DNA of 64,000 bases from positions 6,607-70,606 of the IMG/VR virus record IMGVR_UViG_3300037189_004270; one strand, written 5' to 3'. Positions 1 to 64,000 of the stretch are shown here, piece by piece (position 1 is the first letter of the stretch; the number at the start of each line of letters is the position of its first letter). Position numbers and translations under genes: made by a program. Source of the stretch: a virus. The notes beneath the pieces are model-generated. The model worked only from the letters and a program-made list of their open reading frames with translations. It had not been told where the DNA came from and did not search any database.

Positions 1-384
1 ATAGGTAGAAAGAACGACACCATTGATGGTCCATGGGCTAGTTACCCTGGAAATTCAAATCCAGAGCCTTATAATGCTCCATGGTGGAGAGAAAAGATTA
101 AGTCTCAGATGAAACCAGTTTTATGGGATGGAACTATTCCTTCAAGGACCGCCTCCTTGAAAGCCGCACAGGAAGGTATTGCTAACAAAGCATCCTGGAG
201 AGTTTCTTGTAGATTGTATGATGTTGGGGTACTAAAGATTAAACCCCTGGACATGGGAACTCAAAAGTACCCAATTAAAGCAGTACAAAGATTCCAGGAA
301 CAAATAGGAATCAGAGTTGAAAAACAAGACGGCCTTCCAAATAAAACTACATGGGTAAAATTATTCGGTGCAGATAAGCCATAA
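1..384 (+). CDS. Endolysin C-terminal part (amidase end plus peptidoglycan-binding-like domain), 5'-truncated
   Basis: Frame is open from base 1 (IGRKNDTIDGPW...). C-terminus AVQRFQEQIG...DGLPNKTTWVKL resembles PG_binding_1. Confidence 0.65.
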   Translation: MGRKNDTIDGPWASYPGNSNPEPYNAPWWREKIKSQMKPVLWDGTIPSRTASLKAAQEGIANKASWRVSCRLYDVGVLKIKPLDMGTQKYPIKAVQRFQEQIGIRVEKQDGLPNKTTWVKLFGADKP

Positions 385-401
385 ATTTAATATATACAGT
401 T

Positions 402-432
402 AGCCCGTCAGACATGACGGGCTTTCTGTTTT
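402..432 (+). terminator. Intrinsic terminator
   Basis: AGCCCGTCA-GACA-TGACGGGCT hairpin followed by TTCTGTTTT. Confidence 0.85.
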
Positions 433-444
433 AGTCTTGATAGA

Positions 445-453
445 TGTTATAAT
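445..453 (+). promoter_or_regulatory. Extended -10 promoter (TGTTATAAT)
   Basis: TGn-TATAAT just after the terminator and before a GAGGAG SD. Confidence 0.65.
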
Positions 454-465
454 TTTATTGAGGAG

Positions 466-819
466 TTGTCTATATTCATGGAAGAAGTTAACTTTAAAGT
501 TGTTCAGGGAGATACGTTTTCAATAAAAGTAACGTATCAAAATCCTAACGGAACAGATATAAACTTAACTAATTATACAGCCAGAATGGACGTTAGAAAC
601 GAGCCAGGTGGCAAAATTTTATGTGCATCAATAACTACTTCTAATGGAATATCAATATCAGGAGTAGATGGAGAAATTAATATAACATTTTCTCCCGCAC
701 AAACTAGAAAATTTACAACCCCAAGTGCTGCATATCAATTACAAATAACAAGCCCTAGTGGTCAGCAAACTACTGTCCTAAAGGGATATCTTTCAGTATC
801 TCCAGCGGTGGTACGATGA
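466..819 (+). CDS. Virion structural protein, BppU-N/LtfC-like Ig-fold (start may be ATG 478)
   Basis: QGDTF...DINLTNYTARMDVR...YQLQIT...VLKG pattern common in phage fibre adaptors. Confidence 0.6.
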   Translation: MSIFMEEVNFKVVQGDTFSIKVTYQNPNGTDINLTNYTARMDVRNEPGGKILCASITTSNGISISGVDGEINITFSPAQTRKFTTPSAAYQLQITSPSGQQTTVLKGYLSVSPAVVR

Positions 820-1136
820 CAGAGCAAAGAGTTATTGTAGAAAGAGTTGAAAACAATGTAATTGTTGCTTCTTCTGGAGTTCAAGGTCCACAGGGACAAC
901 AAGGAGTACAAGGAGTCCAAGGTCCACAAGGAGATCCAGGAATTGGTGCATATGTGCATGTTCAAGGATCTGCTTCAAGCACCTGGACAATAAACCATAA
1001 TTTAGGATTCTTCCCTAACGTTGAGATAGTTGATTCGGCGGGAAGTTCAGTAATAGGTAATTATCAATATATTAATGGAAACACTCTAATCGCTACGTTT
1101 AGAGATCCTTTCGCTGGAAAGGCATATTTATCATGA
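816..1136 (+). CDS. Short collagen-like fibre protein
   Basis: About 7 Gly-X-Y triplets (GVQGPQGQQGVQGVQGPQGDPG), then a WTINHNLG...P.V beta domain. Confidence 0.75.
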   Translation: MTEQRVIVERVENNVIVASSGVQGPQGQQGVQGVQGPQGDPGIGAYVHVQGSASSTWTINHNLGFFPNVEIVDSAGSSVIGNYQYINGNTLIATFRDPFAGKAYLS

Positions 1137-1151
1137 GAGGTGGAATAGAAA

Positions 1152-2204
1152 ATGGCTAAGAGATTCTTAGTTAGTTTAGACCTCGGCACCAATGAATTGC
1201 AGAATGCTGTAATTCAAAATTTGCCTGCGGCTTCAGAGCCATCTGGCGTAAAGGGTCGGGTCTATTTTGATTCAACTAATAACAAGTTGAAGGTTTATGA
1301 CGGTACCACATGGCAGCCACTAGCATTTGGCGCAGCCGCAGCATCTACAGTTACGTTGGAAGGAGATGTAACTGGTACTGCTAACGTTTCTAATGGAACA
1401 ATTACAATCAGCACCACTATTGCTTCTAACTCAGTAGCATTAGGAACAGACACAACAGGAAATTATGTCAGCGACATTACTGCTGGTACTGGTGTTACTG
1501 TAACTCATACACCAGCAGAAGGCTCATCCCCAACTGTTGCTATTGGACAGAGTGTTGCAACATCTGCATCACCTTCCTTCGTTGCCCTTACGTTGTCAGG
1601 AGATGCTGCAGTAAACGGTGGGGATGTTACAACTACATCTACCACAGCATCATTGTTTAATACAAATGCAACAACATTAAACATTGGTGGCGCTGCAACT
1701 GCCCTATCAATAGGTGCTGTAACAGGAACAACAACTGTTAATAACAGTCTTACAGTTTCTGGAGATTTAACGGTACAAGGCAATACAACTACATTAAATA
1801 CCGCTACTCTTGAAGTAGAAGACAACACAATACTTCTTAATCGCGGAGTTACAGCATCCCCCACACTTGACGCTGGTATTGAAATAGAAAGAGGAACGTC
1901 TACAAACGTTTCAATCCTATGGAATGAAACAACAGATTCATGGACATTCACAAATAATGGTTCTACTTTCTATGAAATGGTTAGAAAGGTTTCTAGTGAT
2001 ATTACTGGAAACTCTTCAACATCATCATTTACAATTACCCATAATTTAGGAACTAGAGATATCCAAGTTCAAGTTTATGATGCTGCATCGCCACACGATA
2101 CAGTAGAAGTTGATATTGAAAGATCAACTACTAATGCAGTAATTGTCAGATTTGCATCGGCTCCTGCAACTGGAGTAAATTACAGGGCTGTTATAGTAGG
2201 ATAA
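1152..2204 (+). CDS. Fibre/decoration protein
   Basis: GRVYFDSTNNKLKVYDG motif, Thr/Gly-rich shaft, C-terminal ITHNLGTRD domain. Confidence 0.7.
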   Translation: MAKRFLVSLDLGTNELQNAVIQNLPAASEPSGVKGRVYFDSTNNKLKVYDGTTWQPLAFGAAAASTVTLEGDVTGTANVSNGTITISTTIASNSVALGTDTTGNYVSDITAGTGVTVTHTPAEGSSPTVAIGQSVATSASPSFVALTLSGDAAVNGGDVTTTSTTASLFNTNATTLNIGGAATALSIGAVTGTTTVNNSLTVSGDLTVQGNTTTLNTATLEVEDNTILLNRGVTASPTLDAGIEIERGTSTNVSILWNETTDSWTFTNNGSTFYEMVRKVSSDITGNSSTSSFTITHNLGTRDIQVQVYDAASPHDTVEVDIERSTTNAVIVRFASAPATGVNYRAVIVG

Positions 2205-2211
2205 TTTGTGT

Positions 2212-2241
2212 TGGTGGGGGAGGTGTTTATCTCCCCCACCA
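2212..2241 (+). terminator. Strong hairpin, probable terminator
   Basis: TGGTGGGGGAG / CTCCCCCACCA inverted repeat between genes; no clear U-tract. Confidence 0.6.
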
Positions 2242-2250
2242 GTATAAAGG

Positions 2251-2265
2251 TATAATATAACTATG
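2251..2265 (+). promoter_or_regulatory. Leaderless promoter (TATAAT-N6-ATG)
   Basis: TATAAT 2251-2256, ATG 2263. Confidence 0.65.
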
Positions 2266-4029
2266 GCTAAAAGACTATTATCTACTCAAAGAATTGTAAA
2301 TTTAGCAGCAGACCCTGCAACTGGTACTGCTGGTGAAATTTATTACAATACTGTAAGTAATAGTTTTAAGTATTATGATGGATCTGCATGGTCTGTTCTT
2401 TCAACGGGCGTTCCAGTAGGCGGAACAGGTGGTCAGATATTAGCAAAAATCGATGCAACAAATTATAATACGCATTGGATTGATAATATTGCTAATTACA
2501 CATCTCAAGTTAAGCATAATGTAAAAGCGGCAGAGGCAATAAATAAAGGACAAGCCGTTTATGTATCATCTGCAGATGGTGCAAATATGGTTGTTTCTAA
2601 AGCATCAAATTCTTCAGAAGTAACATCATCAAAAACAATGGGTCTTCTGGAACAAAACCTATCTACTAATGCTACAGGGTTTGTTGTTACAGAAGGATTG
2701 ATTTCTGGATTAAATACTTCTGGAGCCAACGCAGGAGATCCAGTTTGGCTGGGTACGAATGGAAATCTCCTTTACGGGACTGCCAACAAACCATCCGCCC
2801 CGATACACACGGTTTTTATAGGTATAGTTACTAGAGTTCAACAAAATAATGGTCAAATTTTTGTCAAGGTACAAAATGGATTTGAACTAGATGAAATTCA
2901 TAATGTATCTATATCAAATCCAACTACAGGACAAATACTAAAATATAATTCATCAACTGGATTATGGGAAAATGGATCAATTGATGGCGCGGTATTTGAA
3001 GTATTCTACCAAGCAGACTCCCCTTCCTCCCCACAACTTGGAGATATTTGGGTAGAGTCTGATGTTGATGTTCCAGAATATTCTGCCCTAAATATAGATA
3101 CACTTGTTCCAAATCAGAGTGGGAACTCAGGTAAGTATTTAACAACAAATGGAACAGCAGTATCCTGGGGCACTTTAAACCTTTCTATTTATGCACCATT
3201 ATCATCACCAGCATTAACTGGTGTTCCCACCGCCCCTACTGCGAATGCTGCAACAAATACAACTCAAATTGCAACCACAGCATTTGTGAGAACAGAAATT
3301 TCTAACCTAGTTGATTCAGCACCAGGCGCACTTGATACCTTAAACGAACTAGCAGCAGCCATAAACGATGATGCCAATTTTGCAACAACGGTTACAACGG
3401 CCTTAAGTAGCAAAGAGCCAACTATTACTTCTGGGACTACCTCCCAATATTGGAGGGGGGACAAGTCATGGCAGACACTTAATAAGTCTGCTGTTGGACT
3501 ATCTAATGTAGAAAATACCGCTCTTTCAACATGGGCTGGAAGTTCAAGTATAACTACTCTAGGTACAATTTCTTCTGGCACATGGCAAGGATCTTCTATT
3601 TCATCAACATATATTGACTCAGCAATAGCAAGATTATCAAGTCCTACGTTTACTGGAACAGCAAACGCGGAAAGACTTTCTGTTGATTCAACAGTATTTA
3701 TTGATACTATAACAACAACCGTATCATCTACAAACGCTACAGAGATAGACTCATTTGCTCAATCATCATTCTCTTCCTGTGAATATTTAATTCAAATTAA
3801 ACAAGGCTCTAAGGTTACAATACTCAAAGCGTTGATGACTTCAGCGAACCTTGATATAGTTCAGTATGGAATAGTAGAATCTGGAGGAACTATCCCTTAT
3901 ACAATAACCACAGATAGTTTTATCCCAGGCGGCGGTGGCGGGGCACTTACCAACAAATTATTAATTACAATAACTGATGCCAATTCTACCTCTGCAACAG
4001 TTAAGGTTGTAAGAACATCCGTGGTATAA
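2263..4029 (+). CDS. Tail/collar fibre protein
   Basis: PTAPTA..TTQIATTAFV and APGALDTLNELAAA..DDANFA fibre repeats. Confidence 0.75.
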   Translation: MAKRLLSTQRIVNLAADPATGTAGEIYYNTVSNSFKYYDGSAWSVLSTGVPVGGTGGQILAKIDATNYNTHWIDNIANYTSQVKHNVKAAEAINKGQAVYVSSADGANMVVSKASNSSEVTSSKTMGLLEQNLSTNATGFVVTEGLISGLNTSGANAGDPVWLGTNGNLLYGTANKPSAPIHTVFIGIVTRVQQNNGQIFVKVQNGFELDEIHNVSISNPTTGQILKYNSSTGLWENGSIDGAVFEVFYQADSPSSPQLGDIWVESDVDVPEYSALNIDTLVPNQSGNSGKYLTTNGTAVSWGTLNLSIYAPLSSPALTGVPTAPTANAATNTTQIATTAFVRTEISNLVDSAPGALDTLNELAAAINDDANFATTVTTALSSKEPTITSGTTSQYWRGDKSWQTLNKSAVGLSNVENTALSTWAGSSSITTLGTISSGTWQGSSISSTYIDSAIARLSSPTFTGTANAERLSVDSTVFIDTITTTVSSTNATEIDSFAQSSFSSCEYLIQIKQGSKVTILKALMTSANLDIVQYGIVESGGTIPYTITTDSFIPGGGGGALTNKLLITITDANSTSATVKVVRTSVV

Positions 4030-4030
4030 T
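4022..4030 (+). promoter_or_regulatory. Extended -10 promoter (TGGTATAAT) overlapping the upstream stop codon
   Basis: Exact TGnTATAAT at the gene boundary. Confidence 0.6.
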
Positions 4031-4053
4031 AAAACTATCAAATCCTGGGGAGA

Positions 4054-4599
4054 GTGAACTGGGTGCCTGACAAGAATTTTAAAGTCAAGAATGCCCTTGA
4101 ATTAGGAACCGCATCAATAGTAACACCTGGCGGTACACTATCTTTACCAAGCGCAACCGATACGGTAATTGGTAGAGCAACGACTGACACATTAACAAAT
4201 AAGACTTTACTTAGTGCAGAGGAAATTACTACAATTTCCTCAACAGCCGCAACAGGAACAATTAACTTCGATGCAGTTACGCAGTCTATACTTTATTACA
4301 CCACAAATGCAAGTGGCAACTGGACCCTAAATATAAGGGGAAACTCTTCTACAACTCTTAGTTCAATTCTTCCAGTTGGAAGTTCTATAACTGTAGTATT
4401 TATGGTTAGTCAAGGAACTACGACTTTCTACCAGACCGGATTCCAGATAGACGGTACTTCTCATACCCCAAGGTGGCAGGGAGGATCTGCTCCAACTGAA
4501 GGTAATGCTTCAGGTATTGATATTTATTCCTTCTCAATTACTAAGACCGCTGGAACGCCCACATACCTGACTATAGGAACGATGGCAGGCTTTGCGTAA
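4054..4599 (+). CDS. Fibre protein, paralog of the 14707..15405 C-terminal domain (start may be GTG 4063)
   Basis: Shares YYTTNAS.NWT.N.RG.SSTTL, GFQ.DG...TPRW and GNA..IDIY.F with 14707..15405. Confidence 0.7.
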   Translation: MNWVPDKNFKVKNALELGTASIVTPGGTLSLPSATDTVIGRATTDTLTNKTLLSAEEITTISSTAATGTINFDAVTQSILYYTTNASGNWTLNIRGNSSTTLSSILPVGSSITVVFMVSQGTTTFYQTGFQIDGTSHTPRWQGGSAPTEGNASGIDIYSFSITKTAGTPTYLTIGTMAGFA

Positions 4600-5741
4600 T
4601 GCCACTTTTATCATCTCGCGCCTCTGGATCTGTAAGAGCCTTTGGGCTGACAATTTTATCCGCATTGACTTCGGCAATTGATTTATTTACCAGACCCGAT
4701 CAATCTGGATTAGGAACGGTAAAGGGGCAAAGATGGAGGGTTTGGCGAGGAGTTTGGGGAATTGCAAGCAACAGGGCTTCTTCCTCTACCGCTTCCTCAT
4801 CTTATCCATTAGCCACTCTTACATTTACAAAACAAGATGCTACTGTAAGTATAGGTGGGCCAAATCCAGGAACTGGGGCGGCATTCTGGGTAACTGATGC
4901 AAATAATTGGTATTCAACTGTATATGTCCAGCAAGAGGTATGTCAAACTTGCACAAATTGTAATGCTTGGAATGCTAATAATTGTGCGGAAGCGTCAGGA
5001 GGATTCTGTGCTACATGGAATAACGTAAATCCCTGCTCCTACTGGCAATGTAGTGATGGTGGTACTAATTGTGGCAACTGTGCGCCAGGGGCGTTTAATC
5101 CCACAACTGGAGGAACTTGTCAAACTAGAAACCCCGACATCTGTGCCAACGTTAATGGCTCATTCTGCAAAGGCTTTAGCCAAGGTCCCTGCGTTAATTG
5201 GAATAATTTCGCTCCAAAAGGCTTTTGCTCTGGAAGGAGTCCGGACGTCTGTAGTGGTGGATGGAATACCTCTAACTGTGCAGCATGGAATACAGGTAAC
5301 TGTACATCCTGGAATCCATTAGTATTTGGAAACTGTAATTCCTGGAATAATCCTGTATGTCAAGGAAATACACCAGGAAATTGCTCAAGCGCCAACCCAG
5401 TTATCTGCAATGCTTTCAACCCTTCCAACTGTAATGCATTCTTTAGTTTTTCATGTAACTGTGTAACAGAAAATAGAATTAATATTATTTCATCTATAAC
5501 TTCAACCGTCACCACTCTGGTTTCGACTCTTTGGTCAGGAACAATTGGATCTTTTAAAACAATTGTATCTGGAAATAGTGCAACTATCCAAGTATACACT
5601 TCTACAAATTACACATCGCAAATAGGTTCAAATAGCGTACAAAACATATCTTCTCCGCAAAAATCAAAATTATTTGGTATAATTAAGGCTCCAAGTCCTA
5701 TCGGGTCTGGCAATTCTATTGATGAATTTAGGGTTGAGTAA
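4599..5741 (+). CDS. Virion-associated protein with a 24-Cys/Asn-rich insert
   Basis: Beta-rich N- and C-terminal parts flank CxxWNxxxC-type repeats. Confidence 0.65.
   Translation: MPLLSSRASGSVRAFGLTILSALTSAIDLFTRPDQSGLGTVKGQRWRVWRGVWGIASNRASSSTASSSYPLATLTFTKQDATVSIGGPNPGTGAAFWVTDANNWYSTVYVQQEVCQTCTNCNAWNANNCAEASGGFCATWNNVNPCSYWQCSDGGTNCGNCAPGAFNPTTGGTCQTRNPDICANVNGSFCKGFSQGPCVNWNNFAPKGFCSGRSPDVCSGGWNTSNCAAWNTGNCTSWNPLVFGNCNSWNNPVCQGNTPGNCSSANPVICNAFNPSNCNAFFSFSCNCVTENRINIISSITSTVTTLVSTLWSGTIGSFKTIVSGNSATIQVYTSTNYTSQIGSNSVQNISSPQKSKLFGIIKAPSPIGSGNSIDEFRVE
4941..5462 (+). repeat. Cys-periodic peptide repeat (about 8-residue period)
   Basis: 24 Cys, mostly spaced C-x7-C. Confidence 0.8.
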
Positions 5742-6076
5742 TGAAAAATAATAAAACTAAAAAAAGAGATACTTATAGATCTTATATTTTTAAAAAAACA
5801 CTTAATAGGTTTAAGTTGTTTAAAAAAAATACTAAGGTTAAGGATGATACAAACAATCTTCCCAGGTCTCCATATGGGTCGGCACAGGACGCCCCCATGC
5901 ACATAGCATTTATAGTAGATGGTATTGTAGAAGACATAATTCATTGCGACGAGAGGTTTGGATACTTATTGATAAGTGATCCTTTAATTATTAAATTAGA
6001 AAATTATGGTTCAGTAAAAATTAATGATATTTATGATGAAGAAGCAGGATCATTTAAATCTGACGATGAGATATAG
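5741..6076 (+). CDS. Hypothetical protein, paralog of 6322..6528
   Basis: Shared AFI.DG.V..I...DER....L.S.P.II. Confidence 0.6.
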   Translation: MKNNKTKKRDTYRSYIFKKTLNRFKLFKKNTKVKDDTNNLPRSPYGSAQDAPMHIAFIVDGIVEDIIHCDERFGYLLISDPLIIKLENYGSVKINDIYDEEAGSFKSDDEI

Positions 6077-6078
6077 TT

Positions 6079-6318
6079 ATGGATAAAGAAAAAAATGTTC
6101 GGCCATGGGATTTATTTAATAAAAAATCGGGAAGAGTTACTATAGAGGATTCAAAAAACAGATTGGGCATTTGTAAAGAGTGTCCGTTTTTTATTAAATT
6201 GACTAAGCAATGTACTAAGTGTGGATGCATAATGACACAAAAAACAAAACTTTCGGAAGCATTCTGCCCTATAGGAAAATGGGATAAAATAGATTATTCA
6301 AAAAAGGGAGGTGAATGA
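6079..6318 (+). CDS. Small Cys-rich putative metal-binding protein
   Basis: CKEC...CTKCGC...CPIGKW. Confidence 0.7.
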   Translation: MDKEKNVRPWDLFNKKSGRVTIEDSKNRLGICKECPFFIKLTKQCTKCGCIMTQKTKLSEAFCPIGKWDKIDYSKKGGE

Positions 6319-6321
6319 ATA

Positions 6322-6528
6322 ATGGAAACCAGAACACTAGCGTTCATCCTTGATGGAGAAGTAGTGTCAGTCGTCAACTTTGATGAAAGAACAGCAAGTA
6401 TTTTTTTAAGCAATCCAACGATTATAGATATTACTTCAAATAATGTTTCTCAAGGATGGAATTATGATCCAGAAAAAGGATTATATGCAGAAATTGATGG
6501 CGAAGAAGTTGTAGTAGATCCACGATAA
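6322..6528 (+). CDS. Hypothetical protein (fibre-chaperone-like), paralog of 5741..6076
   Basis: Strong GGGAGGTGA SD; motif shared with 5741..6076. Confidence 0.6.
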   Translation: METRTLAFILDGEVVSVVNFDERTASIFLSNPTIIDITSNNVSQGWNYDPEKGLYAEIDGEEVVVDPR

Positions 6529-6544
6529 ACAGAAGAGAGAAAAA

Positions 6545-7303
6545 GTGATAAAAAGGATAAGATTTATTCCATCCAGCATATCTGCGATGGAAAATGTTCC
6601 TATGCCGTCGCCAGTTAAAAAACATATTCCCGAATGGTATAAAAAGGCAGAATATGCCATAGACAACAAGACTAATAAAAAAACTAGTAATTTGAGTGGA
6701 GATATTTCTGGTGGTTTAAAGTCATGCATACCCTTTCTAGACGTAATGTTGTCTGGATATGTGATGGAGACATGGGAGTCTATAGAAGTATATGAAAACT
6801 CAGAGAATAGTTTCAAGTGGAGATATGTAGAAAATAATCCATATACAGATGACATACAAGAAAAAATAAATATTACTGTATCTATGATAGGAGAAAGAGA
6901 AGGCGACTCAGGTCATACCATCCCCCGCCCAGCAGGGCATAGGAATAATCATATGATATGGAAAGGCCAATGGGGGGTTAGGCTTCCAAGAGGGTGGAGC
7001 CTATTGATTACTCATCCATTTAATAGATGGGATCTGCCATTTACAACTACTTCAGGGATTATAGATTCAGATGAATGGTGGACTAGTGGTAATATGCCAT
7101 TCTTTTTTAAAAATGGGTGGGTAGGTGTAATACCAAAAGGAACTCCGTTCTGCCAATTAATACCAATTAAAAGAAGTTCCTGGTCAGCATATAAAAGTGT
7201 TTTAAGTACTTCAAGATATAAAGATTTAAGCAATAAAGTTTCTGATAGAAATAATATAGGATGGTACAAAAAAAATATTTGGGTTAGAAAAGAATATGAC
7301 TAG
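6545..7303 (+). CDS. Uncharacterised enzyme-like protein (DUF6065-related, possible dUTPase-like fold)
   Basis: IPEWYK...KSCIPFLD...GY...HPFNRWDLPF...GIID.D...IPKGTP..Q.IP.KR. Confidence 0.6.
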   Translation: MIKRIRFIPSSISAMENVPMPSPVKKHIPEWYKKAEYAIDNKTNKKTSNLSGDISGGLKSCIPFLDVMLSGYVMETWESIEVYENSENSFKWRYVENNPYTDDIQEKINITVSMIGEREGDSGHTIPRPAGHRNNHMIWKGQWGVRLPRGWSLLITHPFNRWDLPFTTTSGIIDSDEWWTSGNMPFFFKNGWVGVIPKGTPFCQLIPIKRSSWSAYKSVLSTSRYKDLSNKVSDRNNIGWYKKNIWVRKEYD

Positions 7304-8309
7304 TATTTATGTTTCTATTCCTAATTGCCTAGATTCAGAATACTATAAGACACTAAATGATATATTTGCTAATTCAGATAATCCAAATAATATTTATGTT
7401 GGAACAGCACACTCAATACCATTTAAAAATAAAAAAAATATTTCTGAAATAAAAAATAAAGTTTCCGGCTATTCAAATGTTCGATCTAAGTTTTTAAATC
7501 ATTACAGGAATCTAGGAGTGGGGTATGGAAGAACTGAATCTATGTCCATGTATGATGGAGAAGACTATGTTCTGCAAATAGATTCACACACAATGCTAAA
7601 GCCATCCTGGGACTCCCTTCTTATCGGATATTATGAAGAGGCAAAGGACTATTCTAAAAATAGCAAAACAATACTTTCTGCCTACCTAACTAAATATAAA
7701 TACTTTGATAAAGATGTTAGAGGCTTTTATGATGATACTTTGCCGTCGTACCCGTGTTTTATAAATGAAGAAGAAATGTCCCAATTTGATCCGCACTTTG
7801 ACTCTTCTAAAAATTGGAAAGAAATATATTCTCCAATAACAAGGTGGATAACGGTATTTGAAGACAGTTTTTATGATTTTATAAAAACTAAGTTTTGTCC
7901 ATTAAGAAAAATAAATGCAAATTTTATTTTTTCTGACGGGCAGTTTGCCGAAGACTATTCAAAAATAGTTCCGTTCCCCTTCTACTTTTTTGAAGAAGAG
8001 TTTATAATGTCAATAGAAGCCCACAACTTAGATTATTCATTTGTTTATCCAAAATTTAAACTACCCCTGGCACATTTATATAATGATTCCAGCAATGAAT
8101 TTTATTCAAGAGAACAGTCAATAAAACATACAAATAATCAAATATTATTTTTAACACAACAAAATATAATAAATTATTTTAATAAAAATAGTAGTAAAAT
8201 AGAGTCTTACGCAAAATATGCTGGATTAACCTATCCAGAATTAAAATCTGAAAGTATTTTCTATATACCAGAAAGGCAGTCATGCAAGAAATTGAATTTA
8301 TACCAGTAG
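7296..8309 (+). CDS. Glycosyltransferase, Gnt1/GT60 (Skp1-hydroxyproline GlcNAc-transferase)-like
   Basis: IYVSI...D.E...TL.DIF....P..IYVG; YDGEDYVLQIDSH...WD..LI; F.EEE; HLY. Confidence 0.75.
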   Translation: MTSIYVSIPNCLDSEYYKTLNDIFANSDNPNNIYVGTAHSIPFKNKKNISEIKNKVSGYSNVRSKFLNHYRNLGVGYGRTESMSMYDGEDYVLQIDSHTMLKPSWDSLLIGYYEEAKDYSKNSKTILSAYLTKYKYFDKDVRGFYDDTLPSYPCFINEEEMSQFDPHFDSSKNWKEIYSPITRWITVFEDSFYDFIKTKFCPLRKINANFIFSDGQFAEDYSKIVPFPFYFFEEEFIMSIEAHNLDYSFVYPKFKLPLAHLYNDSSNEFYSREQSIKHTNNQILFLTQQNIINYFNKNSSKIESYAKYAGLTYPELKSESIFYIPERQSCKKLNLYQ

Positions 8310-9016
8310 AAAATTATGGTAGATCCAGCATAGAGCCTATCCCAGCAGTAAAAAAGGTTCCAGGTTGGTTTAAAAGCATTCCTCCAATTAGAAAATTTTC
8401 TGGCAATGATAAGGGGGACTTTACTATAAAAAAATGCATCCCCGTATTAGATGCTTTAACTATGGGATACTATTTAATTACCAAGTATGATCTAAACTGG
8501 AAAATTAATGAAAATGGAGAACATGTTTGTGAGTTCGATCAAAAATTAGTAGAGGGCGGGGATAAGCCCATAAGTATGCATCCATTCGATCAAATTAAAA
8601 ATATAGAGTTGAATGAAATATATAATGAATATGCTTATAAATTTGCCAGTCCATATTTAATCAAAACACCACCAGGATATAGTTGTATCTTTACACATCC
8701 ATTTAATCAAATATCCCCATTTTATACACTTACGGGAGTTGTTGATACTGACATGCATCCATTAGCAGTACAATTTCCATTCCTCATGCTTAAAGGATTT
8801 GAAGGTAAAATTTCTGCTGGGACACCAATTGTTCAAATAATTCCTTTTAAAAGAGAAGACTGGAAAATGTATAATGTTTCTCCAGATAGAAGAGATAAAA
8901 GAGATAGTGACATATCAATGGATGAATTCATGTCAAATAGATACGACATGGAAAGTGGACTCCCCGCCATCGGTCCATATAAAAAGAAATACAGAGTAAA
9001 GAAAAAATATCTTTAA
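8282..9016 (+). CDS. Paralog of 6545..7303
   Basis: VPGWFK...KKCIPVLD...GY...HPFN...GVVDTD...AGTPIVQIIPFKR. Confidence 0.6.
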   Translation: MQEIEFIPVENYGRSSIEPIPAVKKVPGWFKSIPPIRKFSGNDKGDFTIKKCIPVLDALTMGYYLITKYDLNWKINENGEHVCEFDQKLVEGGDKPISMHPFDQIKNIELNEIYNEYAYKFASPYLIKTPPGYSCIFTHPFNQISPFYTLTGVVDTDMHPLAVQFPFLMLKGFEGKISAGTPIVQIIPFKREDWKMYNVSPDRRDKRDSDISMDEFMSNRYDMESGLPAIGPYKKKYRVKKKYL

Positions 9017-9025
9017 GGAATTATT

Positions 9026-9616
9026 ATGCATAAAGAACTAGCGCCAGGAGTATTTGAATACTTATTTCCAGAGGATTTAGCAAAAGATTGTGTTAAGTAT
9101 TTAGAAAAAATATCTTATGATGAGTGGCAGGATTCTCTGGTTGGCGGGGGCAGAACAGCATTAAGCATAAGATCTAGCGAAGGATACAATATTGATAATG
9201 TTCAATCATTATCTGGTAAAATTAGAGAAAGTTTCTATGGATGTGTTAAAGATTATGTAAAACACTTTGATACATCTGTTCTACAAGATGAGGGTCTGAA
9301 TGTATTAAAATACGAGGGAGCAGATAACTATACATACCACGTTGATGCTTCATGGAATATGTATAGAACTATTTCTGCGCTAATATATCTTAATCCCAAT
9401 AAATATGAGGGTGGACATACGCATTTTAAATATTTTGACCTATACATAAAGCCAGAAAAACCTTCAATAGTTTTATTTCCATCTAATTATTTATATTTAC
9501 ATTCTGCAAAGCCTGTTACAAAGGGGCGAAAATATGTTATCGTCACCTGGCTAAACGATAAGCCTATAGAATTGATAAATAGTAATCATGGGTCTGGTTG
9601 TGCCTGCTCACGATGA
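9026..9616 (+). CDS. 2OG-Fe(II) oxygenase, prolyl 4-hydroxylase-like
   Basis: HVD...IYLN..YEGG...FPS..LH...V.KG.KY. Confidence 0.85.
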   Translation: MHKELAPGVFEYLFPEDLAKDCVKYLEKISYDEWQDSLVGGGRTALSIRSSEGYNIDNVQSLSGKIRESFYGCVKDYVKHFDTSVLQDEGLNVLKYEGADNYTYHVDASWNMYRTISALIYLNPNKYEGGHTHFKYFDLYIKPEKPSIVLFPSNYLYLHSAKPVTKGRKYVIVTWLNDKPIELINSNHGSGCACSR

Positions 9617-10335
9617 ATAATTTAACTTTTTTAAATGAAGATGCGGCTAATCTAAGTCTTCCAGATGAGTCTGTAGACTTAATTTTAACTGGCCCCCCGT
9701 ACTTTGGGGTCGATCCATTTAGGTATGGTGGAGACCATACAAAGCAAATTAACTATGTAGAAAATGAAAAACAATATGTAGAAAAGTTAATTGAGGCTAC
9801 TAAAGAGTTTAAAAGAATTTTAAAGAAAAATGGTAGCCTTATAATTAACTTAAACTTTCCAATAACATACAGGTATTATGTGGAAGTTGTCGATAATGAA
9901 ATTCTTAAATATGGATCGACATTTTTATGGGACTATTCCGATGAAGAGCCATTGCCAAATACGGAAAAATTTTTTCAAACCCATCAAACTTGGTTACATT
10001 TCTATAAAGGTGATACATTCCATGAGAACCCGTTTGGCGTCAAAAAGCATAGTGGATCAGTTTTAAAAATAAAGTTTAATAATTCTCATAGAGAAAAAGA
10101 GCAGGAACTGGCAAAGCATGGATTCATTCTAGATGCATACTCTATAGACATAGCGGAGCATTTTATAAAAACCTATAGCGCACCAAAATCCGTTGTGATG
10201 GACCCGTTTGGGGGGTCAGGAGTCGCTGCCGTTACAGCCTACATGAATAACAGGATTGGAATAACAAATGATATTTCCCCTGAATCAGTTGAATTAGCCA
10301 AGAAAAGATTTGAGATCTACACTAAAAATGACTAA
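9613..10335 (+). CDS. N4-C/N6-A methyltransferase, beta-class motif order
   Basis: SVDLILTGPPY (motif IV variant) precedes VMDPFGGSG (motif I); ATGA-coupled start at 9613. Confidence 0.8.
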   Translation: MNNLTFLNEDAANLSLPDESVDLILTGPPYFGVDPFRYGGDHTKQINYVENEKQYVEKLIEATKEFKRILKKNGSLIINLNFPITYRYYVEVVDNEILKYGSTFLWDYSDEEPLPNTEKFFQTHQTWLHFYKGDTFHENPFGVKKHSGSVLKIKFNNSHREKEQELAKHGFILDAYSIDIAEHFIKTYSAPKSVVMDPFGGSGVAAVTAYMNNRIGITNDISPESVELAKKRFEIYTKND

Positions 10336-10425
10336 TATATTTCTATATACCTTTTATTACCTATTGAACACTCGTCGGGCTATAAATTTAGGGGATAGCC
10401 ATTTATAAAATAGCAATTTTTAGGT

Positions 10426-10440
10426 TATAATTATATCATG
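10426..10440 (+). promoter_or_regulatory. Leaderless promoter (TATAAT-N6-ATG)
   Basis: TATAAT 10426-10431, ATG 10438, no SD. Confidence 0.65.
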
Positions 10441-11631
10441 GCCAAAGTAGCAAGAGTATGGGACGGTAGTCAATGGGTCATTCTTTCTCCTGCCCAAATA
10501 AACCCATATCCATCTCAAACTGGAAATTCCGGTAAATTTCTTAGTACAGATGGTGCCGCCGTTACTTGGCAAAATGTAGATTTATCCTCAAAGGCTAATA
10601 TAAACTCACCAACTTTTACTGGAAGCCCTCTAGCACCCACCGCCACCGCAGGAACTAATACAACTCAGATCGCTACTACGGCATTCGTTAGCACAGCATT
10701 AAGCAATTTGATCAATAGTGCTCCTGGCGCTCTAGACACTTTAGATGAATTAGCCGCAGCACTAGGAGATGATGCAAATTTTGCATCTAGCATAGCAACT
10801 TCACTTTCCCAAAAGCAGCCACTTGATGCAGATCTTACTGCTATTTCTGGGCTTACTGGGACGGGGTTCTTAAAAAGAACTGGCACAGATGCATGGACGT
10901 TAGACACAAGTACATATTTAACACAAAACCAGTCTATTAGTATTTCTGGCGACGCGACGGGATCTGGTACTACTTCTATATCAATAACCCTTGCTAACTC
11001 TGGAGTAACTGCTAATACATATGGAAGCGCTACTGCAATTCCAGTCATTACTGTAGATGCAAAAGGTAGAGTTACTAGCATAACAACTAGTTCAGTAGAG
11101 GGTCTTCCTTCACAATCAGGTAATTCTGGAAAATACCTTACTACCAATGGAACAACTGCCTCATGGGGCACATTAAATTTATCATCTAAAGCAGATTTAA
11201 ATTCACCAGCGTTTACTGGAACCCCTACTGCTCCAACTGCAGCGCAAGGAACAAATACAACTCAGGTAGCAACTACACAGTTCGTTCAACAAGCACTAGA
11301 AATAACACAAATTGATACATTTACCTTCGACGGAAGGACTACGAGATTCCTACCAAAATATTTAGGAACTCCATTAGATATAGATCATCCACTTAGGCTT
11401 TTATTGAATATCAATGGTATAATTCAGATAGTTGCAGAAAAGCCAAGCGCAACCTGGCTATCTGGATGGGCTTCATTTGGATACTATATAGATGATGATG
11501 GATATATAGTACTACCAGAGCCACCAGAACCAGGATCGTACTTTGAAGCACGATTGTTTCCAGGAGTGGATTTACAGGCAAGACCACCTATTTATCCATT
11601 CAGGGCAATAGACATATACTTAGGAGATTAA
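10438..11631 (+). CDS. Fibre protein
   Basis: Two PSQ.GNSGK.L.T.G modules, two PTA..GTNTTQ.ATT.FV modules, ALDTLDELAAALGDDANFA. Confidence 0.75.
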   Translation: MAKVARVWDGSQWVILSPAQINPYPSQTGNSGKFLSTDGAAVTWQNVDLSSKANINSPTFTGSPLAPTATAGTNTTQIATTAFVSTALSNLINSAPGALDTLDELAAALGDDANFASSIATSLSQKQPLDADLTAISGLTGTGFLKRTGTDAWTLDTSTYLTQNQSISISGDATGSGTTSISITLANSGVTANTYGSATAIPVITVDAKGRVTSITTSSVEGLPSQSGNSGKYLTTNGTTASWGTLNLSSKADLNSPAFTGTPTAPTAAQGTNTTQVATTQFVQQALEITQIDTFTFDGRTTRFLPKYLGTPLDIDHPLRLLLNINGIIQIVAEKPSATWLSGWASFGYYIDDDGYIVLPEPPEPGSYFEARLFPGVDLQARPPIYPFRAIDIYLGD

Positions 11632-11634
11632 TTA

Positions 11635-14600
11635 ATGGCTAGAAGAATAGTTGTAGAGGATTACACATTTACTCCATCTACAAGAACGATTGTCGTAAAT
11701 CGTTATATTAGACAGGAACATCTTACTCTTATCACAAATGTTAGCAGAAACCAAGTTATTTATAACTTCTCTGACCCTGCCCTTACTGCTACATCATATT
11801 TAGCAGTATCAACAAATACGCGCCAGGGTGCGACACTAAATAGAGACACGCTTGTATACTCTGCTGCTAGCGGAACAACTACCATTGTCCTTAACTACAA
11901 TACTGCTGGTATGTCTTCAGCAGATAAGTTGCAGATTCTCATAGATGAGCCAGCAGAAACTTTTAGACCAGATGAGGTGTATAGAGATCCTGTCGATAAA
12001 TTAAGAGTCTCAACTCCACAGTCATTAATTGATACAGATTTTGAGTATTCTCCACAGCCATCAAAGTGGGAAAGCCTAAGCCTAAGTTCAAACTATCCAT
12101 CATTCTATTCAAGAACTACTGGAGCCACCGCCTTTGACCTAGCATCAATTGTTGGCGGCAATCAAAGTCCAAGGTCTACTATTACAGTAACAACAAATGT
12201 TGTGCATGGACTTAATGCTGGAGATGTTGTAGTTGTACAAGATTCAACTAGCGCATTCACAGACGGTACATTTCTTGTAGATTCAGTCCCTACTACAACA
12301 ACATTTACATACACCGCGTTTGGAGTAGTTAATGGATCTGTTCAAGACTCTTCATATACAACAATTTATGGCGGCGGTATCTTTGACGGTGCTAGAATTC
12401 CATTAGCGGTATCAGCAACAGCCATGGTATATTCTGGAACATCTATTACTGTAACTACTGCATCTGCACATGGGTTAGTTCCAGGTGCCCCCATTTTAGT
12501 TAGGGGGGTAACTGCAACTACTAATCCACCAAATGGTAACTGGGTAGTGGAGACAGTTGCCACACCAACAACGTTTACATATACAGCATCTGCCGCACCT
12601 ACAGGAACACTAGCATCAGGGACTAACTTTGCTACTGCATTTTTATATGTTCGTCCAGATGGATATCAGCAACATAGAGCCTTAGACGGCGGTGTTTTAA
12701 TTACAACTGGCGGTCCATCTAATGGATCACAAATGATTAGACAGACAAGAAGATACTTTAGATACCAATCTGGTAAAGGTGTTCAATATTCAACTGGAAT
12801 AAAGTTTACCCCAACGTTCGATATTGATACTATTTCTGCTAGTGGTAATACTGTTACTGTAAATACAATACAAGATCATAATCTTCAAATTGGAACATCA
12901 ATTAGAGTTGAAGGTGTTGTATCTTCTGCTGGCAATGCAGATAGTGATAGATATAATATTACCGCAAATGTTGCTAGTGTTACTGGATCAAAATCATTCA
13001 CATATACGACTACAGCAATTCCTACAGATACTGCTCCAGGTGGAACTAATATTTTCGTAACAGCAGTAAACTGGAAAGGATCTGCTGTACGAGCGGGTCT
13101 TTATGATGATCAGAACGGATTCTTCTTTGAGTATGACGGACAAACAGTTTATGCATGTAGAAGAGATTCAGTAAAAGAACTTTTTGGTCGTGTGAATGTA
13201 ACTAGTGGTTCAAGCACTATTACTGGAACGAATACGAGATTTTTGAGTCAATTGGTTGTCGGAGAATATGTTGTGGTTAAGGGACAAAGTTACTTAATTA
13301 CAAGTATTACTAATAATACTAGTATGACTGTAGCACCCGCATATCGCGGAGCAACAAGAACAAATTCTAGATACCTAAAGACTCAGACATATAGAATTCC
13401 TCAGTCTGCATGGAACATGGATTCAATGGACGGTACTGGTCCATCTGGATATAACATGGATATCTCAAAGATGCAGATGGCCTATATTGACTACACTTGG
13501 TACGGCGCTGGACACATTAGATTTGGATTCCGTGGACCCAATGGAGATATTGTCTATTGCCACAAAATGCCAAACAATAATATTAATACATCTGCCTACA
13601 TGCGTTCTGGAAACCTTCCTGGAAGGTTTGAGGCAATTAACTATGGACCAACCACTAGATTGGTAGCAGGAGCAAGCATAGCAAGAGGTTCCGCATTTGC
13701 CCCTGCTGATGGAACATTATATGTAGAAGATGCTGTCAACTGGCCTTCAACTGGCTGGATTCTAGTAAAAGACAATGTAAATTGTGAAATGATTAGGTAT
13801 ACAAGCATTGGATCATACAATTCTTCTGCTCGCGGGTATCCAATATCAGGATTATCAAGAAGAACATCATGGACATATGCTGGAGTTAATCCTGCTGGAT
13901 CATTCTCCTCTACAGCATATAACCTAGGTGGAACTTCTTCTAACGTAACATTTACACCTGATTCATCATTAGGTGGAGTAGGATCAAATGGTCAGGCTTC
14001 TGTAAGTTATGTATACAGCGATTGCGCTCCAGTTGTAAGCCATTGGGGTGTTTCTGTGATCATGGATGGTCGTTATGATGATGACAAGTCTATTATCTTT
14101 ACCGCTGGTATGAATAGATTCATGTCAATTTCTACTGGCGCACAAAGACCACTCCTTGCCATTAGAATTGCTCCTTCAGTAGATTCTGGAATTGGAAGAA
14201 ACTTCGGGGTAAGAGAAATTGTTAATAGAATGCAGTTAACTCTCAACAGCATGGAAGTCTTTTCTGCTGGACAATTCCTAATTGAAGGAATTCTTAACCC
14301 ACAAACCATTACTGGTGGAGGACTAACAATTCCTAATGATTGGTCTACAATATCTGTTGGATCTGGATCGCTGGCACAGGTAGTCTATTTTGACGCTACT
14401 TCAGCATTCAATGCCGTCGCAGCAACAGCGTCTGGAGCATTTACTGGAGGAGATAGAGTATTTGCATTCTATGCAGAAAACTCTGGTGGAACAAATCCAT
14501 CTGCTACATCCTTCGACCTATCTAGGGCTAGAGATCTAGGAACATCTATTCTTAGTGGTGATGGATCAGCGGGAACAGTTAATCCAGGTTATCCTACTGG

Positions 14601-14694
14601 ACCAGATATTCTATTAATTACTGCAAGAAACTTAGCAGCAGCAGGCAATGCTAACGTGGCAGCAAGAATTTCTTGGACAGAAGCACAAGCGTAG
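11635..14694 (+). CDS. Large virion structural protein
   Basis: 1019 aa, beta-rich; three ITVTT..HGL..G-type repeats; N-terminal YTFTPS...LITNV..NQVIYNF domain. Confidence 0.7.
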   Translation: MARRIVVEDYTFTPSTRTIVVNRYIRQEHLTLITNVSRNQVIYNFSDPALTATSYLAVSTNTRQGATLNRDTLVYSAASGTTTIVLNYNTAGMSSADKLQILIDEPAETFRPDEVYRDPVDKLRVSTPQSLIDTDFEYSPQPSKWESLSLSSNYPSFYSRTTGATAFDLASIVGGNQSPRSTITVTTNVVHGLNAGDVVVVQDSTSAFTDGTFLVDSVPTTTTFTYTAFGVVNGSVQDSSYTTIYGGGIFDGARIPLAVSATAMVYSGTSITVTTASAHGLVPGAPILVRGVTATTNPPNGNWVVETVATPTTFTYTASAAPTGTLASGTNFATAFLYVRPDGYQQHRALDGGVLITTGGPSNGSQMIRQTRRYFRYQSGKGVQYSTGIKFTPTFDIDTISASGNTVTVNTIQDHNLQIGTSIRVEGVVSSAGNADSDRYNITANVASVTGSKSFTYTTTAIPTDTAPGGTNIFVTAVNWKGSAVRAGLYDDQNGFFFEYDGQTVYACRRDSVKELFGRVNVTSGSSTITGTNTRFLSQLVVGEYVVVKGQSYLITSITNNTSMTVAPAYRGATRTNSRYLKTQTYRIPQSAWNMDSMDGTGPSGYNMDISKMQMAYIDYTWYGAGHIRFGFRGPNGDIVYCHKMPNNNINTSAYMRSGNLPGRFEAINYGPTTRLVAGASIARGSAFAPADGTLYVEDAVNWPSTGWILVKDNVNCEMIRYTSIGSYNSSARGYPISGLSRRTSWTYAGVNPAGSFSSTAYNLGGTSSNVTFTPDSSLGGVGSNGQASVSYVYSDCAPVVSHWGVSVIMDGRYDDDKSIIFTAGMNRFMSISTGAQRPLLAIRIAPSVDSGIGRNFGVREIVNRMQLTLNSMEVFSAGQFLIEGILNPQTITGGGLTIPNDWSTISVGSGSLAQVVYFDATSAFNAVAATASGAFTGGDRVFAFYAENSGGTNPSATSFDLSRARDLGTSILSGDGSAGTVNPGYPTGPDILLITARNLAAAGNANVAARISWTEAQA

Positions 14695-14706
14695 AAAGGG
14701 AAAAAT

Positions 14707-15405
14707 ATGCCTATTAATAGAATTAGGTTAGACGATGTTGATATTAGGAACATTACAACTACTACAACATTACTAAGTGAAACTATTGCAGATTTATCAG
14801 ATAGAGTAGATTTAAAAATCAATGCAAACTCCCCAGCACTAACTGGAATTCCCACTGCACCTACTGCTCCCGTAGATACTAACACTACCCAAATTGCAAA
14901 CACCGTCTTTGTGTTGAATCAAGGTTATCTAAAATCTACAACAGCACAATCAACATATTCTCCTATAGCAAATCCTACTTTTACAGGAACGGTAAATGCA
15001 GGAGCAGCATTAATAACTAACGAGGTTCTGGAGAATGCTAACATAATTGCTTCTGCCATCCCTGCTACTGCAAATATTGATATGGTAACATCAGGAATTC
15101 ATTATTACACAACTAATGCTTCTGCAAACTGGACATTTAATTTTAGAGGCGATTCATCAACAACATTAAATAACCAGATGGCAATTAATCAAGTTACTAC
15201 AGCAACAATATTAGTAACAAATGGTGCAACACCTTTTAGGGCAACTGGATTTCAGGTTGATGGATCAGCCATTACACCTAGATGGGCAGATGCCCTTGTT
15301 CCCGCAGCGGGGAATGCTAATAGCATAGACATTTATACTTTTACTCTTATAAAGATAGGAGCAAGTGCATTTACCGCACTGGCTAGTCTAGCAAGGTTTG
15401 CATAA
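14707..15405 (+). CDS. Fibre protein, paralog of 4054..4599
   Basis: PTAPTA..NTTQIA repeat plus the shared C-terminal domain. Confidence 0.7.
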   Translation: MPINRIRLDDVDIRNITTTTTLLSETIADLSDRVDLKINANSPALTGIPTAPTAPVDTNTTQIANTVFVLNQGYLKSTTAQSTYSPIANPTFTGTVNAGAALITNEVLENANIIASAIPATANIDMVTSGIHYYTTNASANWTFNFRGDSSTTLNNQMAINQVTTATILVTNGATPFRATGFQVDGSAITPRWADALVPAAGNANSIDIYTFTLIKIGASAFTALASLARFA

Positions 15406-16310
15406 TGCCATTTGTTTCAAAATTTTCTGGGCATGGTAGAGTTCCAGGAATTCACAAGCCAGCCGCTCCACCAATACCATCAGTAACTAATACTGCAACG
15501 ACATTCGATACTTTAACATTTACTATTGGAAATTATAACGCTACATGGACTTATACTGGGTCTATATCTCCAAGTGCTGGAACAATTACTTTTAGTGGCT
15601 CTACAGTAACTATTACTGGTCTTACTGGAAGTACCGCATATACTTTAACGGTAACTGCTAGAGGTTCTGGTGGAAGTAGTTCTGGAACTGGTTCTGCAAC
15701 TACTAACGCACCACCACCATTTTTCCCACCATTCTTTCCGTTCTTCCCATTCTTTCCTCCGTTCTTCCCATTCTTTCCACCATTCTTCCCATTCTTTCCT
15801 CCGTTCTTCCCAGGGTTTGGCCCCTTCTTTCCAGGATTTGCTCCCCCTCCACCCCCATCAAAAACCGCTCCCTCAAACTACATAAAGGATGGTATAAAGA
15901 TTACGCTTTTAACTAGTGAATATGGATATTTAGAGCCCAAGTACCTAACAGAAGAGGACTCTTTGGCATGCATAGATGTTGAAATTACGGATCTTGGAGT
16001 GAAGGTAATTGAAGCCACTAGCACAAATATTGTTAATGTTCAATCAACATATGACAATATAAAAATGGTTTATATAAATGGAGACTCATATCCAGAAAAT
16101 GCAATGCTTCTGTCAACAAAAGACGGGGTATCGAAATTTGTAAAATCAACAGAATTAGATGAGTCATATTACATATTTGATTATGAGTCTATGGAATTTA
16201 TAAAGATAGAAAGCGTATCCGTTGAAGATTTTTATGGAATAATATACAATATAGAGTGTAGCCCTAACAATAATTATGTTATCCAAAAAACAATTGGCTA
16301 CTTCGAATAA
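15405..16310 (+). CDS. FN3-like + Pro/Phe repeat + degenerate Hint-like domain protein
   Basis: TITGLTGSTAYTLTVTA (FN3); PPPFFPPFFPFFP...; C-terminal IYNIECSPNNNYVI like a Hint end. Confidence 0.65.
   Translation: MPFVSKFSGHGRVPGIHKPAAPPIPSVTNTATTFDTLTFTIGNYNATWTYTGSISPSAGTITFSGSTVTITGLTGSTAYTLTVTARGSGGSSSGTGSATTNAPPPFFPPFFPFFPFFPPFFPFFPPFFPFFPPFFPGFGPFFPGFAPPPPPSKTAPSNYIKDGIKITLLTSEYGYLEPKYLTEEDSLACIDVEITDLGVKVIEATSTNIVNVQSTYDNIKMVYINGDSYPENAMLLSTKDGVSKFVKSTELDESYYIFDYESMEFIKIESVSVEDFYGIIYNIECSPNNNYVIQKTIGYFE
15711..15857 (+). repeat. Tandem repeat encoding (FFPFFPP)n, with poly-Pro flanks
   Basis: Three 21-nt units at 15741-15803; units 1 and 3 identical (TTCTTCCCATTCTTTCCTCCG). Confidence 0.9.
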
Positions 16311-16327
16311 CTAAAAGAAAGAATGCA

Positions 16328-17056
16328 ATGAACGATTGGCTAACTAAAAGTCGTGAAGAAACTCATGCCCATAGAATGCCGGATAGGTTTTTAAATGGTA
16401 CATTAGTAACCAATCCAGCGCTGGGAATAAATGTGTATAACATGGCTATACCAGATAAAGTATGTAGTGATTCGATAAGAACCCTTGAAGAAAATTTAGG
16501 TAGTGATAGAGAATATAACTGGAAGCCTGCCATCGTAACTGAATCAAGCGAGCCTCTTCTAGAGGCTAGATTCTGCATGGACTTCAAAGTAGGACAAAAC
16601 TGCCTTGGAGAAAGAAGTAATACCAATTCAGTATTTTATGATATGCATGAATCTGTTTTTCGCAGTATTTATCCATGCTCTATAGATTATGGATCTTACT
16701 GGGGTGTGGGCATAAACTACTTTGAGGTATTTAACTTTGTTAAGTATGAAAGTCCTGGGCACCATTTCAATATTCATGCGGATCATGGCCCAGCCTATGT
16801 TACTACAGTTTCAATAGTTGCATATTTAAATGAAGACTATCATGGAGGAGAATTACATTTTCCCAGATTTGATCTTACTTTAAAGCCAAAAAAGGGTGAC
16901 GTAGTTATATTCCCATCTACCTTTATTTATGAGCATTCTTCTGAACCAATGATTTCAGGAACTAAATATTCAGTCGTCGTGATGACAGATTATAATTCTC
17001 GTGGAAAACTTAGATATTACGCATATCGTGAACAAGATGATCAATTGGTATATTAG
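16328..17056 (+). CDS. 2OG-Fe(II) oxygenase, prolyl 4-hydroxylase-like
   Basis: HAD...YLNEDY.GGEL.F...FPS..EH...GTKYS. Confidence 0.9.
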   Translation: MNDWLTKSREETHAHRMPDRFLNGTLVTNPALGINVYNMAIPDKVCSDSIRTLEENLGSDREYNWKPAIVTESSEPLLEARFCMDFKVGQNCLGERSNTNSVFYDMHESVFRSIYPCSIDYGSYWGVGINYFEVFNFVKYESPGHHFNIHADHGPAYVTTVSIVAYLNEDYHGGELHFPRFDLTLKPKKGDVVIFPSTFIYEHSSEPMISGTKYSVVVMTDYNSRGKLRYYAYREQDDQLVY

Positions 17057-17062
17057 GTAGTC

Positions 17063-17761
17063 ATGTATAGTTTTGAAGAAGTATCAGACAGAATTAAAAA
17101 TTTTTATACTCAAGATCAACAAACTTGGTCATCTGTTGAAGAACTAGCCGATGGCGTATTTGTTTTTCATGACGTTATTCCTCACAACACCACCTCTTTT
17201 CTGGAGGACGTTATTCAGGATACTTCTAACAATTATGGCTATATGGAGGCTATGGTTGGTTACGGAATGAAAATGCCAGAGTATAGAGACTGTCTAGATT
17301 TTAAGTACAAAAGAAGTGACATAGAAAATGATAACTCCATTTCGGGAATGTTACTAAAAAAATTATGGGATAGCGTGTACTCTAAATGCCTTCCTGCCGT
17401 TCAGTCCTACTGCAAACTCTTTAACATCGGAGAACTTAGGTACTGGGAGGCTATGAATTTTGTTAAGTATGGGCCAGGAAAGCACTTCCAGGAACATGCA
17501 GATCACGGATATTCTTACAATTGCGTAGTATCTTTAGTAGGATACCCTAATGATAACTATGAAGGTGGAGAGTTGGAATTTAGACTACAGAAATTAAAAG
17601 TAAAGCCAAGGGCGGGAGACCTTTTTGTATTTCCCTCTAACTTTATGTATCCACATAAATCATTACCAGTTATAAGTGGTACAAAGTATTCTATTGTTAC
17701 AATGCTAGATTATTCAGATAAGTACCACCGTCCAGAATTTTATCAAGAAACTGGTTCATAG
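17063..17761 (+). CDS. 2OG-Fe(II) oxygenase, prolyl 4-hydroxylase-like
   Basis: HAD...NDNYEGGEL.F...FPSN..PH...GTKYS. Confidence 0.9.
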   Translation: MYSFEEVSDRIKNFYTQDQQTWSSVEELADGVFVFHDVIPHNTTSFLEDVIQDTSNNYGYMEAMVGYGMKMPEYRDCLDFKYKRSDIENDNSISGMLLKKLWDSVYSKCLPAVQSYCKLFNIGELRYWEAMNFVKYGPGKHFQEHADHGYSYNCVVSLVGYPNDNYEGGELEFRLQKLKVKPRAGDLFVFPSNFMYPHKSLPVISGTKYSIVTMLDYSDKYHRPEFYQETGS

Positions 17762-18471
17762 TGAACATTAGTGTGTATAGAGAGCCCAACTCTCCTACCC
17801 AACTTGATCAGTTGCCAATGACAAGAGACTGGATGGACTTAACTTTCGATAGACATGCATATCAATGTTTCCCAGTATCTATGGCTAACCGCGCAGGGCT
17901 GGGTATATCATTTAAAGAAGATGTGTCATTCGTCTGGGACGGAATAAATACTTCTTCAGACCATCATATAAGGATAATTAAGGGAGAAAATTTTGCACAT
18001 TCCAAGAGAGGAAATCGTACCGTAAGTTTTGACACAGGATTGTACTTTTCCCCAGAGAGTAATCTGTCTTTGATGACTATGACTCCACCAAATATATTTT
18101 TAGATGGAATTCAATGTATCAGTACCATTGTCAGCACTTCTGCATTAGTTGGAACCTTTCCTATAGCACTAATGGTTACTAAGCCAAATGTAGAAATTAT
18201 TATTCCAGCAGGAACTATAATTGCTTCAATACTTCCAATTTCTCTATCAGAATTAAATAATATAGAGATTGATATAATTTCAAAACGTCCAGATTTCATG
18301 TCTGATGCAAACTGGAATAACAGGATGCGCGAGCGAGGGGAAGCCTCTCAGAAACTAAATTCTAAGGGAGAGTGGACGCATTTTTATCGAAATGCTGTAG
18401 ACCATAATGGAGAGCCTTATGGAGAACATGAGGCAAAAAGAATAATAATGAAAGTAAACGATGAAGATTAA
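17761..18471 (+). CDS. DUF6065-like protein
   Basis: RDWMD.T.DRHAYQCFPVSMAN..G signature. Confidence 0.65.
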   Translation: MNISVYREPNSPTQLDQLPMTRDWMDLTFDRHAYQCFPVSMANRAGLGISFKEDVSFVWDGINTSSDHHIRIIKGENFAHSKRGNRTVSFDTGLYFSPESNLSLMTMTPPNIFLDGIQCISTIVSTSALVGTFPIALMVTKPNVEIIIPAGTIIASILPISLSELNNIEIDIISKRPDFMSDANWNNRMRERGEASQKLNSKGEWTHFYRNAVDHNGEPYGEHEAKRIIMKVNDED

Positions 18472-19177
18472 ATTCATATCTAATAGGCCGTGGCTGAATA
18501 AGAGTAGTAAGAATGTCCCCATGTCTGCTGTTAAGGCTATTCCAGATTGGTATGTTTCAGAAAGCAGATATCTAAAAAATCATGACGGAGAAGATATAAT
18601 TGGTCCCGATGGAGCCAAAGTCCCATCGTGGAAAGCCTGCCCAGCGATATATGACATACTTGGCACGGGATATGTCCTAAGAACTCCATGCGACATCACC
18701 TTTTATCTAGAAGGAGACTGCCTAGAAGTAAAAATAAATCCTAGGTATGCAGACTTTATTCATAAGCGTAGCGAAATGCCAGGATTTATGCAGCCGGAAG
18801 GGTATAGGAAGGAACACTTTGCCTGGTGGCCAGATTGGGGCATAGACACTCCAAAGGGCTATAGCGTTTTATGGTCACATCCATTTAATAGATTTGACCT
18901 TCCATTTTTAAATACTACTGGTGTGGTTGACAATGATAAAGTTAATCTTCCTGGCACGGTGCCATTCTTCATAAGAGAAGGCTGGGAGGGAACTATACCT
19001 CAAGGAACTCCATATCTTCAACTTTTACCATTCAGGAGAGATGACTGGGAATCCGAACATGAGTTTCCTGATGAACATATAATGTATAATAATAATGTAG
19101 AAAATAGCGCTAAATTTCGCGTTCCAGGCGGTGGAGTTTACTTGAATCAAGTCTGGTCTAGAAGAAAGTACCTATAA
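18461..19177 (+). CDS. Paralog of 6545..7303
   Basis: IPDWY...WKACPAIYD...GY...HPFNRFDLPF...GVVD.D...IPQGTPYLQLLPFRR. Confidence 0.6.
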   Translation: MKIKFISNRPWLNKSSKNVPMSAVKAIPDWYVSESRYLKNHDGEDIIGPDGAKVPSWKACPAIYDILGTGYVLRTPCDITFYLEGDCLEVKINPRYADFIHKRSEMPGFMQPEGYRKEHFAWWPDWGIDTPKGYSVLWSHPFNRFDLPFLNTTGVVDNDKVNLPGTVPFFIREGWEGTIPQGTPYLQLLPFRRDDWESEHEFPDEHIMYNNNVENSAKFRVPGGGVYLNQVWSRRKYL

Positions 19178-19827
19178 TGGAACATCCTAAGTCAATCACT
19201 CCATCAGGATTCTTTGGCGATTCACCAGAAAATATTGTATCGCTTGAGAACTTTATATATCCTGAGGAACTAGAAAAATTAAATAGTTTTATTAGGACAA
19301 ACGATATCTGGGATGTTACCGAAACCCATTACAATGAGAATGGTACTGTAATATATGATTCGGGATATTGGGCTAATAGAGTAATCACTCACAGGAATAT
19401 GGTTAAAGCCAATGCTGAAATTCCAGATATAATTCATGGAATGGTGTTAAGATTAAAGTTAGTTGTCGATGACTTTTTTAATGTGGATGCTGAACCGACA
19501 GGCCCAGCAATGGTGAGATGGCTGCCTGGTCAATTGCAGATGCCACACGCAGATAAAGAATTACATACTGGGCCAGATGCTGGTAAGCCTAACGACTTTC
19601 CCTGGTATGATTTAGCAGGACTATTCTACATTAATGATGATTACGAAGGTGGAGAACTTTACTTTCCAAATCAAGGAATACAATTTAAGCCTAAGGCGGG
19701 AGCAGCATATTTCTTTCCAGGAGATATGAATTACATACATGGAGTTACTGAAGTTAAATCAGGAATTAGATACACCGTTCCATTCTTTTGGACCATAGCA
19801 AAGCATACAGGGGAGAAGCATCCTTGA
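19177..19827 (+). CDS. 2OG-Fe(II) oxygenase, prolyl hydroxylase-like
   Basis: HAD...YINDDYEGGELYF...IHGV..V.SG.RY. Confidence 0.9.
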   Translation: MEHPKSITPSGFFGDSPENIVSLENFIYPEELEKLNSFIRTNDIWDVTETHYNENGTVIYDSGYWANRVITHRNMVKANAEIPDIIHGMVLRLKLVVDDFFNVDAEPTGPAMVRWLPGQLQMPHADKELHTGPDAGKPNDFPWYDLAGLFYINDDYEGGELYFPNQGIQFKPKAGAAYFFPGDMNYIHGVTEVKSGIRYTVPFFWTIAKHTGEKHP

Positions 19828-20552
19828 TTATTGATGGTATAAATAAAGAAGACTTTATCATATATAAAGATGAGCCAAACTCTAAAGGTGAGTTAGGAAT
19901 TACTGATAATAGAATAGTAGAGATACAAAAATTTGTCACCCCAGATACTGCGGAGAAGATGGTCAGGTACTTTGAGCATAAGGCAGAAATGTGGGGTCCA
20001 ATTGCTTTTTATGGATCTTCTGGCATGGGCCTGCATCAGAATTCTTCTGAACTTCCAGAATTTGGGCTTCCCGAGAACTTTTTCGGACTAATTGCAAAGA
20101 AGTTTCAAGAGGCCGTAGAATCTATATTCGGTAGAGAGGTAAAGCCTAATACTTCTCATGCCCAAAAATGGGATGTAGGAGGATACGCATCTCCCCACTC
20201 TGATAACTCAGACTTTGAAGGCGTCCCTAATTCATTTCAAATTAATAAATATGTAGGAATTCTCTATTTGAACGAAGATTATGATGGCGGCGAATTATAT
20301 TTTACAGAGCATGATATAAGCATTAAGCCATCAGCCTACTCTTTTATCTCCTTCCCAGGGGGCGTAGAAAATATCCATGGAGTTAGCGAAATAACTAATG
20401 GTACAAGATATACCATGGTTTCATTTTGGGACTTTAAAGAGGCAGAATATTCTGATCAATTAAAAGAAGAGTGGGATCAAGAATTGCTTAGAGTTCGTGC
20501 AGAGCAAGAAAAGCAAAGAGAAGAGTGGGATAAGGGCAATAAGTATGCGTAG
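19824..20552 (+). CDS. 2OG-Fe(II) oxygenase, prolyl hydroxylase-like
   Basis: HSD...YLNEDYDGGELYF...IHGV....G.RY; TTG start after GGGGAG. Confidence 0.9.
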   Translation: MIIDGINKEDFIIYKDEPNSKGELGITDNRIVEIQKFVTPDTAEKMVRYFEHKAEMWGPIAFYGSSGMGLHQNSSELPEFGLPENFFGLIAKKFQEAVESIFGREVKPNTSHAQKWDVGGYASPHSDNSDFEGVPNSFQINKYVGILYLNEDYDGGELYFTEHDISIKPSAYSFISFPGGVENIHGVSEITNGTRYTMVSFWDFKEAEYSDQLKEEWDQELLRVRAEQEKQREEWDKGNKYA

Positions 20553-21126
20553 CATTTTGAATAAGCCAGATATCATAGAGGGTGTATATTACTACAAAGG
20601 AATGATTCCCAATCCACCGGAACTTGTGGAACTTATTGAAGAAACTAATGCATCTTTAACGAATGAAGAAATTATTTCAAAGTGGTGTACATGGGAGTCG
20701 TCAGATGGTATTAGCAAGTTTGGTAGTACCAAGTCAGTAGATGACTCTAAAATAGCAACCACAAGTGACGAGATTAAGTATATCTATGGAGTTATAATTT
20801 CTGCGATTCGCATAGCATCTAGGCACTATGAACATTCAAATAACTTAGATTTGGGCAGGCAGTCTCCAATATCTATTTCCAAATATTCTGAAGGTAAGTT
20901 TATGGGTCCGCATACAGATGAAAAAACTGGCGCTCACATTTCTGGTGTGTTGTATCTTAACGATGAATATTCTGGTGGAGAATTAGGTTTCCCTAATCAG
21001 GGATTTTCTATAAAGCCTGAGGCCGGAAGCATGGTAATATTTCCTTCTACTCAGCCATATGTTCATGATCCACAGCCAGCGAGCGGGGCTGAAAGGTATA
21101 TTTGCCCTGTATTCTGGTACAAATAA
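20545..21126 (+). CDS. 2OG-Fe(II) oxygenase, prolyl hydroxylase-like
   Basis: HTD...YLNDEYSGGEL.F...FPS..VH......ERY. Confidence 0.85.
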   Translation: MRSILNKPDIIEGVYYYKGMIPNPPELVELIEETNASLTNEEIISKWCTWESSDGISKFGSTKSVDDSKIATTSDEIKYIYGVIISAIRIASRHYEHSNNLDLGRQSPISISKYSEGKFMGPHTDEKTGAHISGVLYLNDEYSGGELGFPNQGFSIKPEAGSMVIFPSTQPYVHDPQPASGAERYICPVFWYK

Positions 21127-21128
21127 GA

Positions 21129-21143
21129 TATAATTAACATATG
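21129..21143 (+). promoter_or_regulatory. Leaderless promoter (TATAAT-N6-ATG)
   Basis: TATAAT 21129-21134, ATG 21141. Confidence 0.65.
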
Positions 21144-24100
21144 TCCTACTCTCAATTAGTTCTAGCAGATAAGCCATTAGGATATTGGGAATCCCCAGAT
21201 TTTGGCGTAGAGAACCTACTAACACAGAATCAGTATTCTATAGAAACTTCTACTTCTGGCTGGTCTGCAGTAAACTCTAATACTTCAATATCAAGAGTGA
21301 CCTCTGATTCATATATTGGATCTGCATCATTAAAGTTGACAGCAAATTCAGCAAGTCAGCGTGGTGAGGTTAGAATTTCTTCTGGATCTCGCATTCAGGT
21401 AACTCCTGGTAAAAGATATACGATGCTTGCTAGAGTAAAAAGGGCGCAGGGAACTAGAAATGCTTCAATAAGAATTGAATATTTTACTACTCAAAGTGGA
21501 TCTACATTATCAGAGGCAGTTAGATACTCTAACGAATTTCAACTATCTAGTGACTCCTGGACAACTATATATCATACTGACTTAATATTCACCCCCAATG
21601 ACAACGACTACTTTGTATCTTGGGGTATTGCCACTAATGGTTCAGGATCTATCGGAGATGAACTTTTAGTAGATGGCGTTCAGTTCTATGAGGGTAGCGT
21701 ATATCAAATAGAAGATAGAGTATCTACCAATAATATAAATATATTTGAATACGATCATAAAAATATTAAGCCCATAATATTTGGTACAGATAGTTGTGTA
21801 AAACTGACTGAGCAAGTTTCCCCGAATTTGAATAACAATTATAAATTGTTTATATCTGGCACAGAAAATAAAGATTCAACCATTGAAATGTGGTTTGCTA
21901 TAGAACAGCCGCCATCCTATAGACATACACTTTTGAAGATAGGAACATTCCTAAACTGCTACATTGAAAGAGATAGAATATTCATAGAATCAGGCGGGAA
22001 GAGTGCAAGCATACAGGTAGTAGACTGGGAAAAACAACACTATGTTGCCATTTCATATTTAAACAGAAAGGTAGATCTTTATTTAGATGATAGAGATCCT
22101 GTATCTGTTTCACTAGACGAAGACTTCAGGTTTGATGACATAATAAATACCACACTTATACCATCCGTGGTGTTTGGCCCATGCTCTAGCCCAAGAAACT
22201 TAATTTTCAACCCGTCCTTTGAGGATGGGACAATAGGATGGGAATTACATGGATCAGGAACGACTATATCTAGTGTTTCTACAGATTCATTTTCTGGAAA
22301 TAAAAGTTTAAGCATTTCTAGATCTGCAAGTTCAAACTCTGGGGCAAAGATTGTAGATAGATTACCAGTTAAAAAATACAATAAGTATCAGTTATCAACT
22401 CAAGTTAAAATTCCTTCTGGTCAACAAAGCACTACCTTGAAGTTAATATGTAAAACATACGAAGATGTTTCAGCAGGATCTGTAATAAATAACTATGAAG
22501 ATCAAATAGTAATATCTAGCGCAGACTCATGGCAAGAACTATCTCTTTCATTTACCCCTGGATATAATGAAAATTATATAGAGGTCTATGTTGTAAGTTC
22601 TGTTTCTGGAACAGCAGGACAAGTATTTTTAGTAGATGCCTGCCTTCTAGAAAAGTCAGACTACCCAGTTGCCTGGGACGAACTTTCTTATGCCAGCGAT
22701 CCACTTTTTATATCTTCAATAGCCTTGTACCCCTTTGCGTTGCCTAGAGATAAAATAATAAAAAGAATCAATTATGCTACCCAAGATCTTTCAGATTCTC
22801 TTTCAATTAAATTCTCTGGAGATAGAATAAATACAGATTACAATTCTATTTACGCCACTAAAGAAGTCGATATTTTAGAATTGGCAAAAACAGATCAAGT
22901 AACCTCACAGAATCTTTTATACACAAATAATGGATTCTATATGCCATCAGTAAAGCCTGCAGTTATCTCATCTGGACTGTATGGCGGGTCCTATTCTTTA
23001 AACTCTAATGGAGTTCTACTATCTGGTGATTATTTTATCAACATAGATAATGTAGATAAATACTTTAATCCATATTCATCTACAATAAAAATGCAAATTC
23101 AGTTAGACTCTACATCTGGCGACGGGACCTTACTTACAATAACACCAGTAACTAATGCCTATGCAATATCAATTAAAAAGCAATCTAATAAGATAGTAGG
23201 AGTCGTCCTTAACGATTTTGGAGATCTATCTCCAGACGTACTATTTCAGTCCAACACTCTAACATCAGGTCAGTATAACCTTGCGTTTAATTTTACAGAA
23301 TTATCAATGTCTGTAAAAGTCGGGGCGCAAGAGTTTAATGATATAAGCATTCCTAATATACAAACGTATACTCAGATAGTTTTGGGCAACTTCCCCTCAT
23401 CTGATGATGCGTTCCCAGATAGAATTAGAAACTTTGGAGTAGATCCACTAACAGCGTTTAATAGTATAAATTGGTATTCTCCAGAATTGTATATGCTTAG
23501 ATTTAATGGAAATCTAAATGTATCTCAAAAGGGTAAGATAGAATATACGGCTACCAGCCTGGATACATCTAATAACAGCATAGTTACTTTTAATGACGCT
23601 AGCAAGCCGTACCTTTTTATAAATGATGAAATTATCTACGAGCCTTCTAATATTCCAAACAATAATTATGAAAATCCAGAGTCTATAAAAATATATGCAG
23701 AAGTGACTACTGAAGATGCATACTTAGATAATCCTATAATTAACAATTTATACGCTTCTTCATTTAATTCAAATGAAGTTATCTCGTCACTATCGAACTT
23801 TGTGCTGACCCCAAATGTGGATATAAGTTCTAATTATGTAGATAGCCCATATATTATAAAGAGTAGAGAGACAAACGTGCTAGCACATGACTCAAACATA
23901 GGGGTAAAATTTACTAGAGGAATATCATCTGGGTGTAGAATAATTAAGAATACATCAGATTATAAAATTATTGAATTTATCTTTAAAATTACCAAGTATC
24001 CAAATAGATCAGAAGTTTATAATATATTTGATATATCTGGAGCAACATCTATAGGTCTTTCCTACTCATCGGCGGGATTGAATAAGTATGGAGCATATGA

Positions 24101-24494
24101 TCTATACATAGATGGACAATTAAGAAGTACACCATCCTTATACGAAATTTCTGTAGGAGAAATCTATCACATAATAGCCGTACTTCCTTCAGCAAATAAT
24201 AATAATATTCACTTAGGAAGTAACAAGTCTTCTGCCAATATGATTAATGGATCTATAGGTAAAATTTGTATATATGAAGAAATAAACATGAATTACGCAA
24301 CATTTGCATCAGACAAGTACCAAGACCTAATAGGAAGGGTTTCTAGATCAATTTCTGGAGGCTCAGTTAATGTAAATGATGAGCCTGCGGGTACCCAAAC
24401 ATACTATAGAAATAGCGACTACTTTGAAATGATTGATCTTCCAAAGGTCAAATTTGTCACATCTTCGTGGGAAGAAATCGATCTAGCGAACTAA
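21141..24494 (+). CDS. Large virion protein with CBM4-like and LamG-like domains
   Basis: SY...VLADKPLGYW start; NLL.N..E...GW and NLIFNPSFEDG..GW carbohydrate-binding-like modules; TIEMWF. Confidence 0.7.
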   Translation: MSYSQLVLADKPLGYWESPDFGVENLLTQNQYSIETSTSGWSAVNSNTSISRVTSDSYIGSASLKLTANSASQRGEVRISSGSRIQVTPGKRYTMLARVKRAQGTRNASIRIEYFTTQSGSTLSEAVRYSNEFQLSSDSWTTIYHTDLIFTPNDNDYFVSWGIATNGSGSIGDELLVDGVQFYEGSVYQIEDRVSTNNINIFEYDHKNIKPIIFGTDSCVKLTEQVSPNLNNNYKLFISGTENKDSTIEMWFAIEQPPSYRHTLLKIGTFLNCYIERDRIFIESGGKSASIQVVDWEKQHYVAISYLNRKVDLYLDDRDPVSVSLDEDFRFDDIINTTLIPSVVFGPCSSPRNLIFNPSFEDGTIGWELHGSGTTISSVSTDSFSGNKSLSISRSASSNSGAKIVDRLPVKKYNKYQLSTQVKIPSGQQSTTLKLICKTYEDVSAGSVINNYEDQIVISSADSWQELSLSFTPGYNENYIEVYVVSSVSGTAGQVFLVDACLLEKSDYPVAWDELSYASDPLFISSIALYPFALPRDKIIKRINYATQDLSDSLSIKFSGDRINTDYNSIYATKEVDILELAKTDQVTSQNLLYTNNGFYMPSVKPAVISSGLYGGSYSLNSNGVLLSGDYFINIDNVDKYFNPYSSTIKMQIQLDSTSGDGTLLTITPVTNAYAISIKKQSNKIVGVVLNDFGDLSPDVLFQSNTLTSGQYNLAFNFTELSMSVKVGAQEFNDISIPNIQTYTQIVLGNFPSSDDAFPDRIRNFGVDPLTAFNSINWYSPELYMLRFNGNLNVSQKGKIEYTATSLDTSNNSIVTFNDASKPYLFINDEIIYEPSNIPNNNYENPESIKIYAEVTTEDAYLDNPIINNLYASSFNSNEVISSLSNFVLTPNVDISSNYVDSPYIIKSRETNVLAHDSNIGVKFTRGISSGCRIIKNTSDYKIIEFIFKITKYPNRSEVYNIFDISGATSIGLSYSSAGLNKYGAYDLYIDGQLRSTPSLYEISVGEIYHIIAVLPSANNNNIHLGSNKSSANMINGSIGKICIYEEINMNYATFASDKYQDLIGRVSRSISGGSVNVNDEPAGTQTYYRNSDYFEMIDLPKVKFVTSSWEEIDLAN

Positions 24495-24538
24495 TATGTC
24501 TCAATTATTGACGTATTTTGTTATTTAAGAGTGAAAAA

Positions 24539-24556
24539 TGGTATCATATTAATATG
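24539..24556 (+). promoter_or_regulatory. Leaderless extended -10 promoter (TGGTATCAT-N6-ATG)
   Basis: TATCAT 24542-24547, in-frame ATG 24554. Confidence 0.6.
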
Positions 24557-24889
24557 AAGAGAACTAGAATTACAGAGGTTGAAGAAACTGATTACGGTCT
24601 ATATTTATGGGAAATGCCAGACGGATCTTTAGTGGCAGATGACCAAAAAAACTTTTTAAATATCCCAGCAAAGAAGAACGACAGGGAAAAAATAAAGTTG
24701 CTAGTAGACACAGTTAAGTCCTTTGGAATTCATGAGGGCCGCGCCGTATTTTGGTCAGGCCATAGAAGAGTTACAGATGAAGAATATGAGTATCAGAAGC
24801 AAAGAATGGAATGGGGACTTATCCCAGACGAACTTGATTACGGCGCAGCGAGGGATGAATTAATGTCCATGCAAAAGAGGCTAAAATGA
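24554..24889 (+). CDS. Hypothetical protein upstream of portal
   Basis: ORF coupled to the portal gene by ATGA; start revised to 24554. Confidence 0.7.
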   Translation: MKRTRITEVEETDYGLYLWEMPDGSLVADDQKNFLNIPAKKNDREKIKLLVDTVKSFGIHEGRAVFWSGHRRVTDEEYEYQKQRMEWGLIPDELDYGAARDELMSMQKRLK

Positions 24890-26457
24890 CAGAGTATATA
24901 GAAGATTCATCTTCTGAAGTCCACGTTGTATCATCTAATGATTTTTTCCACTACTCATCAGATTCACACTCAGACCCATTCCTTGAGAGCGTTGAAGTAA
25001 TAAATAAATATGACGGCCTATCTCCTTCATTTAAAAGAAAGAATACTAGGCAATTACAGAAATATCATCAAGGAGTCTCTGGAACTAGATCTAAGAAGAT
25101 TGAAGATCCAGATGTAACTGGATATGCCATGTTTGAGGTTGTAGAGCCTCCCTATAACATGGACTACCTTGCAAAAGTTTATGAAATTTCTTCACCCCAC
25201 CATGCCGCAGTCGATGCCAAAGTATCAAATACCGTGGGCCTTGGCTATGATTTTATTGAAACCTCTGATACTAAAGAAAAGTTAGAAGAAATTGATGATG
25301 ATGACACTAGTAAACTAAACTTTTTAAGAAGAAAAATTTCCAGATCAAAAACTAGAATGTATGAGGTCCTTGACTCTCTAAATGAAGATGAGAGTTTTAC
25401 TGAGACTATGAAAAAAATTGATGTTGACTATGAAGCAACAGGAAATGCATACCTAGAAATAGGAAGAAAAGTAGATGGAACTATAGGCTACTTAGGACAA
25501 ATTCCATCATCAAATATGAGAGTTCGTAGAAACAGGGACGGATTCATTCAAATAGTCAATAATAAAATCGTATTCTTTAGAAACTATGGAGATACAGAAA
25601 CTCCAGATCCAGTTGGAAATGATTCTAGGCCAAACGAGGTAATGCATTTTAAGAAGTACACTCCTACAAATAACTACTATGGGGTTCCAGACATTATCCC
25701 AGCACTATCAGCATTGGCTGGTGACGAGTTTGCTTCCAAGTTTAATCTAGACTACTTTGAAAATAAGGCTGTGCCTAGATATATCGTTGTAGTAAAGGGA
25801 GCAAAGTTATCTGATGATTCCCAAAGAAAACTTCTAGAGTTCTTCCAGACTGGCCTAAAGGGTAAAAATCACAGATCATTATACATACCTCTACCAGCAG
25901 ACGATGGACAGTCCAAGGTAGAATTTAAGATGGAGCCAGTAGAGGCTGGAATACAAGATTCATCATTTAGAAACTACCGCCTTGAGAACCGTGATGAAAT
26001 TCTTATGGCTCACAGAGTTCCAGTAACCAAGGTTTCTATGGGTCAGGGAGTCTCCTTGGCTGCTGCCAGAGATGCTGACAAGGGCTTTAAAGAACAAGTA
26101 ACTAGACCAACACAAGATTACTTCCAAAAGAAGATTAACAAGATTGTTAAAGAATTTACTGACATGTTCACACTAAAGTTCAATGAACTTACTCTTACAG
26201 ATGAAGATACTCAATCAAAGATTGATGAAAGATACCTCAGGATGCAAGTTATTGTTCCTAATGAAGTAAGATCCCGTAAGGGTATGCCAGCATTAGATGG
26301 GGGAGACACCCCAATAGTTCTAAATGCTCAGGCTAGAGCAGAACAAAATGCTCAAAATACAAGAAATAGATCAAGAGATCAACAAAGACAAAATAACTCA
26401 CCAGACTCTAGTGGAGAGGCAAGAAATCCACAGGGTGACGGGAGAGTTGTGGAATAA
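24886..26457 (+). CDS. Portal protein (PBSX/HK97-like)
   Basis: TGNAYLEI, EVMHFK, YYGVPD, YFENKAVP, ILMAHRVP, PNEVR..GMP. Confidence 0.9.
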   Translation: MTEYIEDSSSEVHVVSSNDFFHYSSDSHSDPFLESVEVINKYDGLSPSFKRKNTRQLQKYHQGVSGTRSKKIEDPDVTGYAMFEVVEPPYNMDYLAKVYEISSPHHAAVDAKVSNTVGLGYDFIETSDTKEKLEEIDDDDTSKLNFLRRKISRSKTRMYEVLDSLNEDESFTETMKKIDVDYEATGNAYLEIGRKVDGTIGYLGQIPSSNMRVRRNRDGFIQIVNNKIVFFRNYGDTETPDPVGNDSRPNEVMHFKKYTPTNNYYGVPDIIPALSALAGDEFASKFNLDYFENKAVPRYIVVVKGAKLSDDSQRKLLEFFQTGLKGKNHRSLYIPLPADDGQSKVEFKMEPVEAGIQDSSFRNYRLENRDEILMAHRVPVTKVSMGQGVSLAAARDADKGFKEQVTRPTQDYFQKKINKIVKEFTDMFTLKFNELTLTDEDTQSKIDERYLRMQVIVPNEVRSRKGMPALDGGDTPIVLNAQARAEQNAQNTRNRSRDQQRQNNSPDSSGEARNPQGDGRVVE

Positions 26458-26508
26458 TTGTGGAAAAATTTTTGTATTATTTTAAATACTTGATAACATT
26501 TACTTGAG

Positions 26509-27864
26509 ATGGAAATTAATAAGTCTTATTGGCATAGTGACGGCGACAGAATAAGTCTGTCTGTTCCGTTCTTTAAAGTTGACGAGGAGCGCAGAATTGT
26601 CTCCGGCTTTGCCACGCTAGACAATGTAGATAGACACAATGATATTGTAGATGCAGAGGCATCCATAAAAGCCTTTGAAACATTCCGTGGCAATTTAAGA
26701 GAAATGCATCAGCCAATTGCTGTAGGCAAAGTAACTAATTTCCGTGAAGAGCAGTTCTATGATAAGTCAACTGGCCAAACCTACCGTGGCGTCTTTGTAG
26801 ACACATATGTATCTAAAGGTGCCCAAGATACCTGGGAAAAGGTTGTTGATGGAACACTTTCTGGATTCTCTATCGGAGGAAACATTACAAAGGTAGATAG
26901 TGTCCAAAAGGGTGACGACATGGTTCGTGTCATCAAAGAATATGAACTTGTAGAACTTTCCCTAGTAGATAGCCCAGCGAATCAACTTGCCAATGTGTTT
27001 TCTATTCAAAAAGTAGATGATCGAATTATAGCAACAGGAATTGCCACAGAGATTAAAATGGATAATATTTTCTGGTGCGAGTCAGATCAAATAGCAGTAG
27101 CAAAAGACAATGATTCCTCAACATGTTTAGTTTGTAATTCAGACATGACAAACATTGGTTGGGTAGAGTCCAATGACGTTGCTAAGAATCAGGAAATTGG
27201 CAAGGCAATTGATCGTCATGTTAACAAAGATAGTCTTTCTGGAAATAATCCAGAAGAAATGCCTGAGCCAACAATAGCAAAGCAGGCAGATAATGAAACC
27301 AATATTGAAGGAGGTGCAGTAGAGAACATGGAAATTGAAAAGAATGAAGACGTTGAAACAGAAGAGAATGTAGAGAAGAACAGAGTTATTGGTGGAGCAT
27401 TAGATGCTTCTGCAGAGGTTGCAGAAGAAGGTGTGTCCAATGAAGAGTCTGTAGAAGAAACTGAAGAAGTAGACGTTGAAAAGGCTTTAGAAGAAACTGA
27501 AATAGAGAAGGCTGCAGTCTCCGATGTTGAGGTTGAAGAACCCGACTTTGTGAAAATGTTGGACGACCTCAAGACTTTCTTCGGAGATAATTTAACAAAG
27601 AGCGCAGAAGATACAAAGACTACAGTTGAAGAACTGAGCAAGACTATCGACGCTCGCATTACAGAATTGGCTGATAAGCACGATTCACTCAGCAAAGCAG
27701 TTGAGAGCATCAAAAGCGCCATTGACACAATCGAAAAAAGAGTCGATTTGGTTGAGAATGAAACTGCTGTTAAGAAGTCCCGCGATCTGGAAGGGTCAAA
27801 GGAAGAAAAAACAATAAGAAAAGGTATTTGGTCCGGCTCTTTCCTCGGTGTTCGTGACCTATAA
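26509..27864 (+). CDS. Prohead protease fused to an acidic scaffold-like region
   Basis: RIVSGFA..VD..D; REMH; GFSIGG; ELSLVDSPAN; Glu-rich coiled-coil C-terminus. Confidence 0.9.
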   Translation: MEINKSYWHSDGDRISLSVPFFKVDEERRIVSGFATLDNVDRHNDIVDAEASIKAFETFRGNLREMHQPIAVGKVTNFREEQFYDKSTGQTYRGVFVDTYVSKGAQDTWEKVVDGTLSGFSIGGNITKVDSVQKGDDMVRVIKEYELVELSLVDSPANQLANVFSIQKVDDRIIATGIATEIKMDNIFWCESDQIAVAKDNDSSTCLVCNSDMTNIGWVESNDVAKNQEIGKAIDRHVNKDSLSGNNPEEMPEPTIAKQADNETNIEGGAVENMEIEKNEDVETEENVEKNRVIGGALDASAEVAEEGVSNEESVEETEEVDVEKALEETEIEKAAVSDVEVEEPDFVKMLDDLKTFFGDNLTKSAEDTKTTVEELSKTIDARITELADKHDSLSKAVESIKSAIDTIEKRVDLVENETAVKKSRDLEGSKEEKTIRKGIWSGSFLGVRDL

Positions 27865-27874
27865 ACAAAAATTC

Positions 27875-27886
27875 GAAAGGTAGGTG
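27875..27886 (+). promoter_or_regulatory. Extended SD GAAAGGTAGGTG (capsid gene)
   Basis: Identical 12-mer precedes the major tail gene at 32056. Confidence 0.7.
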
Positions 27887-27895
27887 AAAAGCAAA

Positions 27896-28894
27896 ATGAG
27901 CAATGAACTTTTACAAAAAGTAATCGAAACAAGTGATATCGGTGCAGGCGGTGGTGGCCTTTTAAAGCCAGAGCAGTCTAACCGTTTCATCGACTACATG
28001 TTTGACGCAACAATCCTGACACGCGCTGCTCGTACAATTCGTATGCGTGCAGACACAACAGAGATTGACAAGGTGGGTGTTGGTGAGAGACTGATGGTTC
28101 TCGCAACAGAAGGTGCAACTACTGGCCAAACTGATCGTGGCGCAACCTTCACAAAGGTATCTCTTACAACAAAGAAACTCCGCCTAGATTGGGAACTCTC
28201 AAGCGAGTCACTTGAGGACAATATTGAAGGTGCAGATCTTGAAGATCATATCGCCCGTTTGATGGCAACACAAGCAGGCAATGACATTGAAGACTTGGCC
28301 CTCAATGGCGATACCGCATTGTCAAGCAACAACTTACTCAAGGCATTTAATGGCTTCCGTAAGTTGGCCCTCAACGGAGGATTTGTTGTTGACGCTGGCG
28401 GTGCTGCAATCAGCAAGGCCACATTCAACAGCGCCCTCAAGAGAATGCCACGCAAGTACAAGCAACGTCGTAACCAGTTGCGCTTCTTCACCGGAAGCAA
28501 CTTGGTTCAGGACTACTTATACAACCTCACATCAATTGGCCAGGGAGCCACACCAGAAGATATTGCTTCTAGCATTCTTCGTGGAAACCCAGCCGCTCCT
28601 GATGGTGCGCCAGGTGGAGTAATTCCATTCGCATTCGGCATTCCAGTCGTTGAAGTTCCACTAATTGACGAAACTCGTACAGGTGATTACTCAGGTGCAA
28701 CTGGCCAACACGGTGAAGTTCACTTGACATTCCCACAAAACTTTATCATCGGCATTAAGCGCGATGTTACAGTTTACCGCGAGTTCAAGCCAAAGAAGGA
28801 CACAATCGAATACACACTCTTCGTTCGCGTAGGTGTGGCAATCGAAAACCTTGATTCCTTCGTAGTTGTTAAGAACGTTAAGGTCGCTTCCTGA
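27896..28894 (+). CDS. Major capsid protein (HK97 fold)
   Basis: GGLLKPEQSNRFID; LEDNIEG; DIEDLALNGD; position after the protease; C-ending codon bias. Confidence 0.9.
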   Translation: MSNELLQKVIETSDIGAGGGGLLKPEQSNRFIDYMFDATILTRAARTIRMRADTTEIDKVGVGERLMVLATEGATTGQTDRGATFTKVSLTTKKLRLDWELSSESLEDNIEGADLEDHIARLMATQAGNDIEDLALNGDTALSSNNLLKAFNGFRKLALNGGFVVDAGGAAISKATFNSALKRMPRKYKQRRNQLRFFTGSNLVQDYLYNLTSIGQGATPEDIASSILRGNPAAPDGAPGGVIPFAFGIPVVEVPLIDETRTGDYSGATGQHGEVHLTFPQNFIIGIKRDVTVYREFKPKKDTIEYTLFVRVGVAIENLDSFVVVKNVKVAS

Positions 28895-28916
28895 TCTAAC
28901 TATTAGCACTAGCATT

Positions 28917-28941
28917 GGGGGAGGAGAAATCCTCCCCTTTT
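28917..28941 (+). terminator. Intrinsic terminator
   Basis: GGGGAGGA-GAAA-TCCTCCCC then TTTT. Confidence 0.9.
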
Positions 28942-28949
28942 GCTATTTC

Positions 28950-28958
28950 TGATATAAT
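28950..28958 (+). promoter_or_regulatory. Extended -10 promoter (TGATATAAT)
   Basis: Follows the terminator and precedes an AGAAAGGA SD. Confidence 0.65.
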
Positions 28959-28981
28959 TGTTGAAGATAGAAAGGATAAAA

Positions 28982-29368
28982 ATGTCTTTTACAGCAATGA
29001 AAATTAAGGAACTTCGTGAGGTTGGAGATTACTTCGGTGTGGAACTTGAAGGATTGAAAACTAAGAATGAAGTTATTTCTGTACTTTCAGAAGAAGGAAT
29101 TACATATGAAATGTACTCAAAGTTTTTAGGAGCAGAAAAAGCAGAGGTAGATCTTCCAGTTAAAAAAACAAATAAGAAGCCTCCTGCAGAATCTGCCGTT
29201 CTAGTAAGAATGGAAAGAGAAAACCCAGCATATGAAATTAATGGATATACATTCACTAGAGAGCATCCATATGTAGTTATGTCTGAAGAAGATGCAGAAT
29301 TTATTTTCGAGACACAAGAAGGATTTAGAATGGCCACTCCCAGAGAGGTCCAAGAATACTATAACTAA
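28982..29368 (+). CDS. Hypothetical head-associated protein (N-terminal HeH/Rho-N-like motif)
   Basis: MKIKELREVG..FGVELEGLKTKNEVI; ATG 28982 after the SD. Confidence 0.6.
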   Translation: MSFTAMKIKELREVGDYFGVELEGLKTKNEVISVLSEEGITYEMYSKFLGAEKAEVDLPVKKTNKKPPAESAVLVRMERENPAYEINGYTFTREHPYVVMSEEDAEFIFETQEGFRMATPREVQEYYN

Positions 29369-29380
29369 CGGAGGGTTTGA

Positions 29381-30325
29381 ATGATAGAGATTTATACTGG
29401 CAGGGTAGGTACAATAGATTTAATAACTTATGAAGATGGTTTGCCTACAGCGCCAGATTCAAATCCTACTGTTGTAGTAACTGATGCATCAACTGGACAA
29501 TCAGTAGTTACTGGTTCTCCAACTCTAGTAGATTCAGACTATCCTGGTGAATATAGATATAGGCTTCCAGCCTCCTCCACCGCTTTTGACAGGGTTTTAA
29601 AAGTAGTATGGTCATATACCATTAATTCTAGATTAAATCAAGAAACAGAATATGTATATGTCTCTACTCCATATGCAACTCCAGATGAGATATCTGCAGA
29701 ACTAGGATTCTCCTCAAGACCTGAGGATGCTAATTACTATTCATATGAAAAAATAGTAGGTGCAGAAAGAGTTGCTAGAATGATGATAGACAATTATCTA
29801 GGATTCTCAATAAACAAATCTCAAGGTTCTGTAGTTGCCTACGGCTCGGGTGCAGATGTATTGATACTACCCTCAAGAATGATTTCCGTTACATCACTAA
29901 CAGAAAACGATGAGGCGGTAATAAATACAGCAACCAACTACAACATATTTGGATTTAATGTTGAATTGACAGAAACATCATATGGACTAAGAATTATTCC
30001 TCCAAATCCAGGTGATAATATAGACGAGCAAGAAGAGTTTGATTATACTGGATTAACTAAGGGAAGATTTAGAGATGGATATAGATATGAAGTTTCTGGA
30101 ATTGTCGGGTGGGACTATGTTCCGTCAGAAGTTAAGCAATCAGCATTCCTACTAGTTAACGACCTACTTTGCAGCGATAACATATGGAGAACTAGGTATG
30201 TTAAGAAGATAAATAGTGGACAGTTGTCGGTAGAAATGTCTGGACAGGCCCACTTTGGCACGGGAAACGCAATAGTAGATGCTATCCTACAAAAGTTTAG
30301 AATGATCCAGGCTGTGATTATTTAA
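29381..30325 (+). CDS. Head-tail connector/adaptor
   Basis: PYATPDEI, IDNYLG, GWDYVPSEVKQSA; position. Confidence 0.7.
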   Translation: MIEIYTGRVGTIDLITYEDGLPTAPDSNPTVVVTDASTGQSVVTGSPTLVDSDYPGEYRYRLPASSTAFDRVLKVVWSYTINSRLNQETEYVYVSTPYATPDEISAELGFSSRPEDANYYSYEKIVGAERVARMMIDNYLGFSINKSQGSVVAYGSGADVLILPSRMISVTSLTENDEAVINTATNYNIFGFNVELTETSYGLRIIPPNPGDNIDEQEEFDYTGLTKGRFRDGYRYEVSGIVGWDYVPSEVKQSAFLLVNDLLCSDNIWRTRYVKKINSGQLSVEMSGQAHFGTGNAIVDAILQKFRMIQAVII

Positions 30326-30750
30326 TGTATGGATGTATTAGAAGTTCTTTATTCTCAATGTCTGCTGAACTTCTACATCAAATTAGGGATCAAGATTCCG
30401 ATACTAATGAAATAACCAGGCGATGGGTAGTTCTTAAGCCTATATCATGTGCAATAATTCCAATTAGAGAAAGCGGAGGCTCCGCAACATCTGATAACAA
30501 AAACTTTTCAAAAGAATATACTGAAGACTTAGAAATAAAAATGCACACTTCTGAGCAATTAAGTAAAAGATGGAGAGTAACCAACATAAAAAATTCTTCT
30601 AAAAAAGAATTATATAAAGAGGTGGATAGAATCTCTCAGCCCAACACCATATTTGAAGTGTATGCGTCACATCCAATCGTAGACATATTTGGAAATGTTC
30701 AGTATTACGAAAATCATCTTAAAAGAGTAATGGTGCAGTCGAATGATTAA
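30325..30750 (+). CDS. Putative head closure protein
   Basis: Synteny and size. Confidence 0.5.
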   Translation: MYGCIRSSLFSMSAELLHQIRDQDSDTNEITRRWVVLKPISCAIIPIRESGGSATSDNKNFSKEYTEDLEIKMHTSEQLSKRWRVTNIKNSSKKELYKEVDRISQPNTIFEVYASHPIVDIFGNVQYYENHLKRVMVQSND

Positions 30751-31471
30751 TGTCAGAATAGATTCTTCATCTGAAGCCGAACTCTTTGCCGAACTAAATA
30801 AAAAAATAGATGGCATGAAAGAGTTAACAACTGCTTATACCCAGAAAGAACTAATGGACACCGCATTTTCTATTGCAGCATTAAAATTTGTTAAGACTAC
30901 AAATATGTATGCAAGATCAAATAAGAATGCATTCCACCATGTTTATGAATGGAAAGAAACTGGAAGAGAGTCTGGAAGATTATTTAGAATAATCAAAAGA
31001 AATTCTTCTGCAGGCGCTGCCACTATCTATACAAAGTTTAATAATTCTAAGAAGCAATCTCCAATAGCACCAATTCTTAAAAATCCAGGTGCTACAGGAG
31101 CGGTAGTAAAAAGAAGTGGTGTATTTAAAGATAAGGCTAATGTCATGGAGGCTGGAAAGCCAGTACAATTTATTACTACTAGGACAATAGCATTTAGTCC
31201 AGATAGAAGATCCATAGTTTTTGTACCACCTGGAAAAACTATAAGCATTAGAAATCCAGGAGGAAATGATGTAAAAGGGTCTTTCAATAAACACTTTATT
31301 TCATGGTGGAATATCAATTTCCCAACCATACTAGATGATTCTGGAGTTATTTTAAATATACAAAAGAACGTTGCTAGAGCATTGAATAGAAAAGGTGCGG
31401 GAAGATCTAGTGTTAGAGAAGCAATATTTAGGTCTACATCTGCATACAAAACCGTTGGGAGTGTAATCTAA
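30743..31471 (+). CDS. Putative neck/tail completion protein
   Basis: Basic protein; synteny. Confidence 0.5.
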   Translation: MINVRIDSSSEAELFAELNKKIDGMKELTTAYTQKELMDTAFSIAALKFVKTTNMYARSNKNAFHHVYEWKETGRESGRLFRIIKRNSSAGAATIYTKFNNSKKQSPIAPILKNPGATGAVVKRSGVFKDKANVMEAGKPVQFITTRTIAFSPDRRSIVFVPPGKTISIRNPGGNDVKGSFNKHFISWWNINFPTILDDSGVILNIQKNVARALNRKGAGRSSVREAIFRSTSAYKTVGSVI

Positions 31472-31472
31472 A

Positions 31473-31982
31473 ATGGCAGACTATACAAAAAACGCTAGAA
31501 CAGTAATCAACTCGTTCTTGTGGAGTGAATTAAATGATTCTGGAATAATGCTAGCAGAAAATTATAGACCTGATGGCTTTACCAAGGGTATAATCCCAAT
31601 TGTTCCTATACAGGAAATCCCAGAGTTTAACAATCTTATACCCGATGAGCCATACATAACTTATGACTATGAAGTTGAAGGGTATGGAGATCAATGGTGG
31701 ATCTGTGAAGAAAGAATGCTCTACACAATAATATCCACAAGTGTTTCTAAGATATCCGAAATAACTGAGTTTATAATTGATTTATTTAGAAGGCTTGATA
31801 ACTCAGGAAAAGATGTTCAACTATATAATCCATTAAATGACAAAGTTAAGTTCTACTCTGTTGGTCTTAATAATGCCACAGCCCCAGCACCCTTTGAGCA
31901 AGAGGGCGGAAGAATGGCTGGATCGGTAGAGATTTCTTACAAATATGCAAGAATCTTATACGCTGATGGCAGATTCGCCTGA
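31473..31982 (+). CDS. Putative tail terminator
   Basis: PYITYD motif; lies directly before the major tail gene. Confidence 0.55.
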   Translation: MADYTKNARTVINSFLWSELNDSGIMLAENYRPDGFTKGIIPIVPIQEIPEFNNLIPDEPYITYDYEVEGYGDQWWICEERMLYTIISTSVSKISEITEFIIDLFRRLDNSGKDVQLYNPLNDKVKFYSVGLNNATAPAPFEQEGGRMAGSVEISYKYARILYADGRFA

Positions 31983-32005
31983 TCCTTTGTGTTAATGCCC
32001 CTTCA

Positions 32006-32014
32006 TGCTATTAT
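32006..32014 (+). promoter_or_regulatory. Extended -10 promoter (TGCTATTAT)
   Basis: TGn-TAnnAT in the intergenic region before the major tail gene. Confidence 0.5.
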
Positions 32015-32077
32015 ATAAAAGAGGAAAGTGCTAAACCAGATATTAAAATATATCTGAAAGGTAGGTGTAACAAATAG

Positions 32078-32785
32078 ATGGCCGATAAAGGTGAAGTTCG
32101 CAATATTATCGTTGGTGCCGCTCAGGTTTTTATCTCTAAGGGCGACTCAACAGAAATTGCAAATTACAAAAAGGTAATGCCAGTATTTGGCTCAACAGCC
32201 GCAGGAAACTACCTTGAGACAACAGCAGCAGCAGACTGGAGAAACGCAGGATACACATCCGAAGGTTTCGAAATTTCATACGAACCAACATATGGTGAGG
32301 TTGAAGTTGACCAGTTGCTTGACTCTGCTCGTATCTTCAAGACCCAGTTGCGCGTTATGCTCCGTACTTCCATGAGTGAGGGAACTCTTCAAAACGTTCG
32401 TACTGCTTTTGGACAGTCAAACAACTCTCAGGTTAATAGTGTATATACAAATGCACTTGGATCAGAGGCTGGAGCAGGATCATATGGTGGAACACTTAAC
32501 GCTGATGGTAGCGGTAAGAATGTTCTCAGACTTGCTGCTGGTGCGCTTGGTGAAGCCCCTGTAGAAAGATCTTTGATTGCTGTTGGTCCAGGACCAACAA
32601 CATTAGCAAACCCAACAAAGACCGAAAGAGTCTATCTCGCTCGTCGCGTTCTCTCCATGGAAACCGTGTCCCACGCTCTCCGTAGAAACGAAGCAACAGT
32701 TTACCCAGTTACATTCCGTTGTCTCCCAGATGACGATTTTGCTGGTGCTGAATACGGCGAAATTCTTGATCGCGTTTACTCCTGA
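32078..32785 (+). CDS. Major tail (tube) protein
   Basis: NIIVGAA, GYTSEG.EISYEP...VEVDQ, PVTFR; precedes the chaperone and tape measure genes. Confidence 0.85.
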   Translation: MADKGEVRNIIVGAAQVFISKGDSTEIANYKKVMPVFGSTAAGNYLETTAAADWRNAGYTSEGFEISYEPTYGEVEVDQLLDSARIFKTQLRVMLRTSMSEGTLQNVRTAFGQSNNSQVNSVYTNALGSEAGAGSYGGTLNADGSGKNVLRLAAGALGEAPVERSLIAVGPGPTTLANPTKTERVYLARRVLSMETVSHALRRNEATVYPVTFRCLPDDDFAGAEYGEILDRVYS

Positions 32786-32800
32786 TAACTTAATATTTTC

Positions 32801-32845
32801 AAGGTGATACCCCGCTCACAAGGCGGGGTTCATCTTTATGTTTTT
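32801..32845 (+). terminator. Intrinsic terminator
   Basis: CCCCGC...GCGGGG stem extended by AAGGTGA/TCATCTT, then a T-rich tail. Confidence 0.75.
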
Positions 32846-32856
32846 AGACCCTATTT

Positions 32857-32865
32857 TGATATAAT
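32857..32865 (+). promoter_or_regulatory. Extended -10 promoter (TGATATAAT)
   Basis: After the terminator and before an AGGAGG SD. Confidence 0.65.
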
Positions 32866-32889
32866 TTTACTAGGTTATTAGGAGGAAAA

Positions 32890-33225
32890 ATGCCAACTGC
32901 TATTTATGATGTTGCTGAATTAGAATTAGAAAATGGCGAGGTTATTACTGTAAAGCCGTTGCCAATTAAAACATTAAAAAAGTTTATGAATGTTATCAGA
33001 GAACTTGATGCTGAAAAGGTAGAGTCTGAAGAGGACGCTCTTGATGTATTTATCAAGGCAGCAATGGTTTGCATGGAAAAGTCAGCGCCACATTTGTCCA
33101 AGGACCGCGAGGCTTTTGAAGATGCAGTTAATGTACCAACGATGATGAAAATTTTGGAGATCTGCGGAGGGTTAAAGATGACTGACCCAAATCTCCTAGG
33201 GGCGGCTCTAGTTGGGACGAACTAG
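32890..33225 (+). CDS. Tail assembly chaperone (gpG-like)
   Basis: Between the major tail and tape measure genes; DPN slippery site near its end. Confidence 0.85.
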   Translation: MPTAIYDVAELELENGEVITVKPLPIKTLKKFMNVIRELDAEKVESEEDALDVFIKAAMVCMEKSAPHLSKDREAFEDAVNVPTMMKILEICGGLKMTDPNLLGAALVGTN

Positions 33226-33239
33226 ATCTAGCCGCTCTG
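33186..33239 (+). other. -1 programmed ribosomal frameshift site
   Basis: C-CCA-AAT heptamer 33186-33192 plus downstream stem-loop (GGCGGCT/AGCCGCT, CTAGTT/AACTAG). Confidence 0.85.
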
Positions 33240-33506
33240 GAATCTGAGGCGTTTCTCTTGGGAATCTGGAAAAACTACGAAGAACTTGAAGAAAATTTAT
33301 CAGTAGATGAATTGCTATCTACTCTAAACGCACATAGAAAATCTCAAAGAGAACAGCAGAGATTCTTTGCTGCAATTCAGGGAATTGATTTATCCGACGA
33401 TGAGCCAATGGATATTACAGATCTCTCTGGTGCAGATGCTGCTGTTGCTGGATTCGGAGTCGGTATGGGTATTGGACACGTTACTCTGGAGGTAGTTGAG
33501 TCTTGA
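33186..33506 (+). CDS. Tail assembly chaperone, frameshifted extension (gpGT-like)
   Basis: -1 frame is open from 33186 (…GGSSWDELDLAALESEAFLLGIWKNY…) to TGA 33506. Confidence 0.8.
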   Translation, partial: PKSPRGGSSWDELDLAALESEAFLLGIWKNYEELEENLSVDELLSTLNAHRKSQREQQRFFAAIQGIDLSDDEPMDITDLSGADAAVAGFGVGMGIGHVTLEVVES

Positions 33507-36500
33507 GTCGTATAGATCTTAATGTTGTAGCAACTGGTAATTTTGGCCAACTTGAGGGTCAACTTGCTAGATTAAAGGCACAAATTGCCGCTATCAATTC
33601 CTCTATGTCAACTACAGGAATGATAAGCCCTACTGCTATTTCCAATATGCAGCGCTACTCAGACTTGATGGGCGAGCAATTAAGATCTACTGGAATGTTC
33701 CAGACCAGAATGGTAAGTCTTACATCCGAAACAGAAAATTTTGGGCGGAGCCTTGAAAGAGGAAACATAAGACTTGGAGAATATTTTAGAACTGCTAGTG
33801 GATATATTAAGAATCAACAAACAGAAGTCCAGAAATTAGCAAGAGAACAAGTAAGACTACAAAATTCTATGACCCTCGCTACTGGCGATGGCAGGGCTAT
33901 GGTAATTACCCCTACTGGAATAGATGAGGCTATTCATAAGCAACAAATTCTTAATCAAGAATATAGAATTTTTAGGCAAGTTGTTGCTGGAGGATCTACT
34001 CAATTAATTAACTGGGGAAAGAATACGCAATGGGCGGGTAGACAGTTAACAGTTGGACTTACTGTACCACTCACACTATTTGGTGCTGCTGCTGCTAAAA
34101 CATTTATGGAAGCAGATAAGCAACTCACAAGACTTGTTAAGGTTTATGGAGATGCCTCAAAGGGCATAGTAGATCCAGGAGAACTTGCAGCAATCAGATC
34201 ACAGACACTAGGACTTGCTAAAGATATTGCATCAAGCATGGGCGTGGCTGCCGAAGAGACACTTGGAATTGCAGCAGATATTGCTTCTACTGGAAAACAA
34301 GGAAACGAATTGCTCACGGCAACAAACGAGGCCATGAGACTATCAGTACTTGGTGAAGTAGATAGACAAGAGGCTATGAGGGCCACACTATCAATTCAGA
34401 GCGTCTTTAAGAAAGACACAGAAGGCTTGACTGAATCAATTAACTTCTTGAACGCCGTAGAAAATCAAACATCTACAACTCTTAATGACTTAGTTACAGG
34501 AATTGTTAAGGCTGGTCCAGTCGTCCAGGGACTTGGTGGAGACATTGAAGATCTATCCCTAATGATGGTTGCTATGCGTGAGGGTGGAGTTCCAGCATCA
34601 GAAGCCGCTAACGCTATCAAGTCATCCCTCGCTTCATTGATTAACCCAACCAAACAAACAACAGCAACATTAAATGAATTTGGTGTGGACTTAATATCAA
34701 TTGTTGATAAAAATGCTGGCGATGTTATTGGAACTTTAGTAGACTTACAGGATGCATTGGCGGGACTAGATGAACTCAGTAGACAAAGGGCTATCGAACA
34801 AATTTTCGGTAAGTTCCAGTTCTCTAGAATTAACGCTCTTCTTAGTAATTTAGGTAAGGCAGGAAGCCAAACTCAACAAGTTTTACAATTAGCAGGACTA
34901 AGCGCGGGAGAACTTGCTGAAAATGCTGACCGAGAATTAAAGGCAGTTACAGAATCTGTATCAGGAAGATTCCAAAGAGCCTTAGCAAGCGTACAGGCAA
35001 ACCTTATTCCAATTGGTGAAACATTTACTGAAGTTGGAACATTAATCTTAAACGTTGCCTCAAAGATACTTGAAATATTTAATAATTTACCAGGCCCAGT
35101 ACAAACATTCCTTAAAGGCTTGATGTACTTAGTAGGCTTGGCAGGACCAATAATTATGATCACAGGCGTCTTTGGCAACTTCCTTGGCTATTTACTTAAG
35201 GGAGTATCTTCATTCATGGCTCTCAAGAAGGCGGGACGAGGAATATTCGAATACTTTACTCCAGAATCAGTAGCCGCAAAGAATGCTTCAGAATTAATAA
35301 CACAATCAATTTATGATGAGACTACTGCTGTAAACATGCTAACTGCTGCTATAGAAAAGTTGTCACAAGCCTTGAACCAAATGACTGGAGAGGCTTTAGA
35401 AGGTGGTACAGCATTATCAGGAATGCAAGCAGGAACTATGGCTGCGGCAGAAGCAAATGCAGCCGCTACTTCTGGTAGGCCGATATTAGAGACTGCTAAA
35501 ACTGGACACACCTATGGTGCTGGAGAACTTTCACATATACTTGCTGAATCAAAAATGTCTCAGTACGGATTTAGTGACATAGAGAGACAATTATTACTAT
35601 CTCCTGGAACATTATTAGGCGCTCAGGACTTCTCTGCTAAAAGATTCCAGAGCAAAATGGGTGCGAACTTTGCTGCAGAAGGATACTACGATCCATCATC
35701 TATGGGATCTAGACAAGAAGCATTATATAAAATGTCAGGAGACACCCCTGGTTCTGGAAAAGAATTTGATTTATTAATTAAAAGTATGGATGAGCAAATG
35801 ATGGCTAGGCTTTATCCAACAATGCAAGAGCATACAGCATCAGTTGCTAAGTATCAAGTATCTCTAGAGCAATTATTTAAAAAGAGTGATAGTGAACTAG
35901 AAAATGTAATGCAGCAAATCAAAAAGGCTGTTTCTGAAGGTAATATGGATGAGGCAGCCAGAATTTTGAGACAAAATATAGACTTAACAGATGATCAGTT
36001 ATCTGCAGCAATAACTAAAAAAGCGCAAGAATATAGAAGCCACTTTGACGAAGTTCTTGCAAAAACTGGTTCAAGAAAAATTGCTACAGAAGAAACCGCT
36101 GCGCTGATGGCTGGAACAGAAAAAGAGATGTTGGCTACCGCTCCAGAGAGAGGCGGTTTTGCTCAAACTGGAAGTAGAATGAAGAGGCAAGGCTCCGCCA
36201 TGGCTATCATGGCTCTTTCAGGAGACTTGCCAATGTCTGAAGAATTAACTGCTGCTTCTAGTCGTAGAGTAAAGGCTCTAAATGCCCTCGCTGCAGCAGA
36301 AGAGAATCTTAAGAATCAAGGAGATCAACTACAAAGACTTAATAGAGAAGAAGTCCTAGCGGCAAGAACAAAGTTAAAAGATCTTGACATGGAACACGCA
36401 TTTGCTATAAAGAATGCAAAGGGTGCCCAGGAAATATATGTTAAAGAACAGGGACTTTGGAAGAGAGTCTATGCCAATGGAGTAAAGAAAGAACTAACTG

Positions 36501-39500
36501 ATGCTAAATTAATTGCACAATTAGAACAAAGAGTTGTAGCAGAAAAGCGCGTCACCTTGGCAACAAGATACGTTGAGGAAGCAGATAAAAAGGAAGCACT
36601 CGCATCACAACAGGCCGCACAAGCAGATATTGAAGAAGCAAAGCAATCTAGAAATGCTGCTAAATCCGATATGGCCGAAGTAGCAGCAGGAGCAGGACTT
36701 ACCGCGCAAGGTAGAGGTCGCGGCGGAAAAATGGCCATGATGGGTGGAGGAGCCTTAAGCGCACTTGGAATGGCAACAATGTTCCTTCCCACAGGAGAGC
36801 CAGGTAGCACAACAGAGCAAGCAACTAGTGTCGTTGGAGGAGTTGCAACAGGCGCGGGAATGGGAGCAATGGTTGGCTCTGTATTCCCAGGTATTGGAAC
36901 AGCAATTGGAGCAGCCGTAGGAGGAGTAATAGGAGGAATTGGCCCCGTTCTATCAATATTCTCTGATAATGCTGCTAAAGCAGCAGCAGAAGTAGATAGG
37001 TTAAGACTGTCTGCCGAAATAGCCGCTGGCGCTGTCAGCGATTTAGAAAAGGACTTCCTTGGCCTGGACGTTAAAGAATTAGAAGACTTACCATTCCAGG
37101 TATTTGGAGAAAGAACAGACGAGGCATCTTCTCAACTAGAGCAATTTACACAAGCATTGATTGCTGCAACAGCAGCCGAAGAAGGATCTATAGAAAAGCA
37201 AAGAGTAGAAGAAATAAAGCAGTTTGCCTCAGGCGCGGAACTTGTTAACAGTTCTATGTTTATGGAAATGATAGGGCAAGCAATTATTTCTGGCACAGAT
37301 CCAGATCAACTTAAATTAATGTTCCAGGCTTACTTAGATGTAGCAGATAAGCAGATATTTGCTACAGCAGTAAATAATGCTATTGATAGTTTTATGCCGG
37401 ATGGTGCATCTATTCAATCTATGAGAAAGAACTTTATTAAGAAAACTTCAGAAAGTCTAAATGCAATGATTTCTGATGTAAAGGGCGGAGGAGATGTAAA
37501 GAACCCAGCCGCCGCTGCAAGACTGATAGCAGAAGAGAGCGCCCTTGACAAGTTGCGTGCTGGCGGTGCTGCTAAAATCGGAGATAAAGATGTAAATGTA
37601 ATAGATATTGTTAAGCGGACTATGGAACAAGACCCTATTATGAGAGAAATGATCATGCGAGGTGGACAGGCAGTAAGAGACTTTGGGGGGATGGCTCCAG
37701 CGGGATCAGAAGCAGCCATAGCACAATTTAATGCTCTTCAAGGAACTGGCTTGGCAAACCTTACTATTGATGGACAATTAGTAGATGAAGGCACAATGTT
37801 AAGTATGCTATCATCTATCACTACTATTCTTGAAATGTCTCCAGATATTAATGAATTAACTTCAGATGTAACTAAACTTCAACAAGCATCCAATGCCATG
37901 GCAGGGGCGATAGCGGACAGCCTTGCTACATTAAGTGGAGCAGAGTTTGCACAGGTAATTAAATCCCTAGACCCAGCCATTTTTGAAAAAGATTCTGCTA
38001 CATTAAATGAATTTATTGCTCAACTAAGCGCTATACCAGAGATTGGTCCAGATATAGCAAACGCTTTCCAAACTATGATTAATAATGGAGCAGATGTAAC
38101 TACTGCATTCAAAGCCCTTAAATTAATGACTGCTGGCACTAACATGACAATTGAAGAAATTATAAGTTTAACTTCTGGTCCACCCAGAGAGTTTAATATT
38201 GTCTACAGAGAGACATTTGTTCAAGATGGAGCCCCAGTAGGGCCAGCCGTTTTACCTAGACCAACTGAAGGTGCATCTATGCCTTCTAATGCTCTTTCTT
38301 CCGCAATATCCGCTATGGGAGGAATTTCTACTGGTGGCGGGAGCGGAGGAGGAGAGTCAGATACCTCCGCAATTGAAGAAGCCTACGACAAGCAAATAGA
38401 GAAGCAAGATAAACTTATAGAAAAGATCCAAGAGGAGAGAGAAGAAAGACAAAAACTACTGGATCTTGAAAAACAAGCCTTTGATTTTGCGATGAAAGAG
38501 CAAGATCTTAAGAATCAAATTGCTAGAGCAAGAGCAGAAGGAAGAACTGCAGAGGCTGCAATGCTTCAGGCTCAATTAGATAATGCTAGAGCAAATAACA
38601 AAGAGCAGGAAACAGAAAGAGCGCGTAGAGAGAGTGAAGACAGAAGAATTGAAAGAGCAGAGAAGAGAAAAGAAGAATTAGCAAGGGCTAAAGAAATTGC
38701 TCTAGAAGAGGCCCGTGGAGGCGCTGCAGGAGGTGGTGGAGCGGAGGGAATATCTCAAGAAGTTGCAGATGCGATGAAGGTAGCCATGATGGAACTTACT
38801 TCATGGACTCAATCAAAAGCATTTAAAGATATGGCTACAGAAACAGGACCAATGTCTGCCTTCTTTGATAGCAAAAAGGTTAAAGGTTTCAGAACTGAAC
38901 TTGAAAAGTTAAATGTTCCAACACAAGTAATTAATGATATTTTAGATAGCATGTTTGACAGTTTTGTTTCAAACAATGAAGTATATGCTGAAGGTTTAGA
39001 AATTACAAGGGCCAATCTAGAAAAGGTAGGGCTTGCAGGAGAAGACTTAGAGGATGCTCTGCCAAATGTCTATGGAATTATGATAGATAAAGGATTAAGC
39101 GCACAAGAGAAACTTGCTTTAATTGCTAAAGAATATGAGAATGTAGGATATGGCGCAGAAGAAGCAAAGAAGAAGGCGCTAGAATTCTATGATGTTTCTA
39201 GTGAAAATGTAAACCTTCAAAGAATTAAAGATATCGCTGCTGCATATGGAGAAGTTGCTGGTAAAGCCAGGGCCGCAGCAATGCAAACTGCAGTATTAAA
39301 TATTGTAACTAATAATCCAAATGTTAGTGTTGAAGACGCAGCCGCTTCCGTAGCACTAGACTTTGCTAAGTTTGGGGCTGCAACTGGCGGGTATATCCTA
39401 GGTCCAGGAACATCTACATCAGACTCTATTCCAGTAAGACTTTCTAACGGAGAATATGTAGTTAGAGCAAGCATGGTAGATAAGTACGGAGTACCGCTCC

Positions 39501-39763
39501 TTGAAGCGATTAATAAGGGAATGCTTCCTTCAATGGCTACTGGTGGAATGATTTCTAGATACCCCTCCGTCGCAGCAAGAATGGCTGGTGGAGGATATGT
39601 TTATCGTGGAATGGCAGCAGGAGGCTTGGTAAATGGTACTTCTGCAGAGTATAATATAAATGTAAACGTAGAAACAAATGCAAGTGCAGACGATATTGCT
39701 AACAAGGTTATGCAATCACTCCAGCGTAGAGATAAAATGAATAGGGCGGGTATTAGAATATGA
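33503..39763 (+). CDS. Tape measure protein
   Basis: 2086 aa, Ala-rich helical; TP901-like core; GPGTSTSDSIPVRLSNGEYV C-terminal motif. Confidence 0.95.
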   Translation: MSRIDLNVVATGNFGQLEGQLARLKAQIAAINSSMSTTGMISPTAISNMQRYSDLMGEQLRSTGMFQTRMVSLTSETENFGRSLERGNIRLGEYFRTASGYIKNQQTEVQKLAREQVRLQNSMTLATGDGRAMVITPTGIDEAIHKQQILNQEYRIFRQVVAGGSTQLINWGKNTQWAGRQLTVGLTVPLTLFGAAAAKTFMEADKQLTRLVKVYGDASKGIVDPGELAAIRSQTLGLAKDIASSMGVAAEETLGIAADIASTGKQGNELLTATNEAMRLSVLGEVDRQEAMRATLSIQSVFKKDTEGLTESINFLNAVENQTSTTLNDLVTGIVKAGPVVQGLGGDIEDLSLMMVAMREGGVPASEAANAIKSSLASLINPTKQTTATLNEFGVDLISIVDKNAGDVIGTLVDLQDALAGLDELSRQRAIEQIFGKFQFSRINALLSNLGKAGSQTQQVLQLAGLSAGELAENADRELKAVTESVSGRFQRALASVQANLIPIGETFTEVGTLILNVASKILEIFNNLPGPVQTFLKGLMYLVGLAGPIIMITGVFGNFLGYLLKGVSSFMALKKAGRGIFEYFTPESVAAKNASELITQSIYDETTAVNMLTAAIEKLSQALNQMTGEALEGGTALSGMQAGTMAAAEANAAATSGRPILETAKTGHTYGAGELSHILAESKMSQYGFSDIERQLLLSPGTLLGAQDFSAKRFQSKMGANFAAEGYYDPSSMGSRQEALYKMSGDTPGSGKEFDLLIKSMDEQMMARLYPTMQEHTASVAKYQVSLEQLFKKSDSELENVMQQIKKAVSEGNMDEAARILRQNIDLTDDQLSAAITKKAQEYRSHFDEVLAKTGSRKIATEETAALMAGTEKEMLATAPERGGFAQTGSRMKRQGSAMAIMALSGDLPMSEELTAASSRRVKALNALAAAEENLKNQGDQLQRLNREEVLAARTKLKDLDMEHAFAIKNAKGAQEIYVKEQGLWKRVYANGVKKELTDAKLIAQLEQRVVAEKRVTLATRYVEEADKKEALASQQAAQADIEEAKQSRNAAKSDMAEVAAGAGLTAQGRGRGGKMAMMGGGALSALGMATMFLPTGEPGSTTEQATSVVGGVATGAGMGAMVGSVFPGIGTAIGAAVGGVIGGIGPVLSIFSDNAAKAAAEVDRLRLSAEIAAGAVSDLEKDFLGLDVKELEDLPFQVFGERTDEASSQLEQFTQALIAATAAEEGSIEKQRVEEIKQFASGAELVNSSMFMEMIGQAIISGTDPDQLKLMFQAYLDVADKQIFATAVNNAIDSFMPDGASIQSMRKNFIKKTSESLNAMISDVKGGGDVKNPAAAARLIAEESALDKLRAGGAAKIGDKDVNVIDIVKRTMEQDPIMREMIMRGGQAVRDFGGMAPAGSEAAIAQFNALQGTGLANLTIDGQLVDEGTMLSMLSSITTILEMSPDINELTSDVTKLQQASNAMAGAIADSLATLSGAEFAQVIKSLDPAIFEKDSATLNEFIAQLSAIPEIGPDIANAFQTMINNGADVTTAFKALKLMTAGTNMTIEEIISLTSGPPREFNIVYRETFVQDGAPVGPAVLPRPTEGASMPSNALSSAISAMGGISTGGGSGGGESDTSAIEEAYDKQIEKQDKLIEKIQEEREERQKLLDLEKQAFDFAMKEQDLKNQIARARAEGRTAEAAMLQAQLDNARANNKEQETERARRESEDRRIERAEKRKEELARAKEIALEEARGGAAGGGGAEGISQEVADAMKVAMMELTSWTQSKAFKDMATETGPMSAFFDSKKVKGFRTELEKLNVPTQVINDILDSMFDSFVSNNEVYAEGLEITRANLEKVGLAGEDLEDALPNVYGIMIDKGLSAQEKLALIAKEYENVGYGAEEAKKKALEFYDVSSENVNLQRIKDIAAAYGEVAGKARAAAMQTAVLNIVTNNPNVSVEDAAASVALDFAKFGAATGGYILGPGTSTSDSIPVRLSNGEYVVRASMVDKYGVPLLEAINKGMLPSMATGGMISRYPSVAARMAGGGYVYRGMAAGGLVNGTSAEYNINVNVETNASADDIANKVMQSLQRRDKMNRAGIRI

Positions 39764-40269
39764 CATTTTTAACTCCTAGCATCATGAAGGTAAGATATGC
39801 TAGTGGAGCAGAATATGATAATACTTTAACTACTAGTACTGGAACAGTATTAACTTTATCAGATCATTCTAGATCCCCGCTTTCTATAAACTATGAAGTA
39901 ATCGAAAAAAATTCTAGAATGGCAGACGGAACTATGAGAAGATATGTCATTGGAAAGAAGGAAAAGTATTCATGCCAATGGTCATTGCTTCCTACGATTA
40001 GATCTCAGGTCGCAGATGGATATGCCGATGCGCGGGATATGAAAGAGTTCTATGATAGATACTGCTATTCCCCACTTTCACTAGACTTATACTACATGAC
40101 AAATGCAACTGAGCGCGGTAGAGCAGTCGTTCCCGCAGATAGAAACAATGATTCAAATCACTATAAAGAAACAAAAAATGTGTTTTGGACAAGTTTCACT
40201 TTTGAGGTTGCTAAAAGATTCAGAAACTTTGATTATTGGAATGTCACAGCAGAGTTTACGGAGATATAA
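39760..40269 (+). CDS. Distal tail protein-like
   Basis: RMADGTMRRY...W..LP; directly after the tape measure gene. Confidence 0.65.
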   Translation: MTFLTPSIMKVRYASGAEYDNTLTTSTGTVLTLSDHSRSPLSINYEVIEKNSRMADGTMRRYVIGKKEKYSCQWSLLPTIRSQVADGYADARDMKEFYDRYCYSPLSLDLYYMTNATERGRAVVPADRNNDSNHYKETKNVFWTSFTFEVAKRFRNFDYWNVTAEFTEI

Positions 40270-43200
40270 TGCTTGGTAATTCTGGATTAAAAACACATTT
40301 TCAGAATAATTATGCTGTAGATGTAAAGCCCCGCGTTTTCTTAGAATTCAATGGAAATGATATTGCCAAGCCATATTTTTATGGAACTGGAACACATCCA
40401 TCTTCAACTTATAATACTTTAGCACTTTCTATAACTGCCCCAAGCGGCGGGTCATCAACTGCTGTTAACTCTAGAGGTCTTGCTACTGCAATATCTGGTA
40501 CAACTAATGCAAATCTTTTAACCGCAGTAAATTCCTCATCTGCTACAGAGAAGTCTTTTGTTTATACGGCTCAGGGTCCAGTAGGTGCTAAGACCGTAAA
40601 GTTTAACATGTTCTTAAAGTCTGACTACAAGTATCAAATATCTCAAAATAATAATATAGCCTTAGAATCATTTGATGTTGTATTTAAAGCATATGGGATA
40701 AATACTGGAGGTCAGATAATTGTTTCTGAAACAGTAACAAAATCTCTTACTGTGGATTCAGTAGATTGGACACCACTATCGATATCTTTTGCCAATCCTG
40801 ATGACATTAATCAAATAAACAGAGTAAAGTTAGAGATATCTATGCATCCACCAGCAGGGTGGGGAGCATATTTATTAATCAGTCAACTTACTGCAGCGGC
40901 TGTATCAGAATACGAAGTTTATTCAGAAAATAGAATGCCAGTCAGCGAGGTATTTGAAACGAATAGACCTGGGGAATTCCTTGTAGACATGGAAGCAGCA
41001 TCCAGGCCACAAGTATTTATTGGAACTGCTAATACTCCGCAAAGATGTACACCAATTCAAATGGTTACTAACTACGCTGTAGGTCCAAAATATGAGAACA
41101 TGCAGAGAGCCGTGATGCCGTTCGAAGGAAATCCATATAGTTATTATGTATCTGGATCTAATACAGGTGGGACAGAAAGCCAGAAAATTTGGTCACTTTA
41201 CATGAACTCTTTTAAGACTAATAAGATCGTCTTAAAGATAAATAATATTGCATTCAAGCCAAACATCTTTACCATTAAAATTTTAACATCATCTGGATGG
41301 ACTAACGTTGTAGCATCAGCAGATTTAATAGATAGCAATGGAATTTTAGTCTTATACTATAATGGAACAACATGGACTACCACTAAATGGTTAAACCACC
41401 AGTACCCAAGAATACGAAAGTCTGACGGCTCTATAAGAATTACAGGTTCAGAACTGGCGGGGTCAGTAAACATACACGGCATATACTTTGAAACTCAAGG
41501 TATGCAGATAGTTAATACAGATTTTCAACAGGGATCTGGAGCATCATTTATTAGATTAGAAATGATTGAACTATCTCCTAGATTAGAAATAGATGTTACG
41601 GATTATCTAGAGTCATTTAATATAATTAAAGAATTAGATGTTGAGGATAGTGTTCTTCCAATAGGTGGGATGTCTGCAAATAGTGTAAATATATCACTTT
41701 CAAATATTTTAATTACAGTTGAAGAGCCAGATATTCTAGTACCTACTGATGGAGATCCTGATATCCCTCCATTCAGTAATTTCTCCCCGCTATCTCCATT
41801 AAAAGATATGTTGAAGAAGGGTGTCAAGGTTCGCGGCGGGTTTGATGTAGACACAACAGTATCTGGTACTGGAATAAATTCTTCAAAAACCTATGTACCA
41901 GCATTCGTAATGTATATAGATCAATGGAAAGACAATGACTTTTCTATAGACATATCAGCATTTGATGTTGTAAAAAACTTGCAGACTATGAACTGCCGAC
42001 CAGTATATCTAAAGGGAACAAAAATAAATGAAGCGATAAGAGCAGTCTTAGATCCAATAGGATTCGGTGACTACTACTTTGATGATTTGAGATCCCTGAG
42101 AGTTCTATCTAGAAAAAAGGATAGTCAACTTAATTTTTCTGATGATGAAAAACTAGCCCATTTCTGGACTTCTAATGATAATTCAGTTACTGAGGCTCTG
42201 CAAGATCTATTTAAAATATATCAAGTCGGAATGTATGCTGATGAATATGGAGCGGTAAGATTTATTTCATTGTATGATTACAGCAAATATTACCAGTCCC
42301 TTCTAGGTGGAACAAAGGCTATCGATATCTATGTTCAAGACAAGACAGATGCTAATTCAGTTTCCAATCTAGAAACTGTTCAATTCTCTGAAAATGAAAA
42401 GCCCCAGTCAATATCTATAAAATACAGAATTCCAAGAGTTCAACTGGCAGAGGGCGGAGCAAACACTAAGGCTGGAAAAAATCCAAGCCTGATTGCAACC
42501 GCTAAGGAATCAACAAAGATAGTATGGACCCTACAGGAAGATTTAGTAGCCCTACCCTACTTTGAAATAACTGGCAGAGGAATAAGGGGAATTGCCCAAA
42601 ACTATATTCCATACAGCCCAATACAATCAACTTCAGTATTTAGATACATACCATACTCTTCTTTATTATTAATTGACGATGAAGTTGTTTCATATGATGG
42701 CAAGCAATATCAATTTAATTATTCTACTCCAACAGCAAATTTGGTTACTAAAAATATTATTATTAAAAAAGAAGAAGACATAGACATGGTTGTAAGAGAT
42801 CTTATGGGAAACTCTTCTGCATTTAATGTAAGATATTCTGAGACTGGTAAACTGATGAATGTAAGAAGAGGTTTATATGGAACCAAACCATCAATACACA
42901 CAAGAGCATCAGTAAATGAAGGAACAAGATGGCTTGCAAAGGAATTTACTATATCTAATAGTGGGTATAAGAATGCAGTTACTGTAAATCCTGGATCTAA
43001 AAAATTCTCAAGTACTGTCTATGGAATGCAACTTAATTCATTAAACAACAATAAAATGATTTTCTTAAGTCCCAATAATGCAACTAGTAACGTGGACATT
43101 CTAGGATACAAAAAGAAGTTATCGGCCACAATTAGAATTGGAGACATACCAGACTCAAAAGAAGGTTACCTTGGCGTAGCCATTGGCGTGGGGATAGATG

Positions 43201-43976
43201 ATGACGACATAGACTCTGGTTTATTTATATGGGTTGGAAAAACTGCTAATAAAAAGAAAAAAGAGCCAGTAGTATTCATAGAACAGGTCGTAGACGGGGA
43301 AAGAAAGGTCTTGGTTGCAAGAGATGCATTCCAATACAGCGAAAGACTCTTTGAGGAGCAAGAAAACCTAGAAATAATTGTTGCCTTAAATGATACTAGA
43401 AATGAAGCAACAGTACTCATAGGTGGCACCTCCGCGTTTGCAAAACAAGTTACTGTTAAGCCAAGGCCAGGAGAGGAAGAAGACGAGTCTAAGAAGCCAA
43501 GCAAAGAATACAAAGACTTCCCAGTAAAATTAAAGAAGCCACTCAAAAGAGAGTCCAAGTTTGGGATAGTTGTATCTCAGTTCGGTTCTGGAATAATTGG
43601 ACAAGTGCTATTTGGTTCTTCAAGGAGACCAAAAGACATGAATGATCTTAATATCTACAACATGTCAGATTCATATGCAATGTATGGTAAAAAGACTGCG
43701 AACGGTGCGTTCTATATTGGAGAGAATACATTCCTAGACACTATAGTCTCTAAGCAGTTGGTTCCAGGATTCAATGACGCAGCCTCAGATAACTTTGTAT
43801 ATACTGCAAATCCTGTGGCTAGAGGCGTCAAAGTTTTTGAAGTAGAATACGATACATATCCAATTACCAGCATTCCTAGAATAGAGTTCCTTGGGTATAA
43901 TTATGAGATTAACTCATGGCAAGCCGCCCCGTTATTTGCGAATAAATATGCTAATCCAGAGGAGGAGGAAGACTAG
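40269..43976 (+). CDS. Large tail tip/hub protein
   Basis: Position; LSPRLEIDVTD, LIDDEVVSYDG, NVRRGLYGT; TAATG-coupled start at 40269. Confidence 0.7.
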   Translation: MLGNSGLKTHFQNNYAVDVKPRVFLEFNGNDIAKPYFYGTGTHPSSTYNTLALSITAPSGGSSTAVNSRGLATAISGTTNANLLTAVNSSSATEKSFVYTAQGPVGAKTVKFNMFLKSDYKYQISQNNNIALESFDVVFKAYGINTGGQIIVSETVTKSLTVDSVDWTPLSISFANPDDINQINRVKLEISMHPPAGWGAYLLISQLTAAAVSEYEVYSENRMPVSEVFETNRPGEFLVDMEAASRPQVFIGTANTPQRCTPIQMVTNYAVGPKYENMQRAVMPFEGNPYSYYVSGSNTGGTESQKIWSLYMNSFKTNKIVLKINNIAFKPNIFTIKILTSSGWTNVVASADLIDSNGILVLYYNGTTWTTTKWLNHQYPRIRKSDGSIRITGSELAGSVNIHGIYFETQGMQIVNTDFQQGSGASFIRLEMIELSPRLEIDVTDYLESFNIIKELDVEDSVLPIGGMSANSVNISLSNILITVEEPDILVPTDGDPDIPPFSNFSPLSPLKDMLKKGVKVRGGFDVDTTVSGTGINSSKTYVPAFVMYIDQWKDNDFSIDISAFDVVKNLQTMNCRPVYLKGTKINEAIRAVLDPIGFGDYYFDDLRSLRVLSRKKDSQLNFSDDEKLAHFWTSNDNSVTEALQDLFKIYQVGMYADEYGAVRFISLYDYSKYYQSLLGGTKAIDIYVQDKTDANSVSNLETVQFSENEKPQSISIKYRIPRVQLAEGGANTKAGKNPSLIATAKESTKIVWTLQEDLVALPYFEITGRGIRGIAQNYIPYSPIQSTSVFRYIPYSSLLLIDDEVVSYDGKQYQFNYSTPTANLVTKNIIIKKEEDIDMVVRDLMGNSSAFNVRYSETGKLMNVRRGLYGTKPSIHTRASVNEGTRWLAKEFTISNSGYKNAVTVNPGSKKFSSTVYGMQLNSLNNNKMIFLSPNNATSNVDILGYKKKLSATIRIGDIPDSKEGYLGVAIGVGIDDDDIDSGLFIWVGKTANKKKKEPVVFIEQVVDGERKVLVARDAFQYSERLFEEQENLEIIVALNDTRNEATVLIGGTSAFAKQVTVKPRPGEEEDESKKPSKEYKDFPVKLKKPLKRESKFGIVVSQFGSGIIGQVLFGSSRRPKDMNDLNIYNMSDSYAMYGKKTANGAFYIGENTFLDTIVSKQLVPGFNDAASDNFVYTANPVARGVKVFEVEYDTYPITSIPRIEFLGYNYEINSWQAAPLFANKYANPEEEED

Positions 43977-45010
43977 TGGCTGATTCTGCAGAATTAATTG
44001 CAAAGGCTGTCTCCTACGCCCTTGCTCAAGTTGGGAAGCCATATAGTCTTACAGCAAATCCACCCAGTTCTTGGGACTGTTCTAAATTAACTACATGGGC
44101 ATGGAGCATAGCCACAGGTGGTAGTGGCTATAGCGGCGGTGGCATACAACTAACTCCATATACCTATACACAAGTAAATGAATGTGTAAGAATTCCAGGA
44201 GTTTCATCATCAAATGGTGCCAATGGATTGCAACAAGGCGACCTACTATTCTACTTTGAGAGCGATGCTCATCATGTGACTATGTATATTGGTAACGGTC
44301 AATTAGTTCACGCATCTTCTCCAGGAGTTGGTGTTGTTACACAAGACTTATGGACTCCATGGAATGTTCAACATTTTACATCAGCCGCAAGACCTGAAGG
44401 AATTGGTGTAGTTGGAGATTTAGAAGATCCAGTTGAGGGTGGTACAGATGACAAAGAAGATAAGAGCAATCAGCGTGTAGTAAAAACAACACGTTCAGTT
44501 GGTAAAAATGCTGTGGCTCTATCTGGAGTATATGGAACCACTCAAACAGCAAGATTTGCTGCAATGAATCTATCTAATGAAACTGTATTTCTTAATGCTG
44601 AAGGATATGGGGAACTTCTTAATGGGGCAGATAATGGGCTTCTACAAATTGTTGCTAATACAATTATCCCTGGCGATCAGTATGAATTAAAGAAACTTGT
44701 TCCTGGCGGAAGAAATAGTTATGAAATAACTATTGATACTGAATCAGTCCAAAGTGAATCTCAGGCAGAAGCGGTAGCATCAATGATATCTAGATCATTC
44801 TCTTACCAATATAAGTCTATTGATGTTAAGATTTTTGGCAACCCGCTTATTCAAATAGGCGATATTGTCAAGTTTAATTTTTATTCTGGTAAAGTAACGA
44901 GCGGGGCCAATGATTATTACATTATTACCAGAGTCAATCACGACTTTGATCAGGGTCTATCTACTACTCTAACCATAAAACCCTTGATTGAAACGGTTTC
45001 GGTGGTATAA
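43976..45010 (+). CDS. NlpC/P60 peptidase fused to a tail-hub C-terminal domain
   Basis: QVGKPY...WDCS; GDLLFY...HHVTMYIGNGQLVHAS; C-terminal GNPLIQIGDIV. Confidence 0.85.
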   Translation: MADSAELIAKAVSYALAQVGKPYSLTANPPSSWDCSKLTTWAWSIATGGSGYSGGGIQLTPYTYTQVNECVRIPGVSSSNGANGLQQGDLLFYFESDAHHVTMYIGNGQLVHASSPGVGVVTQDLWTPWNVQHFTSAARPEGIGVVGDLEDPVEGGTDDKEDKSNQRVVKTTRSVGKNAVALSGVYGTTQTARFAAMNLSNETVFLNAEGYGELLNGADNGLLQIVANTIIPGDQYELKKLVPGGRNSYEITIDTESVQSESQAEAVASMISRSFSYQYKSIDVKIFGNPLIQIGDIVKFNFYSGKVTSGANDYYIITRVNHDFDQGLSTTLTIKPLIETVSVV

Positions 45011-45011
45011 T
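45003..45011 (+). promoter_or_regulatory. Extended -10 promoter (TGGTATAAT) overlapping a stop codon
   Basis: Same GTGGTATAAT as at 4021. Confidence 0.6.
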
Positions 45012-45027
45012 TATATGGGAGTAGAGT

Positions 45028-45423
45028 ATGAAGAAGCCAGATAATCAAAGGACAGATTTAGAGGCACTAAGAAGACAACTTCGTCAAGAATTCAAAGAAA
45101 TAGCAACAGATATCGTAGAAGAAAAAATAGATGAAGTTATTTTAAGTGGTGATTCTGGATCTGGATCTACTGCTACTGCAGAAGACCCTGAGGGTGATGA
45201 CGATGGTGATGACAAAGATCCAGCACCTTCAAAGCCTGCCCCATTTATAAATGTAAAATTCAGAAATGCAAATAAAATATTTACTGTACCAACTGAAAGT
45301 AACGCCTTTGGAGATATTCTATTAGCATCAGATGGTACCTCTACAGTAAATGTTGTGGGAAGAATTTTTGACGATACTGCTGGAATAGAATCTTATAAGA
45401 TAAGGATAAAGAGAATTGATTAA
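45028..45423 (+). CDS. Hypothetical tail-region protein
   Basis: ORF with SD; synteny. Confidence 0.55.
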   Translation: MKKPDNQRTDLEALRRQLRQEFKEIATDIVEEKIDEVILSGDSGSGSTATAEDPEGDDDGDDKDPAPSKPAPFINVKFRNANKIFTVPTESNAFGDILLASDGTSTVNVVGRIFDDTAGIESYKIRIKRID

Positions 45424-46351
45424 GGGTAGATATACTATAAAGGACTCTTCAGGTCTAGTTCATGAATGTGAGAACGTTATAACAAATGACGGACTATCTA
45501 TAATAAGAAACTATCTGGCTGGAAACACTTCATCATGGGCTGGCTCTATAGCAGTAGGAGCCTTAAATTCTTCTGCTCCAACTTCATCAGATTCAAAATT
45601 AGGATTTGAAATATCTAGAGTTCCAGTATTAATCTACAGCGTAGAAGATAATGAAATAGTTTTAAATGCTACTCTTTCTTCAGAATTAGAAGGAAGAATA
45701 TACGAACTGGGAGTGTATCCAGCCGTATCCAATGCGTCCTCACGCGGATTCGATGATAAGATCATAGCAACATTCTCAGAAACTTGGACAGACGCCGCAG
45801 GCGTAGAATTAATTTCATCCAACTTTTCTGGTACAGAGCAGTCAGTAGATGGAAGATCTGGATATAGAAACCTTATAGTTTCTCCAACAGGAATTACCGC
45901 ACACTTTTCAACTGGATTAGATACTTCTGGATATACACAATTAGATTCTATGACAGTCTTATACAATACTTCATCAACTGGAGCAAATAGAACAGTAAGA
46001 GTGACATTAGTAGACGATCAATTGCCAACGGCGGGAACAAGATACTATGACTTTACTTTAATTGGCTCATCTACTGGATACAAGACAGTCACCATTCTTC
46101 TAGGCAACTTTGTGTCCACAGGAAACTTTAACAATAATGTCTCAAAAATAATCATAACTTCTTCTGCAGCCTCTGGATGTACCGTTCATTTAGACGCAAT
46201 TAAGTTTGATGATACAGATGAATCAAATCTAGATTTTGCATTGGTTAGTCGCGCATTGGTAGGAACACCTGGCGGGAATACAACTAATGATTATATTATT
46301 AAGCCTTCTGGCGTTGAAATGGATGTAGAGTACAGGCTGGAGATAACATAA
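45416..46351 (+). CDS. Tail/baseplate structural protein
   Basis: NVIT..G; IAVG; D.KLGFEI.R; IYELGVY fibre-collar-like motifs. Confidence 0.65.
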   Translation: MIKGRYTIKDSSGLVHECENVITNDGLSIIRNYLAGNTSSWAGSIAVGALNSSAPTSSDSKLGFEISRVPVLIYSVEDNEIVLNATLSSELEGRIYELGVYPAVSNASSRGFDDKIIATFSETWTDAAGVELISSNFSGTEQSVDGRSGYRNLIVSPTGITAHFSTGLDTSGYTQLDSMTVLYNTSSTGANRTVRVTLVDDQLPTAGTRYYDFTLIGSSTGYKTVTILLGNFVSTGNFNNNVSKIIITSSAASGCTVHLDAIKFDDTDESNLDFALVSRALVGTPGGNTTNDYIIKPSGVEMDVEYRLEIT

Positions 46352-46352
46352 T

Positions 46353-49313
46353 ATGGAAGTTGGGGCAGGAAAAACTTTTACACTAAAAGGGCTTGCCCCT
46401 GGCGCTACCTATGTTGTAGAAGTTCAATCTATTCCTAAAAAGGGTAAGCCATCTGCATGGTCAAGGCCAGTAAAATTTAGAACAAATACTAAAGACGTTG
46501 CTCCTCCAGCCATTACTAATTTAGTTGTATCCTTCGATGGAGCAGGATTTACTGCTAGTTGGAATGGGTCAGCAGCACTCGCAGAAAAAGACTTTGCATA
46601 TTTTAAAGTTACATTAACAAGTCCAGACTTCCCATCCATTACAAAAATATATGCAGTTCAGTCACAAAGTTTTTCATTAGACTATGACTCCATGCTCTTT
46701 GCCTTTGGCGGAGTGGCAAATCCAATAGTCATTGAAGTAAGGTCTATAGACAGAAGCGGAAATCAAAGTGCTGGAGTAAGTGCAACTGGAGGTAATGCCC
46801 CACCAGCCGCGCCACAAAATGTATCAGTTGTCGCAGAAACTATGGGGTATCGTGTATCCTGGGATACTCCAGAAGAAACAGATTATTCATACACAAAAAT
46901 ATATGAATCATCTACCGTATCTGGAACATATACTGCTATAGAAAATGTTACCGCTACACCATCTTCCATAAAGGTTGTAGGATACTCAACAAGATATGTA
47001 AAAGTTTCTCACGTTGACACGTTTGGCGGAGAGTCTGATTTAGCACCAACAGTTGGAATAGCAGTTACTCCAATTAATCCAGTAACAGTAGACACTACTC
47101 CACCAGATCAAAGAACTTCAATTTCATATACGGCTGGAGTTGGGCAGGCAACAATATCATGGACAAATCCTACTGATACTACAAATAATTCTGATGTTGC
47201 TGGAATAACAATTAGATACGCAAGAATATCAAGCCCATCAAACTATACTTGGGTAGATGTTCCATTCACCTTTGATGCTCCCATTACAACAGCAACAGTA
47301 ACAGGACTTTTACCTCTATCTGGATATAATTTTTCAATATCTACATATGATAAAACACAAAATAGGACGGCATATTCAACATCTACCCAAGTTACTACTC
47401 TTGCAGATACGACACCTCCACCAAGGCCAATAGCCCCAGTAGTTGCCGCTGGCTTGACGGCAGGCGGTCCAATGATGGTAAGGGTTACACAATCTGCAAT
47501 TGAGCATGGAACTACCACTCCATTACCACTAGACACATATTACTTTAAAGTATTTATGTTAAACAGCGGAGTTAGCACAGCACCATCTCCAGGAACCGCC
47601 ACAAATACCAATGCTACAGAGATCGGACTACTTTTTGCCGCATATAATGGCGGGGACGCACAAGAAAAGTTTTATGTGCCACTTCAAGATGGTGAACAGA
47701 GATATTTTTATACAAGAGCAGTAGACACTAGTGGAAATGTTTCTAATGCTTCATTATCTTATCAATCAGAGGCTATGGTTATATTCTCCAATGCGTATAT
47801 TAAAGATTTATCTGCAGACAAAATAACGGCAGGAAGACTTAATGTTAATGAGTATATACAAGTAGGAAATAGTTCAGAGCAAATAACAATAAAAAGTACT
47901 AGCGCCTTAGGTCAGATATTTTCTGGAACTGGAACTTATAATAATACTAACACGGGCATATACATTGACACTTCTGGTAAATTTTCACTAAAGAATAGGC
48001 TTGCCTTTGACGGAACTGACCTATCTTTGCAAGGTAGTATAACTGCTACTGGAGGATCATTTACTGGAAACGTTCAATTAAACGGCGGGTCTTTGTATGC
48101 TGGGGCAAGCCCATCTTCTGGCGCTAGATTAATCATGAATCAGAGTGGACTAACTGCATATAATGCTTCTGGTACTTCTACTTTCACTCTTAATGCAGCA
48201 ACTGGCGCTATATCTCTTTCTGGATATATCCAAACTGGCGGTGCAGAAGGAGACATTACAACAATATCTGGTAATAAGGTTAGAACTGGAGTCATTGCCT
48301 CTAATTCATATTCTGGAATACTACCAACTACCTTCACAACAGATAATAGCACAGTAATAAATCTAACAGGAAATAGTATTCATGCTCCTAATTTCTATGT
48401 TGCAGGGGGTAACGCTGTATTTTTAGGAGAAGTTCGCGCTACCAGCGGGTACTTTGGAGATTCCACTTATGGATGGCTTCTTACTAATGGTAATGATCCT
48501 ACCTATGGCAATTATACTGAAATTAAGACTGATACCCTTAGGTTAGTCTCAGAGTTAACTGGATCAGTAAGAAATGGTTCTATACAATTTCTTACAACTG
48601 CTGGCGGGGTGATTGGGGAACTTAACACTACTGCCTCAAGTAAAAATTTCTCTGGATTAGGCTCTGGACTTGTTCTGGGAACTACTTTAGATTACTTATT
48701 CCTCCCTGGTACGAGTAATTCCAATAGGGCTAGAATGTATACTAACGGCTTTGATTTCTACGGACCAACTGCAGGCTTCTTAATGAGAATAAACAATAAC
48801 GGCATCAATCTTGCAGGAGATTCAGATATTAATTTTTATGAAGCAGACAATTCTACTATTGGTGGCTCTATTAACTTTCAACCAACAACTGACTATTTAG
48901 TTATAAATAGTGTCGGAGAAATTAGACTAACTGGAACTGCCTTAAAATTTAATGGAGCAGATGTTGGTACTGGAGGAAGTGGAAGTGGTACTGTAACTTC
49001 TGTAGGGTTGTCTATGCCAGCAGGATTTAGCGTCAGCGGTTCTCCAATAACAAGCAGCGGAACGCTATCAGTATCGTTTGGTACAACTGCTGGTAATGCT
49101 TTTAGAATTTTAAGAACAGATACCAGTGGAAATGTTTCGTGGGGAAGAATACAAGGCGCACTATTTGATGAAGCAACGACGGTAACAACATCTGGGTTTT
49201 TTAATAGTAGTACTGGAACGTCAAGAGAAACATGGTACGGGGGTGCATTTTCTGGAGGTTCAGTTCCTGCTGCTTCCACCTTCCCTGCTAACTCCATAAT
49301 AGTGGTGATATAA
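46353..49313 (+). CDS. Tail fibre/host-specificity protein with FN3 repeats
   Basis: Several FN3 motifs (GLAPGATY.VEVQ, D.SGN.S, DTTPP); LSADKITAG. Confidence 0.8.
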   Translation: MEVGAGKTFTLKGLAPGATYVVEVQSIPKKGKPSAWSRPVKFRTNTKDVAPPAITNLVVSFDGAGFTASWNGSAALAEKDFAYFKVTLTSPDFPSITKIYAVQSQSFSLDYDSMLFAFGGVANPIVIEVRSIDRSGNQSAGVSATGGNAPPAAPQNVSVVAETMGYRVSWDTPEETDYSYTKIYESSTVSGTYTAIENVTATPSSIKVVGYSTRYVKVSHVDTFGGESDLAPTVGIAVTPINPVTVDTTPPDQRTSISYTAGVGQATISWTNPTDTTNNSDVAGITIRYARISSPSNYTWVDVPFTFDAPITTATVTGLLPLSGYNFSISTYDKTQNRTAYSTSTQVTTLADTTPPPRPIAPVVAAGLTAGGPMMVRVTQSAIEHGTTTPLPLDTYYFKVFMLNSGVSTAPSPGTATNTNATEIGLLFAAYNGGDAQEKFYVPLQDGEQRYFYTRAVDTSGNVSNASLSYQSEAMVIFSNAYIKDLSADKITAGRLNVNEYIQVGNSSEQITIKSTSALGQIFSGTGTYNNTNTGIYIDTSGKFSLKNRLAFDGTDLSLQGSITATGGSFTGNVQLNGGSLYAGASPSSGARLIMNQSGLTAYNASGTSTFTLNAATGAISLSGYIQTGGAEGDITTISGNKVRTGVIASNSYSGILPTTFTTDNSTVINLTGNSIHAPNFYVAGGNAVFLGEVRATSGYFGDSTYGWLLTNGNDPTYGNYTEIKTDTLRLVSELTGSVRNGSIQFLTTAGGVIGELNTTASSKNFSGLGSGLVLGTTLDYLFLPGTSNSNRARMYTNGFDFYGPTAGFLMRINNNGINLAGDSDINFYEADNSTIGGSINFQPTTDYLVINSVGEIRLTGTALKFNGADVGTGGSGSGTVTSVGLSMPAGFSVSGSPITSSGTLSVSFGTTAGNAFRILRTDTSGNVSWGRIQGALFDEATTVTTSGFFNSSTGTSRETWYGGAFSGGSVPAASTFPANSIIVVI

Positions 49314-50519
49314 ATGATTTTATATAAGAATCCTAGTAATGGATACTGGCGTATACCACAAGAAATACGGAGAAAGTCGGGATCTTCTATAACTTCCGAC
49401 CCAACGTACATATATTGGAATAACGGGGGTGCATGGAATATTAAGTATGGTCAGAACGCTCCTCCCACGACTGGTTCAGATGCCCTACCTCAGCCGCACC
49501 CATTCTGGTTCTATAGCCTTAATCCAACATTTAATGCAAATGAAGGAAACTACTTTAATGACATAAATGAGTATTGCTTTAGTACAGAAAGTAGTAATCC
49601 ATCCAGTCATGGAAGATATGCTGCAGGAATAGGTGCATGTACTATATATTTAAGACAAGGACAGTCAGACGGATTAAGTGACTGTTTAATAAAGCCCAAA
49701 TTTGAATTAAATGTAATTGCTAATGGAACTGCTAGATATAGAACAAAAGTTACTGTTAGTAGTAGGAATCCAACGCATCCTAGTGGAAGATTTTTTAGAT
49801 TAACTATTAATGCAATAAGAGGCGGCGGTGGAGACTCATATGTTCAGTTATCAGAATTTTCTATGCTAGGATTAAATGGCGCTGAATTAAATGGAACATA
49901 TACAAATGTTAATGGAAGTTCTCCAGGAACAGAAGGCCCAACTAACTTAGGTGATGAGAATACATCAACAAAATGGCTTAACTTTACAGGAACAGGATCA
50001 ATAGTACAAATAGATATGGGATCTACAGTTAATGTATTTGGATATAGATTGGCTACCGCTAATGATGCAAATCATAGAGATCCAGTATCCTGGACCCTGG
50101 AATCTTCAAATAATGGAGCAACATGGACAACTATTGCATCTGTATCTAATTTCGGTACACCAACAGCGAGATTTACATATTTCACAGCAGATCAATTTTC
50201 TTTAGTGCCAACTATTTTATCTGGATTCTGGTTTAATACATATTCTGGTGGGGCTAATTTAATACCTGGGCAATCCAAGCCATCAGGACTTGGAACATCC
50301 TGGGGTCCTCCAGCAAACTTTAGTAGAACTACTAATATAACAACATCTGGTCAACCACAAACAACATGGGATGCTACTACAAAGGTTTATACCTGGGATG
50401 TGACATTAGCAGCAGGGAATACTTTCCTTAGACCAATTATAAAAATTGAAAATAAATCGTTCTTAGGAACAGAGCAGTCTATAACTATTAGTGATTGGTT
50501 GGTATCAAGAACAGCATGA
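49314..50519 (+). CDS. Putative receptor-binding protein with a discoidin (F5/8C)-like domain
   Basis: TKWL...YRLATANDA..RDP.SWTLE.SN.G.TWT; RFFRL.I...VQLSEF. Confidence 0.65.
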   Translation: MILYKNPSNGYWRIPQEIRRKSGSSITSDPTYIYWNNGGAWNIKYGQNAPPTTGSDALPQPHPFWFYSLNPTFNANEGNYFNDINEYCFSTESSNPSSHGRYAAGIGACTIYLRQGQSDGLSDCLIKPKFELNVIANGTARYRTKVTVSSRNPTHPSGRFFRLTINAIRGGGGDSYVQLSEFSMLGLNGAELNGTYTNVNGSSPGTEGPTNLGDENTSTKWLNFTGTGSIVQIDMGSTVNVFGYRLATANDANHRDPVSWTLESSNNGATWTTIASVSNFGTPTARFTYFTADQFSLVPTILSGFWFNTYSGGANLIPGQSKPSGLGTSWGPPANFSRTTNITTSGQPQTTWDATTKVYTWDVTLAAGNTFLRPIIKIENKSFLGTEQSITISDWLVSRTA

Positions 50520-51097
50520 GTATTTTTACAAAACCATTTAGATGTGAAATACCTCGCAACTTAAATAATGAAGAGGGATACGCTAGAGGTGTAGAGTTTA
50601 TAAACACTATTATTTCTGGTGGCTGGCCCGAAGAATTATCTGGATCATGGATCAATTTTATTGATGATGGTACTAACTATACAATTGCTGTATATTTTAA
50701 TGATCATTTCCCTGAAGCGCATATAGAAGAAACAGATTCTCCATACTTTATTAATTATCCAGAAAATTATCCAGATGCATATATGTCATGGAATAAAAAT
50801 ACTGGTCAAATATTTGAAGCATATGTAAAGCCTACATTAAGAAGAACTGGGATTGCTACTGTAATAGCACTACTAATATGTATACATCGGGCGCAAAATA
50901 ACGATGAGTACTATACAATTAAGCCAGATGCTTCAAATTCTTCAGTAATGCAACTAATTGATGCTATACAAACTAGATATGGGATAGGTCCAACTAGAGA
51001 TCCTCAACAACTATTTAATTCTGGTATAGTATATACGCAATTTGAATCCATAGAACTAGAAGAAGCAGATCAACTTTTTGGAGGAACCAATGAATGA
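50516..51097 (+). CDS. GNAT-like acetyltransferase
   Basis: EAYVKPTLRRTGIAT (motif A-like); paralog of the next gene. Confidence 0.6.
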   Translation: MSIFTKPFRCEIPRNLNNEEGYARGVEFINTIISGGWPEELSGSWINFIDDGTNYTIAVYFNDHFPEAHIEETDSPYFINYPENYPDAYMSWNKNTGQIFEAYVKPTLRRTGIATVIALLICIHRAQNNDEYYTIKPDASNSSVMQLIDAIQTRYGIGPTRDPQQLFNSGIVYTQFESIELEEADQLFGGTNE

Positions 51098-51596
51098 GGT
51101 TATTACCATTCCTGAACTAGACGAGGGAGCGTGGCCTATAGAGTTTTCAGGGATGTGGATGAATACATTTAAAAACGCTACAAGGAATACCCAAATCTTT
51201 TCTCTTTATGCAAATTCTAATCACGAAGATGGAGACATTCTTGATACCGAAAATAGTCTTTCTATTAATCAACCATTCGATTTGCCAGATGCCTATATCT
51301 CAGTATATCTAGATAGTGGTGCTATTGCAGAAGTATATGTCAAGGCTTCACTCCGTGGACAAAAAATTGGAACTATGCTCTGTGCTTTCGCTAGGTCTTA
51401 TTTACTAAAAAATGATATCATAGTAGTAGCGCCCAGCGGTATGACAAATGCCGCTGAGAGTCTTTATAAGTACATTTCTTCAGAGTTTGGGGAGCCATAC
51501 GTTGAGCCAGAGGGAGTTCCTCTGTTTTATGCATACACAGACTTTAACGGAGGATGGACTATTGGAAAAATCAGAGAGGTAGAGACAAATGTCTAA
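51090..51596 (+). CDS. GNAT-like acetyltransferase
   Basis: EVYVKASLRGQKIGT...TNAAESLY (motifs A and B). Confidence 0.65.
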   Translation: MNEVITIPELDEGAWPIEFSGMWMNTFKNATRNTQIFSLYANSNHEDGDILDTENSLSINQPFDLPDAYISVYLDSGAIAEVYVKASLRGQKIGTMLCAFARSYLLKNDIIVVAPSGMTNAAESLYKYISSEFGEPYVEPEGVPLFYAYTDFNGGWTIGKIREVETNV

Positions 51597-51771
51597 CAAC
51601 TTAGAATTAATTGTACAAGAACTACAAAATAGAATAGGTCAGATTACATCGAACTATGAACTTCAAATGGCTATGCTAAAGGCACAGGCTATGGAAGAAA
51701 TTAATAAGCGTGAAGAGATTATACAAAGTCTTCAGGCTACATCGGAGGAAGTAATTGTCAGCGATAAATGA
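51589..51771 (+). CDS. Small coiled-coil hypothetical protein
   Basis: ORF with SD. Confidence 0.6.
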   Translation: MSNNLELIVQELQNRIGQITSNYELQMAMLKAQAMEEINKREEIIQSLQATSEEVIVSDK

Positions 51772-52150
51772 GGCATATGCACGAATAGATGTTGCTATGA
51801 TTCAAGATCTAGTCAATCGCATAGCCAGCCTTGAAAAAAGAATGCCAGACGGACCAGTAGCAAAAATTAGAAATGAAGATAGGAACATCAAGGGAATTAA
51901 AATTTTTGCTAGAGCAGTTAATGTTTCATCTAATTCTTCAGATAGTATAAAGGTAGAATTTGGTAGTGGAACATTTAGTAACAATCCAATTATTACTGCA
52001 ACAGCATATGACCCTACTTCTGCAAGCGGAGAAACAGAGTCACCCACCCTAGTCATGAAAGATATCACTAAAACTTCTGTAACAATTGATATCAAAAGAA
52101 AAACTAAGGGAAGACTTATTATTCACGTTATTGCAATAGGGGATTCATAA
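51755..52150 (+). CDS. Hypothetical protein (small beta domain, fibre-tip-like)
   Basis: F...FSNNPIITAT...IHVIAIG. Confidence 0.55.
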   Translation: MSAINEAYARIDVAMIQDLVNRIASLEKRMPDGPVAKIRNEDRNIKGIKIFARAVNVSSNSSDSIKVEFGSGTFSNNPIITATAYDPTSASGETESPTLVMKDITKTSVTIDIKRKTKGRLIIHVIAIGDS

Positions 52151-52151
52151 A

Positions 52152-52412
52152 TTGAACTACAGGCCAATCTCAGATTGGCGAGGTAGAAAAAGAAAAGTAA
52201 TAGATGGATACTCGCTAGTTTGGGTTCCAGAACATCCTAAATGCTTTAATGGTGGATGGTACTATGAGCATAGACTTGTCATGGAAAAAAAATATTTTAG
52301 AATATTAAAGGACTGGGAAACTGTCCACCACATAAATAGTGACAAGGAATGCAATGAAGAGTATAATCTTTTCGTATGTACTCGCGCTCAACATATGAAG
52401 GCGCATAAATAG
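52152..52412 (+). CDS. HNH endonuclease (short)
   Basis: EHRLVME...VHHINSDKECN...NL...H...H. Confidence 0.8.
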   Translation: MNYRPISDWRGRKRKVIDGYSLVWVPEHPKCFNGGWYYEHRLVMEKKYFRILKDWETVHHINSDKECNEEYNLFVCTRAQHMKAHK

Positions 52413-52423
52413 ATAGGAATTTT

Positions 52424-53179
52424 ATGAATAACGACCTAAAGTGGATGATGGTTTCAGATGTTCACTTCCCTAGGCACGACCCGCGCAAGGTAGAACTTTT
52501 TCTCAAAGTAATGAAATGGTTCAAGCCAGATGCGGTAGATTTGCTTGGTGATATTGACGATGCAGATTCCACTAGTAGGTGGGCGGCAGACAAGCCACTA
52601 GAAATGTCAATATCTATAGATGATGGAGGAGTCCGTGAGACAAAGCAATTCCTTAAAGATATCAGAAAGATCGTCCCCAATGCTGATTGTCATTTTCACG
52701 ATGGGAATCATGGCTGGACTCGCCACGGCGAGTACCTTGCTAAGAAAGCGCCACAGTTCCTTGAAATAATCACAGCAGACACGCTATATGATTACTCTAA
52801 TGCTGGGTTTGAATGGCACAATTGGAACGAGCCTCCAGTACAACGCTTTGGAGATATCTATGGTCACCATGGAGAGTCTATCTCTAAGCACGCTGGAGAG
52901 TCAGTACGCAATGACGTAAATAACTGGGGAGTATCTCTAGTGCGTGGACATTCACATAGAATGGGTGCATACTTCCAGACATATAATCTGTCTGGTCAGG
53001 AATTACGCGGGTATGAAATTGGCCATCTCTGTGATGAAGACCAGATGGATTACTCTATTCAAAAGAACTGGCAAGCAGGATTCGCCGTTGCCCATGTTGT
53101 TAATGATTACCCACATATGCAACTAATTCAGATTCATGATTACACATGCGTAGTGGATGGAAAGATATTCCAGGCATGA
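52424..53179 (+). CDS. Calcineurin-like metallophosphoesterase
   Basis: SDVH, GDIDD, GNH, HG, GHSH. Confidence 0.9.
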   Translation: MNNDLKWMMVSDVHFPRHDPRKVELFLKVMKWFKPDAVDLLGDIDDADSTSRWAADKPLEMSISIDDGGVRETKQFLKDIRKIVPNADCHFHDGNHGWTRHGEYLAKKAPQFLEIITADTLYDYSNAGFEWHNWNEPPVQRFGDIYGHHGESISKHAGESVRNDVNNWGVSLVRGHSHRMGAYFQTYNLSGQELRGYEIGHLCDEDQMDYSIQKNWQAGFAVAHVVNDYPHMQLIQIHDYTCVVDGKIFQA

Positions 53180-53349
53180 ATCATAAAAAGTGTGGCGGAG
53201 GTAGAGTATTCATAGACAGAGTATTCTCTAACGAACTTAGATTAGAGTTGTTCTGTCTAAGATGTGGCAACAGATGGTTTATTAGAACTGCGAAAGGTGC
53301 GTTTGGACCGTGGCTAAACCGATTAGAAAAATCAAATCTAAGCCAATAA
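53176..53349 (+). CDS. Small zinc-ribbon protein
   Basis: HKKC...CLRCG; ATGA start at 53176. Confidence 0.6.
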   Translation: MNHKKCGGGRVFIDRVFSNELRLELFCLRCGNRWFIRTAKGAFGPWLNRLEKSNLSQ

Positions 53350-53822
53350 GATACTTCTACCTAAATGGAAATCATCATAAAGTACTAAGAATAAGTAGGC
53401 CAGAGGACATTATAGTTGCCTGGGACTATGAGAATAAAAAAAGAGTTTCCTATGTATGGTCAGTAGCAAAACAAAATATGCAAAAAGCATTTACTATAAG
53501 CGATGTAGTAAAAATATTTAGTAGAGATAGATGGGCCATACATAATTTTATTGAAGAAGGAAAAATAAAAAGACCAAAGCAGACCTACTCTTTAGAGAAT
53601 GGAAAGCCAGGTAAATTTTTATTTAGTGAAGATGATTTAAGAGATTTACATTCATATCTTCTAACAGTACATAGAGGTAGGCCGCGAAAAGATGGGGCCA
53701 TTACCCCAGGAAAAGTAATGACAAGGGCCGAATTAGAGGCTATGATGAAGCATGAAACAATTTTGTACACTAAAGATAAAGCAGGCGACTTTGTTCCAGT
53801 ATGGAAACAGCCAGATTGGTAG
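53310..53822 (+). CDS. Putative HTH DNA-binding protein
   Basis: FTISDVVKIFSRDRWAI..FIEEGKI (MerR/excisionase-like); RGRPRK. Confidence 0.6.
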   Translation: MAKPIRKIKSKPIRYFYLNGNHHKVLRISRPEDIIVAWDYENKKRVSYVWSVAKQNMQKAFTISDVVKIFSRDRWAIHNFIEEGKIKRPKQTYSLENGKPGKFLFSEDDLRDLHSYLLTVHRGRPRKDGAITPGKVMTRAELEAMMKHETILYTKDKAGDFVPVWKQPDW

Positions 53823-53825
53823 ATA

Positions 53826-54065
53826 ATGGGTAAAAAGAAAAAAGAAGAAGAACCACTAGTTTTAGATCAGGATGGCATACTCAATGAGTGTGCTACATCT
53901 TTAATGGCAGCATTTGGCTTTGCAATTGAGCATAGGGATATTGATTCCATGCTGGCAGTTTCAGATAGGTGGCTTAGACTATATGCTATGCTATCTCAGT
54001 TTGAAGAAGAATCAAGTTCTGAACAACTAAAGTTAGGATTTATTAATGACAACCCACAATCATGA
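53826..54065 (+). CDS. Hypothetical protein
   Basis: ORF in operon. Confidence 0.55.
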   Translation: MGKKKKEEEPLVLDQDGILNECATSLMAAFGFAIEHRDIDSMLAVSDRWLRLYAMLSQFEEESSSEQLKLGFINDNPQS

Positions 54066-54264
54066 ATCAACAAGTGTCAGGGTAGAACTACAATTTGTAA
54101 GAAATCTTGGTAACTACGAAAGCCTTAGAGTATCTATCGGCGTGGAAGATTATGTTCGGCAGGGAGAAACTGTTGACGCAGCAACTGATAGGGTGTATGA
54201 TTTCGTAGAGAGCAAGGTAGTTGAGAAGGTTTCGGAAATTGAGAAGGAGTTGAAGAATGGCTAA
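54046..54264 (+). CDS. Hypothetical phage protein
   Basis: RNLGNYESLRV motif. Confidence 0.65.
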   Translation: MTTHNHESTSVRVELQFVRNLGNYESLRVSIGVEDYVRQGETVDAATDRVYDFVESKVVEKVSEIEKELKNG

Positions 54265-54580
54265 GGCTGATGCAAAGCAGCCCTATGCACTTCTAAGCCT
54301 CTATGAAAAATTGTACTCTGAGAAGTATAACAAGGTTGCCCGACTTAACAAGTTTAAGGAAAAGTGGGCCATGCAAGATGTTATTGAATCAGTCGGATAC
54401 GAAAGGGCGAGAGAACTGCTTGAGTATTATTTTCGTGTTACTAAGCAGGGGCATCCACTTCAATGGTTCTTCTATAATTTCGACAGATTAGATGACATGC
54501 TGATACAATCAGAGGAAGATGCCCGTCGTCGCCAGAAGTTGCGAGAGGATACTAAGAAAATGGTGGAGGAAATGTCATGA
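54257..54580 (+). CDS. Hypothetical protein (possible helicase partner)
   Basis: Coupled to the helicase gene by ATGA. Confidence 0.6.
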   Translation: MAKADAKQPYALLSLYEKLYSEKYNKVARLNKFKEKWAMQDVIESVGYERARELLEYYFRVTKQGHPLQWFFYNFDRLDDMLIQSEEDARRRQKLREDTKKMVEEMS

Positions 54581-55803
54581 ACACAGAGGCAGCAGTAATT
54601 ACATCAGTATGTCAGAATAAAGATATTTCTACGATTCTGGCAGATAATGTTGATGATATCTTCCAGTCACACCGCGACGTTTGGGAAGGTCTAAAGTCTT
54701 ACTATTACAAGTTCAAGTCTGTTCCAGATGCCAATGTACTTCAGGAGAAGTTCCGCGACTTTGAGCCTGTTAAGGTTACTGCTGAGACTGGATACTACCT
54801 TGACCAACTAAAGAATGAATATCTTGCATCTCGTATGCGTAATCTACTTATGAAGAGTGGATCATCCCTAAAAGAGAATGCTGCTGCCAGAGTACTTGCA
54901 GATATGCAATCAGAAATTGCATCTCTTTCAAGATTGACTAATAACGTACGAGATGTTGATCTTACTGACTATGAGTTGGCAGAGAAGCACATTATCGCTG
55001 TCCAGGAACGCTCAGAAATTATGGGTGGTAGTCCAGGCATCAAGACTGGATTCACAGCCCTTGACCTAGCCTATCCTACAGGAATGGCCCCAGGACACCT
55101 TATTGTTGCAATTGGCTGGCCTGGTCGTGGTAAGACATGGCTTACCTCATATCTAGCATGTAAGGCTTGGGAGCAAGGGTTTAAGCCTATGATTGTATCC
55201 CTAGAGATGAGTCCAGAGAACATGCGTGATCGCATTTACACCATGCTTGGTAGCGGAATGTTTAGGGCTTCAGATTTTTCCCGTGGTAATATCAACATTG
55301 ATGACTTCCACAACTGGGCCAAGAAGCGCTTTGACGACAAGAATAGTTTTATCCTAGTATCTAACGAGGGGACAAATGAAGTTACGCCACAGACGGTTCA
55401 GGGTAAGATCGATCAGCATCGCCCCGACCTTGTTATCTTGGATTATCACCAGTTGTTTAATGACACTAAGCGATCTAATTCTGAAGTTGAACGGAACCGC
55501 AACATCTCGCGGGAATTCAAACTACTAGCAGTTCGTAATAATATTCCCGTAATTGATATTACCGCAGCCACAATGGATGATGTATCAGATCAAGATGCTC
55601 CACCTCTACTCTCACAGGTAGCATGGTCAAAGGCTATTGAATATGATGCTGACATGGCTATTGCGGTACATCGTCATCCAGATACAAATATTATTGAAGT
55701 TGTCTCACGAAAGAATAGGCACGGAACAAATTTCGCATTCTATCTAGACTGGGACATTGACCGTGGAGTTGTAAAAGAGATCTATGACGATATCCGTAGT
55801 TGA
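54577..55803 (+). CDS. dnaB: Replicative DnaB-like helicase
   Basis: GWPGRGKT, SLEMS, VILDY, IEYDAD, KNRHG. Confidence 0.92.
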   Translation: MNTEAAVITSVCQNKDISTILADNVDDIFQSHRDVWEGLKSYYYKFKSVPDANVLQEKFRDFEPVKVTAETGYYLDQLKNEYLASRMRNLLMKSGSSLKENAAARVLADMQSEIASLSRLTNNVRDVDLTDYELAEKHIIAVQERSEIMGGSPGIKTGFTALDLAYPTGMAPGHLIVAIGWPGRGKTWLTSYLACKAWEQGFKPMIVSLEMSPENMRDRIYTMLGSGMFRASDFSRGNINIDDFHNWAKKRFDDKNSFILVSNEGTNEVTPQTVQGKIDQHRPDLVILDYHQLFNDTKRSNSEVERNRNISREFKLLAVRNNIPVIDITAATMDDVSDQDAPPLLSQVAWSKAIEYDADMAIAVHRHPDTNIIEVVSRKNRHGTNFAFYLDWDIDRGVVKEIYDDIRS

Positions 55804-55812
55804 TGATATAAT
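55804..55812 (+). promoter_or_regulatory. Extended -10 promoter (TGATATAAT)
   Basis: Right after the dnaB stop. Confidence 0.55.
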
Positions 55813-55831
55813 GATTCAACAGGTAGATATC

Positions 55832-56110
55832 ATGAATAAAAAATTAAAGAGTTTTGTAATGCAAGGTCAGATAGCAGATGATGCTTCTATTCCTAGACTC
55901 CGAAAGCATTATGAAAATCTGATAGAAACAGATATGCGAATTCAGGGATATGTACCCATATTAGATCTTGACATACAATTTTCCTTAGAGTACGATGAAT
56001 CTACTGACACATACAATTTCGATATTGTTGTATACGGTGTATATGTTGGTAAGAAGAAAGCCCATCTATATGAGGGTTTTTCTGGACAAACGCTCATACC
56101 AAAACAATAA
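55832..56110 (+). CDS. Hypothetical protein
   Basis: ORF; start revised to the ATG after AGGT. Confidence 0.6.
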   Translation: MNKKLKSFVMQGQIADDASIPRLRKHYENLIETDMRIQGYVPILDLDIQFSLEYDESTDTYNFDIVVYGVYVGKKKAHLYEGFSGQTLIPKQ

Positions 56111-56118
56111 GGAAATAA

Positions 56119-57078
56119 ATGCTGTTGGAAAGTTATAGCGCCTCGCATATGCGAGCAATAGTAAAGCAACTTGGCCTACATGTCGTAAGCGAAACTTCTA
56201 ATGACTTTCTATGCCTATGCCCATTTCATGGAAATAGGCATACACCTTCATTCTCAGTAAGTCATCAAAAGGGTCTATACCTATGCTTCAATCCATCATG
56301 TGGTGTTAGTGGAACTATTGTTGAGTTGGTAAAAAACATCACGCATCGTAATGAATTTGAAGCACTAAGGTTTATCATGTCTGCCCAGCAGACAGCAAGC
56401 CAGAACTTTGAAGAAGAGTTGGCGGAAATTCTAGACGATAAGCCTGATTACCCGCACTTTGACCAAAATGTTTTAGATCGCCTACATTCTCAGATCAATG
56501 ATAGATCTAGAGAATATCTAAATGGGCGCGGCATCGATGATGAATCAATTGATCATTTTAAACTTGGATATTCTGCAAGTCAGGATATGGTAATTGTTCC
56601 AGTACATTCTCCAGATGGATTACCAGTAGGTCTTGTGGGTAGATCAATAGAGGGAAAATCATTTAAAAACAGTACTGGATTGCCAAGAAATAAAACTATG
56701 TTTAATATTCACCGTGCCAAAAGAATGGGTGGGACTGCTATTATTGTAGAGTCATCGTTCGATGCTATTAGAGTACATCAGTCTGGATATCCAAATGTTG
56801 TAGCCTCTCTAGGAGGCTCCATGTCAAAGATAAATCTTAATAACCTTAACAGGAACTTTAGTAAGATTATTATTATGACTGATGCTGACGAGGCGGGGAG
56901 AAGCCTTGGAAAACTAGTAGCAAATACATTAAAGACAAAAGAAGTCTTGTGGGCACATTACTCAAATGATATTCTATATCCACATGACGCTAAAGACGTA
57001 GGGGACATGACAGAAGAAGAGATTAGAACTTGTATAGAAAATTCCCTTGCAGACTACGAATACAGAATGGTACAATAG
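56119..57078 (+). CDS. dnaG: DNA primase
   Basis: CPFH...TPSF...CF..C zinc finger; TOPRIM IVES.FD...D.DEAG; KDVGD. Confidence 0.92.
   Translation: MLLESYSASHMRAIVKQLGLHVVSETSNDFLCLCPFHGNRHTPSFSVSHQKGLYLCFNPSCGVSGTIVELVKNITHRNEFEALRFIMSAQQTASQNFEEELAEILDDKPDYPHFDQNVLDRLHSQINDRSREYLNGRGIDDESIDHFKLGYSASQDMVIVPVHSPDGLPVGLVGRSIEGKSFKNSTGLPRNKTMFNIHRAKRMGGTAIIVESSFDAIRVHQSGYPNVVASLGGSMSKINLNNLNRNFSKIIIMTDADEAGRSLGKLVANTLKTKEVLWAHYSNDILYPHDAKDVGDMTEEEIRTCIENSLADYEYRMVQ
57068..57076 (+). promoter_or_regulatory. Extended -10 promoter (TGGTACAAT)
   Basis: At the end of dnaG, upstream of the SSB gene SD. Confidence 0.55.
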
Positions 57079-57122
57079 TAGTACAGGGCATAATATAGCC
57101 CAATATACATAGGAGATATACA

Positions 57123-57788
57123 ATGGGATTAGTAAAAGGTCTTAAGGCCATGAACCAAACAATTGATCGCCCCGCTGCTTCTTCAGACGGTCCTCGCGGT
57201 CGCTGGCTAAAGTTAAACGATGGTCAGAGCGTAAAGATTAAGTTTCTTCAGGAACTAGATCCTGATTCACCGAATTATAGCGATAAGGCTGGACTAGCAT
57301 TTATTGCTGTTGAGCATACCAATCCGTCTGACTACCGTCGCAAGGCTCTTTGCAGCATTGAAGATCAGGGTCGCTGCTTTGGATGCGAGATGCATCGTCG
57401 TGATCCAAAGGCTGGGTGGAAGGGTCGTAGCCGACTCTACTGCAACATCCTTGTAAACGATGGTAATGAAGATCCATACGTTGCAATTTTCTCTCAGGGT
57501 ACTGGTCCAAAGTCAGCCACTCCTGAGATTATCCAGTACGCTGGAGAGACTGGAAGCATCACTTCCAATACCTGGCGATTGAAGCGCACAGGAGAACGTA
57601 CCGATACAAACTACAGCATCATTCCACTACCTACTGATTCAGATCCAGTAGATATTGACGAACTGGAACTGTTTGATCTTGAGAAGATCGCAGTTCGTGA
57701 CGTTCCTTACGATGAGCAAGAAGGCTTCTACACAGGTGTTTCTGGCGGAGAAGATAGCGGTTCATCATCATCAAATGTTGAATGGTAA
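57123..57788 (+). CDS. Single-stranded DNA-binding protein (gp32-like)
   Basis: WLKL.DG....FL; H...C...C..C; KRTG...TNY; acidic tail ending in W. Confidence 0.75.
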   Translation: MGLVKGLKAMNQTIDRPAASSDGPRGRWLKLNDGQSVKIKFLQELDPDSPNYSDKAGLAFIAVEHTNPSDYRRKALCSIEDQGRCFGCEMHRRDPKAGWKGRSRLYCNILVNDGNEDPYVAIFSQGTGPKSATPEIIQYAGETGSITSNTWRLKRTGERTDTNYSIIPLPTDSDPVDIDELELFDLEKIAVRDVPYDEQEGFYTGVSGGEDSGSSSSNVEW

Positions 57789-57797
57789 ATAGAAGAT

Positions 57798-57837
57798 ATG
57801 CTACGCTAGGGCGGTAGAAATACCGCCCTAGCAGCAT
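57798..57837 (+). other. Perfect 12-bp hairpin with GAAA loop
   Basis: GCTAGGGCGGTA-GAAA-TACCGCCCTAGC; no U-tract. Confidence 0.75.
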
Positions 57838-57849
57838 TATAGGAGACAA

Positions 57850-60800
57850 GTGACTGATTTAGTACATCTACATGTTCATAGCCATTATAGCCTAATGGAT
57901 GGCCTTTCCTCACCAGCAGAGTTATTGTCAGCCGCAAAAGATCTGGGTCAGACTGCTCTCGCTGTGACAGATCACGGCACACTATCTTCCCACCGCGATA
58001 TGCAGAAGTCAGCACGCGAGGCAGGACTAAAGCCAATCCTGGGTGTAGAGGCTTATATCTCAGAGACAGATAGATTCGACAAGCGAGACATTAAGAGTCG
58101 TGACGACAACACTCAGGTATTCAATCACATCATCTTGCTTGCTAAGAATCAGGATGGGCTACAGAATCTTCAGAAGTTGTCTGAGTTGGCCTGGAATGAA
58201 GGTTTCTACCGTAAGCCACGAATCGACTTTGAAGTTTTGAGTGATTATGGTGATGGTCTTATTATCCTATCAGGATGCCTTAATGGTCTTATCACTAAGG
58301 CAATTCAGCGCGGGGACGAGGAGAAGGCTCGTAATATGCTCAAGTGGTTCAAGAACCGCTTTGAAAATGACTTCTACATGGAAGTTCAGCCACATAATCC
58401 ACCAGAGGTTAATCATTCACTACTTAATCTAGCAGATGAGTACAAGGTGAAACCAGTCACTACATCCGACTGCCACTTTGCCCGTGAAGATCAGAGGGCG
58501 GTAGAGGAAGCACTACTTATCCTGTCCACTAAGCCTAATATGAATAAGGATGCATCTTACGCATCTGGCAAGCAGATCAAGGATGTATTCGAAAGGCTTA
58601 ATCATCTGTACCCAGAACGTCCGATCTCCTTTGAAGGATGGGACCTATTCATTCAGAGCCGACTAGATATTGATAGTTGGTATAAGAAGTCTGGGATTGA
58701 TCGCACAGATATTTATGAAAGCACTTTAGAGATTGCAGATAAGATTGGAGAATATGAGTATTATGAGAATCTATCCCTTCTTCCTAAGCCAAAGAAGAAT
58801 CCAAACACACAGTTGCGGGAACTATGCGAAAAGTCTCTCTCAGAAAGAGGATTAGAAAATGATGAGTACCGTGCCAGGTTGGACGAGGAACTTGGAGTAA
58901 TTGAAGATAAGGACTTTGCTTCATACTTTCTAGTTGTTGCTGATATGATTCAGTACGCCAAGGGTGCGGATATTTTAGTAGGACCAGGAAGAGGATCAGC
59001 AGCAGGATCGCTAGTCTGCTTCCTTTTAGGAATTACAGAAGTAGATCCTATTGAGTATGATCTACTGTTCTTCCGATTTATTAATCCAGAACGAAACGAC
59101 TTCCCAGATATCGATACAGACTTTATGGATAGGCGTCGTAACGAGGTTAAGGAATACCTACGCAAAAAGTTTAAGAACGTTGCCAGTATTTCTACCTTCC
59201 AGTATTTTAAGGATAAGGGTGTTGTTCGTGACGCCTCCCGCGTGTATGCGGTGCCTCTAGGTGACGTTAACAAGGCACTAAAGGGTATCGAAACCTGGGA
59301 AGATTTTGAATCTAACCAGAATACTCGCTGGTTCCGTGACAAGTATCCAGAAGTTACAGACTTGGCTAGCAAACTCCGTGGAAGAATTCGTGCAGTTGGA
59401 GTCCATGCTGCAGGAGTTGTAGTCGCTAAAGAACCAATCTCAAAGTACGCTCCGATGGAAACTAGAAGTGATGCTAATGATAAGGTTAGCGGTCGCGTTC
59501 CAGTTGTTGCCTATGATATGGAGCAGGCGGCAGATATTGGATTGATTAAACTAGATGCTCTAGGACTTAAGACTCTTTCTGTTGTAAAGGACACCCTAGA
59601 CATTATTAATGATCGTCATGGAAACAATATTGATCTACACTCTATTTCATTGGATGATGAGTTAGTCTATCAAGATTTATCTAATGGATTTACTAAGGGA
59701 GTATTCCAGGCAGAAGCAACTCCTTATACTAATCTACTAATTAAGATGGGTGTGGAAAGATTTGAAGACCTTGTTGCTTCAAATGCTCTAGTGCGTCCTG
59801 GCGCTATGAATACCGTAGGCGCAGCATATATCGCACGCAAGCATGGTCGGGAACAAATTAAATATGTCCATGAGATAATGCGTCCTTTCACAGAACGGAC
59901 ATATGGTGTTATTATTTATCAGGAGCAAGTTATGCAGGCGTGTGTCCACCTTGGAGGTATGACATGGGCAGAGGCAGATAAGGTCCGAAAAATTATTGGA
60001 AAGAAGAAGGACGCAAAAGAGTTCGATGTATTCAGGGACAAGTTTATTTCTGGGGCTACAAAGCACATTAGCAAAGAGGACGCGGAGCATCTTTGGCACG
60101 ACTTTGAGGCACATGCTGGCTACTCCTTTAACCGATCTCATGCCGTTGCGTATTCAATGCTCTCGTATTGGACAGCATGGCTTAAGCATTACTATCCACT
60201 TGAGTTCATCTTTGCTATCCTCAAAAACGAGGGCGACAAGGACGCGAGAACAGAATACCTATTGGAAGCAAAGAGACTTGGACTAAAGGTTCTGCTTCCA
60301 CACGTTAACGAGTCAGACATTGAGTTTAGTCTGCAAGGAGACAGCATTAGATTCGGACTCGCTGATATTAAGTTTATTAGTGAAAGTATTAGTAGCAAGT
60401 TGATTGCTGCAAGGCCATTCAAAAACTATGCAGAACTACTTGAATTTTCTCAGAAGAAGGGTAGTGGTGTAAATAGTCGTGCCATTTCAGCGCTGAATGC
60501 TATAGGTGGAGCAGCATTTGATGACAATGCTCGCACCGGAAATGAATCTGAGAATTATTATGAGTACCTTAATATTCCTAAGTTTGATGTAAAGGGACTA
60601 TCACCATTCGTTAAGTCTCAGGTTTCTCCTCTAGAAGATTTTACTGAGGATGGGTGCTATGTGCTAATGGCTATGGTTAAATCAATTAAGAAGGGGCAGG
60701 GATGGTCCAGAGTAGAATTGGTAGACGATACAGGAGCAATTGGTATTTTCCACACAGAAAATACTCAAATCGAAACAGGGAACATGTACTTCTTCCTAGT

Positions 60801-61125
60801 TGGAGACAATCGAATTCATCGGTATGTTACCATAGAAGATGTAGTTGACAGAAGGCCAGACCCCTTTATTGAATTCCTTTACATGGAATCCACGCTTGCT
60901 GGCGAGGGAGAGAAGTATGTTGTTGACTTTACAAACTATAAAACAAAGGCTGGCAAGATGATGGCCCACGTTATTGTTTCTAACGATGTTAAAGAAATGC
61001 AAAGACTTATTGTATTCCCTAAATTATATCCGCAAGCGCTAGGAAAGATGAAGGCTGGAACAATTGTAGACCTTCAAATTGGTAAGATGGAAGATGGAAC
61101 ACTAACAGTTAGGAATGTAGGATGA
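57850..61125 (+). CDS. dnaE: DNA polymerase III alpha subunit
   Basis: HLHVHS.YS..DG PHP domain, GRGSAAGS, PDIDTDF, HAAGVV, YQEQVM, FNRSHA. Confidence 0.97.
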   Translation: MTDLVHLHVHSHYSLMDGLSSPAELLSAAKDLGQTALAVTDHGTLSSHRDMQKSAREAGLKPILGVEAYISETDRFDKRDIKSRDDNTQVFNHIILLAKNQDGLQNLQKLSELAWNEGFYRKPRIDFEVLSDYGDGLIILSGCLNGLITKAIQRGDEEKARNMLKWFKNRFENDFYMEVQPHNPPEVNHSLLNLADEYKVKPVTTSDCHFAREDQRAVEEALLILSTKPNMNKDASYASGKQIKDVFERLNHLYPERPISFEGWDLFIQSRLDIDSWYKKSGIDRTDIYESTLEIADKIGEYEYYENLSLLPKPKKNPNTQLRELCEKSLSERGLENDEYRARLDEELGVIEDKDFASYFLVVADMIQYAKGADILVGPGRGSAAGSLVCFLLGITEVDPIEYDLLFFRFINPERNDFPDIDTDFMDRRRNEVKEYLRKKFKNVASISTFQYFKDKGVVRDASRVYAVPLGDVNKALKGIETWEDFESNQNTRWFRDKYPEVTDLASKLRGRIRAVGVHAAGVVVAKEPISKYAPMETRSDANDKVSGRVPVVAYDMEQAADIGLIKLDALGLKTLSVVKDTLDIINDRHGNNIDLHSISLDDELVYQDLSNGFTKGVFQAEATPYTNLLIKMGVERFEDLVASNALVRPGAMNTVGAAYIARKHGREQIKYVHEIMRPFTERTYGVIIYQEQVMQACVHLGGMTWAEADKVRKIIGKKKDAKEFDVFRDKFISGATKHISKEDAEHLWHDFEAHAGYSFNRSHAVAYSMLSYWTAWLKHYYPLEFIFAILKNEGDKDARTEYLLEAKRLGLKVLLPHVNESDIEFSLQGDSIRFGLADIKFISESISSKLIAARPFKNYAELLEFSQKKGSGVNSRAISALNAIGGAAFDDNARTGNESENYYEYLNIPKFDVKGLSPFVKSQVSPLEDFTEDGCYVLMAMVKSIKKGQGWSRVELVDDTGAIGIFHTENTQIETGNMYFFLVGDNRIHRYVTIEDVVDRRPDPFIEFLYMESTLAGEGEKYVVDFTNYKTKAGKMMAHVIVSNDVKEMQRLIVFPKLYPQALGKMKAGTIVDLQIGKMEDGTLTVRNVG

Positions 61126-61313
61126 GTGAACAAGAAGTAGAACTAAACTTAGGAAAAGTTCTCATGGCTATTCTAAAGAGATATGGATCTGTAGAAGTAA
61201 GTCCACAGTCATTGCTAGAAGAAGTAGACGAGAACTATCAATTAAGAATTGATTTCAATGACGAAACAGAGATGTTTGAAATCACACTTGAGGAGACAAA
61301 TGCATCTGGATGA
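61122..61313 (+). CDS. Hypothetical protein
   Basis: Coupled ORF. Confidence 0.6.
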   Translation: MSEQEVELNLGKVLMAILKRYGSVEVSPQSLLEEVDENYQLRIDFNDETEMFEITLEETNASG

Positions 61314-61641
61314 TTTGGCAAACAGCCTTAATGAAACTTCTGTAGAGAAGGGCTTTTGGAGTCCTATGAGTCGCATGGAGTCAGAAGATAATTTTATTTT
61401 TTATGCGAAGCAACTAGCCATGATTCATTCTGAAGTTACTGAAGCGCTAGAAGCACTACGCAAAGATCAAGGTGACAAGAAGTTTGTTGAAGAACTAGCA
61501 GACATTATTATTCGTGTCCTAGATTTATGGGCTGGTATGAATAAAATGAGAGTGGCAAAGTTACCTTCAATTCACAATACCTTAAGAGATAAGGCATTGA
61601 TAAATAAAGGCAGAGAAAAGTTGCATGGCGTTCGTGGATGA
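61300..61641 (+). CDS. MazG-like nucleotide pyrophosphohydrolase
   Basis: HSEVTEALEALRK...EELADIIIR.LD; start after GAGGAG. Confidence 0.85.
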   Translation: MHLDDLANSLNETSVEKGFWSPMSRMESEDNFIFYAKQLAMIHSEVTEALEALRKDQGDKKFVEELADIIIRVLDLWAGMNKMRVAKLPSIHNTLRDKALINKGREKLHGVRG

Positions 61642-61656
61642 TATAATAGATATATC

Positions 61657-61938
61657 ATGGAAGGTTACGTCCTAACAGGTATAGAAAAAGAATATCTGTT
61701 AGTAATAAAGTCAAAAGACTACGAAACTATACTTTACTTAATAGATAGAATAGCCGCCAGCAGAAGAAAAGAATTTAAAGAGTTCGCCTTAGAATTAGAA
61801 AAGAGTTTAAATGATGATGGTCGCAGAAGAAATTCTAGCGAAACTAGACCCAAAAACAAGACAAAGAATTCAACTAGCAACAGAAGTAGACGTTCAAAAA
61901 CAGCAAACCCCCAGCATAGGACTAAACCTAGCCCTTAA
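61657..61938 (+). CDS. Hypothetical protein overlapping the recA start
   Basis: Preceded by TGATATAAT (61639-61647). Confidence 0.5.
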   Translation: MEGYVLTGIEKEYLLVIKSKDYETILYLIDRIAASRRKEFKEFALELEKSLNDDGRRRNSSETRPKNKTKNSTSNRSRRSKTANPQHRTKPSP

Positions 61939-62809
61939 GGGTGGACTAGGCTATGGTAGACAGGTCATGGTTTGGGGAAATAAGAGTGCGGGAAAGTCTT
62001 CATTCTGCCTACAAATGATTAGCGCAGCACAAAAAGAAGGAAAGACCTGTGCCTGGATTGATTCAGAGTCATCGTATTCCGCGTCTTGGGCGGAGGTACT
62101 TGGAGTTGATTCATCTCAATTAATCTATTCTCCAGCCAAGACTATTAATGACATGGTAGATGTAGGAACAAGTCTAATGACTGCTGGAGTTGATATTATT
62201 GTAGTTGACTCTATCTCTGCGCTACTCCCAGCCATCTACTTTGACAAAGATGGTGACGAACTAAAACAACTACAAGATACAAAGCAGATAGGCGCGGAAG
62301 CAAAGGACATGACACATGCAGTCAAAATGCTTAATTACGCTAATCAGAATACTCTCCTGGTACTCATCAGCCAACAAAGAAATCAATTTGGCAGTATGCA
62401 CGCATCACATATCCCAACTGGAGGAATGGCCGTTAAGTTCTTCTCCAGCACGGTCATCAAACTCTGGTCATCAGAAGCAGAAGCAAATCAGATAAAGGAT
62501 GAAGTTCAGGTTGGTGATAAGTTAATTCAGCAAAAGGTGGGAAGACCAGTCAACTGGATCGTTGATTACAATAAACTTGGCCCCCCAAATCTTTCTGGAC
62601 AATATGATTTTTATTACCAGGGATCACATGTTGGCGTAGATAAGGTAGCAGAAGTACTAGACGTAGCAGAAATGATGGGTAAGGTAGATCGTGGCGGTGC
62701 CTGGTACACAGTACTTGGAGAAAGACTTCAGGGAAGGGCTAAGGCTGTCCAATATTTAAGAGATAACCCTCAGGCAGTAGATACATTAGAGGCTATGATT
62801 TATGGCTGA
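61811..62809 (+). CDS. recA: RecA-like recombinase
   Basis: TPSIGLNLAL.GG; GNKSAGKS; WIDSE; IVVDS; TGG.A.KF; GAWY. Confidence 0.92.
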   Translation: MMMVAEEILAKLDPKTRQRIQLATEVDVQKQQTPSIGLNLALKGGLGYGRQVMVWGNKSAGKSSFCLQMISAAQKEGKTCAWIDSESSYSASWAEVLGVDSSQLIYSPAKTINDMVDVGTSLMTAGVDIIVVDSISALLPAIYFDKDGDELKQLQDTKQIGAEAKDMTHAVKMLNYANQNTLLVLISQQRNQFGSMHASHIPTGGMAVKFFSSTVIKLWSSEAEANQIKDEVQVGDKLIQQKVGRPVNWIVDYNKLGPPNLSGQYDFYYQGSHVGVDKVAEVLDVAEMMGKVDRGGAWYTVLGERLQGRAKAVQYLRDNPQAVDTLEAMIYG

Positions 62810-62981
62810 GTCATTAGAAGAATTCCTTAATATTAAGAATGACAAAGATTACAAAAAAGTTACTGGGTCTATGGAGTGTCAAGAATGCTCTGTCATAGTA
62901 AACGATGGATATCTTTATGATGATGGATCAACTATTCAATATACCTGTAGCCAAGGTCATACTTCAGAAATTAGGATTTAA
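62802..62981 (+). CDS. Small zinc-ribbon protein (59 aa, absent from the ORF track)
   Basis: MAESLEEFL...CQEC...CSQGH; fills the gap exactly, TAATG-coupled to the next gene. Confidence 0.75.
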   Translation: MAESLEEFLNIKNDKDYKKVTGSMECQECSVIVNDGYLYDDGSTIQYTCSQGHTSEIRI

Positions 62982-63292
62982 TGTCTGAGGCTAACGAAAT
63001 AAAGCGTGATGGAGCCAAGGGTCAAAAGAATTCAGGTCGGGGGCAGTACCAAAAAGGCGATGCTAAGTGGCACAACTTTGTAGTTGATTACAAGGAAACT
63101 GCTAAGTCAGTATCAGTAAACAAGGAGATGTGGGCTAAGATTTGTACGGATACATTTCGTGTAGATAGAAGTATGCATCCACTTCTTAAATTAATTATTG
63201 GCGAAGGTTCGTCAAAGGTTCGTTTAGCAGTAATTGAGTGGGACATTCTAGAGGAATTGGTAGAGGCTTATGAACGTGATAGAAACAGTTAG
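62981..63292 (+). CDS. Holliday junction resolvase-like PD-(D/E)XK nuclease
   Basis: E...NSG....KGD......VDYK. Confidence 0.6.
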   Translation: MSEANEIKRDGAKGQKNSGRGQYQKGDAKWHNFVVDYKETAKSVSVNKEMWAKICTDTFRVDRSMHPLLKLIIGEGSSKVRLAVIEWDILEELVEAYERDRNS

Positions 63293-63587
63293 TGAAATTA
63301 CAGAATTAAATGAAATATCAGAGTTCATGCAGGACCCTGATCTAGATGCCGCGATGGAACTGATAATCAAACTTATAGCAAAGCCTGATGTTCCTGCTGC
63401 TAAAGCACCAGAAATAATCACAAGGTTGCAGGCAATCGCAGCCAAGTTGCAAATAATGTCAAGGTATTACACCACTTTTGAAAAGGGGCCAGAGGCTTCA
63501 AAGAAAAAGAATGTTTACTATACTACTGCAGAAGCAGTAAATAAACTAGTAGACGCTCTGAAATATAATGCGAGGTTTGGTCTGTGA
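63270..63587 (+). CDS. Hypothetical helical protein
   Basis: Coupled ORF. Confidence 0.6.
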   Translation: MNVIETVSEITELNEISEFMQDPDLDAAMELIIKLIAKPDVPAAKAPEIITRLQAIAAKLQIMSRYYTTFEKGPEASKKKNVYYTTAEAVNKLVDALKYNARFGL

Positions 63588-64000
63588 GTAAAAATGTTGT
63601 TAAGAGTTTAAAGTTTAAAAAGGTAGACGGATTTGACTATGCAGAGTTCTCTTCCCTAATTGACAAGGCTTATAATGACAGAAAGCGCGGTAAAAGGGAC
63701 ATGCAGAAAAAAACATTTAGCCCTAGCACCGTAGGATATGGTCATGGAAACTGTCCAAGATATTGGTTTATTGCTTTTAATGGCGAGGAGTTTGACGAGA
63801 AGTTTGACGCAACCGCAATTGCCAACATGCTTAACGGAACATACGCCCACGAAAGACTGCAGAAGATTATAGAAGAAACTGGAGTTCTTAAAGAAACAGA
63901 GCGAGAGATTGTTTCAGAAGACCCACCAATTAGAGGCTTTGCTGACGTTGTGCTGGACTGGAATGATACAGAGATCATCGGTGAAATAAAGACGACTAAG
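63584..64000 (+). CDS. Cas4-like/PD-(D/E)XK exonuclease, 3'-truncated (absent from the ORF track)
   Basis: GTG start; FSPS...CPRYW...GTYAHERLQ...RGFAD...GEIKT. Confidence 0.8.
   Translation, partial: MSKNVVKSLKFKKVDGFDYAEFSSLIDKAYNDRKRGKRDMQKKTFSPSTVGYGHGNCPRYWFIAFNGEEFDEKFDATAIANMLNGTYAHERLQKIIEETGVLKETEREIVSEDPPIRGFADVVLDWNDTEIIGEIKTTK

What the first reader, a model, noticed from the sequence alone, without database searches (positions are those of the whole stretch)
7296..9616. Skp1-type Gnt1 glycosyltransferase near a prolyl hydroxylase in a phage
Seen: GT60-like motifs (IYVSI, YVLQIDSH, WD..LI, EE, HLY), with a P4H-like gene two ORFs downstream. Known: Gnt1 transfers GlcNAc to hydroxyproline in protists. 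Inference: a miniature hydroxyproline O-glycosylation pathway in a bacteriophage.
Basis: partly seen in the sequence, partly recalled or inferred. Interest (0 to 1): 0.75.

Follow-up and report, generated by a model that had tools for sequence, protein, structure and literature searches.

The report
Phage glycosyltransferase paired with prolyl hydroxylase
An uncultured marine-type phage carries, among its tail-fibre genes, a protein-type sugar transferase next to a prolyl-hydroxylase-like enzyme, a pairing that also recurs in bacteria and as fused proteins, so a hydroxylate-then-glycosylate pathway is plausible but unproven.

Summary
ORF 7296-8309 is a genuine PF11397 (GT60-type) glycosyltransferase (E 2.9e-24). 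Its model most resembles polypeptide GalNAc-transferases. ORF 9026-9616, two ORFs downstream, is a genuine P4H-type 2OG oxygenase whose best solved relative is Bacillus anthracis prolyl 4-hydroxylase.

For it:
- The pair is syntenic in all 3 closest relatives with known context.
- It recurs in another phage lineage (L080).
- In 25 of 60 bacterial GT loci a P4H-like gene is present, always within about 1 kb of the GT.
- 5 of 66 long relatives fuse the two domains.

Against it:
- Only 5 of 43 non-redundant viral GT groups have a P4H-like gene nearby.
- Two complete GT-bearing phage genomes have none.
- The phage has six P4H paralogues.
- It has no Skp1, so "Skp1-type Gnt1" is not shown.

The commonest phage partners are instead two DUF6065 proteins (weakly dUTPase-like fold), a six-cysteine DUF6171 protein (fused to the GT in some relatives) and a hypervariable Cys/Asn-rich protein beside the tail fibres.

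Best reading (about 0.4): a cytoplasmic cassette that hydroxylates and O-glycosylates a tail-fibre-associated phage protein. The sugar, the acceptor residue and the target are all untested.

The parts
4599..5741 (+). 380-aa protein with conserved N- and C-terminal parts and a hypervariable central insert rich in Cys, Asn, Ser and Thr, holding 7 'NP' motifs. Candidate acceptor of the cassette.
   Evidence: Alignment A3 of 14 relatives. Central-region composition. Found within 5 kb of the GT in 13 of 43 non-redundant viral groups. No Pfam or PHROG hit. ESM Atlas structure rows point to a ConA-like/LamG beta-sandwich, a lead only.
5741..6076 (+). 111-aa small protein, paralogue of ORF 6322-6528.
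   Evidence: Clustered with the 68-aa ORF family, present in 13 of 43 groups. No family hit.
6079..6318 (+). 79-aa DUF6171-like protein with six invariant cysteines (C-x2-C ... C-x2-C-G-C ... C-P-x-G-K-W). Accessory module of the GT.
   Evidence: PF19668 at E 3.5e-4, below the cut-off; phrog_13558 at E 7e-15. Alignment A5. Fused to the C-terminus of the GT in P0033, P0035 and P0037. Found in 32 of 80 viral loci.
6322..6528 (+). 68-aa small protein of the same family as 5741-6076.
6545..7303 (+). 252-aa DUF6065-like protein (paralogue a). Its end overlaps the GT start by 8 bases.
   Evidence: phrog_7084 at E 2e-35; PF19541 at E 0.005, below the cut-off. Alignment A2.
7296..8309 (+). 337-aa GT-A glycosyltransferase of Pfam PF11397 (GT60-type). 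D96-x-H98, E234-E235 and H260 are intact, and there is no N-terminal membrane segment.
   Evidence: Pfam E 2.9e-24. Invariant residues. AF2 model pLDDT 89.5. Best PDB fold matches are GT27 polypeptide GalNAc-transferases, E 2.4e-8.
8282..9016 (+). 244-aa DUF6065 protein (paralogue b). The fold is weakly like dUTPase or dCTP deaminase.
   Evidence: PF19541 at E 8.2e-8; phrog_7084 at E 8e-38. AF2 pLDDT 86.7. Foldseek against PDB and BFVD. hhalign to E. coli Dut is weak.
9026..9616 (+). 196-aa P4H-type Fe(II)/2-oxoglutarate oxygenase.
   Evidence: PF13640 at E 1.6e-13; phrog_61 at E 2.4e-31. B. anthracis P4H at E 2.5e-9. HxD...H invariant.
9598..10335 (+). 245-aa N6/N4 DNA methyltransferase, overlapping the oxygenase end. 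A neighbour; it is uncertain whether it belongs to the cassette.
   Evidence: PF01555 at E 7e-20. Next to the GT module in 17 of 80 loci and 8 of 43 groups.
15405..16310 (+). 301-aa protein with a Pro-Phe repeat (PPFFP/PFFP units, about residues 102-152). Candidate substrate of the P4H paralogues that follow it.
   Evidence: Translation. A 62%-identical orthologue with the repeat conserved and the same two P4H genes after it is in L142.
16328..21126 (+). Second modification cluster: P4H, P4H, DUF6065, DUF6065-like, P4H, P4H, P4H. No GT.
   Evidence: Pfam and PHROG scans. Whole-record scans.

Best explanation
The cassette at 4599-9616 is a cytoplasmic protein-modification module embedded in the tail-fibre genes of an uncultured phage. 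During infection the P4H-type oxygenase (9026-9616) hydroxylates proline(s) in a phage protein. The GT60-type, GT27-like transferase (7296-8309) then puts a sugar, probably a HexNAc from a UDP-sugar, on that hydroxyl. The most likely target is the hypervariable Cys/Asn/Ser/Thr-rich protein encoded at the head of the cassette (4599-5741), or a neighbouring fibre protein. The DUF6171 six-cysteine protein acts as an accessory or targeting module of the GT. The two DUF6065 proteins are further, phage-specific components of unknown step. Shown here: the family and fold of both enzymes, intact catalytic residues, an operon-like layout, and recurrent linkage of the two families. Inferred: that the acceptor is a protein, that hydroxyproline is the acceptor residue, which sugar is used, and which protein is the target.
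For: GT identity: PF11397 at E 2.9e-24; invariant D96, H98, E234, E235, H260; confident model. The top PDB fold matches are polypeptide GalNAc-transferases, E 2.4e-8 to 1e-6, TMq 0.46-0.56. The two GT60 activities described in the passage I read of PMC6939170 both act on polypeptides: Hyp of Skp1, and a T. cruzi polypeptide GlcNAc-transferase.

P4H identity.

Linkage of the two families:
(a) The window and L001, L002 and L003 all keep GT, DUF6065b and P4H in that order, although GT identity falls to 33%.
(b) L080, in another GT clade, has two PF13640 genes directly after the GT.
(c) 25 of 60 bacterial GT loci hold one P4H-like gene each, and all 25 lie within about 1 kb of the GT, mostly 0-67 bases away and divergent. 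This covers 14 of 17 SAR86-labelled loci plus Wenzhouxiangella, a Rhodobacterales MAG and an Acidobacteriota contig. Pfam confirms L099 and L085.
(d) 5 of 66 long relatives carry PF13640 and PF11397 in one polypeptide.
(e) On a tree of 184 GT domains the 'P4H-linked' label needs 15 changes, at least 9 of them forced by well-supported branches.

Context: the cassette sits between tail-fibre-like genes on one strand with overlapping ORFs. A second protein with a Pro-Phe repeat lies directly before more P4H genes, showing that this phage encodes plausible P4H substrates.
Against: Only 5 of 43 non-redundant viral GT groups (5 of 80 loci) have a P4H-like gene within the roughly 6-kb flanks. Of 10 GT-bearing viral records scanned whole with the P4H profile, 4 have one. 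The two records rated 100% complete have none, and in the 95%-complete one it lies about 46 kb from the GT. The family therefore works without a phage P4H in many phages. 35 of 60 bacterial loci lack it, and most of the 25 positives share one SAR86-type arrangement, so there are far fewer independent events than loci. The window's record has six PF13640 genes in 70.6 kb, so one next to the GT is not improbable by chance. The P4H-fused GT domains lie on the other side of a 99%-supported split from the phage clade. 'NP' motifs in the candidate acceptor track the P4H only loosely: L004 has 9 and no P4H was found in its 48%-complete record. No sugar, acceptor or product was measured.
Confidence: 0.4

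Rival explanations
1. The GT O-glycosylates Ser or Thr (not hydroxyproline) of a virion or fibre-associated protein. The neighbouring P4H is just one of six paralogues with its own targets, for example the Pro-Phe repeat protein, and is not required for glycosylation.
For: The closest solved folds are Ser/Thr-directed GalNAc-transferases. GT60 also holds a polypeptide GlcNAc-transferase of T. cruzi, reported to make GlcNAc-O-Thr (PMC9472816, passage read). 38 of 43 viral groups and two complete phage genomes have the GT without a P4H. The central region of the candidate acceptor is 16-39% Ser+Thr in all 14 relatives, whereas Pro and 'NP' content varies. The commonest phage partners are DUF6065 (20 of 43 groups) and DUF6171, not P4H.
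Against: It does not explain why the two families are fused (5 of 66), or why every P4H-like gene in the 60 bacterial loci lies within about 1 kb of the GT, or why synteny is kept across the window's sub-clade.
Confidence: 0.3
2. The GT acts on a non-protein acceptor, such as a host envelope glycan, a lipid or a small molecule, as an auxiliary gene. Its place among the fibre genes reflects a hyperplastic region rather than function.
For: In other phage groups the GT lies in accessory regions: with GT-B enzymes, an FkbM-type methyltransferase and a Glyco_trans_1_2 gene in L050, and a tryptophan halogenase and APS-kinase-like gene in L046. LARGE1, a glycan polymerase, is also among the top fold matches. 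The acceptor of bacterial PF11397 proteins was not found described in my searches.
Against: GT27-like fold with the best matches to polypeptide transferases. Fusion and linkage with protein-type hydroxylases. 47 of 66 long relatives combine it with PF10250, the O-fucosyltransferase family. There is repeated adjacency to large surface-type phage proteins.
Confidence: 0.18
3. The cassette hypermodifies phage DNA: the GT glycosylates a hydroxylated base, the DUF6065 proteins (dUTPase-like fold) handle pyrimidine nucleotides, and the methyltransferase and oxygenase prepare the base.
For: A DNA methyltransferase follows the module in 17 of 80 loci. A C5 cytosine methylase follows the GT in L033, and a denV-like glycosylase precedes it in L050. 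The only named fold matches for DUF6065 are dUTPases and a dCTP deaminase. Phage GT-A enzymes that glycosylate 5hmC exist (bioRxiv 10.1101/2023.12.21.572611, section 8 read).
Against: Those DNA GT-A enzymes carry R...DDD...EDY/F motifs and match TarP and JGT. This GT has D-S-H and matches polypeptide GalNAc-transferases, and TarP is not among the listed top matches. The oxygenase is P4H-type, not TET/JBP: PF12851 appears only as a sub-threshold hit (E 0.0034) on a different paralogue. The methylase is N6/N4-type. The dUTPase likeness is weak: no PDB match at E <= 0.001, and hhalign probability 2%.
Confidence: 0.05

Closest known systems
Skp1 prolyl-hydroxylation/glycosylation pathway of Dictyostelium and Toxoplasma (PhyA then Gnt1, CAZy GT60)
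   Same: A cytoplasmic P4H-type oxygenase and a PF11397/GT60-type transferase are encoded together. Gnt1 needs the hydroxylated proline as acceptor (PMC6939170, passage read). The phage GT likewise has no signal or membrane segment.
   Different: No Skp1 is found in the record. The oxygenase matches collagen-type bacterial P4H, and no PhyA or PHD chain appeared at E <= 1. There are no PgtA, Glt1 or AgtA-like follow-on transferases in the cassette. The partners here are DUF6065, DUF6171 and a hypervariable fibre-associated protein.
Polypeptide GalNAc-transferases (CAZy GT27)
   Same: These are the best solved-structure matches to the GT model (E 2.4e-8). They share a D-x-H plus later His metal site; the role of those residues in GT27 is recalled, not tested here.
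   Different: About 10% sequence identity. There is no lectin domain and no membrane anchor. A separate or fused six-cysteine DUF6171 module takes the C-terminal position in some relatives.
Virus-encoded prolyl 4-hydroxylase with proline-rich viral proteins (chlorovirus PBCV-1)
   Same: A viral P4H is encoded beside proline-repeat ORFs. The PBCV-1 P4H chain 5c5t is a weak sequence match (E 0.23). The PBCV-1 biology is recalled, not read here.
   Different: The host is prokaryotic-type and the virus is a phage. There are six paralogues, and one of them is coupled to a GT60-type transferase.
Virion glycosylation in mycobacteriophages (Freeman et al. 2023, seen only as a reference-list entry in PMC12801897)
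   Same: Phage-encoded transferases decorating virion proteins is the same kind of outcome proposed here.
   Different: Enzyme families, hosts and any hydroxylation step may differ.
Phage DNA GT-A glycosyltransferases linked to C5-methylase and TET-like oxygenases
   Same: A GT-A enzyme is next to an Fe/2OG oxygenase and a DNA methyltransferase.
   Different: The motifs (DDD and EDY/F against DSH and EEF), the structural neighbours (TarP/JGT against ppGalNAc-T) and the oxygenase family (TET/JBP against P4H) all differ.

Membership tests
Pfam PF11397 'GlcNAc' / CAZy GT60-type glycosyltransferase | Match to the family HMM above its gathering score | tested here: met
   E 2.9e-24, 86.6 bits against a cut-off of 21, residues 57-281. 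All 44 near-length homologues also carry PF11397.
Pfam PF11397 'GlcNAc' / CAZy GT60-type glycosyltransferase | GT-A fold with a D-x-H metal motif, an acidic xED-like motif and a C-terminal His | tested here: met
   D96, H98, E234, E235 and H260 are invariant in 24 sequences. The AF2 model has pLDDT 89.5 and GT-A structural matches. The meaning of the motifs is recalled.
Pfam PF11397 'GlcNAc' / CAZy GT60-type glycosyltransferase | Retaining transfer of GlcNAc from UDP-GlcNAc to a polypeptide hydroxyl | not testable with these tools
   Needs an enzyme assay.
Skp1-type Gnt1 (Hyp-specific) | The Skp1 acceptor is present in the system | tested here: not met
   No PF01466 match at E <= 0.1 in the 70.6-kb record. 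The record is rated 57% complete.
Skp1-type Gnt1 (Hyp-specific) | Partner hydroxylase of the PhyA/PHD type | tested here: inconclusive
   A P4H-type partner is adjacent. Its PDB sequence matches at E <= 1 are B. anthracis P4H, PKHD-type hydroxylases, LH3, P3H1 and PBCV-1 P4H, with no PhyA or PHD chain listed.
Skp1-type Gnt1 (Hyp-specific) | Orthology with Dictyostelium or Toxoplasma Gnt1 on a tree | not testable with these tools
Skp1-type Gnt1 (Hyp-specific) | Activity depends on prior prolyl hydroxylation | not testable with these tools
   Indirect only. Relatives occur without any P4H in two complete phage genomes.
Prolyl 4-hydroxylase-type 2OG oxygenase (PF13640), for ORF 9026-9616 | HMM above the cut-off, an HxD...H iron triad and a basic 2OG-binding residue | tested here: met
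   51.8 bits against a cut-off of 27. H105, D107 and H159 are invariant. 'TKGRKY' aligns with 'TKGEKW' of 3itq.
Phage DNA GT-A glycosyltransferases (JGT/TarP-like) | R...DDD...EDY/F motifs, TarP/JGT as nearest structures, and a TET/JBP or ThyA-type partner | tested here: not met
   The motif is D-S-H. The nearest structures are ppGalNAc-Ts. The only TET_JBP hit is sub-threshold and on another ORF.
dUTPase / dCTP deaminase superfamily, for the DUF6065 ORFs | Shared fold and motif III/IV residues | tested here: inconclusive
   The best PDB Foldseek matches are dUTPases, with one dCTP deaminase at rank 2, but at E 1.3e-3 and TMt 0.36-0.58. In BFVD dUTPases rank directly after the family's own members, apart from one uncharacterised phage protein at rank 12. 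hhalign to E. coli Dut aligns GVVDTD...GTPIVQII with GLIDSDYQG...GERIAQMI at probability only 2%. There is no PDB sequence hit.

The most novel reading that the evidence does not exclude
A complete hydroxyproline O-glycosylation pathway exists outside eukaryotes. In this phage it would decorate the hypervariable loop region of a tail-fibre-associated receptor-binding protein, with two new accessory families: DUF6065 (dUTPase-fold) and the six-cysteine DUF6171. The same P4H and GT60 pair is a standing two-gene unit in SAR86 bacteria. That would point to a prokaryotic or viral origin for the protist Skp1 modification pathway, and would give phages an oxygen-dependent way to alter their adsorption apparatus.
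Probability: 0.3. Interest if true: 0.8.

Novelty: new variant of a known kind. Interest (0 to 1): 0.62.

Why it matters
Hydroxyproline-linked cytoplasmic glycosylation is described for protist Skp1 (PMC6939170). Finding the same two enzyme families coupled in phages, in abundant marine bacteria (SAR86) and as single fused proteins makes a prokaryotic or viral version directly testable with a few recombinant proteins.

If the target is a fibre-associated protein, this would be a new route by which marine phages modify their host-recognition surface, and a use for the many unexplained 2OG oxygenase genes of cyanophage-like genomes. It also gives first functional contexts to DUF6065 and DUF6171.

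My full-text searches for DUF6065, for PF11397, for GT60 with phage, and for bacteriophage, virion, hydroxyproline and glycosyltransferase found no description of such a cassette. Subscription journals and supplements were not searchable.

Tried and rejected
- DNA-level search of 6545-10335 against cultured phages found no match.
- The GT as protein against those phages gave only two Xanthomonas jumbo phages at 23% identity.
- Sequence searches of the PDB found nothing useful with the GT, its profile, the DUF6065 profile or the Cys-rich profile.
- DUF6065 is not a recognisable relative of the P4H family (hhalign probability 0.2%), so it is not a hidden hydroxylase of that type.
- The PFF-repeat protein is not related to the Cys-rich protein.
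- A search for longer proteins holding DUF6065 gave one 718-aa protein on a 2.3-kb contig with only the C-terminal half of the domain, which was uninformative.
- The ESM Atlas gave only uncharacterised viral clusters for DUF6065.
- A predicted complex of the GT with DUF6171 returned 'no answer' (score 0.00), which says nothing either way.
- The Pfam PF13640 scan of whole viral records missed a P4H-like gene that my own profile found in L022. I repeated those scans with the alignment profile and use those counts.
- The P4H tree places the window's GT-adjacent P4H next to the bacterial GT-linked ones rather than the window's other paralogues, but only at SH-aLRT 81 with many long branches. I draw nothing from it.
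- The Iyer et al. 2013 paper on DNA-base glycosylation was not held.
- Rejected reading: the DNA-glycosylation interpretation ranks low, for the reasons given under rivals.
Full report
**What is there**

The stretch 7296-9616 holds three same-strand ORFs:
- a 337-aa glycosyltransferase (7296-8309);
- a 244-aa DUF6065 protein (8282-9016);
- a 196-aa oxygenase (9026-9616).

They are part of a tight run of ORFs from 4599 to 10335, overlapping or separated by at most 16 bases. The full order is:
- a 380-aa Cys/Asn-rich protein;
- a 111-aa ORF;
- a 79-aa DUF6171-like ORF;
- a 68-aa ORF;
- DUF6065a;
- the GT;
- DUF6065b;
- the P4H-like oxygenase;
- an N6/N4 DNA methyltransferase.

Tail-fibre-like genes flank the run (2263-4029, 4054-4599, 10438-11631). 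A 1019-aa virion protein about 39% identical to those of Synechococcus phages S-PM2 and S-RSM4 follows. The window is G000:C1:6607-70606 of a 70.6-kb virus record rated 57% complete.

**The observation**

The GT matches PF11397 at E 2.9e-24. The oxygenase matches PF13640 at E 1.6e-13. Its best solved relative by sequence is Bacillus anthracis prolyl 4-hydroxylase, at E 2.5e-9. Its HxD...H triad is invariant among 11 relatives.

**What kind of GT**

The AF2 model is confident (pLDDT 89.5, pTM 0.90). Its best PDB matches are polypeptide GalNAc-transferases of GT27: GalNAc-T2, PGANT9 and Toxoplasma GalNAc-T3, at E 2.4e-8 to 1e-6. LARGE1 comes next. The invariant D96-x-H98 and H260 fit the D-x-H...H metal site of those enzymes; this is my recollection of GT27, not a test.

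Phage GT-A enzymes that glycosylate DNA are reported to carry R...DDD...EDY/F motifs and to resemble TarP and JGT (bioRxiv 10.1101/2023.12.21.572611, section 8 read). This GT does not look like that. The sugar and the acceptor remain untested.

**Relatives and their neighbours**

The near-length search gave 44 metagenomic homologues, all PF11397. Cultured phages hold only two distant ones. In IMG/VR, 392 stretches encode a relative. The 80 best were fetched and fall into 43 groups at 80% GT identity; three loci had no called GT ORF.

By tblastn across the 80 loci:

| Neighbour | Loci of 80 |
|---|---|
| DUF6065 | 34 |
| DUF6171 | 32 |
| Cys-rich protein | 22 |
| DNA methylase | 17 |
| P4H | 5 |

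By groups:

| Neighbour | Groups of 43 |
|---|---|
| DUF6065 | 19-20 |
| Cys-rich protein | 13 |
| Small-ORF family | 13 |
| Tail-fibre family | 12 |
| DNA methylase | 8 |
| P4H-like | 5 |

In P0033, P0035 and P0037 the DUF6171 module is fused to the GT's C-terminus. Its six cysteines are invariant. Gene order differs between lineages while the linkage persists: DUF6171 lies before or after the GT, and the GT lies between or after the two DUF6065 genes. In phages, then, the commonest partners of this GT are DUF6065 and DUF6171, not a P4H.

**Is the GT-P4H pairing meaningful?**

In the window alone it is weak evidence. The record has six PF13640 genes. Five of them sit in a second cluster at 16328-21126 with two more DUF6065 genes.

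Four further lines support a real coupling of the two families:
1. The three closest loci with context (L001-L003, GT identity 54-33%) keep the order GT, DUF6065b, P4H.
2. L080, from a different GT clade, has two PF13640 genes directly after the GT.
3. Of 60 bacterial loci encoding a relative, 25 hold a P4H-like gene. Every one lies within about 1 kb of the GT, mostly 0-67 bases away and divergent. This covers 14 of 17 SAR86-labelled loci, about seven unlabelled proteobacterial MAGs with the same layout, Wenzhouxiangella (convergent), a Rhodobacterales MAG (1 kb) and an Acidobacteriota contig. Pfam confirms the L099 and L085 pairs, and the other SAR86 neighbours are unrelated housekeeping genes.
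4. Of 66 long relatives, 5 carry PF13640 and PF11397 in one polypeptide, confirmed by hmmscan. 47 combine PF11397 with the O-fucosyltransferase family PF10250.

On a tree of 184 GT domains, 36 are P4H-linked. That label needs 15 changes, at least 9 of them forced by supported branches.

**Results against the pairing**

- 38 of 43 viral groups have no P4H-like gene within the flanks.
- Of 10 GT-bearing viral records scanned whole with the P4H profile, 6 have none. These include both records rated 100% complete (G008 and G009). In the 95%-complete G002 the only copy is about 46 kb from the GT.
- 35 of 60 bacterial loci lack it, including 0 of 9 loci labelled Magnetococcales, or 0 of 11 counting the Magnetococcus and Magnetaquiglobus loci.
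- Most positives are one SAR86-type arrangement.
- The fused GT domains lie across a 99%-supported split from the 75-row phage clade that holds the window.
- The record has no Skp1.
- At E <= 1 the oxygenase matches collagen-type and PKHD-type hydroxylases, and no PhyA or PHD chain.

'Skp1-type Gnt1' is therefore not supported. The coupling with a P4H is facultative across the family.

**Candidate targets**

The 380-aa protein at the head of the cassette has conserved ends and a hypervariable centre. In the window that centre is 13% Cys, 19% Asn and 16% Ser+Thr, with 7 'NP' motifs. Relatives range from Cys-rich to Cys-free but are always Ser/Thr-rich. 'NP' motifs number 2-7 in the four P4H-linked loci and 0-2 in most others, except 9 in L004. 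That pattern is confounded by relatedness. ESM Atlas structure rows suggest a ConA-like sandwich, a lead only.

Separately, ORF 15405-16310 carries a striking Pro-Phe repeat directly before two P4H genes. A 62%-identical orthologue keeps the repeat and the same two P4H genes. This is a natural candidate P4H substrate.

**DUF6065**

The model is confident (pLDDT 86.7). Apart from its own family, the only named structural matches in two libraries are dUTPases and a dCTP deaminase, and they are weak: E 1.3e-3 in the PDB and 1e-4 in BFVD. hhalign to E. coli Dut puts GVVDTD...GTPIVQII on dUTPase motifs III and IV, but at probability 2%. DUF6065 is unrelated to the P4H family and is absent from all 60 bacterial GT loci. 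Its role is open. Handling a uridine nucleotide is one guess.

**Verdict**

| Reading | Odds |
|---|---|
| Hydroxylate-then-glycosylate a phage fibre-associated protein | about 0.4 |
| Ser/Thr glycosylation with an unrelated P4H | about 0.3 |
| Non-protein acceptor | about 0.18 |
| DNA | about 0.05 |

The finding is real and partly right. My full-text searches found no prior description. Subscription journals and supplements were out of reach.

Noticed in passing
window 15405-16310; L142 1498-2394 (minus strand): A 301-aa protein has an fn3-like N-terminal part (weak hit) and a run of PPFFP/PFFP units of about 50 residues, directly before two P4H-type genes. The repeat and the gene order are conserved in a 62%-identical orthologue.
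   Followed up: partly
window 16328-21126: A second cluster holds five P4H-type oxygenases and two DUF6065-type genes with no glycosyltransferase. The record has six PF13640 and four DUF6065-type genes in 70.6 kb.
   Followed up: partly
L095, L099, L128, L135 and about 20 more bacterial loci, near position 7300-9000: In SAR86-type genomes a PF13640 oxygenase and a PF11397 glycosyltransferase form a divergent two-gene unit 0-67 bases apart, set among unrelated housekeeping genes (RpiR, UvrD, DctP, MazG-like).
   Followed up: partly
proteins P0046-P0111: Long multidomain relatives: 47 of 66 join PF11397 to the O-fucosyltransferase family PF10250. Some hold three or four tandem PF11397 domains (P0046, P0049). 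The source organisms are unknown.
   Followed up: no
L033 6001-7592; L050 4488-5884: In other phage groups the GT is followed by a C5 cytosine DNA methylase (L033) or preceded by a denV-like pyrimidine-dimer glycosylase (L050). L050 also has a reverse-strand block of GT-B, FkbM-methyltransferase and Glyco_trans_1_2 genes.
   Followed up: partly
L046 1925-4764: A viral record rated 100% complete (107.7 kb) carries a tryptophan-halogenase gene (PF04820, E 3e-99) and an APS-kinase/cytidylyltransferase-like gene a few kb before its DUF6065-GT pair.
   Followed up: no
window 21141-24494: A 1117-aa protein with CBM_4_9 carbohydrate-binding domains (E 7e-19) follows the second oxygenase cluster. It is a likely glycan-binding fibre or receptor-binding protein.
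   Followed up: no
window 9598-10335: The start of an N6/N4 DNA methyltransferase overlaps the end of the P4H gene by 19 bases. A 95%-identical copy is in L001, although the GT there is only 54% identical.
   Followed up: no
G007 (record of L022): Method note: the whole-record scan with Pfam PF13640 reported no candidate where a profile of the window's own P4H paralogues found a clear one (E 1.4e-23). 'No match' from the family scan is therefore not reliable for divergent phage copies.
   Followed up: yes
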